64,000 nucleotides of DNA, taken from positions 186,001-250,000 of the forward strand of contig NW_027252691.1 in the NCBI RefSeq assembly GCF_044704955.1. Reading direction: 5' to 3'. The stretch is from Pristiophorus japonicus. Lineage: Eukaryota. The notes below the pieces were generated by a model. That model ran no database searches. It was not told the origin of the DNA and saw only the letters and a list, made by a program, of their open reading frames with translations. This document shows, one piece after another, positions 1 to 64,000 of this stretch (positions are counted from its first letter, which is position 1; each line of letters opens with the position of its first letter). The position numbers were made by a program, and so were the translations under genes.

Positions 1-3000
1 TCTTCATCATAGGCCTTCCCCCCGGAGCCAGGAATCCCCCGCTAATCTTCATCTTAGGCAGTCCTCCCGGAGCCAGGAATCCCCCGCTAATCTTCATCTT
101 AGGCAGTCCTCCCGGAGCCAGGAATCCCCCGCTAATCCTCATCATAAGCAGTCCCCCCGGAGCCAGGAATCCCCCGCTAATCTTCATCATAGACAGTCCC
201 CCCGGAGCCAGAAATCACCCGCTAATCTTCATCATAGGCCGTCCCCGGAGCCAGGAATACCCCACTCATCTTCATCATAGACAGTCCCCCCAGAGCCAGG
301 AATCATCCGCGAATCTTCATCATAGGCAGTCCCCGGAGCCAGGAATCCCCCGCTAATCTTCATCATAGGCAGTCAACCCGGAGCCAGGAATCATCCGCTA
401 ATCTTCATCATAGGCCGTCCCCGGAGCCAGGAATCCCCCGCTAATCTTCATCATAGGCAGTCCCCGGAGCCAGGAATCCCCCGCTAATCTTCATCATAGG
501 CCTTCCCCCCGGAGCCAGGAATCCCCCGCTAATCTTCATCTTAGGCAGTCCTCCCGGAGCCAGGAATCCCCCGCTAATCCTCATCATAAGCAGTCCCCCC
601 GGAGCCAGGAATCCCCCGCTAATCTTCATCATAGACAGTCACCCCGGAGCCAGAAATCACCCGCTAATCTTCATCATAGGCCGTCCCCGGAGCCAGGAAT
701 ACCCCGCTCATCTTCATCATAGACAGTCCCCCCAGAGCCAGGAATCATCTGCGAATCTTCATCATAGGCAGTCCCCGGAGCCAGGAATCCCCCGCTAATC
801 TTCATCATAGGCAGTCAACCCGGAGCCAGGAATCATCCGCGAATCTTCATCATAGGCAGTCCCCCCGGAGCCAGGAAACCCCGCTAATCTTCATCATAGG
901 CAGTCAACCCGGAGCCAGGAATCCCCCGCTAATCTTCATCATAGGCAGTCCCCCCGGAGCCAGGAATCCCTCGCTAATCTTCATCATAGGTCATCCCCCG
1001 GAGCCAGGAATCCCCCGCTAATCTTCATCACAGGCAGTCCCCCAGAGCCAGGATTCCCCCGCTAATCTTCATCACAGGCAGTCCCCCGTAGCCAGGATTC
1101 ACCCGTTAATCTTCATCATAGGCAGTCCCCCGTAGCCAGGATTCACCCGTTAATCTTCATCATAGGCAGTCCAGCGGAGCCAGGAATCCCCCGCTAATCT
1201 TCATCTTAGGCAGTCCCCCCGGAGCCAGGAATCCCCCGGTAATCTTCATCACAGGCAGTCCCCCGTAGCCAGGATTCACCCGTTAATCTTCATCATAGGC
1301 AGTCCCCCGGAGCCAGGGATCCCCCGCTAATCTTCATCATAGGCAGTCCCCCAGAGCCAGGAATCCCCCGCTAATCTTCATCATAGGCAGTCCCCCGGAG
1401 CCCTGAATCCCCCGCTCATCTTCATCATAGACAGTCACCCCAGAGCCAGGTATCCACCGCTAATCTTCATCATAGTCCGTTCCCCGGAGACAGGAAACCC
1501 CCGCTAATCTTCATCATAGTCCGTCCCCCGGAGCCAGGAATCCCCCGCTAATCTTCATCATAGGCAGTCCCCCAGAGCTAGGATTCCCCCGCTAATCTTC
1601 ATCATAGGCAGTCCCCGGAGCCAGGAATCCCCCGCTAATCTTCATCACAGGCAGTCCCCGGAGCCAGGAATCCCCCGCTAATCTTCATCATAGGCAGTCC
1701 CCGGAGCCAGGAATCCCCCGCTAATCTTCATCATAGGCCTTCCCCCCGGAGCCAGGAATCCCCCGTTAATCTTCATCTTAGGCAGTCCTCCCGGAGCCAG
1801 GAATCCCCCGCTAATCTTCATCTTAGGCAGTCCTCCCGGAGCCAGGAATCCCCCGCTAATCCTCATCATAAGCAGTCCCCCCGGAGCCAGGAATCCCCCG
1901 CTAATCTTCATCATAGACAGTCCCCCCGGAGCCAGAAATCACCCGCTAATCTTCATCATAGGCCGTCCCCGGAGCCAGGAATACCCCGCTCATCTTCATC
2001 ATAGACAGTCCCCCCAGAGCCAGGAATCATCCGCGAATCTTCATCATAGGCAGTCCCCGGAGCCAGGAATCCCCCGCTAATCTTCATCATAGGCAGTCAA
2101 CCCGGAGCCAGGAATCATCCGCGAATCTTCATCATAGGCAGTCCCCCCGGAGCCAGGAAACCCCGCTAATCTTCATCATAGGCAGTCAACCCGGAGCCAG
2201 GAATCCCCTGCTAATCTTCATCATAGGCAGTCCCCCCGGAGCCAGGAATCCCTCGCTAATCTTCATCATAGGTCATCCCCCGGATCCAGGAATCCCCCGC
2301 TAATCTTCATCACAGGCAGTCCCCCAGAGCCAGGATTCCCCCGCTAATCTTCATCATAGTCCATCCCCCGTAGGCAGGATTCACCCGCTAATCTTCATCA
2401 TAGTCCGTTCCCCGGAAACAGGAATCCCCCGCTAATCTTCATCATAGGCAGTCCCCCGTAGCCAGGATTCATCCGTTAATCTTCATCATAGGCAGTCCCC
2501 CGTAGCCAGGATTCACCCGTTAATCTTCATCTTAGGCAGTGCCCCCGGAGCCAGGAATCCCCCGCTAATCTTCATCACAGGCAGTCCCCCGTAGCCAGGA
2601 ATCCCCCGCTAATCTTCATCACAGGCAGTCCCCCGTAGCCAGGATTCACCCGTTAATCTTCATCACAGGCAGTCCCCCGTAGCCAGGATTCACCCGTTAA
2701 TCTTCATCACAGGCAGTCCCCCGTAGCCAGGATTCACCCGTTAATCTTCATCATAGGCAGTCCAGCGGAGCCAGGAATCCCCCGCTAATCTTCATCATAG
2801 GCAGTCCCCCCGGAGCCAGGAATCCCTCGCTAATCTTCATCATAGGCAGTCCCACCGGAGCCAGAACTCACCCGCTAATCTTCATCATAGGCCGTCCCAC
2901 CGGAGCCAGGAATCCCCCGCTAATCCTCATCATAGGCCATCCCCCCGGAGCCAGGGATCCCCCGCTAATCTTCATCATAGGCAGTCCCCCGGAGCCAGGG

Positions 3001-6000
3001 ATCCCCCGCTAATCTTCATCATAGGCAGTCCCCTGGAGCCAGGGATCCCCCGCTAATCTTCATCATAGGCAGTCCCCGGAGCCAGGAATCTCCCACTAAT
3101 CTTCAGAATAGGCAGTCCCCCCGGAGCCAGGAATCTCCCACTAATCTTCATCATAGGCAGTCCCCGGAGCCAGGAATCTCCCACTAATCTTCATCATCGA
3201 CAGTCACCCCGGAGCCAGGAATCCTCCGCTAATCTTCATCATAGGCAGCCCCCAGAGCCAGAAATCCCCCGGTAATCTTCATCATAGGCAGCCCCCGAAG
3301 ACAGGAATCCCCCGCTAATCTTCATTATAGGCCATCCGCGGAGCCAGGAATCCCCCGCTGATCTTCATCATAGTCCGTTCCCCGGAGACAGGAATCCCCC
3401 GCTAATCTTCATCACAGGCAGTCCCCCAGAGCCAGGAATCCCCCGCTAATCTTCATCATAGTCCATCCACCGGAGCCAGGAATCTACCGCTAATCTTCAT
3501 CATAGTCCATCCCCTGGAGCCAGCAATCCCCCGCTAATCTACATCATAAGCAGTCACCCCGGAGCCAGGAATTCCCCGCTAATCTTCATCATAGGACATC
3601 CGCCTGGAGCCAGGAATCCCCCGCTAATCTTCATCATAGGCAGTCCCCACGGAGCCAGGAATCCCCCGCAAATCTTCATCATAGGCAGTCCCCCCGGAGC
3701 CAGGAATCCCCGGGTAATCTTCATCACAGGCAGTCCCCCGGGGCCAAGAATCCCCCGCTAATCTTCATCATAGTCCGTCCCCGGAGCCAGGAATCCCCCG
3801 CTAATCCTCATCATAGGCAGCCCCCGGAGACAGGAATTCCCCGCTAATCTTCATCATAGGTAGTCCCCGGAGACAGGAATCCTCCGCTAATTTTCAGCAT
3901 AGGCCATCCCCCGGAGCCAGCAATCCCCCGCTAATCTTCATCATAGGCAGTCCCCTGGAGCCAGAAATCACCCGCTAATCTTCGTCATAGGCCGTCCCCG
4001 GAGCCAGGAATCCCCCGCTAATCTTCATCATAGGCAGTCCCCCCGGAGCCAGAAATCCCCCACTAATCCTCATCATAGGCAGTCCCCCAGAGCCAGGAGT
4101 CCACCGCTAATCTTCATCATAGGCAGTCCCCGGAGCCAGGAATCCCCCGCTAATCTTCATCATAGGCAGTCCCCGGAGCCAGGAATCCCCCGCTAATCTT
4201 CATCACAGGCAGTCCCCGGAGCCAGGAATCCCCCGCTAATCTTCATCATAGGCAGTCCCCGGAGCCAGGAATCCCCCGCTAATCTTCATCATAGGCCTTC
4301 CCCCCGGAGCCAGGAATACCCCGCTAATCTTCATCATAGGCAGTCCCCCCCGGAGCCAGGAATCCCTCGCTAATCTTCATCATAGGTCATCCCCCGGATC
4401 CAGGAATCCCCCGCTAATCTTCATCACAGGCAGTCCCCCAGAGCCAGGAATCCCCCGCTAATCTTCATCACAGGCAGTCCCCGGAGCCAGGAATCCCCCG
4501 CTAATCTTCATCATAGGCAGTCCCCGGAGCCAGGAATCCCCCGCTAATCTTCATCATAGGCCTTCCCCCCGGAGCCAGGAATCCCCCGCTAATCTTCATC
4601 TTAGGCAGTCCTCCCGGAGCCAGGAATCCCCCGCTAATCCTCATCATAAGCAGTCCCCCCGGAGCCAGGAATCCCCCGCTAATCTTCATCATAGACAGTC
4701 CCCCCGGAGCCAGAAATCACCCGCTAATCTTCATCATAGGCCGTCCCCGGAGCCAGGAATACCCCGCTCATCTTCATCATAGACAGTCCCCCCAGAGCCA
4801 GGAATCATCTGCGAATCTTCATCATAGGCAGTCCCCGGAGCCAGGAATCCCCCGCTAATCTTCATCATAGGCAGTCAACCCGGAGCCAGGAATCATCCGC
4901 GAATCTTCATCATAGGCAGTCCCCCCGGAGCCAGGAAACCCCGCTAATCTTCATCATAGGCAGTCAACCCGGAGCCAGGAATCCCCCGCTAATCTTCATC
5001 ATAGGCAGTCCCCCCGGAGCCAGGAATCCCTCGCTAATCTTCATCATAGGTCATCCCCCGGAGCCAGGAATCCCCCGCTAATCTTCATCACAGGCAGTCC
5101 CCGGAGCCAGGAATCCCCCGCTAATCTTCATCATAGGCAGTCAACCCGGAGCCAGGAATCACCCACTAATCTTCATCATAGGCAGTCCCCCCGGAGCCAG
5201 AACTCACCCGCTAATCTTCATCATAGGCAGTCCCCCCGGAGCCAGAACTCACCCGCCAATCTTCATCATAGGCAGTCCCCCGTAGCCAGGATTCACCCGT
5301 TAATCTTCATCATAGGCAGTCCCCCGGAGCCAGGGATCCCCCGCTAATCTTCATCATAGGCAGTCCCCCAGAGCCAGGAATCCCCCGCTAATCTTCATCA
5401 TAGGCAGTCCCCCGGAGCCCTGAATCCCCCGCTCATCTTCATCATAGACAGTCACCCCAGAGCCAGGTATCCACCGCTAATCTTCATCATAGTCCGTTCC
5501 CCGGAGACAGGAAACCCCCGCTAATCTTCATCATAGTCCGTCCCCCGGAGACAGGAATCACCCGCTAATCTTCATCATAGTCCGTTCCCCAGAGACAGGA
5601 AACCCCCGCTAATCTTCATCATAGTCCGTCCCCCGGAGCCAGGAATCCCCCGCTAATCTTCATCATAGGCAGTCCCCCAGAGCTAGGATTCCCCCGCTAA
5701 TCTTCATCATGGGCAGTCCCCCCAGAGCCAGGAATCGCCCGCTAATCTTCATCATAGTCCGTTCCCCGGAGACAGGAATCCCCCGCTAATCCTCATCATA
5801 GGCAGCCCCCAGAGCCAGGAATCCCCAGCTAATCTGCATCATAGGCCTTCCCCCCGGAGCCAGGAATCCCCCGCTAATCTTCATCTTAGGCAGTCCTCCC
5901 GGAGCCAGGAATCCCCCGCTAATCCTCATCATAAGCAGTCCTCCCGGAGCCAGGAATCCCCCGCTAATCCTCATCATAAGCAGTCCCCCCGGAGCCAGGA

Positions 6001-9000
6001 ATCCCCCGCTAATCTTCATCATAGACAGTCCCCCCGGAGCCAGAAATCACCCGCTAATCTTCATCATAGGCCGTCCCCGGAGCCAGGAATACCCCGCTCA
6101 TCTTCATCATAGACAGTCCCCCCAGAGCCAGGAATCATCCGCGAATCTTCATCATAGGCAGTCCCCGGAGCCAGGAATCCCCCGCTAATCTTCATCATAG
6201 ACAGTCCCCCCGGAGCCAGAAATCACCCGCTAATCTTCATCATAGGTCGTCCCCGGAGCCAGGAATACCCCGCTCATCTTCATCATAGACAGTCCCCCCA
6301 GAGCCAGGAATCATCCGCGAATCTTCATCATAGGCAGTCCCCGGAGCCAGGAATCCCCCGCTAATCTTCATCATAGGCAGTCAACCCGGAGCCAGGAATC
6401 ATCCGCGAATCTTCATCATAGGCAGTCCCCCCGGAGCCAGGAAACCCCGCTAATTTTCATCATAGGCAGTCAACCCGGAGCCAGGAATCCCCCGCTAATC
6501 TTCATCATAGGCAGTTCCCCCGGAGCCAGGAATCCCCCGCTAATCTTCATCATAGGTCATCCCCCGGATCCAGGAATCCCCCGCTAATCTTCATCACAGG
6601 CAGTCCCCCAGAGCCAGGATTCCCCCGCTAATCTTCATCATAGGCAGTCCCCCGTAGCCAGGATTCACCCGCTAATCTTCATCATAGTCCGTTCCCCGGA
6701 AACAGGAATCCCCCGCTAATCTTCATCACAGGCAGTCCCCCGTAGCCAGGATTCACCCGTTAATCTTCATCATAGGCAGTCCCCCGTAGCCAGGATTCAC
6801 CCGTTAATCTTCATCATAGGCAGTCCAGCGGAGCCAGGAATCCCCCGCTAATCTTCATCTTAGGCAGTTCCCCCGGAGCCAGGAATCCCCCGGTAATCTT
6901 CATCACAGGCAGTCCCCCGTAGCCAGGATTCACCCGTTAATCTTCATCATAGGCAGTCCCCCCGGAGCCAGAACTCACCCGCTAATCTTCATCATAGGCC
7001 GTCCCCCCGGAGCCAGAACTCACCCGCTAATCTTCATCATAGGCAGTCCCCCCGAGCCAGAACTCACCCGCTAATCTTCATCATAGGCAGTCCCCCCGGA
7101 GCCAGAACTCACCCGCTAATCTTCATCATAGGCCGTCCCACCGGAGCCAGGAATCCCCCGCTAATCCTCATCATAGGCCATCCCCCCGGAGCCAGGGATC
7201 CCCCGCTAATCTTCATCATAGGCAGTCCCCCGGAGCCAGGGATCCCCCGCTAATCTTCATCATAGGCAGTCCCCCGGAGCCAGGGATCCCCCGCTAATCT
7301 TCATCATAGGCAGTCCCCCAGAGCCAGGAATCCCCCGCTAATCTTCATCATAGGCAGTCCCCCGGAGCCCTGAATCCCCCGCTCATCTTCATCATAGACA
7401 GTCACCCCAGAGCCAGGTATCCACCGCTAATCTTCATCATAGTCCGTTCCCCGGAGACAGGAAACCCCCGCTAATCTTCATCATAGTCCGTCCCCCGGAG
7501 CCATGAATCCCCCGCTAATCTTCATCATAGGCAGTCCCCCAGAGCTAGGATTCCCCCGCTAATCTTCATCATGGGCAGTCCCCCCAGAGCCAGGAATCGC
7601 CCGCTAATCTTCATCATAGTCCGTTCCCCGGAGACAGGAATCACCCGCTAATCTTCATCATAGGCAGTCCCCCCGGATCCAGGAATCAGCCGTTAATCCT
7701 CATCATAGGCAGCCCCCAGAGCCAGGAATCCCCCGCTAATCTGCATCATAGGCCATCCCCCCGGAGCCAGGAATCCCTCTCTAACCTTCATCTTAGGCAG
7801 TCCCCCGGAGCCAGGAGTCCACCGCTAATCTGCATCATAGGACATCTGCCCGGAGCCAGGAATCCCCCACTAATCTTCATCATAGGCCATTCCCCAGAGC
7901 AAGGAATCCCCCGCAAATCTTCATCATAGGCCGTCCCCCAGAGCCAGGATTCCCCGCTAATCTTCATCACAGGCAGTACCCCAGAGCCAGGATTCCCCGC
8001 TAATCTTCATCATAGGCCATCCCCCAGAGCAAGGAATCCCCCGCTAATCTTCATCATAGGCAGTCCTCCGGAGCCAGGAGTCCACCGCTAATCTTCATCA
8101 TAGGCTGTCCCCCGGAGCCAGGAATCCCCCGCTAATCTTCATCATAGGCCATCCCCCCGGAGCCAGGAATCCCCCGCTAATCTTCATCATAGGCAATCAC
8201 CCCGAGCCAGGAATCCCCCGCTAATCTTCATCATAGGCAGTCCCCCCGGAGCCAGGAATCCCCGGCTAATCTTCATCATAGGCAGTGCCCCCGGAGCCAG
8301 GAATCCCCCGCTAATCTTCATCATAGTCCATCCCCCGTATCCAGGATTCACCCGCTAATCTTCATCATAGGCCATCGCCCAGAGCAACGAATCCCCCGCT
8401 AATCTTCATCATAGTCCGTTCCCGGGGACAGGAATCCCCCGCTAATCTTCATCATAGGCAGTCCCCCCGGAGCCAGGAATCCCCCGCTCATCTTCATCAA
8501 AGGCCATTCCCCGGAGCCACGAATCCCCCACTAATCTTCATCATAGGCAGTCCAGCGGAGCCAGGAATCCCCCGCTAATCTTCATCTTAGGCCATCCCCC
8601 CGGAGCCAGGAATCCCCCGCTAATCTTCATCATAGGCAGTACCCCCCGGAGCCAGAACTCCCCCGCTAATCCTCATCATAGGCAGTCCCCCCGGAGCCAG
8701 GAATCCCCCGCTAATCCTCATCATAGGCCATCCCCCCGGAGCCAGGGATCCCCCGCTAATCTTCATCATAGGCAGTCCGCCGGAGCCAGGAATCCCCCGC
8801 TAATCTTCATCATAGGCAGTCGTACCGGAGTCAGGAATCACCCGTTAATCTTCATCATAGGCCGTCCCCGGAGCCAAAAATCCCCCGCTAATCTTCAGCA
8901 TAGGCCGTCCCCGGAGCCAAAATCCCCCGCTAATCTTCATCAAAGGTAGTCGTACCGGAGCCAGGAATCCCCCGCTAATCTTCAGCATAGGCCGTCCCCG

Positions 9001-12000
9001 GAGCCAAAATCCCCCGCTAATCTTCATCATAGGCAGTGCCCCCGGAGCCAGGAATCAGCCGTTAATCTTCATCATAGGACATCTGCCCGGAGCCAGGAAT
9101 CCCCCGCTAATCTTCATCACAGGCAATCCCCCCGGGGCCAGGAAACACCCGCTAATCTTCATCATAGGCCATTCCCCAGAGCCAGGAATCCCCCGCTAAT
9201 CTTCATCATAGGCCTTCCCCCAGAGCCAGGAATCCCCTGCTAATCTTCATCATAGGCAGTCCCCCGGAGCCCTGAATCCCCCGCTCATCTTCATCATAGA
9301 CAGTCACCCCAGAGCCAGGTATCCACCGCTAATCTTCATCATAGGCCGTTCCCCGGAGACAGGAAACCCCCGCTAATCTTCATCATAAGCAGTCCCCCCG
9401 GAGCCAGGAATCACCCATTAATCTTCATCATAGGACACCTGCCCGGAGCCAGGAATCCCCCGCTAATCTTCATCATAGGACACCTGCCCGGAGCCAGGAA
9501 TCCCCCGCTAATCATCATCATAGGCAGTGCCCCCGGAGCCAGGAATTCCCCGCTAATCTTCATCATGGGCAGTCCCCCCAGAGCCAGGAATCGCCCGCTA
9601 ATCTTCATCATAGTCCGTTCCCCGGAGACAGGAATCACCCGCTAATCTTCATCACAGGCAGTCCCCCAGAGCCAGGATTCCCCGCTAATCTTCATCATAG
9701 GCCATCCCCCAGAGCAAGGAATCCCCGCTAATCTTCATCATAGGACATCCGCCCAGAGCCAGGAATCCCCCGCTAATCTTCATCATAGTCCGTTCCCGGG
9801 GACAGGAATCCCCCGCTAATCTTCATCATAGGCAGTCCCCCCGGAGCCAGGAATCCCCCGCTAATCTTCATCATAGGCAGTCCCCCCGGAGCCAGGAATC
9901 CCCCGCTAATCTTCATCATAGGCAGTCCCCCCGGAGCCAGGAATACCCCGCTAATCTTCCTCATAGGACATCTGCCCGGAGCCAGGAAACCCCGCTAATC
10001 TTCATCATAGTCCATCCCCCCGGAGCCAGGAATCCCCCGCTAATCCTCGTCATAGGCAATCCCCCCGGAGCCAGGAATCCCCCGCTAATCTTCGTCATAG
10101 GCTGTCCCCGGAGCCAGGAATCCTCCGCTAATCTTCATCACAGGCAGTCCCCCAGAGCCAGGAATCCCCCGCTAATCTTCGTCATAGGCTGTCCCCGGAG
10201 CCAGGAATCCCCCGCTAATCTTCATCACAGGCAGTCCCCCAGAGCCAGGAATCGCCCGCTAATCTTCATCATAGGCAGTCCCCCCGGGGCCAGGAAACAC
10301 CCGCTAATCTTCATCATAGGCCTTCCCCGGAGCCAAAAATCCCCCGCTAATCTTCATCATAGGCTATCACCCCGGAGCCAGGAATCCCTCTCTAACCTTC
10401 ATCTTAGGCAGTCCCCCGGAGCCAGGAGTCCACCGCTAATCTTCATCATAGGACATCTGCCCGGAGCCAGGAATCCCCCGCAAATCTTCATCATAGGCCG
10501 TCCCCGGAGCCAGGAATCCCCCGCTAATCTTCATCCTAGGCCATCCCCCCGGAGCCAGGAATCCCCCACTAATCTTCATCATAGGCAGTCCCCCCGGAGC
10601 CAAGAATCCACCGCTAATCTTCATCATAGGCCTTCCCCGGAGCCAAAAATCCCCCGCTAATCTTCATCATAGACCATCACCCCGGAGCCAGGAATCCCTC
10701 TCTAACCTTCATCTTAGGCAGTCCCCCGGAGCCAGGAGTCCACCGCTAATCTTCATCATAGGACATCTGCCCGGAGCCAGGAATCCCCCGCAAATCTTCA
10801 TCATAGGCCGTCCCCGGAGCCAGGAATCCCCCGCTAATCTTCATCCTAGGCCATCCCCCCGGAGCCAGGAATCCCCCACTAATCTTCATCATAGGCAGTC
10901 CCCCCGGAGCCAAGAATCCACCGCTAATCTTCATCATAGGCAGTCCCCCCGGAGCCAAGAATCCACCGCTAATCTTCATCATAGGCAGCCCCCAGAGCCA
11001 GGATTCCCCGCTAATCTTCATCACAGGCAGTACCCCAGAGCCAGGATTCCCCGCTAATCTTCATCATAGGCCATCCCCCAGAGCAAGGAATCCCCCGCTA
11101 ATCTTCATCATAGGCAGCACCCGGAGCCAGGAATCCCCCGCTAATCTTCATCATAGGCAGCCCCCGGAGCCAGGAATCCCCCGCTAATCCTCATCATAGT
11201 CCATCCCCCCGGAGCAAGGAATCCCCCGCTAATCCTCATCATAGGCCATCCCCCCGGAGCCAGGAATCCCCCGCTAATCCTCATCATAGACAGTTCCCCC
11301 CGGAGCCAGGAATCCCCCGCTAATCCTCATCATAAGCCATTCCCCGGAGCCAGGAATCCCCCGCTAATCTTCATCATAGGCCATCCCCCCGGAGCCAGGA
11401 ATCCCCCGCTAATCTTCATCATAGGCCATCCCCCCGGAGCCAGGAATCCCCCGCTAATCTTCATCATAGGCCATCCCCCCGGAGCCAGGAATCCCCCGCT
11501 AATCTTCATCATAAGCAGTCCCCCCGGAGCCAGAAATCACCAGCTAATCCTCATCATAAGCAGTACCCCCGGGGCCAGGAATCCCCCGCTAATCTTCATC
11601 ATAAGCAGTCCCCCCGGAGCCAGGAATCCCCCGCTAATCTTCATCATAGGCCGTCCCCGGAGCCAGGAATCCCCTGCTAATCTTCCTCATAGGACATCTG
11701 CCCGGAGCCAGGAATCCCCCGCAAATCTTCATCATAGGACATCTGCCCGGAGCCAGGAATCCCCCGCAAATCTTCATCATAGGCCGTCCCCGGAGCCAGG
11801 AATCCCCCGCTAATCTTCATCCTAGGCCATCCCCCCGGAGCCAGGAATCCCCCACTAATCTTCATCATAGGCAGTCCCCCCAGAGCCAAGAATCCACCGC
11901 TAATCTTCATCATAGGCCTTCCCCGGAGCCAAAAATCCCCCGCTAATCTTCATCATAGACCATCACCCCGGAGCCAGGAATCCCTCTCTAACCTTCATCT

Positions 12001-15000
12001 TAGGCAGTCCCCCGGAGCCAGGAGTCCACCGCTAATCTTCATCATAGGACATCTGCCCGGAGCCAGGAATCCCCCGCAAATCTTCATCATAGGCCGTCCC
12101 CGGAGCCAGGAATCCCCCGCTAATCTTCATCCTAGGCCATCCCCCCGGAGCCAGGAATCCCCCACTAATCTTCATCATAGGCAGCCCCCAGAGCCAGGAT
12201 TCCCCGCTAATCTTCATCACAGGCAGTACCCCAGAGCCAGGATTCCCCGCTAATCTTTATCATAGGCCATCCCCCAGAGCAAGGAATCCCCCGCTAATCT
12301 TCATCATAGGCAGCACCCGGAGCCAGGAATCCCCCGCTAATCTTCATCATAGGCAGCCCCCGGAGCCAGGAATCCCCCGCTAATCCTCATCATAGTCCAT
12401 CCCCCCGGAGCAAGGAATCCCCCGCTAATCCTCATCATAGGCCATCCCCCCGGAGCCAGGAATCCCCCGCTAATCCTCATCATAGACAGTTCCCCCCGGA
12501 GCCAGGAATCCCCCGCTAATCCTCATCATAAGCCATTCCCCGGAGCCAGGAATCCCCCGCTAATCTTCATCATAGGCCATCCCCCCGGAGCCAGGAATCC
12601 CCCGCTAATCTTCATCATAGGCCATCCCCCCGGAGCCAGGAATCCCCCGCTAATCTTCATCATAAGCAGTCCCCCCGGAGCCAGAAATCACCAGCTAATC
12701 CTCATCATAAGCAGTCCCCCCGGGGCCAGGAATCCCCCGCTAATCTTCATCATAAGCAGTCCCCCCGGAGCCAGGAATCCCCCGCTAATCTTCATCATAG
12801 GCCGTCCCCGGAGCCAGGAATCCCCTGCTAATCTTCCTCATAGGACATCTGCCCGGAGCCAGGAAACCCCGCTAATCTTCATCATAGTCCATCCCCCCGG
12901 AGCCAGGAATCCCCCGCTAATCTTCATCATAGGCAGTCCCCCCGGAGCCAGGAATCCCCGGCTAATCTTCATCATAGGCAGTCCCCCCGGAGCCAGGAAT
13001 CACCCGTTAATCTTCATCATAGGCCATCCCCCGGAGCCAGGAATCGCCCGCTAATCTTCATCACAGGCAGTCCCCCAGAGCCAGGATTCCCCCGCTAATC
13101 TTCATCATAGTCCGTTCCCCGGAAACAGGAATCCCCCGCTAATCTTCATCAAAGGCCATCGCCCAGAGCAACGAATCCCCCGCTAATCTTCATCATAGTC
13201 CATCCCCCGTATCCAGGATTCACCCGCCAATCTTCATCATAGGCCATCGCCCAGAGCAACGAATCCTCCGCTAATCTTCATCATAGGACATCCGCCCGGA
13301 GCCAGGAATCCCACGCTAATCTACATCATAGTCCGTTCCCGGGGACAGGAATCTCCCGCTAATCTTCATTATAGGCAGTCCCCCCGGAGCCAGGAATCCC
13401 CCGCTCATCTTCATCATAGGCCATTCCCCGGAGCCACGAATCCCCCGCTAATCTTCATCATAGGCAGTCCAGCGGAGCCAGGAATCCCCCGCTAATCTTC
13501 ATCTTAGGCCATCCCCCCGGAGCCAGGAATCCCCCGCTAATCTTCATCATAGGCAGTCCCCCTGGAGCCAGAACTCCCCCACTAATCCTCATCATAGGCA
13601 GTCCCCCCGGAGCCAGGAATCCCCCGCTAATCCTCATCATAGGCAGTCCCCCCGGAGCCAGGAATCCCCCGCTAATCCTCATCATAGTCCATCCCCCCGG
13701 AGCCAGGAATCCCCCGCTAATCCTCATCATAGGCCATCCCCCCGGAGCCAGGAATCCCCCGCTAATCCTCATCATAGACAGTTCCCCCCGGAGCCAGGAA
13801 TCCCCCGCTAATCCTCATCATAAGCCATTCCCCGGAGCCAGGAATCCCCCGCTAATCTTCATCATAGGCAGCCCCCGGAGCCAGGAATCCCTCGCTAATC
13901 TTCATCATAGGTCATCCCCCCAGAGCCAGGAATCCCCCGCTAATCCTCATCATAGGCCATCACCCCGGAGCCAGGAATCCCCCGCTAATTCTCATCATAG
14001 GCCATCCCCCCGGAGCCAGGAATCCCCCGCTAATCTTCATCATAGGCCATCCTCCTGGAGCCAGGAATCCCCCGCTAATCCTCATCATAAGCAGTCCCCC
14101 CGGAGCCAGAAATCACCAGCTAATCCTCATCATAAGCAGTCCCCGGAGCCAGGAATCCCCCGCTAATCTTCATCATAGGCCGTCCCCTGGAGCCAGGAAT
14201 CCCCCGCTAATCTTCATCATAAGCAGTCCCCCCGGAGCCAGGAATCCCCCGCTAATCTTCATCATAGGCCGTCCCCTGGAGCCAGGAATCCCCCGCTAAT
14301 CTTCATCATAGGCCGTCCCCTGGAGCCAGGAATCCCCCGCTCATCTTCATCATAGGCAGTCACCCCGGAGCCAGGAATCCCCCGCTAATCTTCATCATAG
14401 GCCGTCCCCGGAGCCAGGAATCCCCCGCTAATCTTCCTCATAGGACATCTGCCCGGAGCCAGGAAACCCCGCTAATCTTCATCATAGTCCATCCCCCCGG
14501 AGCCAGGAATCCCCCGCTAATCTTCATCATAGGCAGTCCCCCCGGAGCCAGGAATCCCCGGCTAATCTTCATCATAGGCAGTCCCCCCGGAGCCAGGAAT
14601 CAGCCGTTAATCTTCATCATAGGCCGTCCCCGGAGCCAAAAATCCTCCGCTAATCTTCATCACAAGCAGTCCCCCAGAGCCAGGAATCCCCCGCTAATCT
14701 TCATCATAGGCCATTCCCCAGAGCAAGGAATCCCCCGCTAATCTTCATCATAGGCCGTCCCCGGAGCCAGGAATCCCCCGCTAATCTTCATCATAGGCAG
14801 TCCCCCCGGAGCCAGGAATCCCCCGCTAATCTTCATCATAGGCCGTCCCCGGAGCCAGGAATCCCCCGCTAATCTTCCTCATAGGACATCTGCCCGGAGC
14901 CAGGAAACCCCGCTAATCTTCATCATAGTCCATCCCCCCGGAGCCAGGAATCCCCCGCTAATCTTCATCATAGGCAGTCCCCCCGGATCAGGAATCCCCG

Positions 15001-17169
15001 GCTAATCTTCATCATAGGCAGTCCCCCGGAGCCAGGAATCCCCCGCTAATCTTCATCATAATCCATCCCCCGGAGCCAGGAATCTACCGCTAATCTACAT
15101 CATAGTCCATTCCCGGGAGACAGGAATCCCCTGCTAATCTTCATCACAGACAGTCCCCCGGAGCCAGGAATCCCCCGCTAATCTTCATCATAGGCCGTCC
15201 CCGGAGCCAGGAATCCCCTGCTAATCTTCATCATAGGCAGTCCCCCGGAGCCCGGAATCCCCCGCTCATCTTCATCATAGGCAGTCACCCCGGAGCCAGG
15301 AATCCCCGGCTAATCTTCATCATAGGCAGTCCCCCGGAGCCCGTAATCCCCCGCTCATCTTCATCATAGACAGTCACCCCGGAGCCAGGAATCCCCCGCT
15401 AATCTTCATCATGGGCAGTCCCCCCAGAGCCAGGAATCGCCTGCTAATCTTCATCATAGTCCGTTCCCCGGAGACAGGAATCACCCGCTAATCTTCATCA
15501 CAGGCAGTCCCCCAGAGCCAGGATTCCCCCGCTAATCTTCATCACAGGCAGTCCCCCAGAGCCAGGATTCCCCCGCTAATCTTCATCATAGTCCAGCCCC
15601 GGAGCCAGGATTCACCTGCTAATCTTCATCATAGGACATCCGCCCGGAGCCAGGAATCCCCCGCTAATCTTCATCTTAGGCAGTCCCCCCGGAGCCAGGA
15701 ATCCCCCGCTAATCCTCATCATAGGCCATCCCCCCGGAGCCAGGAATCCCCCGCTAATCTTCATCAAAGGCAGTCGTACCGGAGCCAGGAATCCCCCGCT
15801 AATCTTCATCATAGGCCATCCCCCAGAGCAAGGAATCACCCACTAATCTTCATCACAGGCAGTCCCCTGGAGCCAGGAATCCCCCACTAATCTTCATCAA
15901 AGGCAGTCGTACCGGAGCCAGGAATCCCCCGCTAATCCTCATCATAGGCCATCCCCCCGGAGCCAGGAATCCCCCGCTAATCTTCATCAAAGGCAGTCGT
16001 ACCGGAGCCAGGAATCCCCCGCTAATCTTCATCATAGGCCATCCCCCAGAGCAAGGAATCACCCGCTAATCTTCATCACAGGCAGTCCCCTGGAGCCAGG
16101 AATCCCCCACTAATCTTCACCATCGGCCATTCCCCGGAGCCAGGAATCCCCCGCTAATCTTCATCATCGGCCATTCCCCGGAGCCAGGAATCCCCCGCTA
16201 ATCTTCATCATCGGCCATTCCCCGGAGCCAGGAATCCCCCGCTAATCTTCATCATCGGCCATTCCCCGGAGCCAGGAATCCCCCGCTAATCTTCATCATA
16301 GGCCATCCCCCGGAGCCAGGAATCCCCCGCTAATCTTCATCATAGGCCATCCCCCAGAGCAAGGAATCACCCGCTAATCTACATCATAGTCCATTCCCGG
16401 GAGCCAGGAATCCCCCGCTAATCTTCATCATAGGCCATCCCCCAGAGCAAGGAATCACCCGCTAATCTTCATCATAGGCAGTCCTCCCGGAGCCAGGAAT
16501 CCCCCGCTAATCTTCATCATAGGCCATCCCCCAGAGCAAGGAATCACCCGCTAATCTACATCATAGTCCATTCCCGGGAGACAGGAATCCCCCGCTAATC
16601 TTCATCTTAGGCAGTCCCCCCGGAGCCAGGAATGCACCGCTAATCTTCATCATAGGCAGTCTCCCCGGAGCTAGAAATCCCTCGCTCATCTTCATCATAG
16701 GCCGTCCCCGGTGCCAGGAATCCCCCGCTAATCTTCATCATAGGCCATCCCCCAGAGCAAGGAATCACCCGCTAATCTACATCATAGTCCATTCCCGGGA
16801 GACAGGAATCCCCCGCTAATCTTCATCATAGGCAGTCTCCCCGGAGCTAGAAATCCCTCGCTCATCTTCATCATAGGCCGTCCCCGGTGCCAGGAAACCC
16901 CCGCTAAGCCTCATCATAGGCCATCAACCCGGAGCCAGGAATCCTCCGCTAAGCCTCATCATAGGCCATCAACCCGGAGCCAGGAATCCCTGCCAATCCT
17001 CATCATAGGCAGTCCCCCGGAGCCAGGAATCCCCCGCTAATCCTCGTCATAGGCAGCCCCCGGAGACAGGAATCCCTGCCAATCCTCATCATAGGCAGCC
17101 CCCGGAGACAGGAATCCCCCGCTAATCTTCAGCATAGACCGTCCCCGGAGCCAGGAATCCCCCGCTAAT
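1..17169. repeat. 43-45 bp satellite, consensus CTAATCTTCATCATAGGCAGTCCCCCCGGAGCCAGGAATCCCCCG (roughly 390 copies; runs off the left edge)
   Basis: Uninterrupted head-to-tail monomers; length varies with the C-run; C-rich plus strand. Confidence 0.99.
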
Positions 17170-18287
17170 GCTCAGGATTGAGAACTGGTTGTCAGACAAG
17201 AAGCAACAAGTGGGAGTAAATGGGGACTTTTCAGAATGGCAGGCAGTGACTAGTGGGGTGCCGCAAGGTTCTGTGCTGGGGCCCCAGCTGTTTACACTGT
17301 ACATTAATGATTCAGACGAGGGGATTAAATGCAGTATCTCCAAATTTGCGGACGACACTAAGTTGGGTGGCAGTGTGAGCTGCGAGGAGGATGCTATTAG
17401 GCTGCAGAGTGACTTGGATAGGTTAGGTGAGTGGGCAAATGCATGGCAGATGAAGTATAATGTGGATAAATGTGAGGTTATTCACTTTGGTGGTAAAAAC
17501 AGAGAGACAGACTATTATCTGAATGGTGACAGATTAGGAAAAGGGAAGGTGCAACAAGACCTGGGTGTCATGGTACATCAGTCATTGAAGGTTAGCATGC
17601 AGGTACAGCAGGCGGTTAAGAAAGCAAATGGCATGTTGGCCTTCATAGCGAGGGGATGTGAATACAGAGGCAGGGAGGTGTTGCTACAGTTGTACAGGGC
17701 CTTGGTGAGGCCACACCTGGAGTATTGTGTACAGTTTTGGTTTCCTAACTTGAGGAAGGAGATTCTTGCTATTGAGGGAGTGCAGCGAAGATTCACCAGA
17801 TTGATTCCCGGGATGGCGGGACTGACCTATCAAGAAAGACTGGATCAACTGGACTTGTATTCACTGGAGTTCAGAAGAATGAGAGGGGACCTCATAGAAA
17901 CGTTTAAAATTCTGACGGGTTTAGACAGGTTAGATGCAGGAAGAATGTTCCCAATGTTGGGGAAGTCCAGAACCAGGGGTCACAGTCTGAGGATAAGGGG
18001 TAAGCCATTTAGGACCGAGATGAGGAGAAACTACTTCACCCAGAGAGTGGTGAACCTGTGGAATTCTCTACCACAGAAAGTAGTTGAGGCCAATTCACTA
18101 AATATATTCAAAAGGGAGTTAGATGAAGTCCTTACTACTCGGGGGATCAAGGGGTATGGTGAGAAAGCAGGAAGGGGGTACTGAAGTTTCATGTTCAGCC
18201 ATGAACTCATTGAATGGCGGTGCAGGCTAGAAGGGCTGAATGGCCTGCTCCTGCACCTATTTTCTATGTTTCTATGTTTCTATGTTT
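17170..18287 (+). mobile_element. 5'-truncated CR1 LINE inserted in the satellite
   Basis: Open 338 aa ORF2 C-terminus ([20 protein letters not shown]), 3' UTR, (TTTCTATG)n tail; CTAAT present on both sides (17165-17169, 18288-18292) as probable TSD. Confidence 0.97.
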
Positions 18288-19010
18288 CTAATCTTCAGCA
18301 TAGGCCGTCCCCGGAGCCAAAAATCCCCCGCTAATCTTCATCATAGGCAATCCCCCCGAGCCAGGAATCCCCCGCTAATCTTCATCATAGGTAGTCCCCC
18401 AGAGCCAGGATTCCCCCGCTAATCTTCATCATAGACCGTCCCCCGGAGCCAGGAATCCCCCGCTAATCTTCATCATAGGCCTTCCCCCGGAGCCAGGAAT
18501 CCCCCGCTAATCCTCATCATAGGCAGCCCCCCAGAGCCAGGAATCCCCCGCTAATCTTCATCATAGGCAGTCCCCCGGAGCCAGGAATCCCCCGCTAATC
18601 TTCATCATAGGCAGTCCCCCCGGAGCCAGGAATCCCCCGCTAATCTTCATCATAGGCCGTCCCCCGGAGCCAGGAATCCCCTGCTAATCTTCATCATATA
18701 CAGTCCCCCCAGAGCCAGGAATCCCCCGCTAATCTTCATCATAGGCCATCCCCCCGGAGCCAGGAATCCCCCGCTAATCTTCATCATAGGCCATCCCCCC
18801 GGAGCCAGGAATCCCCGCTAATCTTCATCATAGGCAGTCCCCCGGAGCCTGGAATCCCCCGTTAATCTTCATCATCAGCATTCCCCCTGGAGCCAGGAAT
18901 CCCCCGCTAATCTTCATCATAGGCAGTACCCCCGGAGCCAGGAATCCCCTGCTAATCTTCATCATAGACCGTCCCCCGGAGCCAGGATTTCCCCGCTAAT
19001 CTTCATCATA
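18288..19010. repeat. Continuation of the 43-45 bp satellite (about 16 copies), merging into an RTE 3' end
   Basis: Same monomer; last unit runs directly into CATAGGCAGTCGCTCGGAATCGAGGAAGACTTGCTTCC. Confidence 0.98.
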
Positions 19011-19872
19011 GGCAGTCGCTCGGAATCGAGGAAGACTTGCTTCCACTCCTGAAGTGAGTTGTTTGGTGGCTGAACAGTCCAATACGGGAGCCACAGTCCC
19101 TGTCACAGGTGGGACAGACAGTGGTTGAGGGAAGGGGTGAGTGGGACTGGTTTGCCGCACGCTCCTTCCACTGCCTGCGCGTGGTTTCTGCACGCTCTCG
19201 GCATTGAGACTCAAGGTGCTCAGCGCCCTCCTGGATGCACTTTCTCCACTTAGGCCGTTCTTTGGCCAGGGACTCCCAGGTGACAGTGGTGATGTCGCAC
19301 TTTATCAGGGGGGCTTTGAGGGTGTCCTTTGGCTCGTTTGCCGTGAAGGAGTTCTGCATAGAGAACTTGCTTTGGGATTCTCGTGTCTGGCATGCGGACA
19401 GTGTGGCCTGCCCAGCGGAGTTGGCCGAGTGTGGTCAGTGCTTCAATGCTAGGGATGTTGGCCTGGTCGAGTACACTGATGTTGGTGCAGCTGTCCTCCC
19501 AGGGGATTTGCAGGATCTTGCGAAGACAGCGTTGGTGGTATTTCTCCAGCGACTTGAGGTGTTTACTGTACATGGTCCATGTCTCTGAGCCATACAGGAG
19601 GGTGGGTATTACTACAGCCCTGTAGACCATGAGTTTGGTGGTAGTTTTGAGGGCCTGGTCTCAAACACACTTTTCCTCAGACGGCCGAAGGCTGCACTGG
19701 CGCACTGGAGGCGCTGTTGAATCTCCGCATCAATGTCTGTTTTTGTTGATAAGAGGCTCCCGAGATATGGGAAATGGTTCACGTCGTCGAGGGCTGCACC
19801 GTGGATCTTGATGACTGGGGGGCAGTGCAATGCGGTGAGGACAGGCTGGTGGAGGACCTTTGTCTTACGGAT
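19000..19872 (-). mobile_element. 5'-truncated RTE-clade LINE (frameshifted)
   Basis: FPYLGS, ASAAFGRL, VYRAVVIPTLLYGSETW, QLRWAGH and C-terminal CPTCDRDCGSRIGLFSH motifs across frames; short 3' UTR ending GACTGCCTATGATGA. Confidence 0.93.
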
Positions 19873-19992
19873 CACTAATGAGTTTTCAGGTGACTGAAGA
19901 GCCAATGCAGGACCGACAGTGTCTGTCACAGGGAAGGCAGACGATAGGCAGACAGTGGGTGGGTGGGGCCTGGGTCATGTGATCCTGCCGCT
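19873..19992 (-). mobile_element. Older, diverged RTE 3' fragment
   Basis: Aligns by eye to 19054-19175; encodes degenerate CLPCDRHCRSCIG zinc-finger-like motif. Confidence 0.65.
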
Positions 19993-20373
19993 GGGCTTCC
20001 CAGCTAGTAACCTCTCCCGTTCCCGGGGGGGGGGGCAGACAGTGGGTGGGTGGGGCCTGGGTCGTGTGATCCTGCCGCTGGGATTCCCAGCTAGTAACCT
20101 CTCCCATTCCCGGGGGGGGGGGCAGACAGTGGGTGGGTGGGGCCTGGTGGTGGGTGGGTGGGGGAACCTGGGTCGTGCGATCCTGCCGCTGGGATTCCCA
20201 GCTAGTAACCTCTCCCGTTCCCGGGGGGGGGGGCAGACAGTGGGTGGGTGGGGCCTGGGTCGTGTGATCCTGCCGCTGGGATTCCCAGCTAGTAACCTCT
20301 CCCGTTCCCGGGGGGGGGGCAGAGAGTGGGTGGGTGGGGCCTGGGTCGTGCGATCCTGCCCCTGGGCTTCCCA
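19947..20373. repeat. 87 bp G-rich minisatellite (about 5 copies)
   Basis: GCAGAC recurs at 19948, 20035, 20122, 20233, 20319; each unit has a long G run and GGGTGGGTGGGG. Confidence 0.95.
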
Positions 20374-23300
20374 GGGGTCAAGTATGTATCGGAGTAGCTG
20401 CAGAGCATTCTGAAGGGGGAGGGTGAAAAGCCAGTTGTCGTGGTGCACATAGGTACCAATGATATCGGTAAAAAGTGGGATGAGGTCCTACAAGCTGAAC
20501 TTAGGGAGCTAGGAGTTAAATTAAAAAGCAGGACCTCAAAGGGAGTACTCTCAGGATTGCTACCAGTGCCACGTACTAGTCAGAGTAGGAATGGCAGGAT
20601 AGCGCAGATGAATATGTGGCTTGAGGAGTGGTGCAGCAGGGAGGGATTCAAATTCCTGGGACATTGGAACCGGTTCTGGGGGAGGTGGGACCTGTACAAA
20701 CCAGACAGTCTGCACCTAGGCAGGACCGGAACCAATGTCCTAGGGGGAGTATTTGCTAGTGCTATTGGGGAGGGGTTAAACTAATATGGCAGGTGGATGG
20801 GAAGCTATGCAGGGAGACAGAAGGAAATAAAATGGAGGCAGAAGCAAAAGACAGAAAGGAGAATAGTAAAAGTGGAGGGTAGAGAAACCCAAGGGAAAAA
20901 TCAAAAAGGGCCACATTGCAGCAAAATTCTAAAGGGACAAAGAGTGTTAAAAAGACAAGCCTGAAGGCTTTGTGCCTCAATGCGAGGAGTATTCGTTATA
21001 AGGTGGATGAATTAAATGCGCAGGCAGCTATTAACGATTATGATATAATTGGGAATACGGAGTCATGGCTCCAGGGTGATCAAGGCTGGGAACTCAACAT
21101 CCAGGGGTATTCAACATTCAGGAAGGATAGACAGAAAGGAAAAGGAGGTGGGGTGGCATTGCTGGTTAAAGAGGAAATTAACGCAATAGTAAGGAAGGAC
21201 ATTAGCCTGGATGATGTGGAATCGGTATGGGTGGAGCTGCGGAATACCAAAGGGTAGAAAACGCTAGTGGGAGTTGTGTACAGACCACCAAACAGTAGTA
21301 GTGAGGTTGGGGATGGCATCAAACAGGAAATTAGGGATGCGTGCAATAAAGGTACAGCAGTTATCATGGGCGACTTTAATCTACATATTGATTGGGTTAA
21401 CCAAGTTGGTAGCAATGCGGTGGAGGAGGATTTCCTGGAGTGTATTAGGGATGGCTTTCGAGACCAATATGTCGAGGGACCAACTATAGAGCTGGCCATC
21501 CTAGACTGGGTGATGTGAAATGAGAAAGAACTAATTAGCAATCTTGTTGTGCAAGGCCCTCTGGGGAAGAGTGACCATAAAATGGTAGAATTCTTTATTA
21601 AGATGGAGAGTGACACAGTTAATTCAGAGACTAGGGTCCTGAACTTAAGGAAAGGTAACTTCGATGGTATGAGATGTGAATTGGCTAGGATAGACTGGCA
21701 AATGATACTTAAAGGGTTGACAGTGGATAGGCAATGGCAAACATTTAAAGATCACATGGATGAACTTCAACAATTGCACATCCCTGTCTGGAGTACAAAT
21801 AAAACAGGGAAGGTGGCTGAACCGTGGCTAACAAGGGAAATTAGGGATAGTGTTAAATCCAAGGAAGAGGCATATAAATTGGCTAGAAAAAGCAGAAAAC
21901 CTGCGAATTGGGAGAATTTTATAATACAGCAGAGGAGGACAACGGGTCTAATTAGGAGGGGGAAAATAGAATATGAGAGGAAGCTTGTAGGGAACATAAA
22001 AACTGACTGCAAAAGCTTCTATAGATATGTGAAGAGAAAAAGATTAGTGAAGACCAACGTAGGTCCTTTGCAGACAGAATCAGGTGAATTTATAATGGGG
22101 AACAAAGAAATGGCAGACCAATTGAACAAATACTTCGGTTCTGTCTTCACTAAGGAAGACACAAATAACCTTCCGGAAATACTCGGGGTTCGAGGGTCTA
22201 GCGAAAAGAAGGAAATCCTTATTAGTTAGGAAATTGTGTTGGGGAAATTGATGGGATTGAAGGCCGATAAATCCCCAGAGCCTGATAGGCTGCAACCCAG
22301 AGTACTTAAGGAAGTGGCCCTAGAAATAGTGGATGCATTGGTGATCATTTTCCAACAGTCTATCGACTCTGGATCAGTTCCTATGGACTGGAGGGTAGCT
22401 AATGTAACACCACTTTTTGAAAAAGGAGGGAGAGAGAAAACGGGTAATTATAGACCGGTTAGCCTGACATCAGTAGTGGGGAAAATGTTGGAATCAATTA
22501 TTAAAGATGAAATAGCAGCGCATTTGGAAAGCAGTGACAGGATCGGTCCAAGTCAGCATGGATTTATGAAAGGGAAATCCTGCTTGACAAATCTTCTAGA
22601 ATTTTTTGAGGATGTAACTAGTAGAGTGGACAAGGGAGAACCCAGTGGATGTGGTGTATTTGGACTTTCAAAAGGCTTTTGACAAGGTCCCACACAAGAG
22701 ATTAGTGTGCAAAATCAAAGCACATGGTATTGGGGGTAATGTACTGACGTGGATAGAAAACTGGTTGGCAGACAGGAAGCAGAGAGTCGGGATAAACGGG
22801 TCCTTTTCAGAATGCTGCAGGGTTCAGTGCTCGGACCCCAGCTATTTACAATATACATCAATGATTTAAATGAAGGAATTGAATGTAATATCTCCAAGTT
22901 TGCAGATGACACTAAGCTGGGTGGCGGTGTGAGCTGTGAGGTGGATGCTAAGAGACTGCAGGGTGACTTGTACAGGTTAGGTGAGTGGGCAAATACATGG
23001 CAGATGCAGTATAATGTGGATAAATGTGACGTTATCCACTTTGGGGGCAAAAACACGAAGGCAGAATATTATCTGAATGATGACAGATTAGGAAAAGGGG
23101 AGGTGCAACGAAACCTGGGTGTCATGGTTCATCAGTCATTGAAAGTTGGCATGCAGGTACAGCAGGCGGTGAAGAAGGCAAATGGCACGTTGGCCTTCAT
23201 AGCTCGGGGATTTGAGTATAGGAGCAGGGAGGTCTTACTGCAGTTGTACAGGGACTTAGTGAGGCCTCACCTGGAATATTGTGTTCAGTTTTGATTCCCT

Positions 23301-23832
23301 AATCTGAGGAAGGACATTCTTGCTATTGAGGGAGTACAGCGAAGGTTCACCAGATTGATTCCTGGGATGGCAGGACTGATATATGAGGAGTGATTGGATC
23401 AACTGAGCCTTTATACACTGGAGTTTAGAAGAATGAGAGGGGATCTCATAGAAACATATAAAATTCTGACGGGACTGGACAGGTTAGATGCGAGAAGAAT
23501 GTTCCCGATGTTGAGGAAGTCCAGAACCAGGGGACACAGTCTAAGGATAAGGGGTAAGTCATTTAGGACCGAGATGAGGAGAAACTTCTTCATTCAGAGA
23601 GTGGTGAACCTGTGGAATTCCCTACCACAGAGAGCTGTTGAGGCCAATTCACTAAATATAGTCAAGACGGTTAGATGTGGCCCTTATGGCCAAAGGAATC
23701 AAGGGGTATGGAGCGAAAGCAGGAAAGGGGTACTGAGGGATTGATCAGCCATGATCTTATTGAATGGTGATGCAGGCTCGAAGGGCCGAATGGCCTACTC
23801 CTGCACCTATTTTGTATGTTTCTATGTTTCTA
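20374..23832 (+). mobile_element. CR1 LINE, 5'-truncated within ORF1; ORF2 broken by stops and frameshifts
   Basis: ORF1 esterase tail (HIGTND...GEGLN), APE endonuclease (CLNARS, MGDFN, SDH), RT (YRPVSLTS, YLDFQKAFD, FADD), TTTCTATG tail. Confidence 0.97.
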
Positions 23833-23936
23833 ATGCCCTCTCCCATTCCCAGGGGGGACAGAACCCAACACGGCGAGGCTGGGGGTGAGCCATGGTGCTT
23901 CCCCTTTCACTGATTCCCCTGACTGTAGTGCGGCTG

Positions 23937-23975
23937 AGTTTTTGTACCAGCCCAGCCCTGCTTCCTCTCACTGTG
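23937..23975 (-). other. Recombination signal sequence (23-RSS) of the V segment
   Basis: CACAGTG (23975-23969), 23 nt spacer, ACAAAAACT (23945-23937), directly after TAT TAC TGT GCG AGA. Confidence 0.97.
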
Positions 23976-24274
23976 TCTCGCACAGTAATAGATGGCGGTG
24001 TCGCTGGCTGTCAGTTTGCTGATTTCCAGGTGGGCGATCGTGGTCGAACCTCTTGAAGGAACAAATCGTCCTCGAATTCCAGGCGCATAACTACTGGTAC
24101 CACCATGCTTGTAATCCAGTAACCACTCCAGCCCTTGCCCGGGGGCCTGTTTAACCCAGTTCAGCCAGGAGCTGTCGAGGCTGAAGCCACTGACTGTACA
24201 GGACAGTTTGTGAGACTCCCCGGGCCGTTTCACGGCAGCAGCAGACTGTCTCAGCTCGATAGCGGACCGCACGC
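23976..24274 (-). CDS. IGHV: Immunoglobulin heavy-chain variable segment, V exon (IgW-like), germline unrearranged
   Basis: Open frame (G)[64 protein letters not shown] with both Cys and the Trp; polypyrimidine acceptor CTCTCTCTTCTGTTCACAG. IgW assignment rests on recalled PGESH/WVKQ/YAPGI framework motifs and is less certain than the IGHV call. Confidence 0.93.
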
Positions 24275-24382
24275 CTGTGAACAGAAGAGAGAGTGAGAAG
24301 GGTGCACTTTAATACAGGGAACAACACGGGCTCACACAGCCTCCCGGACAAGCCAGGCAGCACTGGGTGCACAATAACTCAC

Positions 24383-24428
24383 CCATCACACAGGCCAGAA
24401 GGACACCGAGACAAGCAGCACTCGCCAT
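24383..24428 (-). CDS. IGHV: Leader exon of the IGHV segment (MASAACLGVLLACVMG)
   Basis: 46 nt hydrophobic exon ending G|GTGAGT; phase-1 108 bp intron (24275-24382) splices in frame to the V exon. Confidence 0.93.
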
Positions 24429-24508
24429 TACCCCTGTGTGTGCAGACAGACACACGCCACAAATCGGCAGCTTCAGGGCGCCTTGGTGTGGGGACCCAGT
24501 CAGTGCTG

Positions 24509-24516
24509 TTTAAATA
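24509..24516 (-). promoter_or_regulatory. Putative TATA box of the V promoter
   Basis: TATTTAAA about 80 nt upstream of the leader ATG; no ATGCAAAT octamer seen in 24430-24710. Confidence 0.55.
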
Positions 24517-24711
24517 GGGAACTGGGGTGAGTGAGTGAGTGAGGTTTCAACAGAGGCACACCCACTCAAACCACAGGCTCAGCTCCCTCTCACCGCCCCC
24601 AGCACACATTTCAATTCCCTGATTTATTTATACAGCAGGTCCCCAGCAAGAATCAGTTCCGCATTCAAGGTCCAGGGACACTTAACTTTAGTTTATTTAT
24701 TTGAATGTTAA

Positions 24712-25598
24712 ACAGAGACAGGAAGTAGAGAGTCGGGATAAACGGGTCCTTTTCAGAATGGCAGGCAGTGACTAGTGGGGTGCCGCAGGATTCAGTGCTG
24801 GGACCCCAGCTCTTTACAATATACATTAATGATTTGGATGAAGGAATTGAGTGTAATATCTCCAAGTTTGCAGATGACACTAAACTGGGTGGCGGTGTGA
24901 GCTGTGAGGACGATGCTATGAGGCAGCAGAGTGACTTGGACAGGTTAGGTGAGTGGGCAAATACATGGCAGATGCAGTATAATGTGGATAAATGTGAGGT
25001 TATCCACTTTGGTGGCAAAAACACGAAGGCAGAATATTATCTGAATGGCGGCAGATTAGGAAAAGGGGATGTGCAACGAGACCTGGGTGTCATGGTACAT
25101 CAGTTTTGGTCTCCTAATCTGAGGAAGGACGTTCTTGCTATTGAGGGAGTGCAGCGAAGGTTCACCAGACTGATTCCCGGGATGGAAGGACTGACATATG
25201 AGGAGAGACGGGATCAACTGGGCCTGTATTCACTGGAATTTAGAAGAATGAGAGGGGATCTCATAGAAACATATAAAATTCTGAAGAGACTGGACAGGTT
25301 AGATGCAGGAAGAATGTTCCCGATGTTGGGGAAGTCCAGAACCAGGGGACACAGTCTCAGGATAAGGGATAGGCCATTTAGGACCGAGATGAGGAGAAAC
25401 TTCTTCACTCAGAGAGTCGTTAACCTGTGGAATTCCCTGCCGCAGAGAGTTGTTGAGGCCAGTTCATTGGATATATTCAAGAGGGAGTTAGATATGGCCC
25501 TTACGGCTAAAGGGATCAAGGGGTATGGAGAGAAAGCAGGAAAGGGGTACTGAGGGAATGATCAGCCATGATCTTATTGAATGGTGGTGCAGGCTCGA
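24712..25598 (+). mobile_element. CR1 fragment (RT to 3' UTR) with internal deletion and no tail
   Basis: 261 aa ORF2 C-terminus; jumps GVMVHQ to FWSPNL at about 25103. Confidence 0.95.
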
Positions 25599-25614
25599 CA
25601 GCTCCTTCCAATCC

Positions 25615-25900
25615 ACTCCATCCAGGCCCCTCATAGTTTTATACACCTCAATTAACTCTCCGCTCAGCCTCCACTATTCCAAATAAAACACCCCCGGCCT
25701 ATCCAATCTTTCCTCATGGCCAACATTCTCCAGTCCCGGCAACATCCTCGTAAACCTCCTCTGTACCCTCTCCAGTGCAATCACATCTTTCCTGTAATGT
25801 GGTGACCAGAACTGCACGCAGTACTCCAGCTGTGGCCTAACAATGTTGTGTACAGTTCAAGCCTAACCCCCCTGCTCTTGTATCCTGTGCCTCGGCCAAT
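25615..25900 (-). mobile_element. Old CR1 ORF2 fragment
   Basis: Reverse complement of RPQLEYCVQFWSPHYRKDVIALERVQRRFTRMLPG-type sequence. Confidence 0.8.
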
Positions 25901-26024
25901 AGAAGTCTGGCCCAGAACATACGGAGGCCCCCGAGCCCGGCCCACGGGTGAGTGCTGTGATTGAAGGAGTGTGGATGGGCCGGTTCCATGGTCACAAGGG
26001 TTGATATGTTGGACAGTGTCCCTG

Positions 26025-26400
26025 ACAGTGGTGTGGAGGTTGTGTTACTGGACCAGGAATCCCGAGGCCTGGGCCGGTCCAGTGCACTCATCAATCCCAC
26101 CAGTTTAACAATCTGAAATCAGTTTACAAATCTGGAGCTTTTAAAGTGGAGCAGGTAGCGGTGAGAGTCCCGACTGTTGTTCAGGGAAGGTAACCTGTCG
26201 CCCTTACCCGGCCCGGCCCATATGTGACTCCAGACCCACACCAACTCCTCACTGCCCTGTGAGGTGGGCCGGGCCAGACACTGGGTTGTCCCAAACCCAG
26301 GGTCAGGGAGAAGGCCAAACACCATCACTCCCTTCTCATTGGCTACTAGGGCATGGGCACAAAATGGCGGCTTAGCCAGCGATGGCCACATCCCGAGAAC
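26025..26400 (+). mobile_element. Degenerate tRNA-derived SINE with LINE-type 3' end
   Basis: Resembles a common shark SINE (AGGGAAGG...ATGTGACTCCAGACCCACA core; GGATGGGCA..AAATG..GGC.TAGCCAGCGA..CCACATCCC tail); recognised from memory. Confidence 0.55.
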
Positions 26401-26638
26401 GGAGTGTTCAACAATCGCAGCCATTATTGGCTCCGTGTTTTCCACTCCCTCTGCACGGCCGTGTTGTGGGGGAGGGGCTGGGGGGGGGATTGATGTGGGG
26501 GGAGGGGAGGGAGGGAGAGGAGAGGGGATTGATGGGGGCAGGGGGAGGGGATTGATGGAGAGGGGAGAAGGGAGAGAGAGGAGAGGGGATCAATGGCGGG
26601 GGAGGTGGGGGAGTGGAGAAGCTCGGAGAGTGGGGAGA

Positions 26639-27255
26639 GGGTCAGGAACTCGGGGTCGGGGGGGCAAGGTCAGGAACTCGGGGTCGGGGGGTAAGGTCAG
26701 GAACTCGGGGTCGGGGGAGAAGGTCAGGAACTCGGGGTCGGGGGGTAAGGTCAGGAACTCAGGGTCGTGGGGGTAAGGTCAGGAACTCGGGGTCGGGGGA
26801 GAAGGTCAGGGACTCGGGGTCGGGGGGTAAGGTCAGGAACTCGGGGTCGGGGGAGAAGGTCAGGAACTCGGGGTCGGGGGGTAAGGTCAGGAACTCGGGG
26901 TCGGGGGGGTAAGGTCAGGAACTCGGGGTCGGGGGGGTAAGGTCAGGAACTCGGGGTCAGGGGTTTAAGGTCAGGAACTCGGGGTCGGGGGGTAAGATCA
27001 GGAACTCGGGGTCGGGGGGTAAGGTCAGGAACTCGGGGTCGGGGGGTAAGGTCAGGAACTCGGGGTCGGGGGGTAAGGTCAGGAACTCAGGGGGCGGGGG
27101 GTAAGGTCAGGAACTCAGGGTCGGGGGGTAAGGTCAGGAACTCGGGGTCGGGGGGTAAGGTCAGGAACTCGGGGTCGGGGGGTAAGCTCAGGAACTCGGG
27201 GTCGGGGGGTAAGGTCAGGAACTCAGGGGGCGGGGGGCCAGGTCAGGAACTCGGG
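26639..27255. repeat. 27 bp G-rich minisatellite AAGGTCAGGAACTCGGGGTCGGGGGGT (about 23 copies), preceded by a G/A-rich tract from about 26465
   Basis: Direct tandem copies. Confidence 0.97.
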
Positions 27256-27441
27256 GAACCCACACAGCCAGCTTGCCGGATTCTCGATACAGAAAGTGCC
27301 CAGTCTGGGGTGTGTTGAATGGCCCACGCTGCCCCTTAAAGGGGCCGGGCAGAGCCAAACGAGACTAGAGAGAATATGGATTGTGTGTTGGTCCCACAAC
27401 ATGATAACATTATATTAAGGTAATCGACTCGTCCAAAGTTC

Positions 27442-27512
27442 TCATGGCCAGCCTCCCATCTTCCAGCCTCAATCAACGTGAGCTCATCCAAAACTCTGCT
27501 GCAGGTCTTATC
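27442..27512 (+). mobile_element. L2 LINE 3' fragment (left part; resumes at about 33320-33385)
   Basis: GGCCAGCCTCCCATCTTCC...GAGCTCATCCAAAACTCTGCTGC encodes the L2 LQLIQNSAA-type motif; downstream part CCCATT..TGTGCTC.TGACCTA..CTG.CTCCCG (PITPVL.LHWLP-type) lies after the array. Confidence 0.7.
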
Positions 27513-28340
27513 CCATTGCCCCTGGACCTTCCCCCATTGCCCCTGGACCTTCTCCCATTGCCCCTGGATCTTCCCCCATTGCCCTTGGACCTCCCACCAT
27601 TGCCCCTGGACCTTCCCCCATTGCCCCTTGACCTTCCCCCATTGCCCCTGGATCTTCTCCCATTGCCCCTGGACCTTCCCCCATTGCCCCTGGATCTTCC
27701 CCCATTGCCCCTGGACATTCTCCCATTGCCCCTGGATCTTCCCCTATTGCCCTTGGACCTCCCGCCATTGCCCCTGGACCTTCCCCCATTGCCCCTTGAT
27801 CTTCCCCCATTGCCCCTGGATCTTCTCCCATTGCCCCTGGACCTTTCCCCATTGCCCCTGGACCTTCCCCCATTGCCCTTGGACCTCCCGCCATTGCCCC
27901 TGGACCTTCCCCCATTGCCCCTGGATCTTCTCCCATTGCCCCTGGACCTTCCCCCATTGCCCCTGGATCTTCTCCCATTGCCACTGGACCTTCCCCCATT
28001 GCCCCTGGATCTTCTCCCATTGCCCCTGGACCTTCCCCCATTGCCCTTGGACCTTCCTCCATTGCCCCTGGACCTTCCCCCATTGCCCCTGGACCTTCCC
28101 CATTGCCCTTTGACCTCCCGCCATTGCCCCTGGACCTGCCCCATTGCCCCTGGACCTTCCCCCTTTGCCCCTGGACCTTCCCCCATTGCCCCTGGAACTT
28201 CTCCCATTACCCCTGGACCTTCTCCCATTGCCCCTGGACCTGCCCCATTGCCCCTGGACCTTCCCCCTTTGCCCCTGGACCTTCCCCCATTACCCCTGGA
28301 CCTTCTCCCATTGCCCCTGGACCTTCCTCCATTGCCCCTG
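27511..28340. repeat. 21 bp minisatellite CCCATTGCCCCTGGACCTTCC (about 39 copies)
   Basis: Direct tandem copies; array resumes at 33254. Confidence 0.98.
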
Positions 28341-29024
28341 GAGTGCAGCAGCATAGAATGGCATTCGTGAGTTTGGTAAGTGGGTGAGTTTTAAGGGTTA
28401 TTCTCTTTAAACCATTTGGAGGCTGGAGTAAATTGTTAGTGCCAATTGCCAGCAGCTTCTAAGTAAGTAGCAGTTTAATTTAAAAGGGAAAAGTTAAATA
28501 GTTGGGGATCTTTCAGGGTTAGGCAGAGAAAAACAAGGTAACTCTCCAGTAGGAGGCAATTAGCAGCTAGTTAAAACCAGTTCTGTAAACGACTGACCAG
28601 TAGTGAGTCATCTGACCTAGATACAGTTTAAAAAGAGGCAGCTCATGCAGAGCACAGAGTGCAGCAGCATAGAGTGGCATTCGTGAGTTTGGTAAGTGGG
28701 TGAGTTTTAAGAGAAAGTGGGGGTGGCAGGTGCTGTTTTGTCTTATTTTTCCTACCAATGCTGACACTAGAGCAGCTGATAAAGAGTGCGAGAGTAGGAG
28801 ACGGAGGCCCAGAGACCAACCCAACCAACTGCAGACAAAGATAGAGGGGTGAGAAATCAAGAGGTGACATCACAGCCAAGCTGGTAAGTGGTTGGCTGTT
28901 CGACTGGTAAGTATAACTCTCTTTTAGACTGACATTTAGATTGGTTTAATTGGCAGCGAACTACTAAGTAGACGTTTGGTATTTAAGTAAATTTTAGTAA
29001 GTAAATTAATTTAAGGGTTAAGTC

Positions 29025-29958
29025 ATGGCAGGAGAGCTCGGACCCATGTCATGCTCCTCCTGTGCTATGTGGGATATCAGGGACACTTCCAGTGTCCCTG
29101 ACTACTATGTGTGCTGGAAGTGTGTTCAGCTGCAGCTCCTGACAGACAGCATGACGGCACTGGAGCTGCGGATGGACTCACTCTGGAGCATGCGCGATGC
29201 TGAGAATGTTGTGGATAGCACATTTAGTGAGTTGGTCACACCGCAGGTAAGGGTTAGGACAGATAGTGAATGGGTGACCAAGAGACAAGGCAAGAGCAGG
29301 AAGGTAGTGCAGGAGTCCCCTGCGGTCATCTTCCTCCAAAACAGATATACCGTTTTGGATACTGTTGGGGGAGATGACTTACCAGGGGAAGGCACCAGCA
29401 GCCAGGTTCATGGCACTGTGGGTGGCTCTGCTGCACAGAAGGGCAGGAAAAAGAGTGGGAGAGCGATAGTGATAGGGGACTCTATTGTAAGGGGAATAGA
29501 TAGGAGTTTCTGCGGCCACAGCCGAGACTCCAGGATGGTATGTTGCCTCCCTGGTGCAAGGATGTCTCGGAGCGGCTGCAGAGCATTCTGGAGAGGGAGG
29601 GTGAACAGCCAGTTGTCGTGGTACACGTAGGTACCAATGATATTGGTAAGAAGCGGGAAGAGGTCCTACAAGCTGAATTTAGGGAGCTAGGAGTTAAATT
29701 AAAAAGGACCTCAAAGGTAGTAATCTCTGGATTGCTACCAGTCCCACGTGCTAATCAGAGTAGAGGGAGCAGGATAGTTAGAATAAATACGTGGCTTGAG
29801 CAGTGGTGCAAGAGGGAGGGATTCAAATTCCTGGGACATTGGAACCAGTTCTGGGGAAGTGGGACCTGTACAAAAGGGACGGTCTGTACTTGGGCAGGAC
29901 TGGAACTGATGTCCTCGGGGTAACATTTGCTAATGCAGTTCGGGAGTGTTTAAACTAA
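29025..29958 (+). pseudogene. CR1 ORF1 (zinc finger/leucine zipper plus SGNH esterase), frameshifted
   Basis: CSSCAMW...CWKCVQL, IVIGDSIVRG, CLPGA, HVGTND. Confidence 0.9.
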
Positions 29959-32900
29959 TATGGCAGGGGGATGGGAACCTATGCAGCGAGACAGGGCGAA
30001 GTAATATGGAGTCAGAAACAGATGGTAGAAAGGTAAAAAGCAATAGTGGAAGGCCGAGTAAACAAAGGCAAGAAACAAAAAGGGCCACACTACATCATAA
30101 TTCTAAAAGGACAAAGGGTGTTAAAAAAACAAGCCTGAAGGCTTTGTGTCTTAATGCAAGGAGTAATCTGTAATTAGGTGGATGAATTAACTGTGCAAAT
30201 AGATGTTAACAGATATGATGTGATTGGGATTACAGAGACGTGGCTCCAGGATGATCAGGGCTGGCAACTCAACATCCAAGGTTATTCAACATTCAGGAAG
30301 GATAGAATAAAAGGAAAAGGAGATGGGGTAGCATTGCTGGTTAAAGAGGAGATTAATGCAATAGTTCGGAAGGACATTAGCTTGGATGATGTGGAATCTA
30401 TATGGGTAGAGCTGCAGAACACCAAAGGGCAAAAAACATTAGTGGGAGTTGTGTACAGACCTCCAAACAGTAGTAGTGATGTTGGGGACAGCATCAAACA
30501 GGAAATTAGGGATGCATGCAATAAAGGTGCAGCAGTTATCATGAGTGACTTTAATATGCATATAGATTGGGCTAACCAAACTGGAAGCAATACGGTGGAG
30601 AAGGATTTCCTGGAGTGCATAAGGGATAGTTTTCTAGACCAATATGTCGAGGAACCAAGTAGGGGGGAGGCCATCTTAGACTGGGTGTTGTGTAATGAGA
30701 GAAGATTAATTAACAATCTCGTTGTGCGAGGCCCCTTGGGGAAGAGTGACCATAATATGGTGGAATTCTACATTAGGATGGAGAATGAAACAGTTAATTC
30801 AGAGACCATGGTCCAGAACTTAAAGAAGGGTAACTTTGAAGGTATGAGGCATGAATTGACTAGGATAGATTAGTAAATGATACTTAAGGGGTTGACAGTG
30901 GATGGGCAATGGCAGACATTTAGAGACCGCATGGATGAACTACAACAATTGTACATTCCTGTCTGGCGTAAAAATAAAAAAAGGAAGGTGGCTCAACCGT
31001 GGCTATCAAGGGAAATCAGGGATAGTATTAAAGCCAAGGAAGTGGCATACAAATTGGCCAGAAATAGCAGCGAACCTGGGGACTGGGAGAAATTTAGAAC
31101 TCAGCAGAGGAGGATAAAGGGATTGATTAGGGCAGGGAAAATAGAGTACGAGAGGACGCTTGCAGGGAACATTAAGACGGACTGCAAAAGCTTCTATAGA
31201 TATGTAAAGAGAAAAAGGTTAGTAAAGACAAACGTAGAAACATAGAAACATAGAAAATAGGTGCAGGAGCAGGCCATTCGGCCCTTCTAGCCTGCACCGC
31301 CATTCAATGAGTTCATGGCTGAACATGAAACTTCAGTACCCTCTTCCTGCTTTCTCACCATACCCCTTGATCCTCCGAGTAGTAAGGACTTCATCTAACT
31401 CCCTTTTGAATATATTTAGTGAATTGGCCTCAACTACTTTCTGTGGTAGTTCCCCTGCAGTCAGAATCAGGGGAAGTCATAACGGGGAACAGAGAAATGG
31501 CGGACCAATTGAACAAGTACTTTGGTTCGGTATTCACTAAGGAGGACACAAACAACCTTCCGGATATAAAAGGGGTTAGAGGGTCTAGTAAGAAGGAGGA
31601 ACTGAGGGAAATCCTTATTAGTCGGGAAATTGTGTTGGGAAAATTGATGGGATTGAAGGCTGAAAAATTCCCAGGGCCTGATGGACTGCATCCCAGAGTA
31701 CTTAAGAAGGTGGCCTTTGAAATAGTGGCTGCATTGACAGTCATTTTCTAACATTCCATAGACTCTGGATGAGTTCCTATCGAATGGAGGGTAGCCAATG
31801 TAACCCCACTTTTTAAAAATGGAGGGAGAGAGAAAACAGGGAATTATAGACCGGTCAGCCTGACATCGGTAGTGGGTAAAATGATGGAATCAATTATTAA
31901 GGATGTCATAACAGCGCATTTGGAAAGAGGTGACATGATAGGTCCAAGTCAGCATGGATTTGTGAAAGGGAAATCATGCTTGACAAATCTTCTGGAATTT
32001 TTTGAGGATGTTTCCAGTAGAGTGGACAAGGGAGAACCAGTTGATGTGGTGTATTTGGACTTTCAGAAGGCTTTCGATAAGGTCCCACACAAGAGATTAA
32101 TGTGCAAAGTTAAAGCACATGGGATTGGGGGTAGTGTGCTGACGTGGATTGAGAACTGATTGTCAGACAGGAAGCAAAGAGTAGGAGTAAATGGGTACTT
32201 TTCAGAATGGCAGGCAGTGACTAGTGGGGTACAGCAAGGTTCTGTGCTGGGGCCCCAGCTGTTTACATTGTACATTAATGATTTAGAAGAGGGGATTAAA
32301 TGTAGTATCTCCAAATTTGCGGATGACACTAAGTTGTGTGGCAGTGTGAGCTGCGAGGAGGATGCTATGAGGCTGCAGAGTGACTTGGATAGGTTAGGTG
32401 AGTGGGCAAATGCATGGCAGATGAAGTATAATGTAGATAAATGTGAGGTTATCCACTTTGGTGGTAAAAACAGAGAGACAGACTATTATTTCAATGGTGA
32501 CAGATTAGGAAAAGGGGAGGTGCAATGAGACCTGGGTGTCATGGTACATCAGTCATTGAAGGTTGGCATGCAGGTACAGCAGGTGGTTAAGAAAGCAAAT
32601 GGCATGTTGGCCTTCATAGCGAGAGGATTTGAGTATAGGAGCAGGGAGGTGTTACTACGGTTGTACAGGGCCTTGGTGAGGCCACACCTGGAGTATTGTG
32701 TACAGTTTTGGTCTCCTAACTTGAGGAAGGGCATTCTTGCTATTGAGGGAGTGCAGCGAAGGTTCACCAGACTGATTCCTGGGATGGCGGTACTGACATA
32801 TCAAGAAAGACTGGATCAACTGGGCTTGTATTCACTGGAGTTCAGAAGAATGAGAGGGGACCTCATAGAAACGTTTAAAATTCTGACGGGTTTAGACGGG

Positions 32901-33152
32901 TTAGATGGAGGAAGAATGTTCCCAATGTTGGGGAAGTCCAGAACCAGGGGTCACAGTCTAAGGATAAGGGGTAAGCCATTTAGGACCGAGATGAGGAGAA
33001 ACTTCTTCACCCAGAGAGTGGTGAACCTGTGGAATTCTCTACCACAGAAAGTTGTTGAGGCCAATTCACTAAATATATTCAAAAAGGAGTTAGATGAAGT
33101 CTTTACTACTCGGGGGATCAAGGGGTATGGCGAGAAAACAGGAATGGGGTAA
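29959..33152 (+). pseudogene. CR1 ORF2 (APE endonuclease plus reverse transcriptase), multiple stops
   Basis: CLNARS, GITETW, SDH, YLDFQKAFD, QGSVLGP, FADD in consecutive ORF pieces. Confidence 0.93.
31237..31449 (-). mobile_element. Short inverted CR1 3' end nested in CR1 ORF2
   Basis: Begins (GAAACATA)n AAATAGGTGCAGG; splits host KTNV|GPLQSES; GTAG on both sides. Confidence 0.92.
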
Positions 33153-33253
33153 TGAAGTTGCATGTTCAGCCATGAACTCATTGAATGGCGGTGCAGGCTC
33201 GAAGGGCTGAATGGCCTACTCCTGCACCTATTTTCTATGTTTCTATGTTTCTA

Positions 33254-33330
33254 TTCCCCCATTGCCCCTGGACCTTCCCCCATTGCCCCTGGACCTTCCC
33301 CCATTGCCCCTGGTCCTTCCCCCATTGCCT
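33254..33330. repeat. Remainder of 21 bp minisatellite
   Basis: 3-4 further copies grading into L2-like sequence. Confidence 0.9.
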
Positions 33331-33731
33331 TTGTGCTCCTGGACCTAGACTGTCTCCCGATCCACCATCAACATTCCTCCTAAGCTGGGCAACTGTCTGA
33401 GAGTCCCGAGCCGGGAGCTTACCGGCTTTTCAATGGGAGATATTGTGCACCTGTAAAGTTTTGAATGGGCCGCACAGCCCGATATTAAAATTCCCATCCC
33501 CATGTTACATCCTGTGGCCTCACCCCTTCCTATCTGACCCTGACAGTGTGAGCGCTGGGTGAACTCCTAACCCGAGAGTCTGAGCCCTGTTTGTCCTCTG
33601 AAAGCTGTCGATTTAACACTGTGAGCTTTGATAGGAGCCTGGCTCTCACAAACAATGGATCAAATTACACATTCCAGACAAACGTTGTCCTCTAAAGGGA
33701 ACAATCAGAAATCTGTTCTTCTCCACTATTT

Positions 33732-34191
33732 CACTGTGACTCAGTGGGTAGCACACTCATCTTGAGTCAGAAGGTTGTGGGTTCAAATCCCACCCTAGAC
33801 ACTTAAGCACATAAATCTAGGCTGACATTCCAGTGCAGTGCTGAGGGAGCCGTGCACTTTCGGAGGTACCGTCTTTCGGATGAGACGTTAACTCAAGGCC
33901 TCGTCTGCTCTCCCAAGTGGACGTAAAAGATCCCATGGCACTACTTTGAAGAAGAGCAGGGGAGTTATCCCCGGTGTCCTGGCCAATATTTAACCCTCAA
34001 TCAACATAAGAAAAACAGTTTATCTGATCATTATCATATTGCTGTTTGTGGGAGCTTGCTGTGCTCAAATTGGCTGCTGCCTTTCCCACAATACAACAGT
34101 GACTACATGCCAAAAATACTTCATTGGCTGTAAAGCACTTTGGGATGTCCGGTGGTTGTGGAAGGTGCTATATAAATTCAAGTCTTTCTTT
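33732..34191 (+). mobile_element. tRNA-derived Deu-domain SINE (SacSINE1-like)
   Basis: A box TGACTCAGTGG, B box GGTTCAAATCC, core GTCTTTCGGATGAGACGTTAA / AAAGATCCCATGGCACT / GTGTCCTGGCCAATATT, L2-type tail; AGGGAAC(C)AATCAGAAAT repeated on both flanks. Confidence 0.85.
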
Positions 34192-34464
34192 CCAGGGAAC
34201 CAATCAGAAATTTGGTGTTGCAAATAGAGACAACCTTAAAAATTGGGCGAGGGTGAGTTTGGGAGGTGAGTTCTAAATGATGGGATTTGTGGAAAGCAAC
34301 TTGCTTACAACTGATCGACAGCTTTAGAACATCGACAGCCATCCATCATCCAGTTATAAACAGGTGATGTGACTAACCTGGGTGGGTGGTGCCCACAATA
34401 GCTGACAGTGCATATTATGTAGTGGGAGATCACAGAAATGGATAGGGTCCATATAATGACAGAG

Positions 34465-35927
34465 TGTTGCAGAATTTACCAATATCTCGCAAAGATTCCA
34501 GGTACCTTTCCCCTACAGAGGAGAAGAATTCCTTTCTGGACTTTTAAAATGAGTTTAAAGGGGCAGACGAAGCCTGCGGGGGATAAAAGGGGATGCATTC
34601 ATGGAGACCCCCCCCCCCCAGTGTTTGGACTCATGGGAAAGGGAATTCAAAATGGACCTAAATTACAGAAGCTTGAGATCCCCTAAACATCTGTGGAAAG
34701 GAGCATATCAATTTTAAGATTCCACAACATTTTGGCTGCGAAAAAGAGTTACCGAATACAGGAGGTGGGGCTAACCTCTGTGAAGCAACTTCGTGTATTA
34801 AGGATCCCAGACTGTCTGGGGGAACTATTCACCCCCTAAGAGATAATCAAATTACCCAATCAAGCACAATGGAAATCATGGTCAGGAAACTGGACAATCC
34901 TAAAACAATGCAAACCCAGTGATAGCACATTCTCACACCCTAATCGAGTTACTGCTGACAAAGGAGACATTTGAAAATTAATGGATAGAACAGTTTAAAC
35001 AGAGCCCAAGAGATTTGATGGGAGATAACGGAGCCTTTTTTTGGGGATATATCTATCCCCAGTTTTACAAGGAAAAACTAACAGAACACAGACAGGAACT
35101 TACACAACTCGAACAGAACACAGACTGGAACACAGACACAGACACAAGCAGCCTGCTTCCTCTACAGTGAAGAAATGGAATAGTGAAGGAAACTACCAGA
35201 ACTCATCAAGAACTGACCGAGCACGAGGCCCACGAAATGGAAGGCTGTCAGCAACCAAATTGACAACCGCTCTACAATCTACTTCTGCACGACCCAACGG
35301 GGCAGAAATTACCAAAAGGGACTAACTAAAACTATTCCCAACCAAAGAAAGTGGGTACTTACCCCCTACATCCAAAACGCAACTTACCGCATCAACGGAT
35401 GCACCCCAACCGAAGACTACGTAGTCCGAAGTCCTCTCCTCCGACCGGGGTACAGCTCACCTCGAAGGCCAAGTGCAGCGAACACCGAAACCGCGATTCA
35501 CCAGCAACTGTCTAAAGGGATTGGTGAGCATAGCCCCTGAACCCTCAGAGCTATAACTTAGTTAGTTAGGGGAATTGGGAGGGGGGAGGCTGGGATAACT
35601 TGTGTAAATGTATCTGCATTCTCCTCTTTACCCCATTTACAGTTTAAGCTGTATTCAATTCCCCACAGCTGTAATTTGACATTTTATTTAATGTGTTGTA
35701 CCCCTCAGTGTGTATTGGTCTGTGTGTGTTATTAAAGGTGTGCCTTTTACTTCTTTTTAAACACAATAAAGCCATACCTGCTTCCTACCTTGAAACCAAT
35801 TGTCTGTCCAAGTCTGTCACAGTCCCTTCATAATTCCAGTGTCGGGAAACAAGGGTGTGGGAGCGATTCGGAACCACTCATATAAGGTCAGAAGGGAAAG
35901 CTGACCCCCTGAAAACCACCCCTGACA
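34465..35927 (+). mobile_element. Probable solo LTR (left boundary uncertain, 34216 or 34465)
   Basis: Non-coding, AATAAA at about 35765, ends CCCCTGACA; TGTTGCA candidate starts; no partner LTR, PBS or clean TSD. Confidence 0.4.
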
Positions 35928-38900
35928 GTGTACACAATCTGTGGGAGGTGATTAAATGGGTGGTAATCTCAGGACAGTGTAGTGTGTACAGGGGCTGTGA
36001 GAGGTGATTAAATGGGTGGTAATCCCAGGACAGTGTAGTGTGTACATGGGCTGTGGGAGGTGATTAAATGGGTGGTAATCCCAGGACAGGGTACTGTGTA
36101 CACGGGCTGTGGGAGGTGATTAAATGGGTGGTAATCCCAGGACAGTGTAGTGTGTACAGGGGCTGTGGGAGGTGATTAAATGGGTGGTAATCCCAGGACA
36201 GTGTACTGTGTACAGGGGCTGTGGGAGGTGATTAAATGGGTGGTAAACCCAGGACAGTGTAGTGTGTACAGGGGCTGTGGGAGGTGATTAAATGGGTGGT
36301 AATCCCAGGGTAGGGTACTGTGTACAGGGGCTGTGGGAGGTGATTAAATGGGTGGTAATCCCAGGACAGTGTAGTGTGTACAGGGGCTGTGGGAGGTGAT
36401 TAAATGGGTGGTAATCCCAGGACAGTGTAGTTTATACAGGGGCTGTGGGAGGTGATTAAATGGGTGGTAAACCCAGGACAGTGTAGTGTGTACAGGGGCT
36501 GTGGGAGGTGATTAAATGGGTGGTAATCCCAGGACAGTGTAGTGTGTACAGGGGCTGTGGGAGGTGATTAAATGGGTAGTAATCCCAGGACAGTGTAGTG
36601 TGTACATGTGCTGTGGGAGGTGATTAAATGGGTGGTAATCCCAGGACAGTGTACTGTGTACAGGGGCTGTGGGAGGTGATTAAATGGGTGGTAATCCCAG
36701 GACAGTGTAGTGTGTACATGTGCTGTGGGAGGTGATTAAATGGGTGGTAATCCCAGGACAGTGTACTGTGTACAGGGGCTGTGGGAGGTGATTAAATGGG
36801 TGGTAATCCCAGGACAGTGTAGTGTGTACATGTGCTGTGGGAGGTGATTAAATGGGTGGTAATCCCAGGACAGTGTACTGTGTACACGGGCTGTGGGAGG
36901 TGATTAAATGGGTGGTAATCCCAGGACAGTGTAGTGTGTACAGGGGCTGTGGGAGGTGATAAAATGGGTGGTAATCCCAGGACAGTGTACTGTGTACAGG
37001 GGCTGTGGGAGGTGATTAAATGGGTGGTTATCCCAGGACAGTATACTGTGTATAGGGGCTGTGGGAGGTGATTATATGCGTTGTAATCCCAGGACAGTGT
37101 ACTGTGTACACGGGCTGTGGGAGGTGATTAAATGGGTGGTAATCCCAGGACAGTGTAGTGTGTACAGGGGCTGTGGGATGTGATTAAATGGGTGGTAATC
37201 CCAGGACAGTGTACTGTGTACAGGGGCTGTGGGAGGTGATTAAATGGGTGGTAATCCCAGGACAGTATACTGTGTACAGGGGCTGTGGGAGGTGATTAAA
37301 TGCGTGGTAATCCCAGGACAGTGTAGTGTGTACAGGGGCTGTGGGAGGTGATTAAATGGGTGGTAATCCCAGGACAGTGTAGTGTGTACAGGGGCTGTGG
37401 GAGGTGATTAAATGGGTGGTAATCCCAGGACAGTGTAGTGTGTACACGGGCTGTGGGAGGTGATTAAATGGGTGGTAATCCCAGGACAGTGTAGTGTGTA
37501 CACGGACTGTGTGAGGTGATTAAATGGGTGGTAATCCCAGGACAGTGTAGTGTGTACAGGGGCTGTGGGAGGTGATTAAATGGGTGGTAATCCCAGGACA
37601 GTGCAGTGTGTACCGGGCTGTGGGAGGTGATTAAATGGGTGGTAATCCCAGGACAGTGTAGTGTGTACACGGGCTGTGGGAGGTGATTAAATGGGTGGTA
37701 ATCCCAGGGTAGTGTACTGTGTACACGGGCTGTGGGAGGTGATTAAATGGGTGGTAATCCCAGGACAGTGTACTGTGTACAGGGGCTGTGGGAGGTGATT
37801 AAATGGATGGTAATCCCAGCACAGTGTAGTGTGTACAGGGGCTGTGGGAGGTGATTAAATGGGTGGTAATCCCAGGACAGTGTAGTGTGTACAGGGGCTG
37901 TGGGAGGTGATTAAATGGGTGGTAATCCCAGGACAGTGTAGTTTATACAGGGGCTGTGGGAGGTGATTAAATGGGTGGTAAACCCAGGACAGTGTAGTGT
38001 GTACAGGGGCTGTGGGAGGTGATTAAATGGGTGGTAATCCCAGGACAGTGTAGTGTGTACAGGGGCTGTGGGAGGTGATTAAATGGGTAGTAATCCCAGG
38101 ACAGTGTAGTGTGTTCATGTGCTGTGGGAGATGATTAAATGGGTGGTAATCCCAGGACAGTGTACTGTGTACAGGGGCTGTGGGAGGTGATTAAATGGGT
38201 GGTAAACCCAGGACAGTGTAGTGTGTACAGGGGCTGTGGGATGTGATTAAATGGGTGGTAATCCCAGGACAGTGTAGTGTGTACATGTGCTGTGGGAGGT
38301 GATTAAATGGGTGGTAATCCCAGGACAGTGTACTGTGTACAGGGGCTGTGGGAGGTGATTAAATGGGTGGTAATCCCAGGACAGTGTAGTGTGTACATGT
38401 GCTGTGGGAGGTGATTAAATGGGTGGTAATCCCAGGACAGTGTACTGTGTACACGGGCTGTGGGAGGTGATTAAATGGGTGGTAATCCCAGGACAGTGTA
38501 GTGTGTACAGGGGCTGTGGGAGGTGATAAAATGGGTGGTAATCCCAGGACAGTGTACTGTGTACAGGGGCTGTGGGAGGTGATTAAATGGGTGGTTATCC
38601 CAGGACAGTATACTGTGTACAGGGGCTGTGGGAGGTGATTATATGCGTTGTAATCCCAGGACAGTGTACTGTGTACACGGGCTGTGGGAGGTGATTAAAT
38701 GGGTGGTAATCCCAGGACAGTGTAGTGTGTACAGGGGCTGTGGGATGTGATCAAATGGGTGGTAATCCCAGGACAGTGTACTGTGTACAGGGGCTGTGGG
38801 AGGTGATTAAATGGGTGGTAATCCCAGGACAGTATACTGTGTACAGGGGCTGTGGGAGGTGATTAAATGCGTGGTAATCCCAGGACAGTGTAGTGTGTAC

Positions 38901-41900
38901 AGGGGCTGTGGGAGGTGATTAAATGGGTGGTAATCCCAGGACAGTGTAGTGTGTACAGGGGCTGTGGGAGGTGATTAAATGGGTGGTAATCCCAGGACAG
39001 TGTAGTGTGTACATGGGCTGTGGGAGGTAATTAAATGGGTGGTAATCCCAGGACAGTGTAGTGTGTACAGGGGCTGTGGGAGCTGATTAAATGGGTGGTA
39101 ATCCCAGGACAGTGTAGTGTGTACAGGGGCTGTGGGAGGTGATTAAATGGGTGGTAATCCCAGGACAGTGTAGTGTGTACACGGGCTGTGGGAGGTGATT
39201 AAATGGGTGGTAATCCCAGGACAGTGTAGTGTGTACACGGACTGTGTGAGGTGATTAAATGGGTGGTAATCCCAGGACAGTGTAGTGTGTACAGGGGCTG
39301 TGGGAGGTGATTAAATGGGTGGTAATCCCAGGACAGTGCAGTGTGTACCGGGCTGTGGGAGGTGATTAAATGGGTGGTAATCCCAGGACAGTGTAGTGTG
39401 TACACGGGCTGTGGGAGGTGATTAAATGGGTGGTAATCCCAGGGTAGTGTACTGTGTACACGGGCTGTGGGAGGTGATTAAATGGGTGGTAATCCCAGGA
39501 CAGTGTACTGTGTACAGGGGCTGTGGGAGGTGATTAAATGGGTGGTAATCCCAGCACAGTGTACTGTGTACAGGGGCTGCGGGAGGTGATTAAATGGGTG
39601 GTAATCCCAGGACAGTGTACTGTGTACAGGGGCTGTGGGAGGTGATTAAATGGGTGGTAATCCCAGGGTAGGGTACTGTGTACAGGGGCTGTGGGAGGTG
39701 ATTAAATGGGTGGTAATCCCAGGACAGTGTACTGTGTACAGGGGCTGTGGGAGGTGATTAAATGGGTGGTAATATCAGGACAGTGTAGTGTGTACACGGG
39801 CTGTGGGAGGTGATTAAATGGGTGGTAATCCCAGGACAGTGTAGTGTGTACAGGGGCTGTGGGAGGTGATTAAATGGGTGGTAATCCCAGGACAGTGTAG
39901 TGTGTACAGGGGCTGTGGGAGGTGATTAAATGGGTGGTAATCCCAGGACAGTGTAGTTTATACAGGGGCTGTGGGAGGTGATTAAATGGGTGGTAAACCC
40001 AGGACAGTGTAGTGTGTACAGGGGCTGTGGGAGGTGATTAAATGGGTGGTAATCCCAGGACAGTGTAGTGTGTACAGGGGCTGTGGGAGGTGATTAAATG
40101 GGTAGTAATCCCAGGACAGTGTAGTGTGTACATGTGCTGTGGGAGGTGATTAAATGGGTGGTAATCCCAGGACAGTGTACTGTGTACAGGGGCTGTGGGA
40201 GGTGATTAAATGCGTGGTAAACCCAGGACAGTGTAGTGTGTACAGGGGCTGTGGGATGTGATTAAATGGGTGGTAATCCCAGGACAGTGTAGTGTGTACA
40301 TGTGCTGTGGGAGGTGATTAAATGGGTGGTAATCCCAGGACAGTGTACTGTGTACAGGGGCTGTGGGAGGTGATTAAATGGGTGGTAATCCCAGGACAGT
40401 GTAGTGTGTACATGTGCTGTGGGAGGTGATTAAATGGGTGGTAATCCCAGGACAGTGTACTGTGTACACGGGCTGTGGGAGGTGATTAAATGGGTGGTAA
40501 TCCCAGGACAGTGTAGTGTGTACAGGGGCTGTGGGAGGTGATAAAATGGGTGGTAATCCCAGGACAGTGTACTGTGTACAGGGGCTGTGGGAGGTGATTA
40601 AATGGGTGGTTATCCCAGGACAGTATACTGTGTACAGGGGCTGTGGGAGGTGATTATATGCGTTGTAATCCCAGGACAGTGTAGTGTGTACACGGGCTGT
40701 GGGAGGTGATTAAATGGGTGGTAATCCCAGGACAGTATACTGTGTACAGGGGCTGTGGGAGGTGATTAAATGCGTGGTAATCCCAGGACAGTGTAGTGTG
40801 TACAGGGGCTGTGGGAGGTGATTAAATGGGTGGTAATCCCAGGACAGTGTAGTGTGTACGGGGGCTGTGGGAGGTGATTAAATGGGTGGTAATCCCAGGA
40901 CAGTGTAGTGTGTACATGGGCTGTGGGAGGTAATTAAATGGGTGGTAATCCCAGGACAGTGTAGTGTGTACAGGGGCTGTGGGAGGTGATTAAATGGGTG
41001 GTAATCCCAGGACAGTGTAGTGTGTACAGGGGCTGTGGGAGGTGATTAAATGGGTGGTAATCCCAGGACAGTGTAGTGTGTACACGGGCTGTGGGAGGTG
41101 ATTAAATGGGTGGTAATCCCAGGACAGTGTAGTGTGTACACGGACTGTGTGAGGTGATTAAATGGGTGGTAATCCCAGGACAGTGTAGTGTGTACAGGGG
41201 CTGTGGGAGGTGATTAAAGGGGTGGTAATCCCAGGACAGTGCAGTGTGTACCGTGCTGTGGGAGGTGATTAAATGGGTGGTAATCCCAGGACAGTGTAGT
41301 GTGTACACGGGCTGTGGGAGGTGATTAAATGGGTGGTAATCCCAGGGTAGTGTACTGTGTACACGGGCTGTGGGAGGTGATTAAATGGGTGGTAATCCCA
41401 GGACAGTGTACTGTGTACAGGGGCTGTGGGAGGTGATTAAATGGGTGGTAATCCCAGCACAGTGTACTGTGTACAGGGGCTGCGGGAGGTGATTAAATGG
41501 GTGGTAATCCCAGGACAGTGTACTGTGTACAGGGGCTGTGGAAGGTGATTAAATGGGTGGTAATCCCAGGGTAGTGTAGTGTGTACACGGGCTGTGGGAG
41601 CTGATTAAATGGGTGGTAATCCCAGGACAGTGTAGTGTGTACAGGGGCTGTGGGAGGTGATTAAATGGGTGGTAATCCCAGGACAGTGTAGTGTGTACAC
41701 GGGCTGTGGGAGGTGATTAAATGGGTGGTAATCCCAGGACAGTGTAGTGTGTACAGGGGCTGTGGGAGGTGATTAAATGGGTGGTAATCCCAGGACAGTG
41801 TACTGTGTACAGGGGCTGTGGGAGGTGACTAAATGGGTGGTAATCCCAGGACAGTGTAGTGTGTACAGGGGCTGTGGGAGGTGATTAAATGGGTGGTAAT

Positions 41901-44900
41901 CCCAGGACAGTGTAGTGTGTACACGGGCTGTGGGAGGTGACTAAATGGGTGGTAATCCCAGGACAGTGTAGTGTGTACACGGGCTGTGGGAGGTGACTAA
42001 ATGGGTGGTAATCCCAGGACAGTGTACTGTGTACAGGGGCTGTGGGAGGTGATTAAATGCGTGGTAATCCCAGGACAGTGTAGTGTGTACAGGGACTGTG
42101 GGAGGTGATTAAATGGGTGGTAATCCCAGGACAGTGTAGTGTGTACACGGGCTGTGGGAGGTGATTAAATGGGTGGTAATCCCAGGACAGTGTAGTGTGT
42201 ACAGGGGCTGTGGGAGGTGATTAAATGGGTGGTAATCCCAGGACAGTGTAGTGTGTACACGGGCTGTGGGAGGTGATTAAATGGGTGGTAATCCCAGGAC
42301 AGGGTACTGTGTACACGGGCTGTGGGAGGTGATTAAATGGGTGGTAATCCCAGGACAGTGTAGTGTGTACAGGGGCTGTGGGAGGTGATTAAATGGGTGG
42401 TAAACCCAGTACAGTGTAGTGTGTACAGGGGCTGTGGGAGGTGATTAAATGGGTGGTAAACCCAGGACAGTGTAGTGTGTACAGGGGCTGTGGGAGGTGA
42501 TTAAATGGGTGGTAATCCCAGGGTAGGGTACTGTGTACAGGGGCTGTGGGAGGTTATTAAATGGGTGGTAATCCCAGGACAGTGTAGTGTGTACAGGGGC
42601 TGTGGGAGGTGATTAAATGGGTGGTAATCCCAGGGTAGGGTACTGTGTACAGGGGCTGTGGGAGGTTATTAAATGGGTGGTAATCCCAGGACAGTGCAGT
42701 GTGTACAGGGGCTGTGGGAGGTGAGTAAATGGGTGGTAATCCCAGGGTAGGGTACAGTGTACAGGGGCTGTGGGAGGTGATTAAATGGGTGGTAATCCCA
42801 GGACAGTGTACTGTGTACAGGGGCTGTGGGAGGTGATTAAATGGGTGGTAATATCAGGACAGTGTAGTGTGTACACGGGCTGTGGGAGGTGATTAAATGG
42901 GTGGTAATCCCAGGACAGTGTAGTGTGTACAGGGGCTGTGGGAGGTGATTAAATGGGTGGTAATCCCAGGACAGTGTAGTGTGTACAGGGGCTGTGGGAG
43001 GTGATTAAATGGGTGGTAATCCCAGGACAGTGTAGTTTATACAGGGGCTGTGGGAGGTGATTAAATGGGTGGTAAACCCAGGACAGTGTAGTGTGTACAG
43101 GGGCTGTGGGAGGTGATTAAATGGGTGGTAATCCCAGGACAGTGTAGTGTGTACATGTGCTGTGGGAGGTGATTAAATGGGTGGTAAGCCCAGGACAGTG
43201 TAGTGTGTACAGGGGCTGTGGGAGGTGATTAAATGGGTAGTAATCCCAGGACAGTGTAGTGTGTACATGTGCTGTGGGAGATGATTAAATGGGTGGTAAT
43301 CCCAGGACAGTGTACTGTGTACAGGGGCTGTGGGAGGTGATTAAATGGGTGGTAAACCCAGGACAGTGTAGTGTGTACAGGGGCTGTGGGATGTGATTAA
43401 ATGGGTGGTAATCCCAGGACAGTGTAGTGTGTACATGTGCTGTGGGAGGTGATTAAATGGGTGGTAATCCCAGGACAGTGTACTGTGTACACGGGCTGTG
43501 GGAGGTGATTAAATGGGTGGTAATCCCAGGACAGTGTAGTGTGTACAGGGGCTGTGGGAGGTGATAAAATGGGTGGTAATCCCAGGACAGTGTACTGTGT
43601 ACAGGGGCTGTGGGAGGTGATTAAATGGGTGGTTATCCCAGGACAGTATACTGTGTACAGGGGCTGTGGGAGGTGATTAAATGCGTTGTAATCCCAGGAC
43701 AGTGTACTGTGTACACGGGCTGTGGGAGGTGATTAAATGGGTGGTAATCCCAGGACAGTGTAGTGTGTACAGGGGCTGTGGGATGTGATTAAATGGGTGG
43801 TAATCCCAGGACAGTGTACTGTGTACAGGGGCTGTGGGAGGTGATTAAATGGGTGGTAAACCCAGGACAGTGTAGTGTGTACAGGGGCTGTGGGAGGTGA
43901 TTAAATGGGTGGTAATCCCAGGACAGTGTAGTGTGTACAGGGGCTGTGGGAGGTGATTAAATGGGTGGTAATCCCAGGACAGTGTACTGTGTACATGGGC
44001 TGTGGGAGGTAATTAAATGGGTGGTAATCCCAGGACAGTGTAGTGTGTACAGGGGCTGTGGGAGGTGATTAAATGGGTGGTAATCCCAGGACAGTGTAGT
44101 GTGTACAGGGGCTGTGGGAGGTGATTAAATGGGTGGTAATCCCAGGACAGTGTAGTGTGTACACGGGCTGTGGGAGGTGATTAAATGGGTGGTAATCCCA
44201 GGACAGTGTAGTGTGTACACGGACTGTGTGAGGTGATTAAATGGGTGGTAATCCCAGGACAGTGTAGTGTGTACAGGGGCTGTGGGAGGTGATTAAATGG
44301 GTGGTAATCCCAGGACAGTGCAGTGTGTACCGGGCTGTGGGAGGTGATTAAATGGGTGGTAATCCCAGGACAGTGTAGTGTGTACACGGGCTGTGTGAGG
44401 TGATTAAATGGGTGGTAATCCCAGGACAATATAGTGTGTACAGGGGCTGTGGGAGGTGATTAAATGGGTGGTAATCCCAGGACAGTGCAGTGTGTACCGG
44501 GCTGTGGGAGGTGATTAAATGGGTGGTAATCCCAGGACAGTGTAGTGTGTACACGGGCTGTGGGAGGTGATTAAATGGGTGGTAATCCCAGGACAGTGTA
44601 GTGTGTACACGGGCTGTGGGAGGTGATTAAATGGGTGGTAAACCCAGGGTAGTGTACTGTGTACAGGGGCTGTGGGAGGTGATTAAATGGGTGGTAATCC
44701 CAGCACAGTGTACTGTGTACAGGGGCTGCAGGAGGTGATTAAATGGGTGGTAATCCCAGGACAGTGTACTGTGTACAGGGGCTGTGGAAGGTGATTAAGT
44801 GGGTGGTAATCCCAGGACAGTGTAGTGTGTACAGGGGCTGTGGGAGGTGATTAAATGGGTGGTAATCCCAGGACAGTGTAGTGTGTACACGGGCTGTGGG

Positions 44901-47337
44901 AGGTGATTAAATGGGTGGTAATCCCAGGACAGTGTAGTGTGTACAGGGGCTGTGGGAGGTGATTAAATGGGTGGTAATCCCAGGACAGTGTACTGTGTAC
45001 ACGGGCTGTGGGAGGTGATTAAATGGGTGGTAATCCCAGGACAGTGTAGTGTGTACAGGGGCTGTGGGAGGTGATTAAATGGGTGGTAATCCCAGGACAG
45101 TGTAGTGTGTACACGGGCTGTGGGAGGTGATTAAATGGGTGGTAATCCCAGGACAGTGTAGTGTGTACACGGGCTGTGGGAGGTGACTAAATGGGTGGTA
45201 ATCCCAGGACAGTGTAGTGTGTACAGGGGCTGTGGGAGGTGATTAAATGGGTGGTAATCCCATGACAGTGCAGTGTGTACAGGGGCTGTGGGAGGTGATT
45301 AAATGGGTGGTAATCCCAGGACAGTGTACTGTGTACAGGGGCTGTGGGAGGTGATTAAATGCGTGGTAATCCCAGGACAGTGTAGTGTGTACAGGGGCTG
45401 TGGGAGGTGATTAAATGGGTGGTAATCCCAGGACAGTGTAGTGTGTACACGGGCTGTGGGAGGTGATTAAATGGGTGGTAATCCCAGGACAGTGTAGTGT
45501 GTACAGGGGCTGTGGGAGGTGATTAAATGGGTGGTAATCCCAGGACAGTGTAGTGTGTACACGGGCTGTGGGAGGTGATTAAATGGGTGGTAATCCCAGG
45601 ACAGGGTACTGTGTACAAGGGCTGTGGGAGGTGATTAAATGGGTGGTAATCCCAGGACAGTGTAGTGTGTACAGGGGCTGTGGGAGGTGATTAAATGGGT
45701 GGTAATCCCAGGACAGTGTACTGTGTACAGGGGCTGTGGGAGGTGATTAAATGGGTGGTAAACCCAGGACAGTGTAGTGTGTACAGGGGCTGTGGGAGGT
45801 GATTAAATGGGTGGTAATCCCAGGGTAGGGTACTGTGTACAGGGGCTGTGGGAGGTTATTAAATGGGTGGTAATCCCAGGACAGTGCAGTGTGTACAGGG
45901 GCTGTGGGAGGTGATTAAATGCATGGTAATCCCAGGACAGTGCAGTGTGTACAGGGGCTGTGGGAGGTGATTAAATGCATGGTAATCCCAGGACAGTATA
46001 CTGTGGACAGGGGCTGTGGGAGGTGATTAAATGGGTGGTAATCCCAGGACAGTGTACTGTGTACAGGGGCTGTGGGAGGTGATTAAATGGGTGTTAATCC
46101 CAGGACAGTGTAGTGTGTACACGGGCTGTGGGAGGTGATTAAATGGGTGGTAATCCCAGGACAGTGTAGTGTGTACAGGGGCCGTGGGAGGTGATTAAAT
46201 GGGTGGTAATCCCAGGACAGTGTACTGTGTACACGGGCTGTGGGAGGTGATTAAATGGGTGGTAATCCCAGGGTAGGATACTGTGTACAGGGGCTGTGGG
46301 AGGTGATTAAATGGGTGGTAATCCCAGGACAGTGTAGTGTGTACAGGGGCTGTGGGAGGTGATTAAATGGGTGGTAATCCCAGGACAGTGTAGTGTGTAC
46401 AGGGGCTGTGGGAGGTGATTAAATGGGTGGTAATCCCAGGACAGTGTAGTGTGTACAGGGGCTGTGGGAGGTGATTAAATGGGTGGTAATCCCAGGGTAG
46501 GGTACTGTGTACAGGGGCTGTGGGAGGTGATTAAATGGGTGGTAATCCCAGGACAGTGTAGTGTGTACAGGGGCTGTGGGAGGTGATTAAATGGGTGGTA
46601 ATCCCAGGACAGTGTACTGTGTACAGGGGCTGTGGGAGGTGATTAAATGGGTGGTAATCCCAGGACAGTGTACTGTGTACAGGGGCAGTGGGAGGTGATT
46701 AAATGGGTGGTAATCCCAGGACAGTGTAGTGTGTACAGGGGCTGTGGGAGGTGATTAAATGGGTGGTAATCCCAGGACAGTGTAGTGTGTACAGGGGCTG
46801 TGGGAGGTGATTAAATGGGTGGTAATCCCAGGACAGTGTACTGTGTACACGGGCTGTGGGAGGTGATTAAATGGGTGGTAATCCCAGGACAGTGTACTGT
46901 GTACAGGGGCTGTGGGAGGTGATTAAATGGGTGGTAATCCCAGGACAGTGTCGTGTGTACAGGGGCTGTGGGAGGTGATTAAATGGGTGGTAATCCCAGG
47001 ACAGTGTACTGTGTACAGGGGCTGTGGGAGGTGATTAAATGGGTGGTAATCCCAGGACAGTGTAGTGTGTACAGGGGCTGTGGGAGGTGATTAAATGGGT
47101 GGTAATCCCAAGACAGTGTACTGTGTACAGGGGCTGTGGGAGGTGATTAAATGGGTGGTAATCCCAGGACAGTGTACTGTGTACACGGGCTGTGGGAGGT
47201 GATTAAATGGGTGGTAATCCCAGGACAGTGTACTGTGTACAGGGGCTGTGGGAGGTGATTAAATGGGTGGTAATCCCAGGACAGTGTACTGTGTACAGGG
47301 GCTGTGGGAGGTGATTAAATGGGTGGTAATCCCAGGA
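35928..47337. repeat. 56 bp satellite GTGTACAGGGGCTGTGGGAGGTGATTAAATGGGTGGTAATCCCAGGACAGTGTAGT (about 200 copies)
   Basis: Period 56 (CTGTGGGAGG at 36051, 36107); very homogeneous; G-rich plus strand; both ends visible. Confidence 0.99.
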
Positions 47338-47624
47338 TTTTCATCACCATCACAGACAATCCCTCGGCCTAAATCAGAAGCGTATTTCCATATCTGAAGC
47401 AACAGCTCATTAGTTTTAGTAACAGGGCTCCCTCCGGCAGCACCCCTGTGCAGTTTAAATGCTGCTGCTCACTCGGACAGGAAGTGTGAGGAGCAGGAAA
47501 TAGACCTGCGGGTGTGGCCATGTTTCTCACATCGGTAAGCTAAGAATGGAAATAGCAAACGTGTTGCTGGTAAATGAAAATCTGCACACTGAGTGATTGT
47601 GTTCAAATGTAACCTGCATATCGG

Positions 47625-47735
47625 TACATAGGCACACGAGGAGGCCATTCAGCCCCTCGAGCCTGTTCCTCCATTCAATTAGATCCTGGCCGATCTGTAT
47701 CTTAACCCCATTTACCCGCCTTGGTTCCATTTCCT
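47625..47735 (-). mobile_element. CR1 3' UTR fragment
   Basis: GGAGGCCATTCAGCCCCTCGAGCCTGTT...CCATTCAAT matches reverse CR1 3' UTRs elsewhere in the window. Confidence 0.75.
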
Positions 47736-47744
47736 TTTCTACTA

Positions 47745-48012
47745 ATAATATACCCGCATGGATTGTGGATTGGTTAACGGACAGAAAACAGAGGTTAGGA
47801 ATAAACGGGTCATTTTTGGGATGGTAGGCTGTAACTAGTGGGGTACCGCAAGGATCCGTGCTTGGGCCCCAGATATTCACAATCTGTATCACCGCAGGGA
47901 TCAGTGCTGGGGCCCCAGATATTCACAATCTGTATCAATGGTTTGGAAAAGGGTACCAAATGTAATATATCCAAGTTTGCTGATGATGCAAAGCTAAGTT
48001 GTGAGGAGGATG
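47745..48012 (+). mobile_element. CR1 RT fragment, left half of the ERV target (continues 54290-54505)
   Basis: [21 protein letters not shown] (duplicated about 46 bp), KFADD; joins as GAGGAGGATG|TAAAGAGACT. Confidence 0.9.
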
Positions 48013-48684
48013 TGTTAGCGTTAGTGTTTTCTTAGAAGAATCACTCAACACTCAGGGTCGGTTCCAATGCTGAAGCAGCTTTTATTACGCTCAGCGGGAA
48101 GGAAAAACTCAGGACCGTATCCAGGTTTCTCTTCACAGAACAAAGAGTTACATGTACCTTTATATGTTTCACAACAGTTACAAAACAGTTTACTGCAGCT
48201 ACACAGCCCATCACGGCTGGACACAAGCCAATCACAATGATTATAGATTACATATAGGTTATTTTAACCCAATAGAATTCCCCTTATGTCTCAGGAACCA
48301 TGTGTTCGTCTTTTGTCAGCTTGGGCTGATTGATATAGGTTCTCTCACAAGTTCTTTCTTCTTGGAGAAATAATTGGTATATAGCCTTGTTTACAGCAAA
48401 TGGTTTCCCTCTTATCTTTCTTCCTGAAATAATTGGTTTCATGGCCTTGTTCACAGGAGATGGTTTCCTTCTTATCTCTGTCTTCCCAGGCATTCCTACA
48501 GTGGGCCTCACAGGGTTATTGCTCGGTCAGTGAACGTTCAACAGTTCACAGTTTGACTACCTGATTTCCCATAATGCCTGGGCAGCCATTTTATGTGTGT
48601 GTCCATTTAAGCTTATGTGAGTTTTAAATATCCAGCAGGTGCCTAATGCCTAAGTCTATATATATATTTCTACTCTCTACAACA
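48013..48684 (-). repeat. 3' LTR
   Basis: TGTTGTAG...CGCTAACA on minus; TATA-like CATATAAA near 48165 and AATAAA near 48085. Confidence 0.96.
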
Positions 48685-48696
48685 ATTCCCCCCTTT
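48685..48696 (-). promoter_or_regulatory. Polypurine tract
   Basis: AAAGGGGGGAAT immediately before the 3' LTR. Confidence 0.9.
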
Positions 48697-48823
48697 CGGT
48701 AAAGGGACTAGTCCTAGTCCCCTTTTAACCGACCGTACTGCCTTTATCTGATATTTGTGCACTGCCCGGTACTCCTTGCCTCAACGTGCTGGCCAGTCAC
48801 GCGGTTTCAGGAGTCCCGGTTGC

Positions 48824-50953
48824 TTAGATCAAATTAACAAAGGCTAGCTCCTCCCGTCCCCTTATCAAACAGGCTTGTTTAATAGCCAGGGAACGGTGAT
48901 TGGTCCGTTTCCGCTGTTTGTGCCGCCTGCACACCTGGCAGGCCATCACGCCCCATGTTATTGCTAAGATTAATTGTATTCTGACCAGTGTGTGTGAAAT
49001 AATTCGGATCCATGGCTGGATGTTCACATTTATTCCCCAGTCCCAGACCTTTCTCCACCAACTCTGACTTTGTAAGTCTACCTCGGTATCTTCTTCCAGT
49101 TCTTTGATTTTAGTTTGTAGCTGGTGATAGAGTTTTACAGATTGCCCCACTCTGAGCCTTAACTCCCGTAATACCTCCGTGAGATGTGGGATAGGGACCT
49201 GCTCTGGCTCGTCATAATCCTGCAAATGATCATGGAGCTGATCAGTTACTTCAATAACTTCGGACTTCCGGCGCCTAACCTGGGTGATATGCGCTTGCCC
49301 GATCGCGACAGGTCGTAGTGGTGTAAAGCAAAAGTTTGGCTGCGGTATAGGGCACTGCAGGTCATTATACTGGTATGAACGCTCTGTGGTAGAGACGCAG
49401 TATCTTCCCCTCCCTCCGTAGCCTGCCCTCGCGAAGTGCATGTGTGCGGGCACTATTTCTAGTACACACCCGTTGGTTCGGTTAAACCCGCACTCGTCTA
49501 GTTCCCCTCGGCCCACCGGGTGAGGGCATACTGTGATTTCCCCCCCTTTGCTTGCAATCTGCTAGGGAAATCCCAGTAAGTATGTTGAACGGCAGAGGTG
49601 GTGGTTAGGTAGTAGCGTATGGAGACATTTTCCCGTATTACTCCGATATTCTCTAGTTGGTATAAGGGGAACGGCCCTGAGTCCGGCGTTGCTATAGGGA
49701 TCAACAGGACTATCCCTATCCCGGTAGTCCTACCCATCTGGCAATCTGGAATTGCGGGGTATACTCGGGTCAGTCCCTTCAGAGTACAATTATCCAGTGT
49801 CCCCCTTTGGTTCGCCAACTGAGCCAAATGTGAACTGTCTATCCAATCGGGTACTTCCCCGCGTTGGATCTGGTCGAGGTTGTGGCGGATCTGTCCCACC
49901 ATCCACAGACCATAAGCATGACAGAGTTGCCCCTGTCTTTGCTTTATTGTATCTTCTTGTTCTCTATCAATGAGGTGATTGATGGTTTTAGCGTGAGCTT
50001 CCAGGACTGAGATGCCATCCAACTGGATTTCGGCACCCTCCTTTCCTAGGTTGGCCTGGTCTTCCTGGTTTTGCTCCACCCTCTCCAATAACCCCTTCAT
50101 CACCCCTTTAAGCTGTTCTCCCCTCTCATTTAGCCCTTGTATGTCTATCGAGTTCACTACGGAGGTTCCTGTATTGAAAACGGTAGCAACATCATTTACT
50201 ATTTCCCTCTTCACCCTGGGTGCTAACCCCTGTCCCCGGAACTTACTGGCACCCATGGCATCGGCAGCCTGCTGCATTACGACTTTACTTAATACATTGT
50301 ACATCTTCCTTGACTGTTCGGTACAATATTCCGGCATCTGGATGCCTGAAATATTGATCAGAACAGGCACAATTTCATGTTTAACATTATCATACAATAA
50401 TTCCCCTTCGTTGTACATTGCAATCCCATTTTCTGGTCCCTTAGTAGTTATGGGACAAGGCAGTTCTTCGGGCAATGTAGTGATTCTTATGGGGCGCGGT
50501 GTCGGAGGGGGTGAGAAACATACATACAATTATATTGCAGCCGCCCCCGCCTCCTCGTAATACCCACACAGCCCCATTCCCTTCTTGCGGATGACTGATT
50601 GCTGGGATTGTCCCGGAGGGGCGCAAATTATGCCGAAAGTACATTCATCAGGCCCTTTGACATCCCTCCGTTTAATGCATCTGCTCCTTATACCCGTGGA
50701 GCACTGTACACATACTCTTATTCTTATTAGGATTCTTATTAGGATTCACTTGTAACCATGCATTAAAATAAGTCCTGTCCTTGCTCCAGTCCTTGGCTGC
50801 TGGGATGCACATTCCGTCCGTTAAATTAAACAAGACTCCATAGTTCATATAGTTGTTTATTTCCAGCGTGCTCTGCTGTCCGTCGGTGTTGCCCAGGGTA
50901 CGTGCATGTCGCAGGGCTATCCAGATTACGAGTAGCGCCGTTCGTATTCCCAT
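48824..50953 (-). pseudogene. env: Envelope/fusion glycoprotein (about 710 aa reconstructed; about 3 frameshifts and 1 stop), class I fusion, F-like layout
   Basis: Signal peptide MGIRTALLVIWIALRHARTLG; furin site RVKR; fusion-peptide-like EIVNDVATVFNTGTSVVNS; heptads; Cys-rich region; second heptad; WWRKVWDW; TM helix; basic tail; N-glycan sequons. Confidence 0.85.
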
Positions 50954-51040
50954 TCCGGTAAGTATTATCTGTAATTTTAAACAGACGGCCTGGTCGTCAC
51001 CAGGGGTTAAGTTTTTTGCTCTACGAGAGTCCCTGTCACC

Positions 51041-51060
51041 CTGCAAAATCAGAAGCACAA
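51041..51060 (-). promoter_or_regulatory. Putative env splice acceptor
   Basis: TTGTGCTTCTGATTTTGCAG|G about 88 nt before the env ATG. Confidence 0.6.
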
Positions 51061-53555
51061 GGTTATAATCGAACCATTTCGAGCTGAATCTGTAGGGCGT
51101 GCGCCCGTGTCTTTACCCACTTAAATATTACCCAAACTCCTATGACCAAGGCCAAAGCTATTCCTCCAAACATCGCTGTCTGCTTTACCGTTAGGTTGGG
51201 TTTGTGGACTACACCTACCCACCGTGGGGTACATTGGCTCTATTGCCAGAGGTGATGGTGCTATGGCTGCGCACTGCACTATCCGTCTAGTCCCGTTATC
51301 TCTTCCAGCCCGTTTATCTTAGCTTTTAACTCTTCAATTTGTTTTATTGAATATCTATTTCTTTATTGTATCAGGCAAGTATTATTACATAAGCTAGTTC
51401 TGTTTTTATTTTTGTTTCCTCTGTTAGGTGAGTCTTTTTTTTTCCTATTAAGAAATCCAAATTAATAATGTTCAGTATAAAACGGCTGTCAATGGAAAGG
51501 GTTAACTCCTTTCCAGGTTTGTAAGAAGACCTGATGTCATTACGTGACTTCACGTAATCATCTGGAAAAAAAAAGTCTTTGTGCCTTCAAAACTGGCTTC
51601 GAAATTAGGAATCCGTTAAACAGCATAAATCATTAGAGTAAACTCCAATGTTTTCTTAACTTCTAATTCAAGTACTTGCCAAAGAATTTTTTTTTTTAAT
51701 TGTTTTAAAACAAGACCACACATACAATAGCAATTTTGTTTACTGAAATTCAATTCTGTTTTTTTTTTAAATTTCTCTCTTTCTCCTCGTTATCTTCAAA
51801 ACCCTCCTGCTTGTTTAGACTGTTCGGGACATTTTTGATAAACACTGTCCATTTTGGAAATCTTTTCAAACTGCATTGAAACTTTTTCCTAATTGAAAAT
51901 TCGAATCCATGTAGAGTGTTTTTTTACTTATTCCAATTTTTTTTTCTCTTCTAATTAAACCAATATCTTTTTCACAGCAAACATCAACTAGTATTTAGTA
52001 AGTTATGTCTTTTTCCATTTAGTCCGTTACATCTTTTTTTTTCTTTCTTCAAATTAGGTTTTGTATTTTACACGGAGGGTTCGTAACTCCATAAAGTTGT
52101 TAATTTAAAATCATTTGTTTACTTTCAAAGTGGCGTCTTTATCTTTTTCTTTTTCTCCATAACTGGAATGAAGTCCATCTTTGAGAGTTTGAGTGCTTTT
52201 TCGTTATCTCAAAATGCTCCAGTTTCAAAGTCGTTACTAAAGCTTGCTGTTTTTTTTTTAACATTTTTCAAAAGTTCCTTTTACACCTTCGCAGATAGCT
52301 CGCCACTTGCCCAGGAGTTTGACCTGATCAGATTTAATTTAATCTTTCTCTTTTTTTTAAATCCACCTCAGTATTTCCTGTGCCTTCTCTGAATATCTCA
52401 AAATCCCAATTCAAACGTTGTAATTTCAATCTTTATTTAAAACTTTTTTTTTAGAAGCTCTTTTTTTTTAAGCATTCTTTATCTCATTCCGAGACTAAAT
52501 TTATGTCTTTCAACCCAATCAATCATTGCATGTTTTCTTTCGGCAAGTAAGTGAGCATGTCAAATAAATATTTTGCTCAACAAACCTATTCTTTATTTGT
52601 TTATTTTCCTAGCTCCGTAACTTATCATCCGAATAAATCCACACCTGCGTTTCTAACTTAAATGTCTTAAAACTTCCCACATACAGGACAACATTACAAA
52701 GGGTTTAAAAAAAAGACTTTCACTCTGTTTCTAAAATAAACAGACACTTGCATTCCTCTTCCAACCAGACTTTCGGAACATGAAAACATAAAAAAATTCA
52801 TTCTGCAGTCAAAAATCACACAGACACTTCTCACTCAACGATTTACAACAGTCTCTCTTCTTGTTTTGGCCGGCTCTATTTTTGGATCCATGACCTTTCA
52901 GGGAATTCGTAGTTTTATCTAAATAATTCCTCACATAACTAATTCCTGAGGATTCCACCCTGCTTTAATCATATTTTCAATAAGCTTCTTTTGTTTTTCC
53001 GCCAGGTGGCGGGTAAGCGACCCTTCTGGTCCCCACTCGAGTTTACTTGTTTTCATGGCCATTCCTGGGTAGGACTACTACCGTTAGGAATCTACTCTCA
53101 GAGGTCCGCTTTCTTTCTAGCGCGACTTGTAGTAAACTGTCTCTTGGCTACTGTCAGGTCACAAGTTCTGCTGTTGCACAAACTTATACAATTCTTAAAA
53201 ACGCGTTTAAGCAATTCCCGCAGTGCTCTACATATCCTTAACGACTACCTACCACCGCTCAGCCTGTTGGTCCGACCCTGTTCACAGGTTTGGATTCCGT
53301 TAGCCGCTGTACACCGCTTGGTTCTATCCCGGGGTATTTCAAATTACACTACTGAGTCCGGAAGATGTCTCTCGGTATCACGATCCCACGGTCTAAGTGT
53401 GTTCCCTACGCCTACTTGGTTCCTGGCCGTCACGTGGGACAAAAGTCCTCTTAATTCAGGCTCAGGCTAGGCGTTTGAGATATTAGACCGTCTCCTCATG
53501 TCGATCAACCAGCTTCCACCTTCCGCACCCTTTATACTTAAAAATTGTTTTTTAT

Positions 53556-53564
53556 ACTCACCCG
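53556..53564 (-). promoter_or_regulatory. Putative major splice donor
   Basis: CGG|GTGAGT about 55 nt downstream of the 5' LTR. Confidence 0.6.
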
Positions 53565-53597
53565 GGTTTTTTCCAAGGGCGTCCAGCGACTCCGGGA

Positions 53598-53616
53598 AAT
53601 CCCGTCGACTACGCCA
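53598..53616 (-). promoter_or_regulatory. Primer binding site, tRNA-Ser
   Basis: TGGCGTAGTCGACGGGATT versus TGGCGTAGTCGGCAGGATT expected for the vertebrate tRNA-Ser 3' end; 1 nt from LTR. Confidence 0.85.
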
Positions 53617-53617
53617 T

Positions 53618-54289
53618 TGTTAGCGTTAGTGTTTTCTTAGAAGAATCACTCAACACTCAGGGTCGGTTCCAATGCTGAAGCAGCTTTTATTACGCTCAGC
53701 GGGAAGGAAAAACTCAGGACCGTATCCAGGTTTCTCTTCACAGAACAAAGAGTTACATGTACCTTTATATGTTTCACAACAGTTACAAAACAGTTTACTG
53801 CAGCTACACAGCCCATCACGGCTGGACACAAGCCAATCACAATGATTATAGATTACATATAGGTTATTTTAACCCAATAGAATTCCCCTTATGTCTCAGG
53901 AACCATGTGTTCGTCTTTTGTCAGCTTGGGCTGATTGATATAGGTTCTCTCACTAGTTCTTTCTTCTTGGAGAAATAATTGGTATATAGCCTTGTTTACA
54001 GCAAATGGTTTCCCTCTTATCTTTCTTCCTGAAATAATTGGTTTCATGGCCTTGTTCACAGGAGATGGTTTCCTTCTTATCTCTGTCTTCCCAGGCATTC
54101 CTACAGTGGGCCTCACAGGGTTATTGCTCGGTCAGTGAACGTTCAACAGTTCACAGTTTGACTACCTGATTTCCCATAATGCCTGGGCAGCCATTTTATG
54201 TGTGTGTCCATTTAAGCTTATGTGAGTTTTAAATATCCAGCAGGTGCCTAATGCCTAAGTCTATATATATATTTCTACTCTCTACAACA
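53618..54289 (-). repeat. 5' LTR
   Basis: Same length as 3' LTR; only one difference spotted by eye (CACAAG vs CACTAG). Confidence 0.96.
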
Positions 54290-54505
54290 GGATGTAAAGA
54301 GACTTCACGGGGATATAGACAGGCTAAGTGAGTGGGCAAGAACATGGCAAATGGAATATAATGTGGAAAAATGTGAAGGTATCCACTTTGGTAGAAAAAA
54401 GAGAAAAGCAGAGTATTTTTAAATGGTGAGAGATTGGGAAATGTTGGTGTTCAGAGGGACCTGGGTCCTTGTACACCAATCACTGAAAGTTAACATTCAG
54501 GTACA
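54290..54505 (+). mobile_element. CR1 RT fragment, right half of ERV target
   Basis: DIDRLSEWARTWQMEYNVEKC-type sequence continuing from 48012. Confidence 0.88.
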
Positions 54506-55022
54506 ACAACATCCACAGCGTGTATTTATATAGTGCCGTTAATGTAGTGAAATGTCCCAAGGTGCTTCACAGGAATATCATAAGATAGAAATTTCACACC
54601 GAGCCGCAGAAGTAGAAATTAGCGCAGGTGCTGGGTCACAGAGGGATTTACTAAGGAGCGTCTCGAATGAGGAAAGAGAGGTGGAGAGGTTTAGGGAGGG
54701 TGTTACAGAGCTTAGGGCTCAGGCAACAAAAGGCATGGCCACCCATGGTTGAGTGATGATAAGAACATAAGAAATAGGAGCAGGAGTAGGCCATACGGTC
54801 CCTCGAGCCTGCTCCGCCATTCAATAAGATCATGGCTGATCTGATCATGGACTCAGCTCCACTTCCCTGCCCACTGCCCTTATAATCAGGGAGGCTCAGG
54901 AGGGCAGAATTAGAGGAGTGCAGATATCTCGGGGAGTTGCGGGGCTGCAGGAGATTACAGAGATAGTGGGGGGCGAGGCCATGGAGGGATTTGTAAACAA
55001 GGATGAGGATTTTGAAATCGAG
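54505..55022 (-). mobile_element. L2 LINE 3' portion, interrupted by a reverse CR1 tail at about 54759-54880
   Basis: ATTTATATAGTGCC...CCCAAGGTGCTTCACAGG L2-type terminus; GAGGCCATGGAGGGATTTG..AACAAGGATGAG; CR1 tail ATAAGAACATAAGAAATAGGAGCAGG. Confidence 0.75.
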
Positions 55023-55407
55023 GGTAGCAATAGTAAGGGATTTTAACTATCCAAATATTGACTGGGACAAATATAGTGTGAAGGGTATAGAGGGTGCGGA
55101 ATTCTTGAACTGCATTCAAGAGAACTTTTTTAGTCAGTATGTAGCTAGCCCAACACGGGAGGGGGCGGTCTTGGATTTAGTTTTGGGGAATGAAGCTGGG
55201 CAGGTTGAAGGGGTATTAGTGGGGGAGCATTTGGTGCCAGTGACCATAATTCAGTCAGATTCAATGTTTATTGATAAGGACAAGGATAGGCCTGGAATCA
55301 AAGTCCCAAATTGGGGAAAAGCTAATTTTGCTAAGTTAAGGAGTGATTTGGCCAAAGTGGACTGGAAACAGCTACTTGTGGGTAAATGAGCGTCGGAACA
55401 GTGAGGG
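55022..55407 (+). mobile_element. CR1 endonuclease fragment
   Basis: DFNYPNIDW, PTREGAVLDLVL, SDHN-like, NWGKANF. Confidence 0.85.
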
Positions 55408-56759
55408 GCATAGAAACATAGAAACATAGAAAATAGGTGCAGGAGTAGGCCATTCGGCCCTTCGAGCCTGCACCACCATTCAATAAGATCATGGCTGATC
55501 ATTCACCTCAGTACTCCTTTCCTGCTTTCTCTCCATACCCCTTGATCCCTTTAGCCATAAGGGCCATATCTAACTCCCTTTTGAATATATCTAACAAACT
55601 GGCCTCAACTACTCTCTGTGATAGAGAATTCCACAGGTTCACAATTCTCTGAGTGAAGAAGTTTCTCCTCATCTCAATCCTAAATGGCTTACCCCTTATC
55701 CTTAGACTGTGACCCCTGGTTCTGGACTTCCCCAACATCTGGAACATTCTTCCTGCATCTAACCTGTGCAATCCCGTCAGAATTTTATATGTTTCTATGA
55801 GATCCCCTCTCATTCTTCTAAATTCCAGTGAATATAAGCCTAGCCGATCCAATCTCTCCTCATATGTCAGTCCTGCCATCCTGGGAATCAGTCTGATGAA
55901 CCTTCGCTGCACTCCCTCAATAGCAAGAACGTCCTTCCTCAGATTAGGAGACCAAAACTGAACACAATTCTCAAGGTGAGGCCTCACCAAGGCCCTGTAC
56001 AACTGCAGTAATACCTCCCTGCTCCTATACTCAAATCCCCTCGCTTTGAAGGCCAGCATGCAATTTGCTTTCTTTACCGCCTGCTGTACCTGCATGCCCA
56101 CTTTCAAAGACTGATGTACCATGACACCCAGTTCTCGTTGCACCTCCCCTTTTCCTAATCTGTCACCATTCAGATCATAATCTGCCTTCCTGTTTTTGCC
56201 ACCAATGTGGATAACCTCACATTTATCTACATTATACTGCATCTGCCATGCATTTGCCCACTCACCTAACCTGTCCAAGTCACCCTGCAGCCTCTTAGCA
56301 TCCTCCTCACAGCTCACACCATCACACAGCTTAGTGTCATCTGCAAACTTGGAGATATTACACTCTATTCATTCATCTAAATCATTGATGTATATTGTAA
56401 ATAGCTGGGGTCCCAGCACTGAGCCCTGCGGCACCCCACTGGTCACTACCTGCCATTCTGAAAAGGACCTGTTTATTCCTACTCTTTGCTTCCTGTTTGC
56501 CAACCAGTTCTCTATCCACGTCAGTACATTACCCCCAATACCATGCTAATCTCTTGTGTGGGACCTTGTCAAAAGCCTTTTGAAAGTCCAAATACACCAC
56601 ATGCACTGGTTCGCCCTTATCCACTCTATTGTTACATCCTCAAAAAATTCTAGAAGATTTTCCTTTCATAAATCCATGCTGACTTGGACTGATCCTGTCA
56701 CTGCTTTCCAAATGCGCTGCTATTTCATCTTTAATAATTGATTCCCACATTTTCTCCAC
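55408..56759 (-). mobile_element. CR1 3' part, cut by Gypsy LTR
   Basis: CATAGAAA tail, 269 aa ORF2 C-terminus, RT sequence ending abruptly at LTR. Confidence 0.93.
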
Positions 56760-56830
56760 TATTGTGTATGGAGAAAGAGTCAGACTGAACACTGTGAGCT
56801 CAAAGTAAAGAGTGACCTTAGTCTTTTATT
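56760..56830 (-). repeat. Gypsy 3' LTR, distal part
   Basis: Non-CR1 71 bp ending TTTTATT; joins 61911 via TATT duplication restoring GCAATAAAAGAC on minus. Confidence 0.75.
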
Positions 56831-59800
56831 CGAAACATAGAAATATAGAAAATAGGTGCAAGAGTAGGCCATTCGGCCCTTCGAGCCTGCACCACCATTC
56901 AATGAGTTCATGGCTGAACATGCAACTTCAGTACCCCATTCCTGCTTTCTCGCCATACCCCTTGATCCCCCTAGTAGTAAGGACTACATCTAACTCCTTT
57001 GTGAATATATTTAGTGAATTGGCCTCAACTACTTTCTGTGGTAGAGAATTTCACAGGTTCAACACTCTCTGGATGAAGAAGTTTCTCCTCATCTCGGTCC
57101 TAAATGGCTTACCCCTTATCCTTAGACTGTGACCCCTGGTTCTGGACTTCCCCAACATTGGGAACATTCTTCCTGCATCTAACCTGTCTAAACCCATCAG
57201 AATTTTAAAAGTTTCTGTGAGATCCCCTCTTATTCTTCTGAACTCCAGTGAATACAAGCCCAGTTGATCCAGTCTTTCTTGATATGTCAGTCCCGCCATC
57301 CCGGGAATCAGTCTGGTGAACCTTCGCTGCACTCCCTCAATAGCAAGAATGTCCTTCCTCAAGTTAGGAGACCAAAACTGTACACAATACTCTAGGTGTG
57401 GCCTCACCAAGGCCCTGTACAACTGTAGTAACACCTCCCTGCCCCTGTACTCAAATCCCCTCGCTATGAAGGCCAACATGCCATTTGCTTTCTTAACCGC
57501 CTGCTGTACCTGCATGCCAACCTTCAATGACTGATGTACCATGACACCCAGGTCTCGTTGCACCTCCCCTTTTCCTAATCTGTCACCACTCAGATAATAG
57601 TCTGTCTCTCTGTTTTTACCACCAAAGTGGATAACCTCACATTGATCCATTATACTTCATCTGCCATGCATTTGCCCACTCACCTAACCTATCCAAGTCA
57701 CTCTGCAGCCTCATAGCATCCTCCTCGCAGCTCACACTGCCATCCATCTTAGTGTCATCCGCAAATTTGGAGATACTAGATTTAATCCCCTCGTCTGAAT
57801 CATTAATGTACAATGTAAACAGCTGGGGCCCAGCACAGAACCTTGTGGTACCCCACTAGTCACTGCCTGCCATTCTGAAAAGTACCCATTTACTCCTACT
57901 CTTTGCTTAAACAAAGCGGACTACAGTGGGATGAGGGCAGAGTTAGCTAAAGTAGACTGGGAACACAGACTAAACGGTGGCACAATTGAGGAACAGTGGA
58001 GGACTTTTAAGGAGCCCTTTCATAGTGCTCAACAAAATATATTCCAGTGAAAAAGAAGGGCTGTAAGAGAAGGGATAACCAGCCGTGGATAACCAAGGAA
58101 ATAAAGGAGAGTATCAAATTAAAAACCAATGCGTATAAGGTGGCCAAGGTTAGTGGGAAACTAGAAGATTGGGAAAATTTTAAACGACAGCAAGGAATGA
58201 CTAAAAAAGCAACAAAGAAAGGAAAGATAGATTAGAAAGTAAACTTGCGCAAAACATAAAAACAGATAGTAAAAGCTTTTACTGATATATAAAACGGAAG
58301 AGAGTGACTAAAGTAAATGTTGGTTCCTTAGAAGATGAGAAGGGGGATTTAATAATGGGAAATGTGGAAATGGCTGAGACCTTAAACAATTATTTTGCTT
58401 CGGTCTTCACAGTGGAAGACACAAAAAGCATGCCAAAAATTGCAGGTTACGGGAATGTGGGAAGGGAGGACCTTGAGACAATCACTATCACTAGCGGGGT
58501 AGTGCTGGACAGGATAATGGGACTCAAGGTACACAAGTCCCCTGGTCCTGATGAAATTCATCCCAGGGTATTAAAAGAGATGGCGGAAGTTATCGCAGAT
58601 GCATTTGTTATAATCTACCAAAATTCTCAGGACTCTGGGAAGGTACCAGCGGATTGGAAAGCAGCTAATGTAACACCTCTGTTTAAAAAAGGGGGCAGAC
58701 AAAAGGCAGGTAACTATTGGCCGGTTAGTTTAACATCTGTAGTGGTGAAAATGTTTCAAGCTATCATTAAGGAAGAAATAGCGGGACATCTAGATAGGAA
58801 TAGTGCAATCAAGCAGATGCAACATGGATTCATGAAGGGGAAATCATGTTTAACTAATTTACTGGAATTCTTTGAGGATATAACGAGCATGGTGGATAGA
58901 GGTGTACCGATGGATGTGGTGTATTTAGATTTTCAACAGGCATTCGATAAGATGCCACACAAAAGGTTACTGCAGAAAATAAAGGTACGCGGAGTCAGAG
59001 GAAATGTATTAGCATGGATCGAGAATTGGCTGGCTAACAGAAAGCAGAGAGCCGGGATAAATGGGTCCTTTTCGGGTTGGAAATCGGTGGTTAGTGGTGT
59101 GCCACAGGGATCGGTGCTGGGACCACAACTGTTTACAATATACATAGATGACCTGGAAGAGGGGACAGAGTGTAGTGTAGCAAAATTTGCAGATGACACA
59201 AATATTAGTGGGAAAGCGGGTTGTGTAGAGACACAGAGAGGCTGCAAAGAGATTTAGATAGGTTAAGCGAATGGGCTAAGGTTTGGCAGATGGAATACAA
59301 TGTCGGAAAATGAGAGGTCATCCACCTTGGGAAAAAAAACAATAAAAGGAAATATTATTTGAATGGGGAGAAATTACAACATGCTGCGGTGCAGAGGGAC
59401 CTGGGGGTCCTTGTGCATGAATCCCAAAAAGTTAGTTTGCAGGTGCAGCAGGTAATCAGGAAGGCGAATGGAATGTTGGCCTTCATTGCGAGAGGGATGG
59501 AGTACAAAAGCAGGGAGGTCCTGCTGCAACTGTGCAGGGTATTGGTGAAGCCACACCTGGAGTACTGCGTGCAGTTTTGGTCACCTTACTTAATGAAGGA
59601 TATACTAGCCTTGGAGGGGGTACAGAGACGATTCACTCGGCTGATTCCGGAGATGAGGGGGTTACCTTACGATGATAGATTGAGTAGACTGGGTCTTTAC
59701 TTGTTGGAGTTCAGAAGGATGAGGGTTGATCTTAAAGAAACATTTAAATTAATGAAAAGGATAGACAAGATAGAGGCAGAGAGATTGTTTCCACTGGTCG

Positions 59801-61910
59801 CGGAGACTAGAACTAGGGGGCACAGCCTCAAAATACGGGGGAGTCAATTTAAAACCGAGTTGAGAATGAATTTCTTCTCCCAGAGGGTTGTGAATCTGTG
59901 GAATTCTCTGCCCAAGGAAACAGTTGAGGCTAGCTCATTGAATGCATTCAAATCACAGATGGATAGATTTTTAACCAATAAGGGAATTAAGGGTTATGGG
60001 GAGCGGGCGGGTAAGTGGAGCTGAGTCCACGGCCAGATCAGCCATGATCTTTTTGAATGACGGAGCAGGCTCGAGGGGCTAGATGGCCTACTTATGTTCC
60101 TAATTCTTATGTTCTTATGTTCTTATGTTCCTGTCTGCTAACCAGTTCTCAATCCATGTCAGCACAGTACCCCCAATCCCATGTGCTTTAACTTTGCACA
60201 TTAATCTCTTGTGTAGGACCTTGTCGAAAGCCTTCTGAAAGTCCAAATACACCACTTCAACTGGTTCTCTCTTGTCCACTCCACTGGAAACATCCTCAAA
60301 AAATTTCCCTTTCTCAAATCCATGCTGACTTGGACCTATCATGTCACCTCTTTCCAAATGCGCTGCTATGACATCCTTAATAATTGATTCTACCATTTTA
60401 CCCACTACCGATGTCAGGCTGACCGGTCTATAATTCCCTGTTTTCTCTCTCCCTCCTTTTTTAAAAAATGGGGTTACATTGGCTACCCTCCACTCCATAG
60501 GAACTGATCCAGAGTCAATGGAATGTTGGAAAATGACTGTCAATGCATCCGCTATTTCCAAGGCCACCTCCTTAAGTACTCTGGGATGCAGTCCATCAGG
60601 CCCTGGGGATTTATCGGCCTTCAATCCCATCAATTTCCCCAACACAATTTCCCGACTAATAAGGATTTACCTCAGTTCCTCCTTCTTACTAGACCCTCTG
60701 ACCCCTTTTATATCCGGAAGGTTGTTTGTGTCCTCCTTAGTACTTGTGTCCTCCAAAGTACTTGTTCAATTGGTCTGCCATTTCTTTGTTCCCCGTTATG
60801 ACTTCCCCTGATTCTGACTGCAGGGGACCTATGTTTGTCCTTACTAACCTTTTTCTCTTTACATATCTATCGAAACTTTTGCAATCCGTCTTAATGTTCC
60901 CTGCAAGCTTCTTCTCGTACTCCATTTTCCCTGCCCTAATCAAACCCTTTGTCCTCCTCTGCTGAGTTCTAAATTTCTCCCAGTCCCCGGGTTCACTGCT
61001 ATTTCTGGCCAATTTGTATGCCACTTCCTTGGATTTAATACTATCCCTGATTTCCCTTGATAGCCACGGTTGAGCCACCTTCCCTTTTTTATTTTTACGC
61101 CAGACAGGGATGTACAATTGTTGTAGTTCATCCATGCGGTCTCTGAATGTCTGCCATTGCCCATCCACAGTCAACCCCTTAAGTATCATTCACCAATCTA
61201 TCCTAGCCAATTCACTTCTCATACCTTCAAAGTTAGCCTTCTTTAAGTTCTGGACCATGGTCTCTGAATTAACTGTTTCATTCTCCATCCTAATGCAGAA
61301 TTCCACCTTTTATGGTCACTCTTCCCCAAGGGGCCTCGCACAACGAGATTGCTAATTAATCTTCTCTCATTACACAACACCCAGTCTAAGATGGCCTCCC
61401 CCCTAGTTGGTTCCTCGACATATTGGTCTAGAAAACCATCCCTTATGCACTCCAGGAAATCCTCCTCCACTGTATTGCTTCCAGTTTGGTTAGCCCAATC
61501 TATGTGCATATTAAAGGCACCCATGATAACTGCTGCACCGTTATTGCATGCACCCCTAATTTCCTGTTTGATGCTGTCCCCAACATCACTGCTACTGTTT
61601 GGAGGTCTATACACAACTCCCACTAACGTTTTTTGCCCTTTGGTGTTCTGCAGCTCTACCCATATAGATTCCACATCATCCAAGCTAATGTTCTTCCTAA
61701 CTATTGCATTAATCTCCTCTTTAACCAGCAATGCTACCCCACCTCCTTTTCCTTTTATTCTATCCTTCCTGAATGTTGAATACCCCTGGATGTTGAGTTG
61801 CCAGCCCTGATCATCCTGGAGCCACGTCTCTGTAATCCCAATCACATCATATCTGTTAACATCTATTTGCACAGTTAATTCATCCACCTTATTACAGATA
61901 CTCCTTGCAT
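56831..61910 (-). mobile_element. CR1 (ORF2 from endonuclease start to tail) inserted in the Gypsy LTR; split by another CR1
   Basis: Tail at 56831, RT to 57908, resumes 60130 (CTTTGCTT|CCTGTCTG), APE to 61910; TSD TATT. Confidence 0.92.
57909..60129 (+). mobile_element. CR1 of a different subfamily nested in the previous CR1
   Basis: 317 aa and 221 aa ORF2 pieces; (TTCTTATG)n tail; distinct C-terminus RAGKWS. Confidence 0.95.
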
Positions 61911-62055
61911 TATTGCAGGTCTCCAGAGTGCCTCTCCAACCTGTGAAGCCTCCTTAAATACCTGTGCTCCCAAGGCCTTATGGGATCCCTTGGGACTCCA
62001 GGGGATGAGCCCCCTGGTGGCTGCACAGAGTAAATACAAGTTTACATATATAACA
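61911..62055 (-). repeat. Gypsy 3' LTR, proximal part
   Basis: Begins TGTTATATATG on minus directly after a G-rich PPT (62056-62075); TATTTAA box. Confidence 0.8.
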
Positions 62056-64000
62056 ACACCCGCACCCCCCCCCCCAAAGTCAATAGTGTAACTATTTACA
62101 ATGTGAGTTGATCTGGGGCCCTTCTTGCCCTGGTTGATTGTCTCTGTGTGAAAGCTGGTGTTGTTAAATCATTTGTTGGGCCCTCGCTGGGCTGCTGTGC
62201 AGCTGGCCTTGCTGGGCTGCCTGGTGTGTTGGGCCCTGCTGGGCTGCTGTGCAGCTGGCCTTGCTGGGCTGCCTGGTGTGTTGGGCCCAGCAGGGCTGCT
62301 GTGGATGATGGGTTCTGCTTCATGGCCAACCATGGTGCCAGTTACCACTGGTGTGTATGTTGGGGGATCAAAAAGGTAGGGTCCAAGGTGGGTTGCTCAG
62401 GGTAGTCCGTGAATCTGAGTTTGATTTGGTCCAAGTGTTTCCGGTGAATGAGTCCATTTGAAAGTTTGATCTGAAACACCCTGCTCCCCTCTTTGGCCAC
62501 GACAATGCCGGGAAGCCACTTGGGACCTTGCGTCATGTAGGGTGAAGTCAGATCCAGCTTCATGAACGTCTTTCCTCCCGCCAGCATTGCAAAGAGGGCG
62601 TCGGCCTTTGGTAGTGGGTATTGGTCCTGAAGAGAGAAACGATTGATAGTTACTTTGTAATCGCCACAGATTCTGACGGTGCCGTCTTCCTTGAGGACTG
62701 GGACGATAGGACTGGCCCACTCGTTGAACTCGATCGGGGAAATGATGCCCTCTCTTTGCAGCCGGCCTAGCTCGATCTTTACCCTTTCTCTCATCATGTA
62801 CGGTACTGCTCTCGCCTTGTGATGGATGGGTCGCGTCCCCGGAATTAGGTGGATCTGCACTTTTGCTCCTTGGAATTTCCCGATGCCTGGTTCAAACAGC
62901 AAAGGAAATTTGTTTAAGACTTGGGCACATGAAGTGTCGTCAGTGGGCAATAGCACTCAGATGTCGTCCCAGTTGCAGCATATCTTTCTCAGCCAAGCAG
63001 CGTGGGATCATCACCCGGTACCACCCAGAGTGGTAGCTTGTGCACCGCTCCATCGTAGGAGACCGTTACGGTAGCACTGCCGATTACAGGAATCAGTTCT
63101 TTCGTGTAAGTGCTTAGTTTTGTGCGAATTGGAGTTAAGACTGGCCTTGAGGCCTTTTTGCACCACAACCTTTTGAAAGTTTTTTTGCCCATGATGGACT
63201 GGCTCGCGGCCGTGTCCAGCTCCATTGACACCGGGAGTCCATTTAGTTCAACATTCAGCATTATCGGGGGACAATTCGTGGTGAATGTGTGCACCCCATG
63301 TATCTCTGTCTCCTCGGTCTGAGACTCTGGTTCGTCGTGATCCTCCGTGGATCTGTCCTCCTCTGCAACGTGGTGGTTTGCAGGTTTAACAGGCTTTGCA
63401 GCTCACCTGCGCACTCGTTGGAGGTGTCCCATTGTTCCACAGCCCTTGCAAACGTATCCTTTGAATCGGCATGAATGGAAACGATGATCACCCCCGCAGC
63501 GCCAACAAGGTGTTAATGGCCTTGCATTCATCACCCTTGATGAGGGACTCTGAGACATCTGTGGATGTGCAGCTGCAGGTATGTGTGACCTGCCCTGTAC
63601 GTTACGATTTGAAAACAACATCACTTTGTTCACAGTACTTGTAGCAGCACTTGTGTGCTGAGAGATTTACTTCGTATTGTCACTGGTGGCAATGAACGCC
63701 TGGGCTATCGCTATGGCCTTACGCAAGGTTGGGGTCTCGACAGTCAAAAGTTTGCGAAGTGTGGTTTCGTGGCCAATACCAAGTATGAAAAAGTCTCTGA
63801 GCATGTGCTCCAAATGTCCTTCAAATTCGCAATGTCCTGCAAGGCGTCTTAGCTCAGCGACATAACTCACCACTTCCTTTTGTAGGTGTAGAACCAGTAC
63901 CTCACCATCAGAACGCTTTCCTTTGGGTTCAAATGCTCTAGGACCAGTGTGCACAAATCATCGTATGATTTCTCTGTGGGTTTCACTGGAGTGAGCAGAT
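62056..64000 (-). mobile_element. Ty3/Gypsy (Mag-like) internal region, degenerate and internally deleted; runs off right edge
   Basis: Gag (YVAELRRLA..CEF, LRDFF, CWRCGGDH..C, CKGCGTMGHL), protease MELDTAAS, RT N-terminus (WASPIVPVLK, RICGDYK, KLDL), integrase C-terminus (GPKWLPG, RKHLDQ). Confidence 0.93.

Follow-up and report, generated by a model that had tools for sequence, protein, structure and literature searches.

A window of 64,000 nucleotides of Pristiophorus japonicus DNA contains, on its minus strand, an element whose long terminal repeats (LTRs) are nearly identical and whose interior codes for no working protein, which raises the question of how such an element came to be inserted and whether its broken env gene had been of use to it. 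The element spans 48013 to 54289 (Table 1). Its LTRs, of 672 nt each, differ at a single position (48349 A, 53954 T), have TG...CA ends with a 4-nt terminal inverted repeat and are bordered by GGATG on both sides, a 5-mer flank match expected by chance at approximately 0.001. These results agree with an earlier note on this DNA, which had put the LTR difference at about 1 of 672 nt and called the target-site duplication perfect. The insertion splits a CR1 reverse-transcriptase motif, which becomes continuous again when the left and right flanks are rejoined. Paired LTRs, primer-binding site, polypurine tract and target-site duplication are all present, and intact gag, pol and env are all missing. 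The primer-binding site resembles the 3′ end of what we take to be a serine tRNA, and the same joint to the LTR recurs in contigs of DNA run X1 and runs X5 and X6, among four runs that we compared as assembled contigs.

Table 1. Features of the element and its edges (positions in the window; a slash marks a splice junction)
Feature	Position	Strand	Basis or remark
Target-site duplication GGATG, left copy	48008..48012	.	LTR-edge comparison
3′ LTR, 672 nt	48013..48684	-	LTR pair comparison
Polypurine tract preceding 3′ LTR	48686..48697	-	sequence
Structured env 3′ end / 3′ UTR, several hairpins	48690..48950	-	z -4.2, 0/200 shuffles as stable
Broken env, predicted F-type (paramyxo/pneumovirus-like), 4 breaks	48824..50953	-	comparison with intact relatives
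Env transmembrane segment	about 48940-49003	-	
Env break 4, frame change at 7-nt homopolymer run	49540..49546	-	
Env break 3, frame change	49584..49600	-	
Env RVKR cleavage motif	50206-50217	-	other env parts: signal-peptide-like start, heptad region, Cys-rich domain
Env break 2, in-frame stop	50530..50532	-	
Env break 1, frame change	near 50716-50732	-	adjoins 12-nt tandem duplication at 50720-50747
Splice-acceptor-like AG (TTACAG/AT)	50969..50970	-	just upstream of env start; putative, from gene model P0009
A-rich non-coding core	51301..52900	-	41% A on sense strand, 32% GC, long A/T runs; common to family
RNA hairpin cluster, possible cis element	51451..51650	-	z -3.5, 0/200 shuffles as stable; best of 34 windows
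Stop-free 47 codons, ATG at 53062; candidate gag start or packaging region	52934..53074	-	
Leader exon ending at splice-donor-like GTG/GTAGGT, intron from 53252	53253..53598	-	putative junction, from gene model P0009
Primer-binding site TGGCGTAGTCGACGGGAT	53599..53616	-	begins one base past LTR
5′ LTR, 672 nt	53618..54289	-	TG...CA; 60-nt tandem duplication in U3 (53972-54091)
Putative polyA signal AATAAA in 5′ LTR	near 53691	-	role from motif alone
Putative promoter signal TATAAA in 5′ LTR	near 53769	-	role from motif alone
Target-site duplication GGATG, right copy	54290..54294	.	LTR-edge comparison; flanks join as one CR1 RT motif

With a rate derived from Han 2015 (0.033 divergence in 75 My), one mismatch per 672 nt corresponds by hand calculation to about 3 My, with a 95% Poisson range of about 0.1-19 My. 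The description of the element as recently mobile thus stands as far as the near-identical LTRs go, but 'recent' has to be taken as a relative term. It is very improbable that this is an old copy whose LTRs were made alike by gene conversion or assembly collapse: although either can affect high-copy LTRs, here the target duplication is perfect and the CR1 target continuous, the LTRs are one base apart rather than identical, CpG is not depleted within the element and changes private to the interior agree with the LTR clock. Among 40 of 677 sites listed, those at which at least about 99% of the X1 depth was unlike this copy were 48885, 50120, 50924 and 53176, and four such near-private sites compare with 4.2 private changes predicted from the clock.

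We then considered what lies between the LTRs. The 2,284 nt from splice donor to acceptor (50969-53252) give no match in Pfam and could not hold gag-pol. When 51051-53617 was read through with X at stops, none of the six frames had a Pfam match at E ≤ 1, as expected of an interior without intact gag or pol, and the centre had no match in Rfam, among the proteins compared or, by tblastx, elsewhere in the 64-kb window. The centre had also been described as decayed and riddled with A/T homopolymers. The runs are there: 51051-53100 holds 13 A/T runs of at least 7, versus 2.3 (maximum 6) in base-shuffled controls, the excess being smaller against dinucleotide shuffles of 51301-53100 (13 versus 7.4, maximum 15). 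Decay is another matter, as it and any former coding content are what we infer from the present state; the CpG observed/expected ratio of the centre (0.70) is like that of env (0.66) and higher than that of four CR1 pieces in the window (0.14-0.48), and therefore not like that of an old methylated fossil.

That the centre is instead a real gene, either gag or a coiled-coil accessory gene, with apparent breaks that are homopolymer assembly errors, seems quite improbable. Its 13 long runs, whose lengths vary among contigs, and a slight deficit of sense-strand stops would fit such a gene, but portions of leader and centre align to deep contigs from other samples (records 20, 23 and 24) nearly or entirely without gaps, 32% of shuffles contain a stop-free stretch as long as its longest (71 codons), the first 101 codons of the candidate gag start have no homologue among 15 candidates, and even an intact reading frame would leave pol without space. 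We rejected the stop deficit itself (140 versus 170 ± 8 in base shuffles) because it is not significant when dinucleotides are shuffled (z -1.7). In X1, X5 and X6, diverged contigs of low depth (records 7, 16 and 22) fit 52934-53074 and then run off. An RNase H-like word near 51510 and a YMD-like word near 51910, both sighted by eye, were dropped as unsupported. The hairpin window at the env end (48690-48950) was picked after a prior scan of 34 windows.

The env, by contrast with this centre, is far better preserved, as the earlier note had it. Structure modelling indicates that it is of the F type, like the F proteins of paramyxoviruses and pneumoviruses: the predicted structure of an intact shark relative (P0002) matches F of hPIV3 and RSV (E 4e-10). 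The env itself has no sequence match in Pfam or PDB, and its protein-atlas matches are to Baculo_F, Gypsy env and Fusion_gly at 0.92-0.95, of low recognition value. It carries features of the lokiretrovirus type, namely an RXKR site (RVKR), a coiled coil, a transmembrane segment and the likeness to F. Relatives were found in sharks, a skate and frogs. The closest named one, the P. japonicus gene model P0009 (85%), is likewise broken, and the closest gene models, P0009 and P0010, are broken or partial. The N-terminus of P0009 maps to 53297-53250 and then skips to env; none of the 15 of 132 contig joints listed from the four runs joins leader to env. Among proteins of 602-2000 aa we found no intact env closer than Mustelus proteins of 60-61%, a blank that is weak evidence. 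In Mustelus, several copies of env that are almost identical to one another are intact, two of them on contigs of about 9 kb which, judged by length, would fit a complete gag-pol-env element.

Comparison with intact relatives gave four breaks in env, in line with the earlier count of about four lesions. Break 4 could stem from an assembly error, as it lies at a homopolymer run whose length (49540-49546) is variable among contigs in all four runs compared. Break 1 is shared with another sample, since a contig of depth 633 from run X5 aligns across 50421-50785 with one other letter and no gaps. We gave no weight to env deletions seen in single contigs (for example, 48836-48950 in X5 and X6), whose shorter arm is under 30 letters. 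Where two outgroups concur (237 positions), env has 8 changes of its own and P0009 has 14, which suggests that env was constrained until fairly recently. The variant sites listed within env or immediately before it number 19, of which 8 are synonymous, where neutrality would give about a quarter; these are too few to test.

If the disabling fraction of mutations is taken as 10-25%, 0.16-0.4 disabling hits in env would be expected since insertion, versus the 4 seen (P(≥4) of 2e-5 to 7e-4; with the mutation rate set to its upper 95% bound, the test is weaker, with P of 0.01-0.18). Four breaks far exceed the number that the LTR age allows, which strongly indicates that env was most likely broken in this copy before the insertion took place. 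The claim that the damage predates the insertion is therefore sustained.

To place this copy in its family, we turned to contig depth, which when summed is not a copy number. In X1, summed depth was 301k for the LTR (3 bins), 247k for env (11 bins) and 222k for the centre (11 bins), versus 61 in the single flank bin outside repeats, so the element is no isolated copy. Two further samples and, in diverged form, organism B also cover it, each in 29 of 30 bins; in organism B, one contig of 827 nt fits the env start and no other part. Contig depth in three samples and organism B thus bears out an abundant non-autonomous family with a common non-coding centre, the depth of which is close to that of env; no whole copies were seen. 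Given this abundance and the lack of genes of its own, the element must move in trans. These data suggest that it is probably a non-autonomous passenger within an abundant shark family of retrovirus-like LTR elements with F-type env, although an env that is nearly full length, more than the koala element recKoRV1 retains, and that stayed constrained until fairly recently counts against this reading.

Under the passenger reading, the element keeps all cis signals for copying (LTRs, primer-binding site, leader, polypurine tract and structured RNA segments) but encodes no working protein, and the packaging, reverse transcription and integration of its RNA would depend on Gag-Pol from an autonomous relative at another genomic site. 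The env would be a dead passenger. The LTR, leader and env ends may derive from a competent helper or be refreshed by recombination with one, and the centre, from splice donor to acceptor, may be an older non-coding segment that was swapped in, or that eroded from gag after pol was lost, which could explain why env looks younger than the centre. Repeated reverse transcription might have shaped the A-richness, run slippage and small CpG loss of the centre. Looking for such a helper, we obtained no match to helper or env relatives in viral, metagenome or prokaryote contigs, collections not expected to contain shark DNA; the LTR-PBS motif had no match in viral contigs, and there was no Pol-Env fusion protein among 4,348 candidates of 1295-3695 aa.

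Alternatively, the host may maintain one or a few source loci with intact env, for example, co-opted as an entry-blocking factor, whose RNA is sometimes copied by unrelated Gag-Pol. Annotated env gene models do exist in several sharks, and in X5 and X6, runs whose kind is not on record, median env and LTR depths exceed that of the centre, as would be expected from spliced RNA. We nevertheless regard a host locus as improbable: the copies in X1 are diverse, with 8,900 of 62,060 contigs at least 99% alike (a count that includes flank repeats), and P0009 and P0010, the closest models, are not intact.

The earlier note had suggested a bipartite system in which an env-donor element and a gag-pol helper complement each other. 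Spelled out, an env-only donor family would provide a fusion protein from spliced RNA to env-less gag-pol helpers that package the donor RNA, and this copy would be a recently broken offshoot. Some observations fit. Because env and centre are similarly deep, the bulk of the family's env seems to be carried together with the non-coding centre; the splice donor and acceptor motifs are kept and are used by the gene model of a relative; and the centre, being diverged in organism B, may be old, with env constrained until recently. However, the env of this copy was probably dead on insertion with more breaks than the LTR age allows, break 1 is common to an abundant sequence from another sample, no intact env of the family turned up in the protein range above (a weak point), and in Mustelus intact env occurs in near-identical copies, two of them on contigs that by length would fit gag-pol-env. 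The donor idea is thus not borne out, and we consider it unlikely. A related possibility, to which we give the same low weight, is that a long-lived shark family lost gag-pol before two species split but retained, under selection, a spliced F-type env that provides gag-pol partners lacking env with their fusogen; this would form a naturally segmented, two-component endogenous retrovirus-like system in the germ line of a vertebrate, in which this copy broke recently. If env-intact siblings and env-less helpers did exist, this would be a vertebrate retroelement split into two cooperating genomes. A simpler published account of a young env beside an older centre is a swap of the central segment plus recombination with a helper (PMC10924933, PMC6112702).

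We found no paper describing this shark family among open-access and bioRxiv texts, a scope that leaves Repbase and Dfam outside, and the accessible portions of PMC9040795, PMC8672886, PMC11089739, PMC4422223, PMC10699275, PMC12440569 and bioRxiv 10.1101/2023.10.26.564294 have nothing on it. The hitch-hiker design is known from cattle and koala, and the shark lineage seems to be undescribed. If true, the passenger reading carries over to cartilaginous fish the 'parasite of a parasite' pattern known among endogenous retroviruses of cattle, koala and mouse.

Among known systems, spleen focus-forming virus with its Friend MuLV helper is also replication-defective and helper-carried, with env as the main retained gene, but it is an exogenous laboratory complex whose env is a signalling protein and is not known to act as a fusogen for the helper. 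Lokiretroviruses (Wang and Han 2021, PMC7947760) share with the shark element an env with signal peptide, RXKR site, fusion peptide, coiled coil, transmembrane segment and likeness to paramyxovirus and pneumovirus F; they are defined by reverse-transcriptase phylogeny, grouping as sister to retroviruses, and are further marked by a tether plus RNase H, a CGIN1-like integrase and a gag with a capsid fold, whereas the shark element has no pol and is likened to them through env. The lokiretrovirus screen was positive in none of six cartilaginous-fish genomes, and the present data document an abundant lineage with F-type env in sharks. Zebrafish BHIKHARI elements (Bik-1 and Bik-2) are likewise abundant, young, non-autonomous lokiretrovirus relatives that keep one gene, but that gene is an intact functional gag, without pol and env (Chang et al., bioRxiv 10.1101/2024.03.25.586437), and here it is a broken env. 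In koala, recKoRV1 is a gammaretrovirus that keeps only the end of env and has a known centre donor, PhER; like the shark element, it places young LTRs, leader and the 3′ part of env around an older degraded retroelement and has many copies (Lober et al. 2018, PMC6112702). The D-type ERVK[2-1-LTR] of cattle, according to Tang et al. 2024 (PMC10924933), is a betaretrovirus with a retroviral env, tRNA-Lys priming and a known helper, in contrast to the nearly full-length F-type env and unseen helper in the shark. In that study, D-type elements of 6-7 kb have no intact gene, consist of gag and env flanks around a swapped centre of 2-3 kb (2.7 kb), make up 85% of their family and dominate new insertions; like the shark element, they are non-autonomous and trans-mobilised, outnumber their helper and have helper-like ends with an env remnant around an unrelated centre.

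The LTR retroelement with a broken env (see table) is bounded by two 672-nt LTRs with TG...CA termini that differ at one base, and GGATG is present at both of its outer edges, confirming the near-identical LTRs and perfect target-site duplication reported in the earlier note. Its left and right flanks together continue a single CR1 reverse-transcriptase motif and adjoin in seven other CR1 pieces of the window, which indicates a clean insertion. At least seven further CR1-type LINE pieces, 71-83% alike to the insertion target, lie on both strands within 17261-60021. A primer-binding site, putatively of the serine tRNA type, follows one base after the 5' LTR, and a polypurine tract stands directly ahead of the 3' LTR. 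At the rate implied by Han 2015 (PMC4422223), a hand calculation converts the single LTR mismatch into an age of about 3 My, within limits of roughly 0.1 and 19 My, and a 'recent' insertion in this sense need not be active today. Tandem arrays give the window a satellite-rich, perhaps subtelomeric look: a 44-45-nt unit, C-rich on the plus strand, occupies 1-17169 and 18288-19024 in about 388 copies with 86% matches; a 56-nt unit is repeated about 204 times with 95% matches at 35939-47337, ending 700 nt left of the element; and further arrays lie at 26640-28342.

Features of the element in window coordinates, with the basis of each call
Feature	Window position	Strand	Basis
Whole element	48013-54289	minus	paired LTRs and flanking duplication
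Env break 1	near 50716-50732		comparison with relatives
Env break 2	50530-50532		comparison with relatives
Env break 3	near 49584-49600		comparison with relatives
Env break 4	nucleotide run 49540-49546		comparison with relatives

All or part of the stretch was found in eight public sequencing runs from three studies, seven from one organism and one from another (organism B), the best-matching run possibly being the assembly's own sample. We aligned contigs from four of these runs to 47400-53617 at 80% likeness. In the DNA run X1, summed contig depth, which is not equal to copy number, averaged 301k in the LTR, 247k in env and 222k in the centre (the non-coding interior between splice donor and acceptor), with 61 in the first flank bin. 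These depths exclude a single copy, an objection that the earlier note had raised against itself, and indicate that env and centre are about equally abundant. In each of two other samples and in organism B, 29 of 30 bins were covered. About 99% or more of the X1 depth departs from the element at four or more sites (among 40 of 677 sites listed), in agreement with the 4.2 private changes predicted by the LTR clock. This agreement counts against LTR conversion or assembly collapse, also foreseen as objections, and we consider it extremely improbable that the copy is old and its LTRs were made alike by conversion. An 827-nt contig from organism B (run X8, record 30) fits only the env start (50759-51142); by our reading of its coordinates, 446 nt upstream run into sequence unlike the window, which could come from a pol-bearing relative. 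Low-depth contigs from three runs fit near 52975-53150 and then diverge; they and the X8 contig are hints of a helper-type relative, that is, an autonomous gag-pol element.

The N-terminal peptide of P0009, a P. japonicus gene model and the closest named env relative, maps to the leader at 53297-53250 and then resumes in env. This path implies a splice donor at 53252 and a splice acceptor at 50969, arranged as for a retroviral env mRNA. The intervening 2,284 nt leave insufficient room for gag-pol, and no Pfam match was found in any of the six frames of the centre, in line with the gag/pol-less interior described before. An Rfam search of the centre was also without match, a candidate gag start at 53062 had no homologue, and nothing similar to the centre was found in the rest of the window. 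A 204-codon stop-free stretch at 62345-62956 (minus strand), which by eye may correspond to the part of a Gypsy-type pol that separates protease from RT, is not similar to the centre. The longest stop-free stretches of the centre do not exceed those in shuffles; a deficit of stops, considered as a sign of coding, was rejected as not significant against dinucleotide shuffles. A makes up 41% of the core of the centre, which has 13 long runs, and we regard a genuine gene masked there by homopolymer errors as very unlikely. CpG observed/expected is 0.70 in the centre and 0.66 in env, compared with 0.14-0.48 in four CR1 pieces, and the centre looks worn by replication cycles, not by a long stay in methylated DNA. 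Hairpin clusters at 51451-51650 in the centre (minus strand, z -3.5, best of 34 windows; it includes a perfect 8-bp stem) and at the 3' end of env (z -4.2) may be cis signals.

Searching 1.84 billion cluster representatives with the longest env piece (343 aa) matched 31 proteins; eight of the ten whose taxonomy was checked came from sharks or skate and two from frogs. With this query, identity was 85% in Pristiophorus japonicus, 75% in Heterodontus and 57-63% in Chiloscyllium, and intact relatives of 701-722 aa, about 60% identical, came from Mustelus asterias and unnamed contigs. The host is accordingly a shark. Env had no sequence match in Pfam or PDB, and an atlas lookup, of low recognition value, returned the baculovirus F, gypsy env and paramyxovirus F families. 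A structure predicted for the intact Mustelus relative has a mean pLDDT of 61 (70-90 in the core), its N-terminal 160 residues being mostly of low certainty; it matches F of hPIV3, RSV, henipavirus and Newcastle disease virus (best E 4e-10), and the element's env carries an RVKR cleavage motif. On this model, env is an F-type fusogen. A distant relative at 25% identity represents a 16-member annotated protein cluster in the frog Mantella aurantiaca (P0031, P0039-P0052), most among the members listed being intact at 677 aa; this is a young env-bearing family there. In the gene models P0026 and P0033, env-family pieces are joined to what resembles host sequence, namely a 'Niban 1-like' model from P. 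japonicus and a caspase domain; both are probably exonisation or annotation fusions.

Four env breaks were found against relatives, matching the roughly four lesions counted previously. Run lengths, including that of the run at 49540, differ among contigs, so the contigs cannot decide whether this break is an assembly error. By the LTR clock, env should have gained about 1.6 mutations after the element inserted; if 10-25% of mutations are disabling, which is our assumption, 0.16-0.4 disabling hits are expected versus four observed (P = 2e-5 to 7e-4, rising to 0.01-0.18 with the upper 95% rate). A depth-633 contig of a different sample aligns to 50421-50785 with a single differing letter and zero gaps and thus carries break 1, a frame change; its depth could reflect many copies or one expressed locus, the kind of run not being on record. 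No intact env of the element's family was found among the 602-2000 aa proteins searched, which is weak evidence. The element's env was probably already dead when this copy moved. At 237 outgroup-conserved positions, the element shows 8 changes of its own and P0009 shows 14; among the 19 variant sites listed, 8 are synonymous (too few to test). On these counts, env stayed constrained until fairly recently. The P0009 env is likewise broken, and we give little credence to host co-option of a source locus.

The element thus has a full set of cis signals, zero coding capacity and an abundant family. By established retroviral biology, RNA without coding capacity has to use Gag-Pol in trans, and the element's RNA must therefore do so. 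We consider it reasonably likely that the element is a passenger of the D-type ERVK or recKoRV kind, which would be copied with Gag-Pol supplied by other elements. Helper recombination in flanks around a swapped centre, as in cattle D-type elements, would place a young env beside an unrecognisable centre, and the contrast between the two can be explained without any env function. The earlier note had instead proposed a bipartite system; the lesion test upholds its view that the damage is older than the insertion, and the depths show that the non-autonomous element belongs to an abundant family, but an env probably dead at insertion speaks against the bipartite part. An env donor partnering env-less gag-pol helpers would fit with most env appearing to travel with the centre, with the retained splice motifs and with the presence of the centre in a second organism, but it requires both unbroken siblings and env-less helpers, neither of which turned up in the contigs and proteins searched, and we think it unlikely.

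For the passenger reading, the cattle D-type ERVKs are the nearest comparison. According to PMC10924933, they form 85% of their family, lack any intact gene, retain gag and env flanks on either side of a swapped 2.7-kb centre, undergo recombination with the helper within these flanks and dominate among new insertions, a pattern that its authors liken to ETn and recKoRV (for the latter, also PMC6112702). Three of five features of the D-type ERVK/recKoRV pattern are found in the element: LTR, PBS, PPT and TSD; no intact gene; and a multi-copy family with the same centre. No published description of this shark family was found in open-access and bioRxiv texts (Repbase and Dfam lay outside the search). 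As described by Wang and Han (PMC7947760), lokiretroviruses have an RXKR cleavage site and an F-like fusogen, which the element's env resembles, but membership is defined by RT, which is absent from the element, and none of six cartilaginous-fish genomes was positive. Zebrafish BHIKHARI is the mirror case, in which only gag is kept, whereas the element keeps env.
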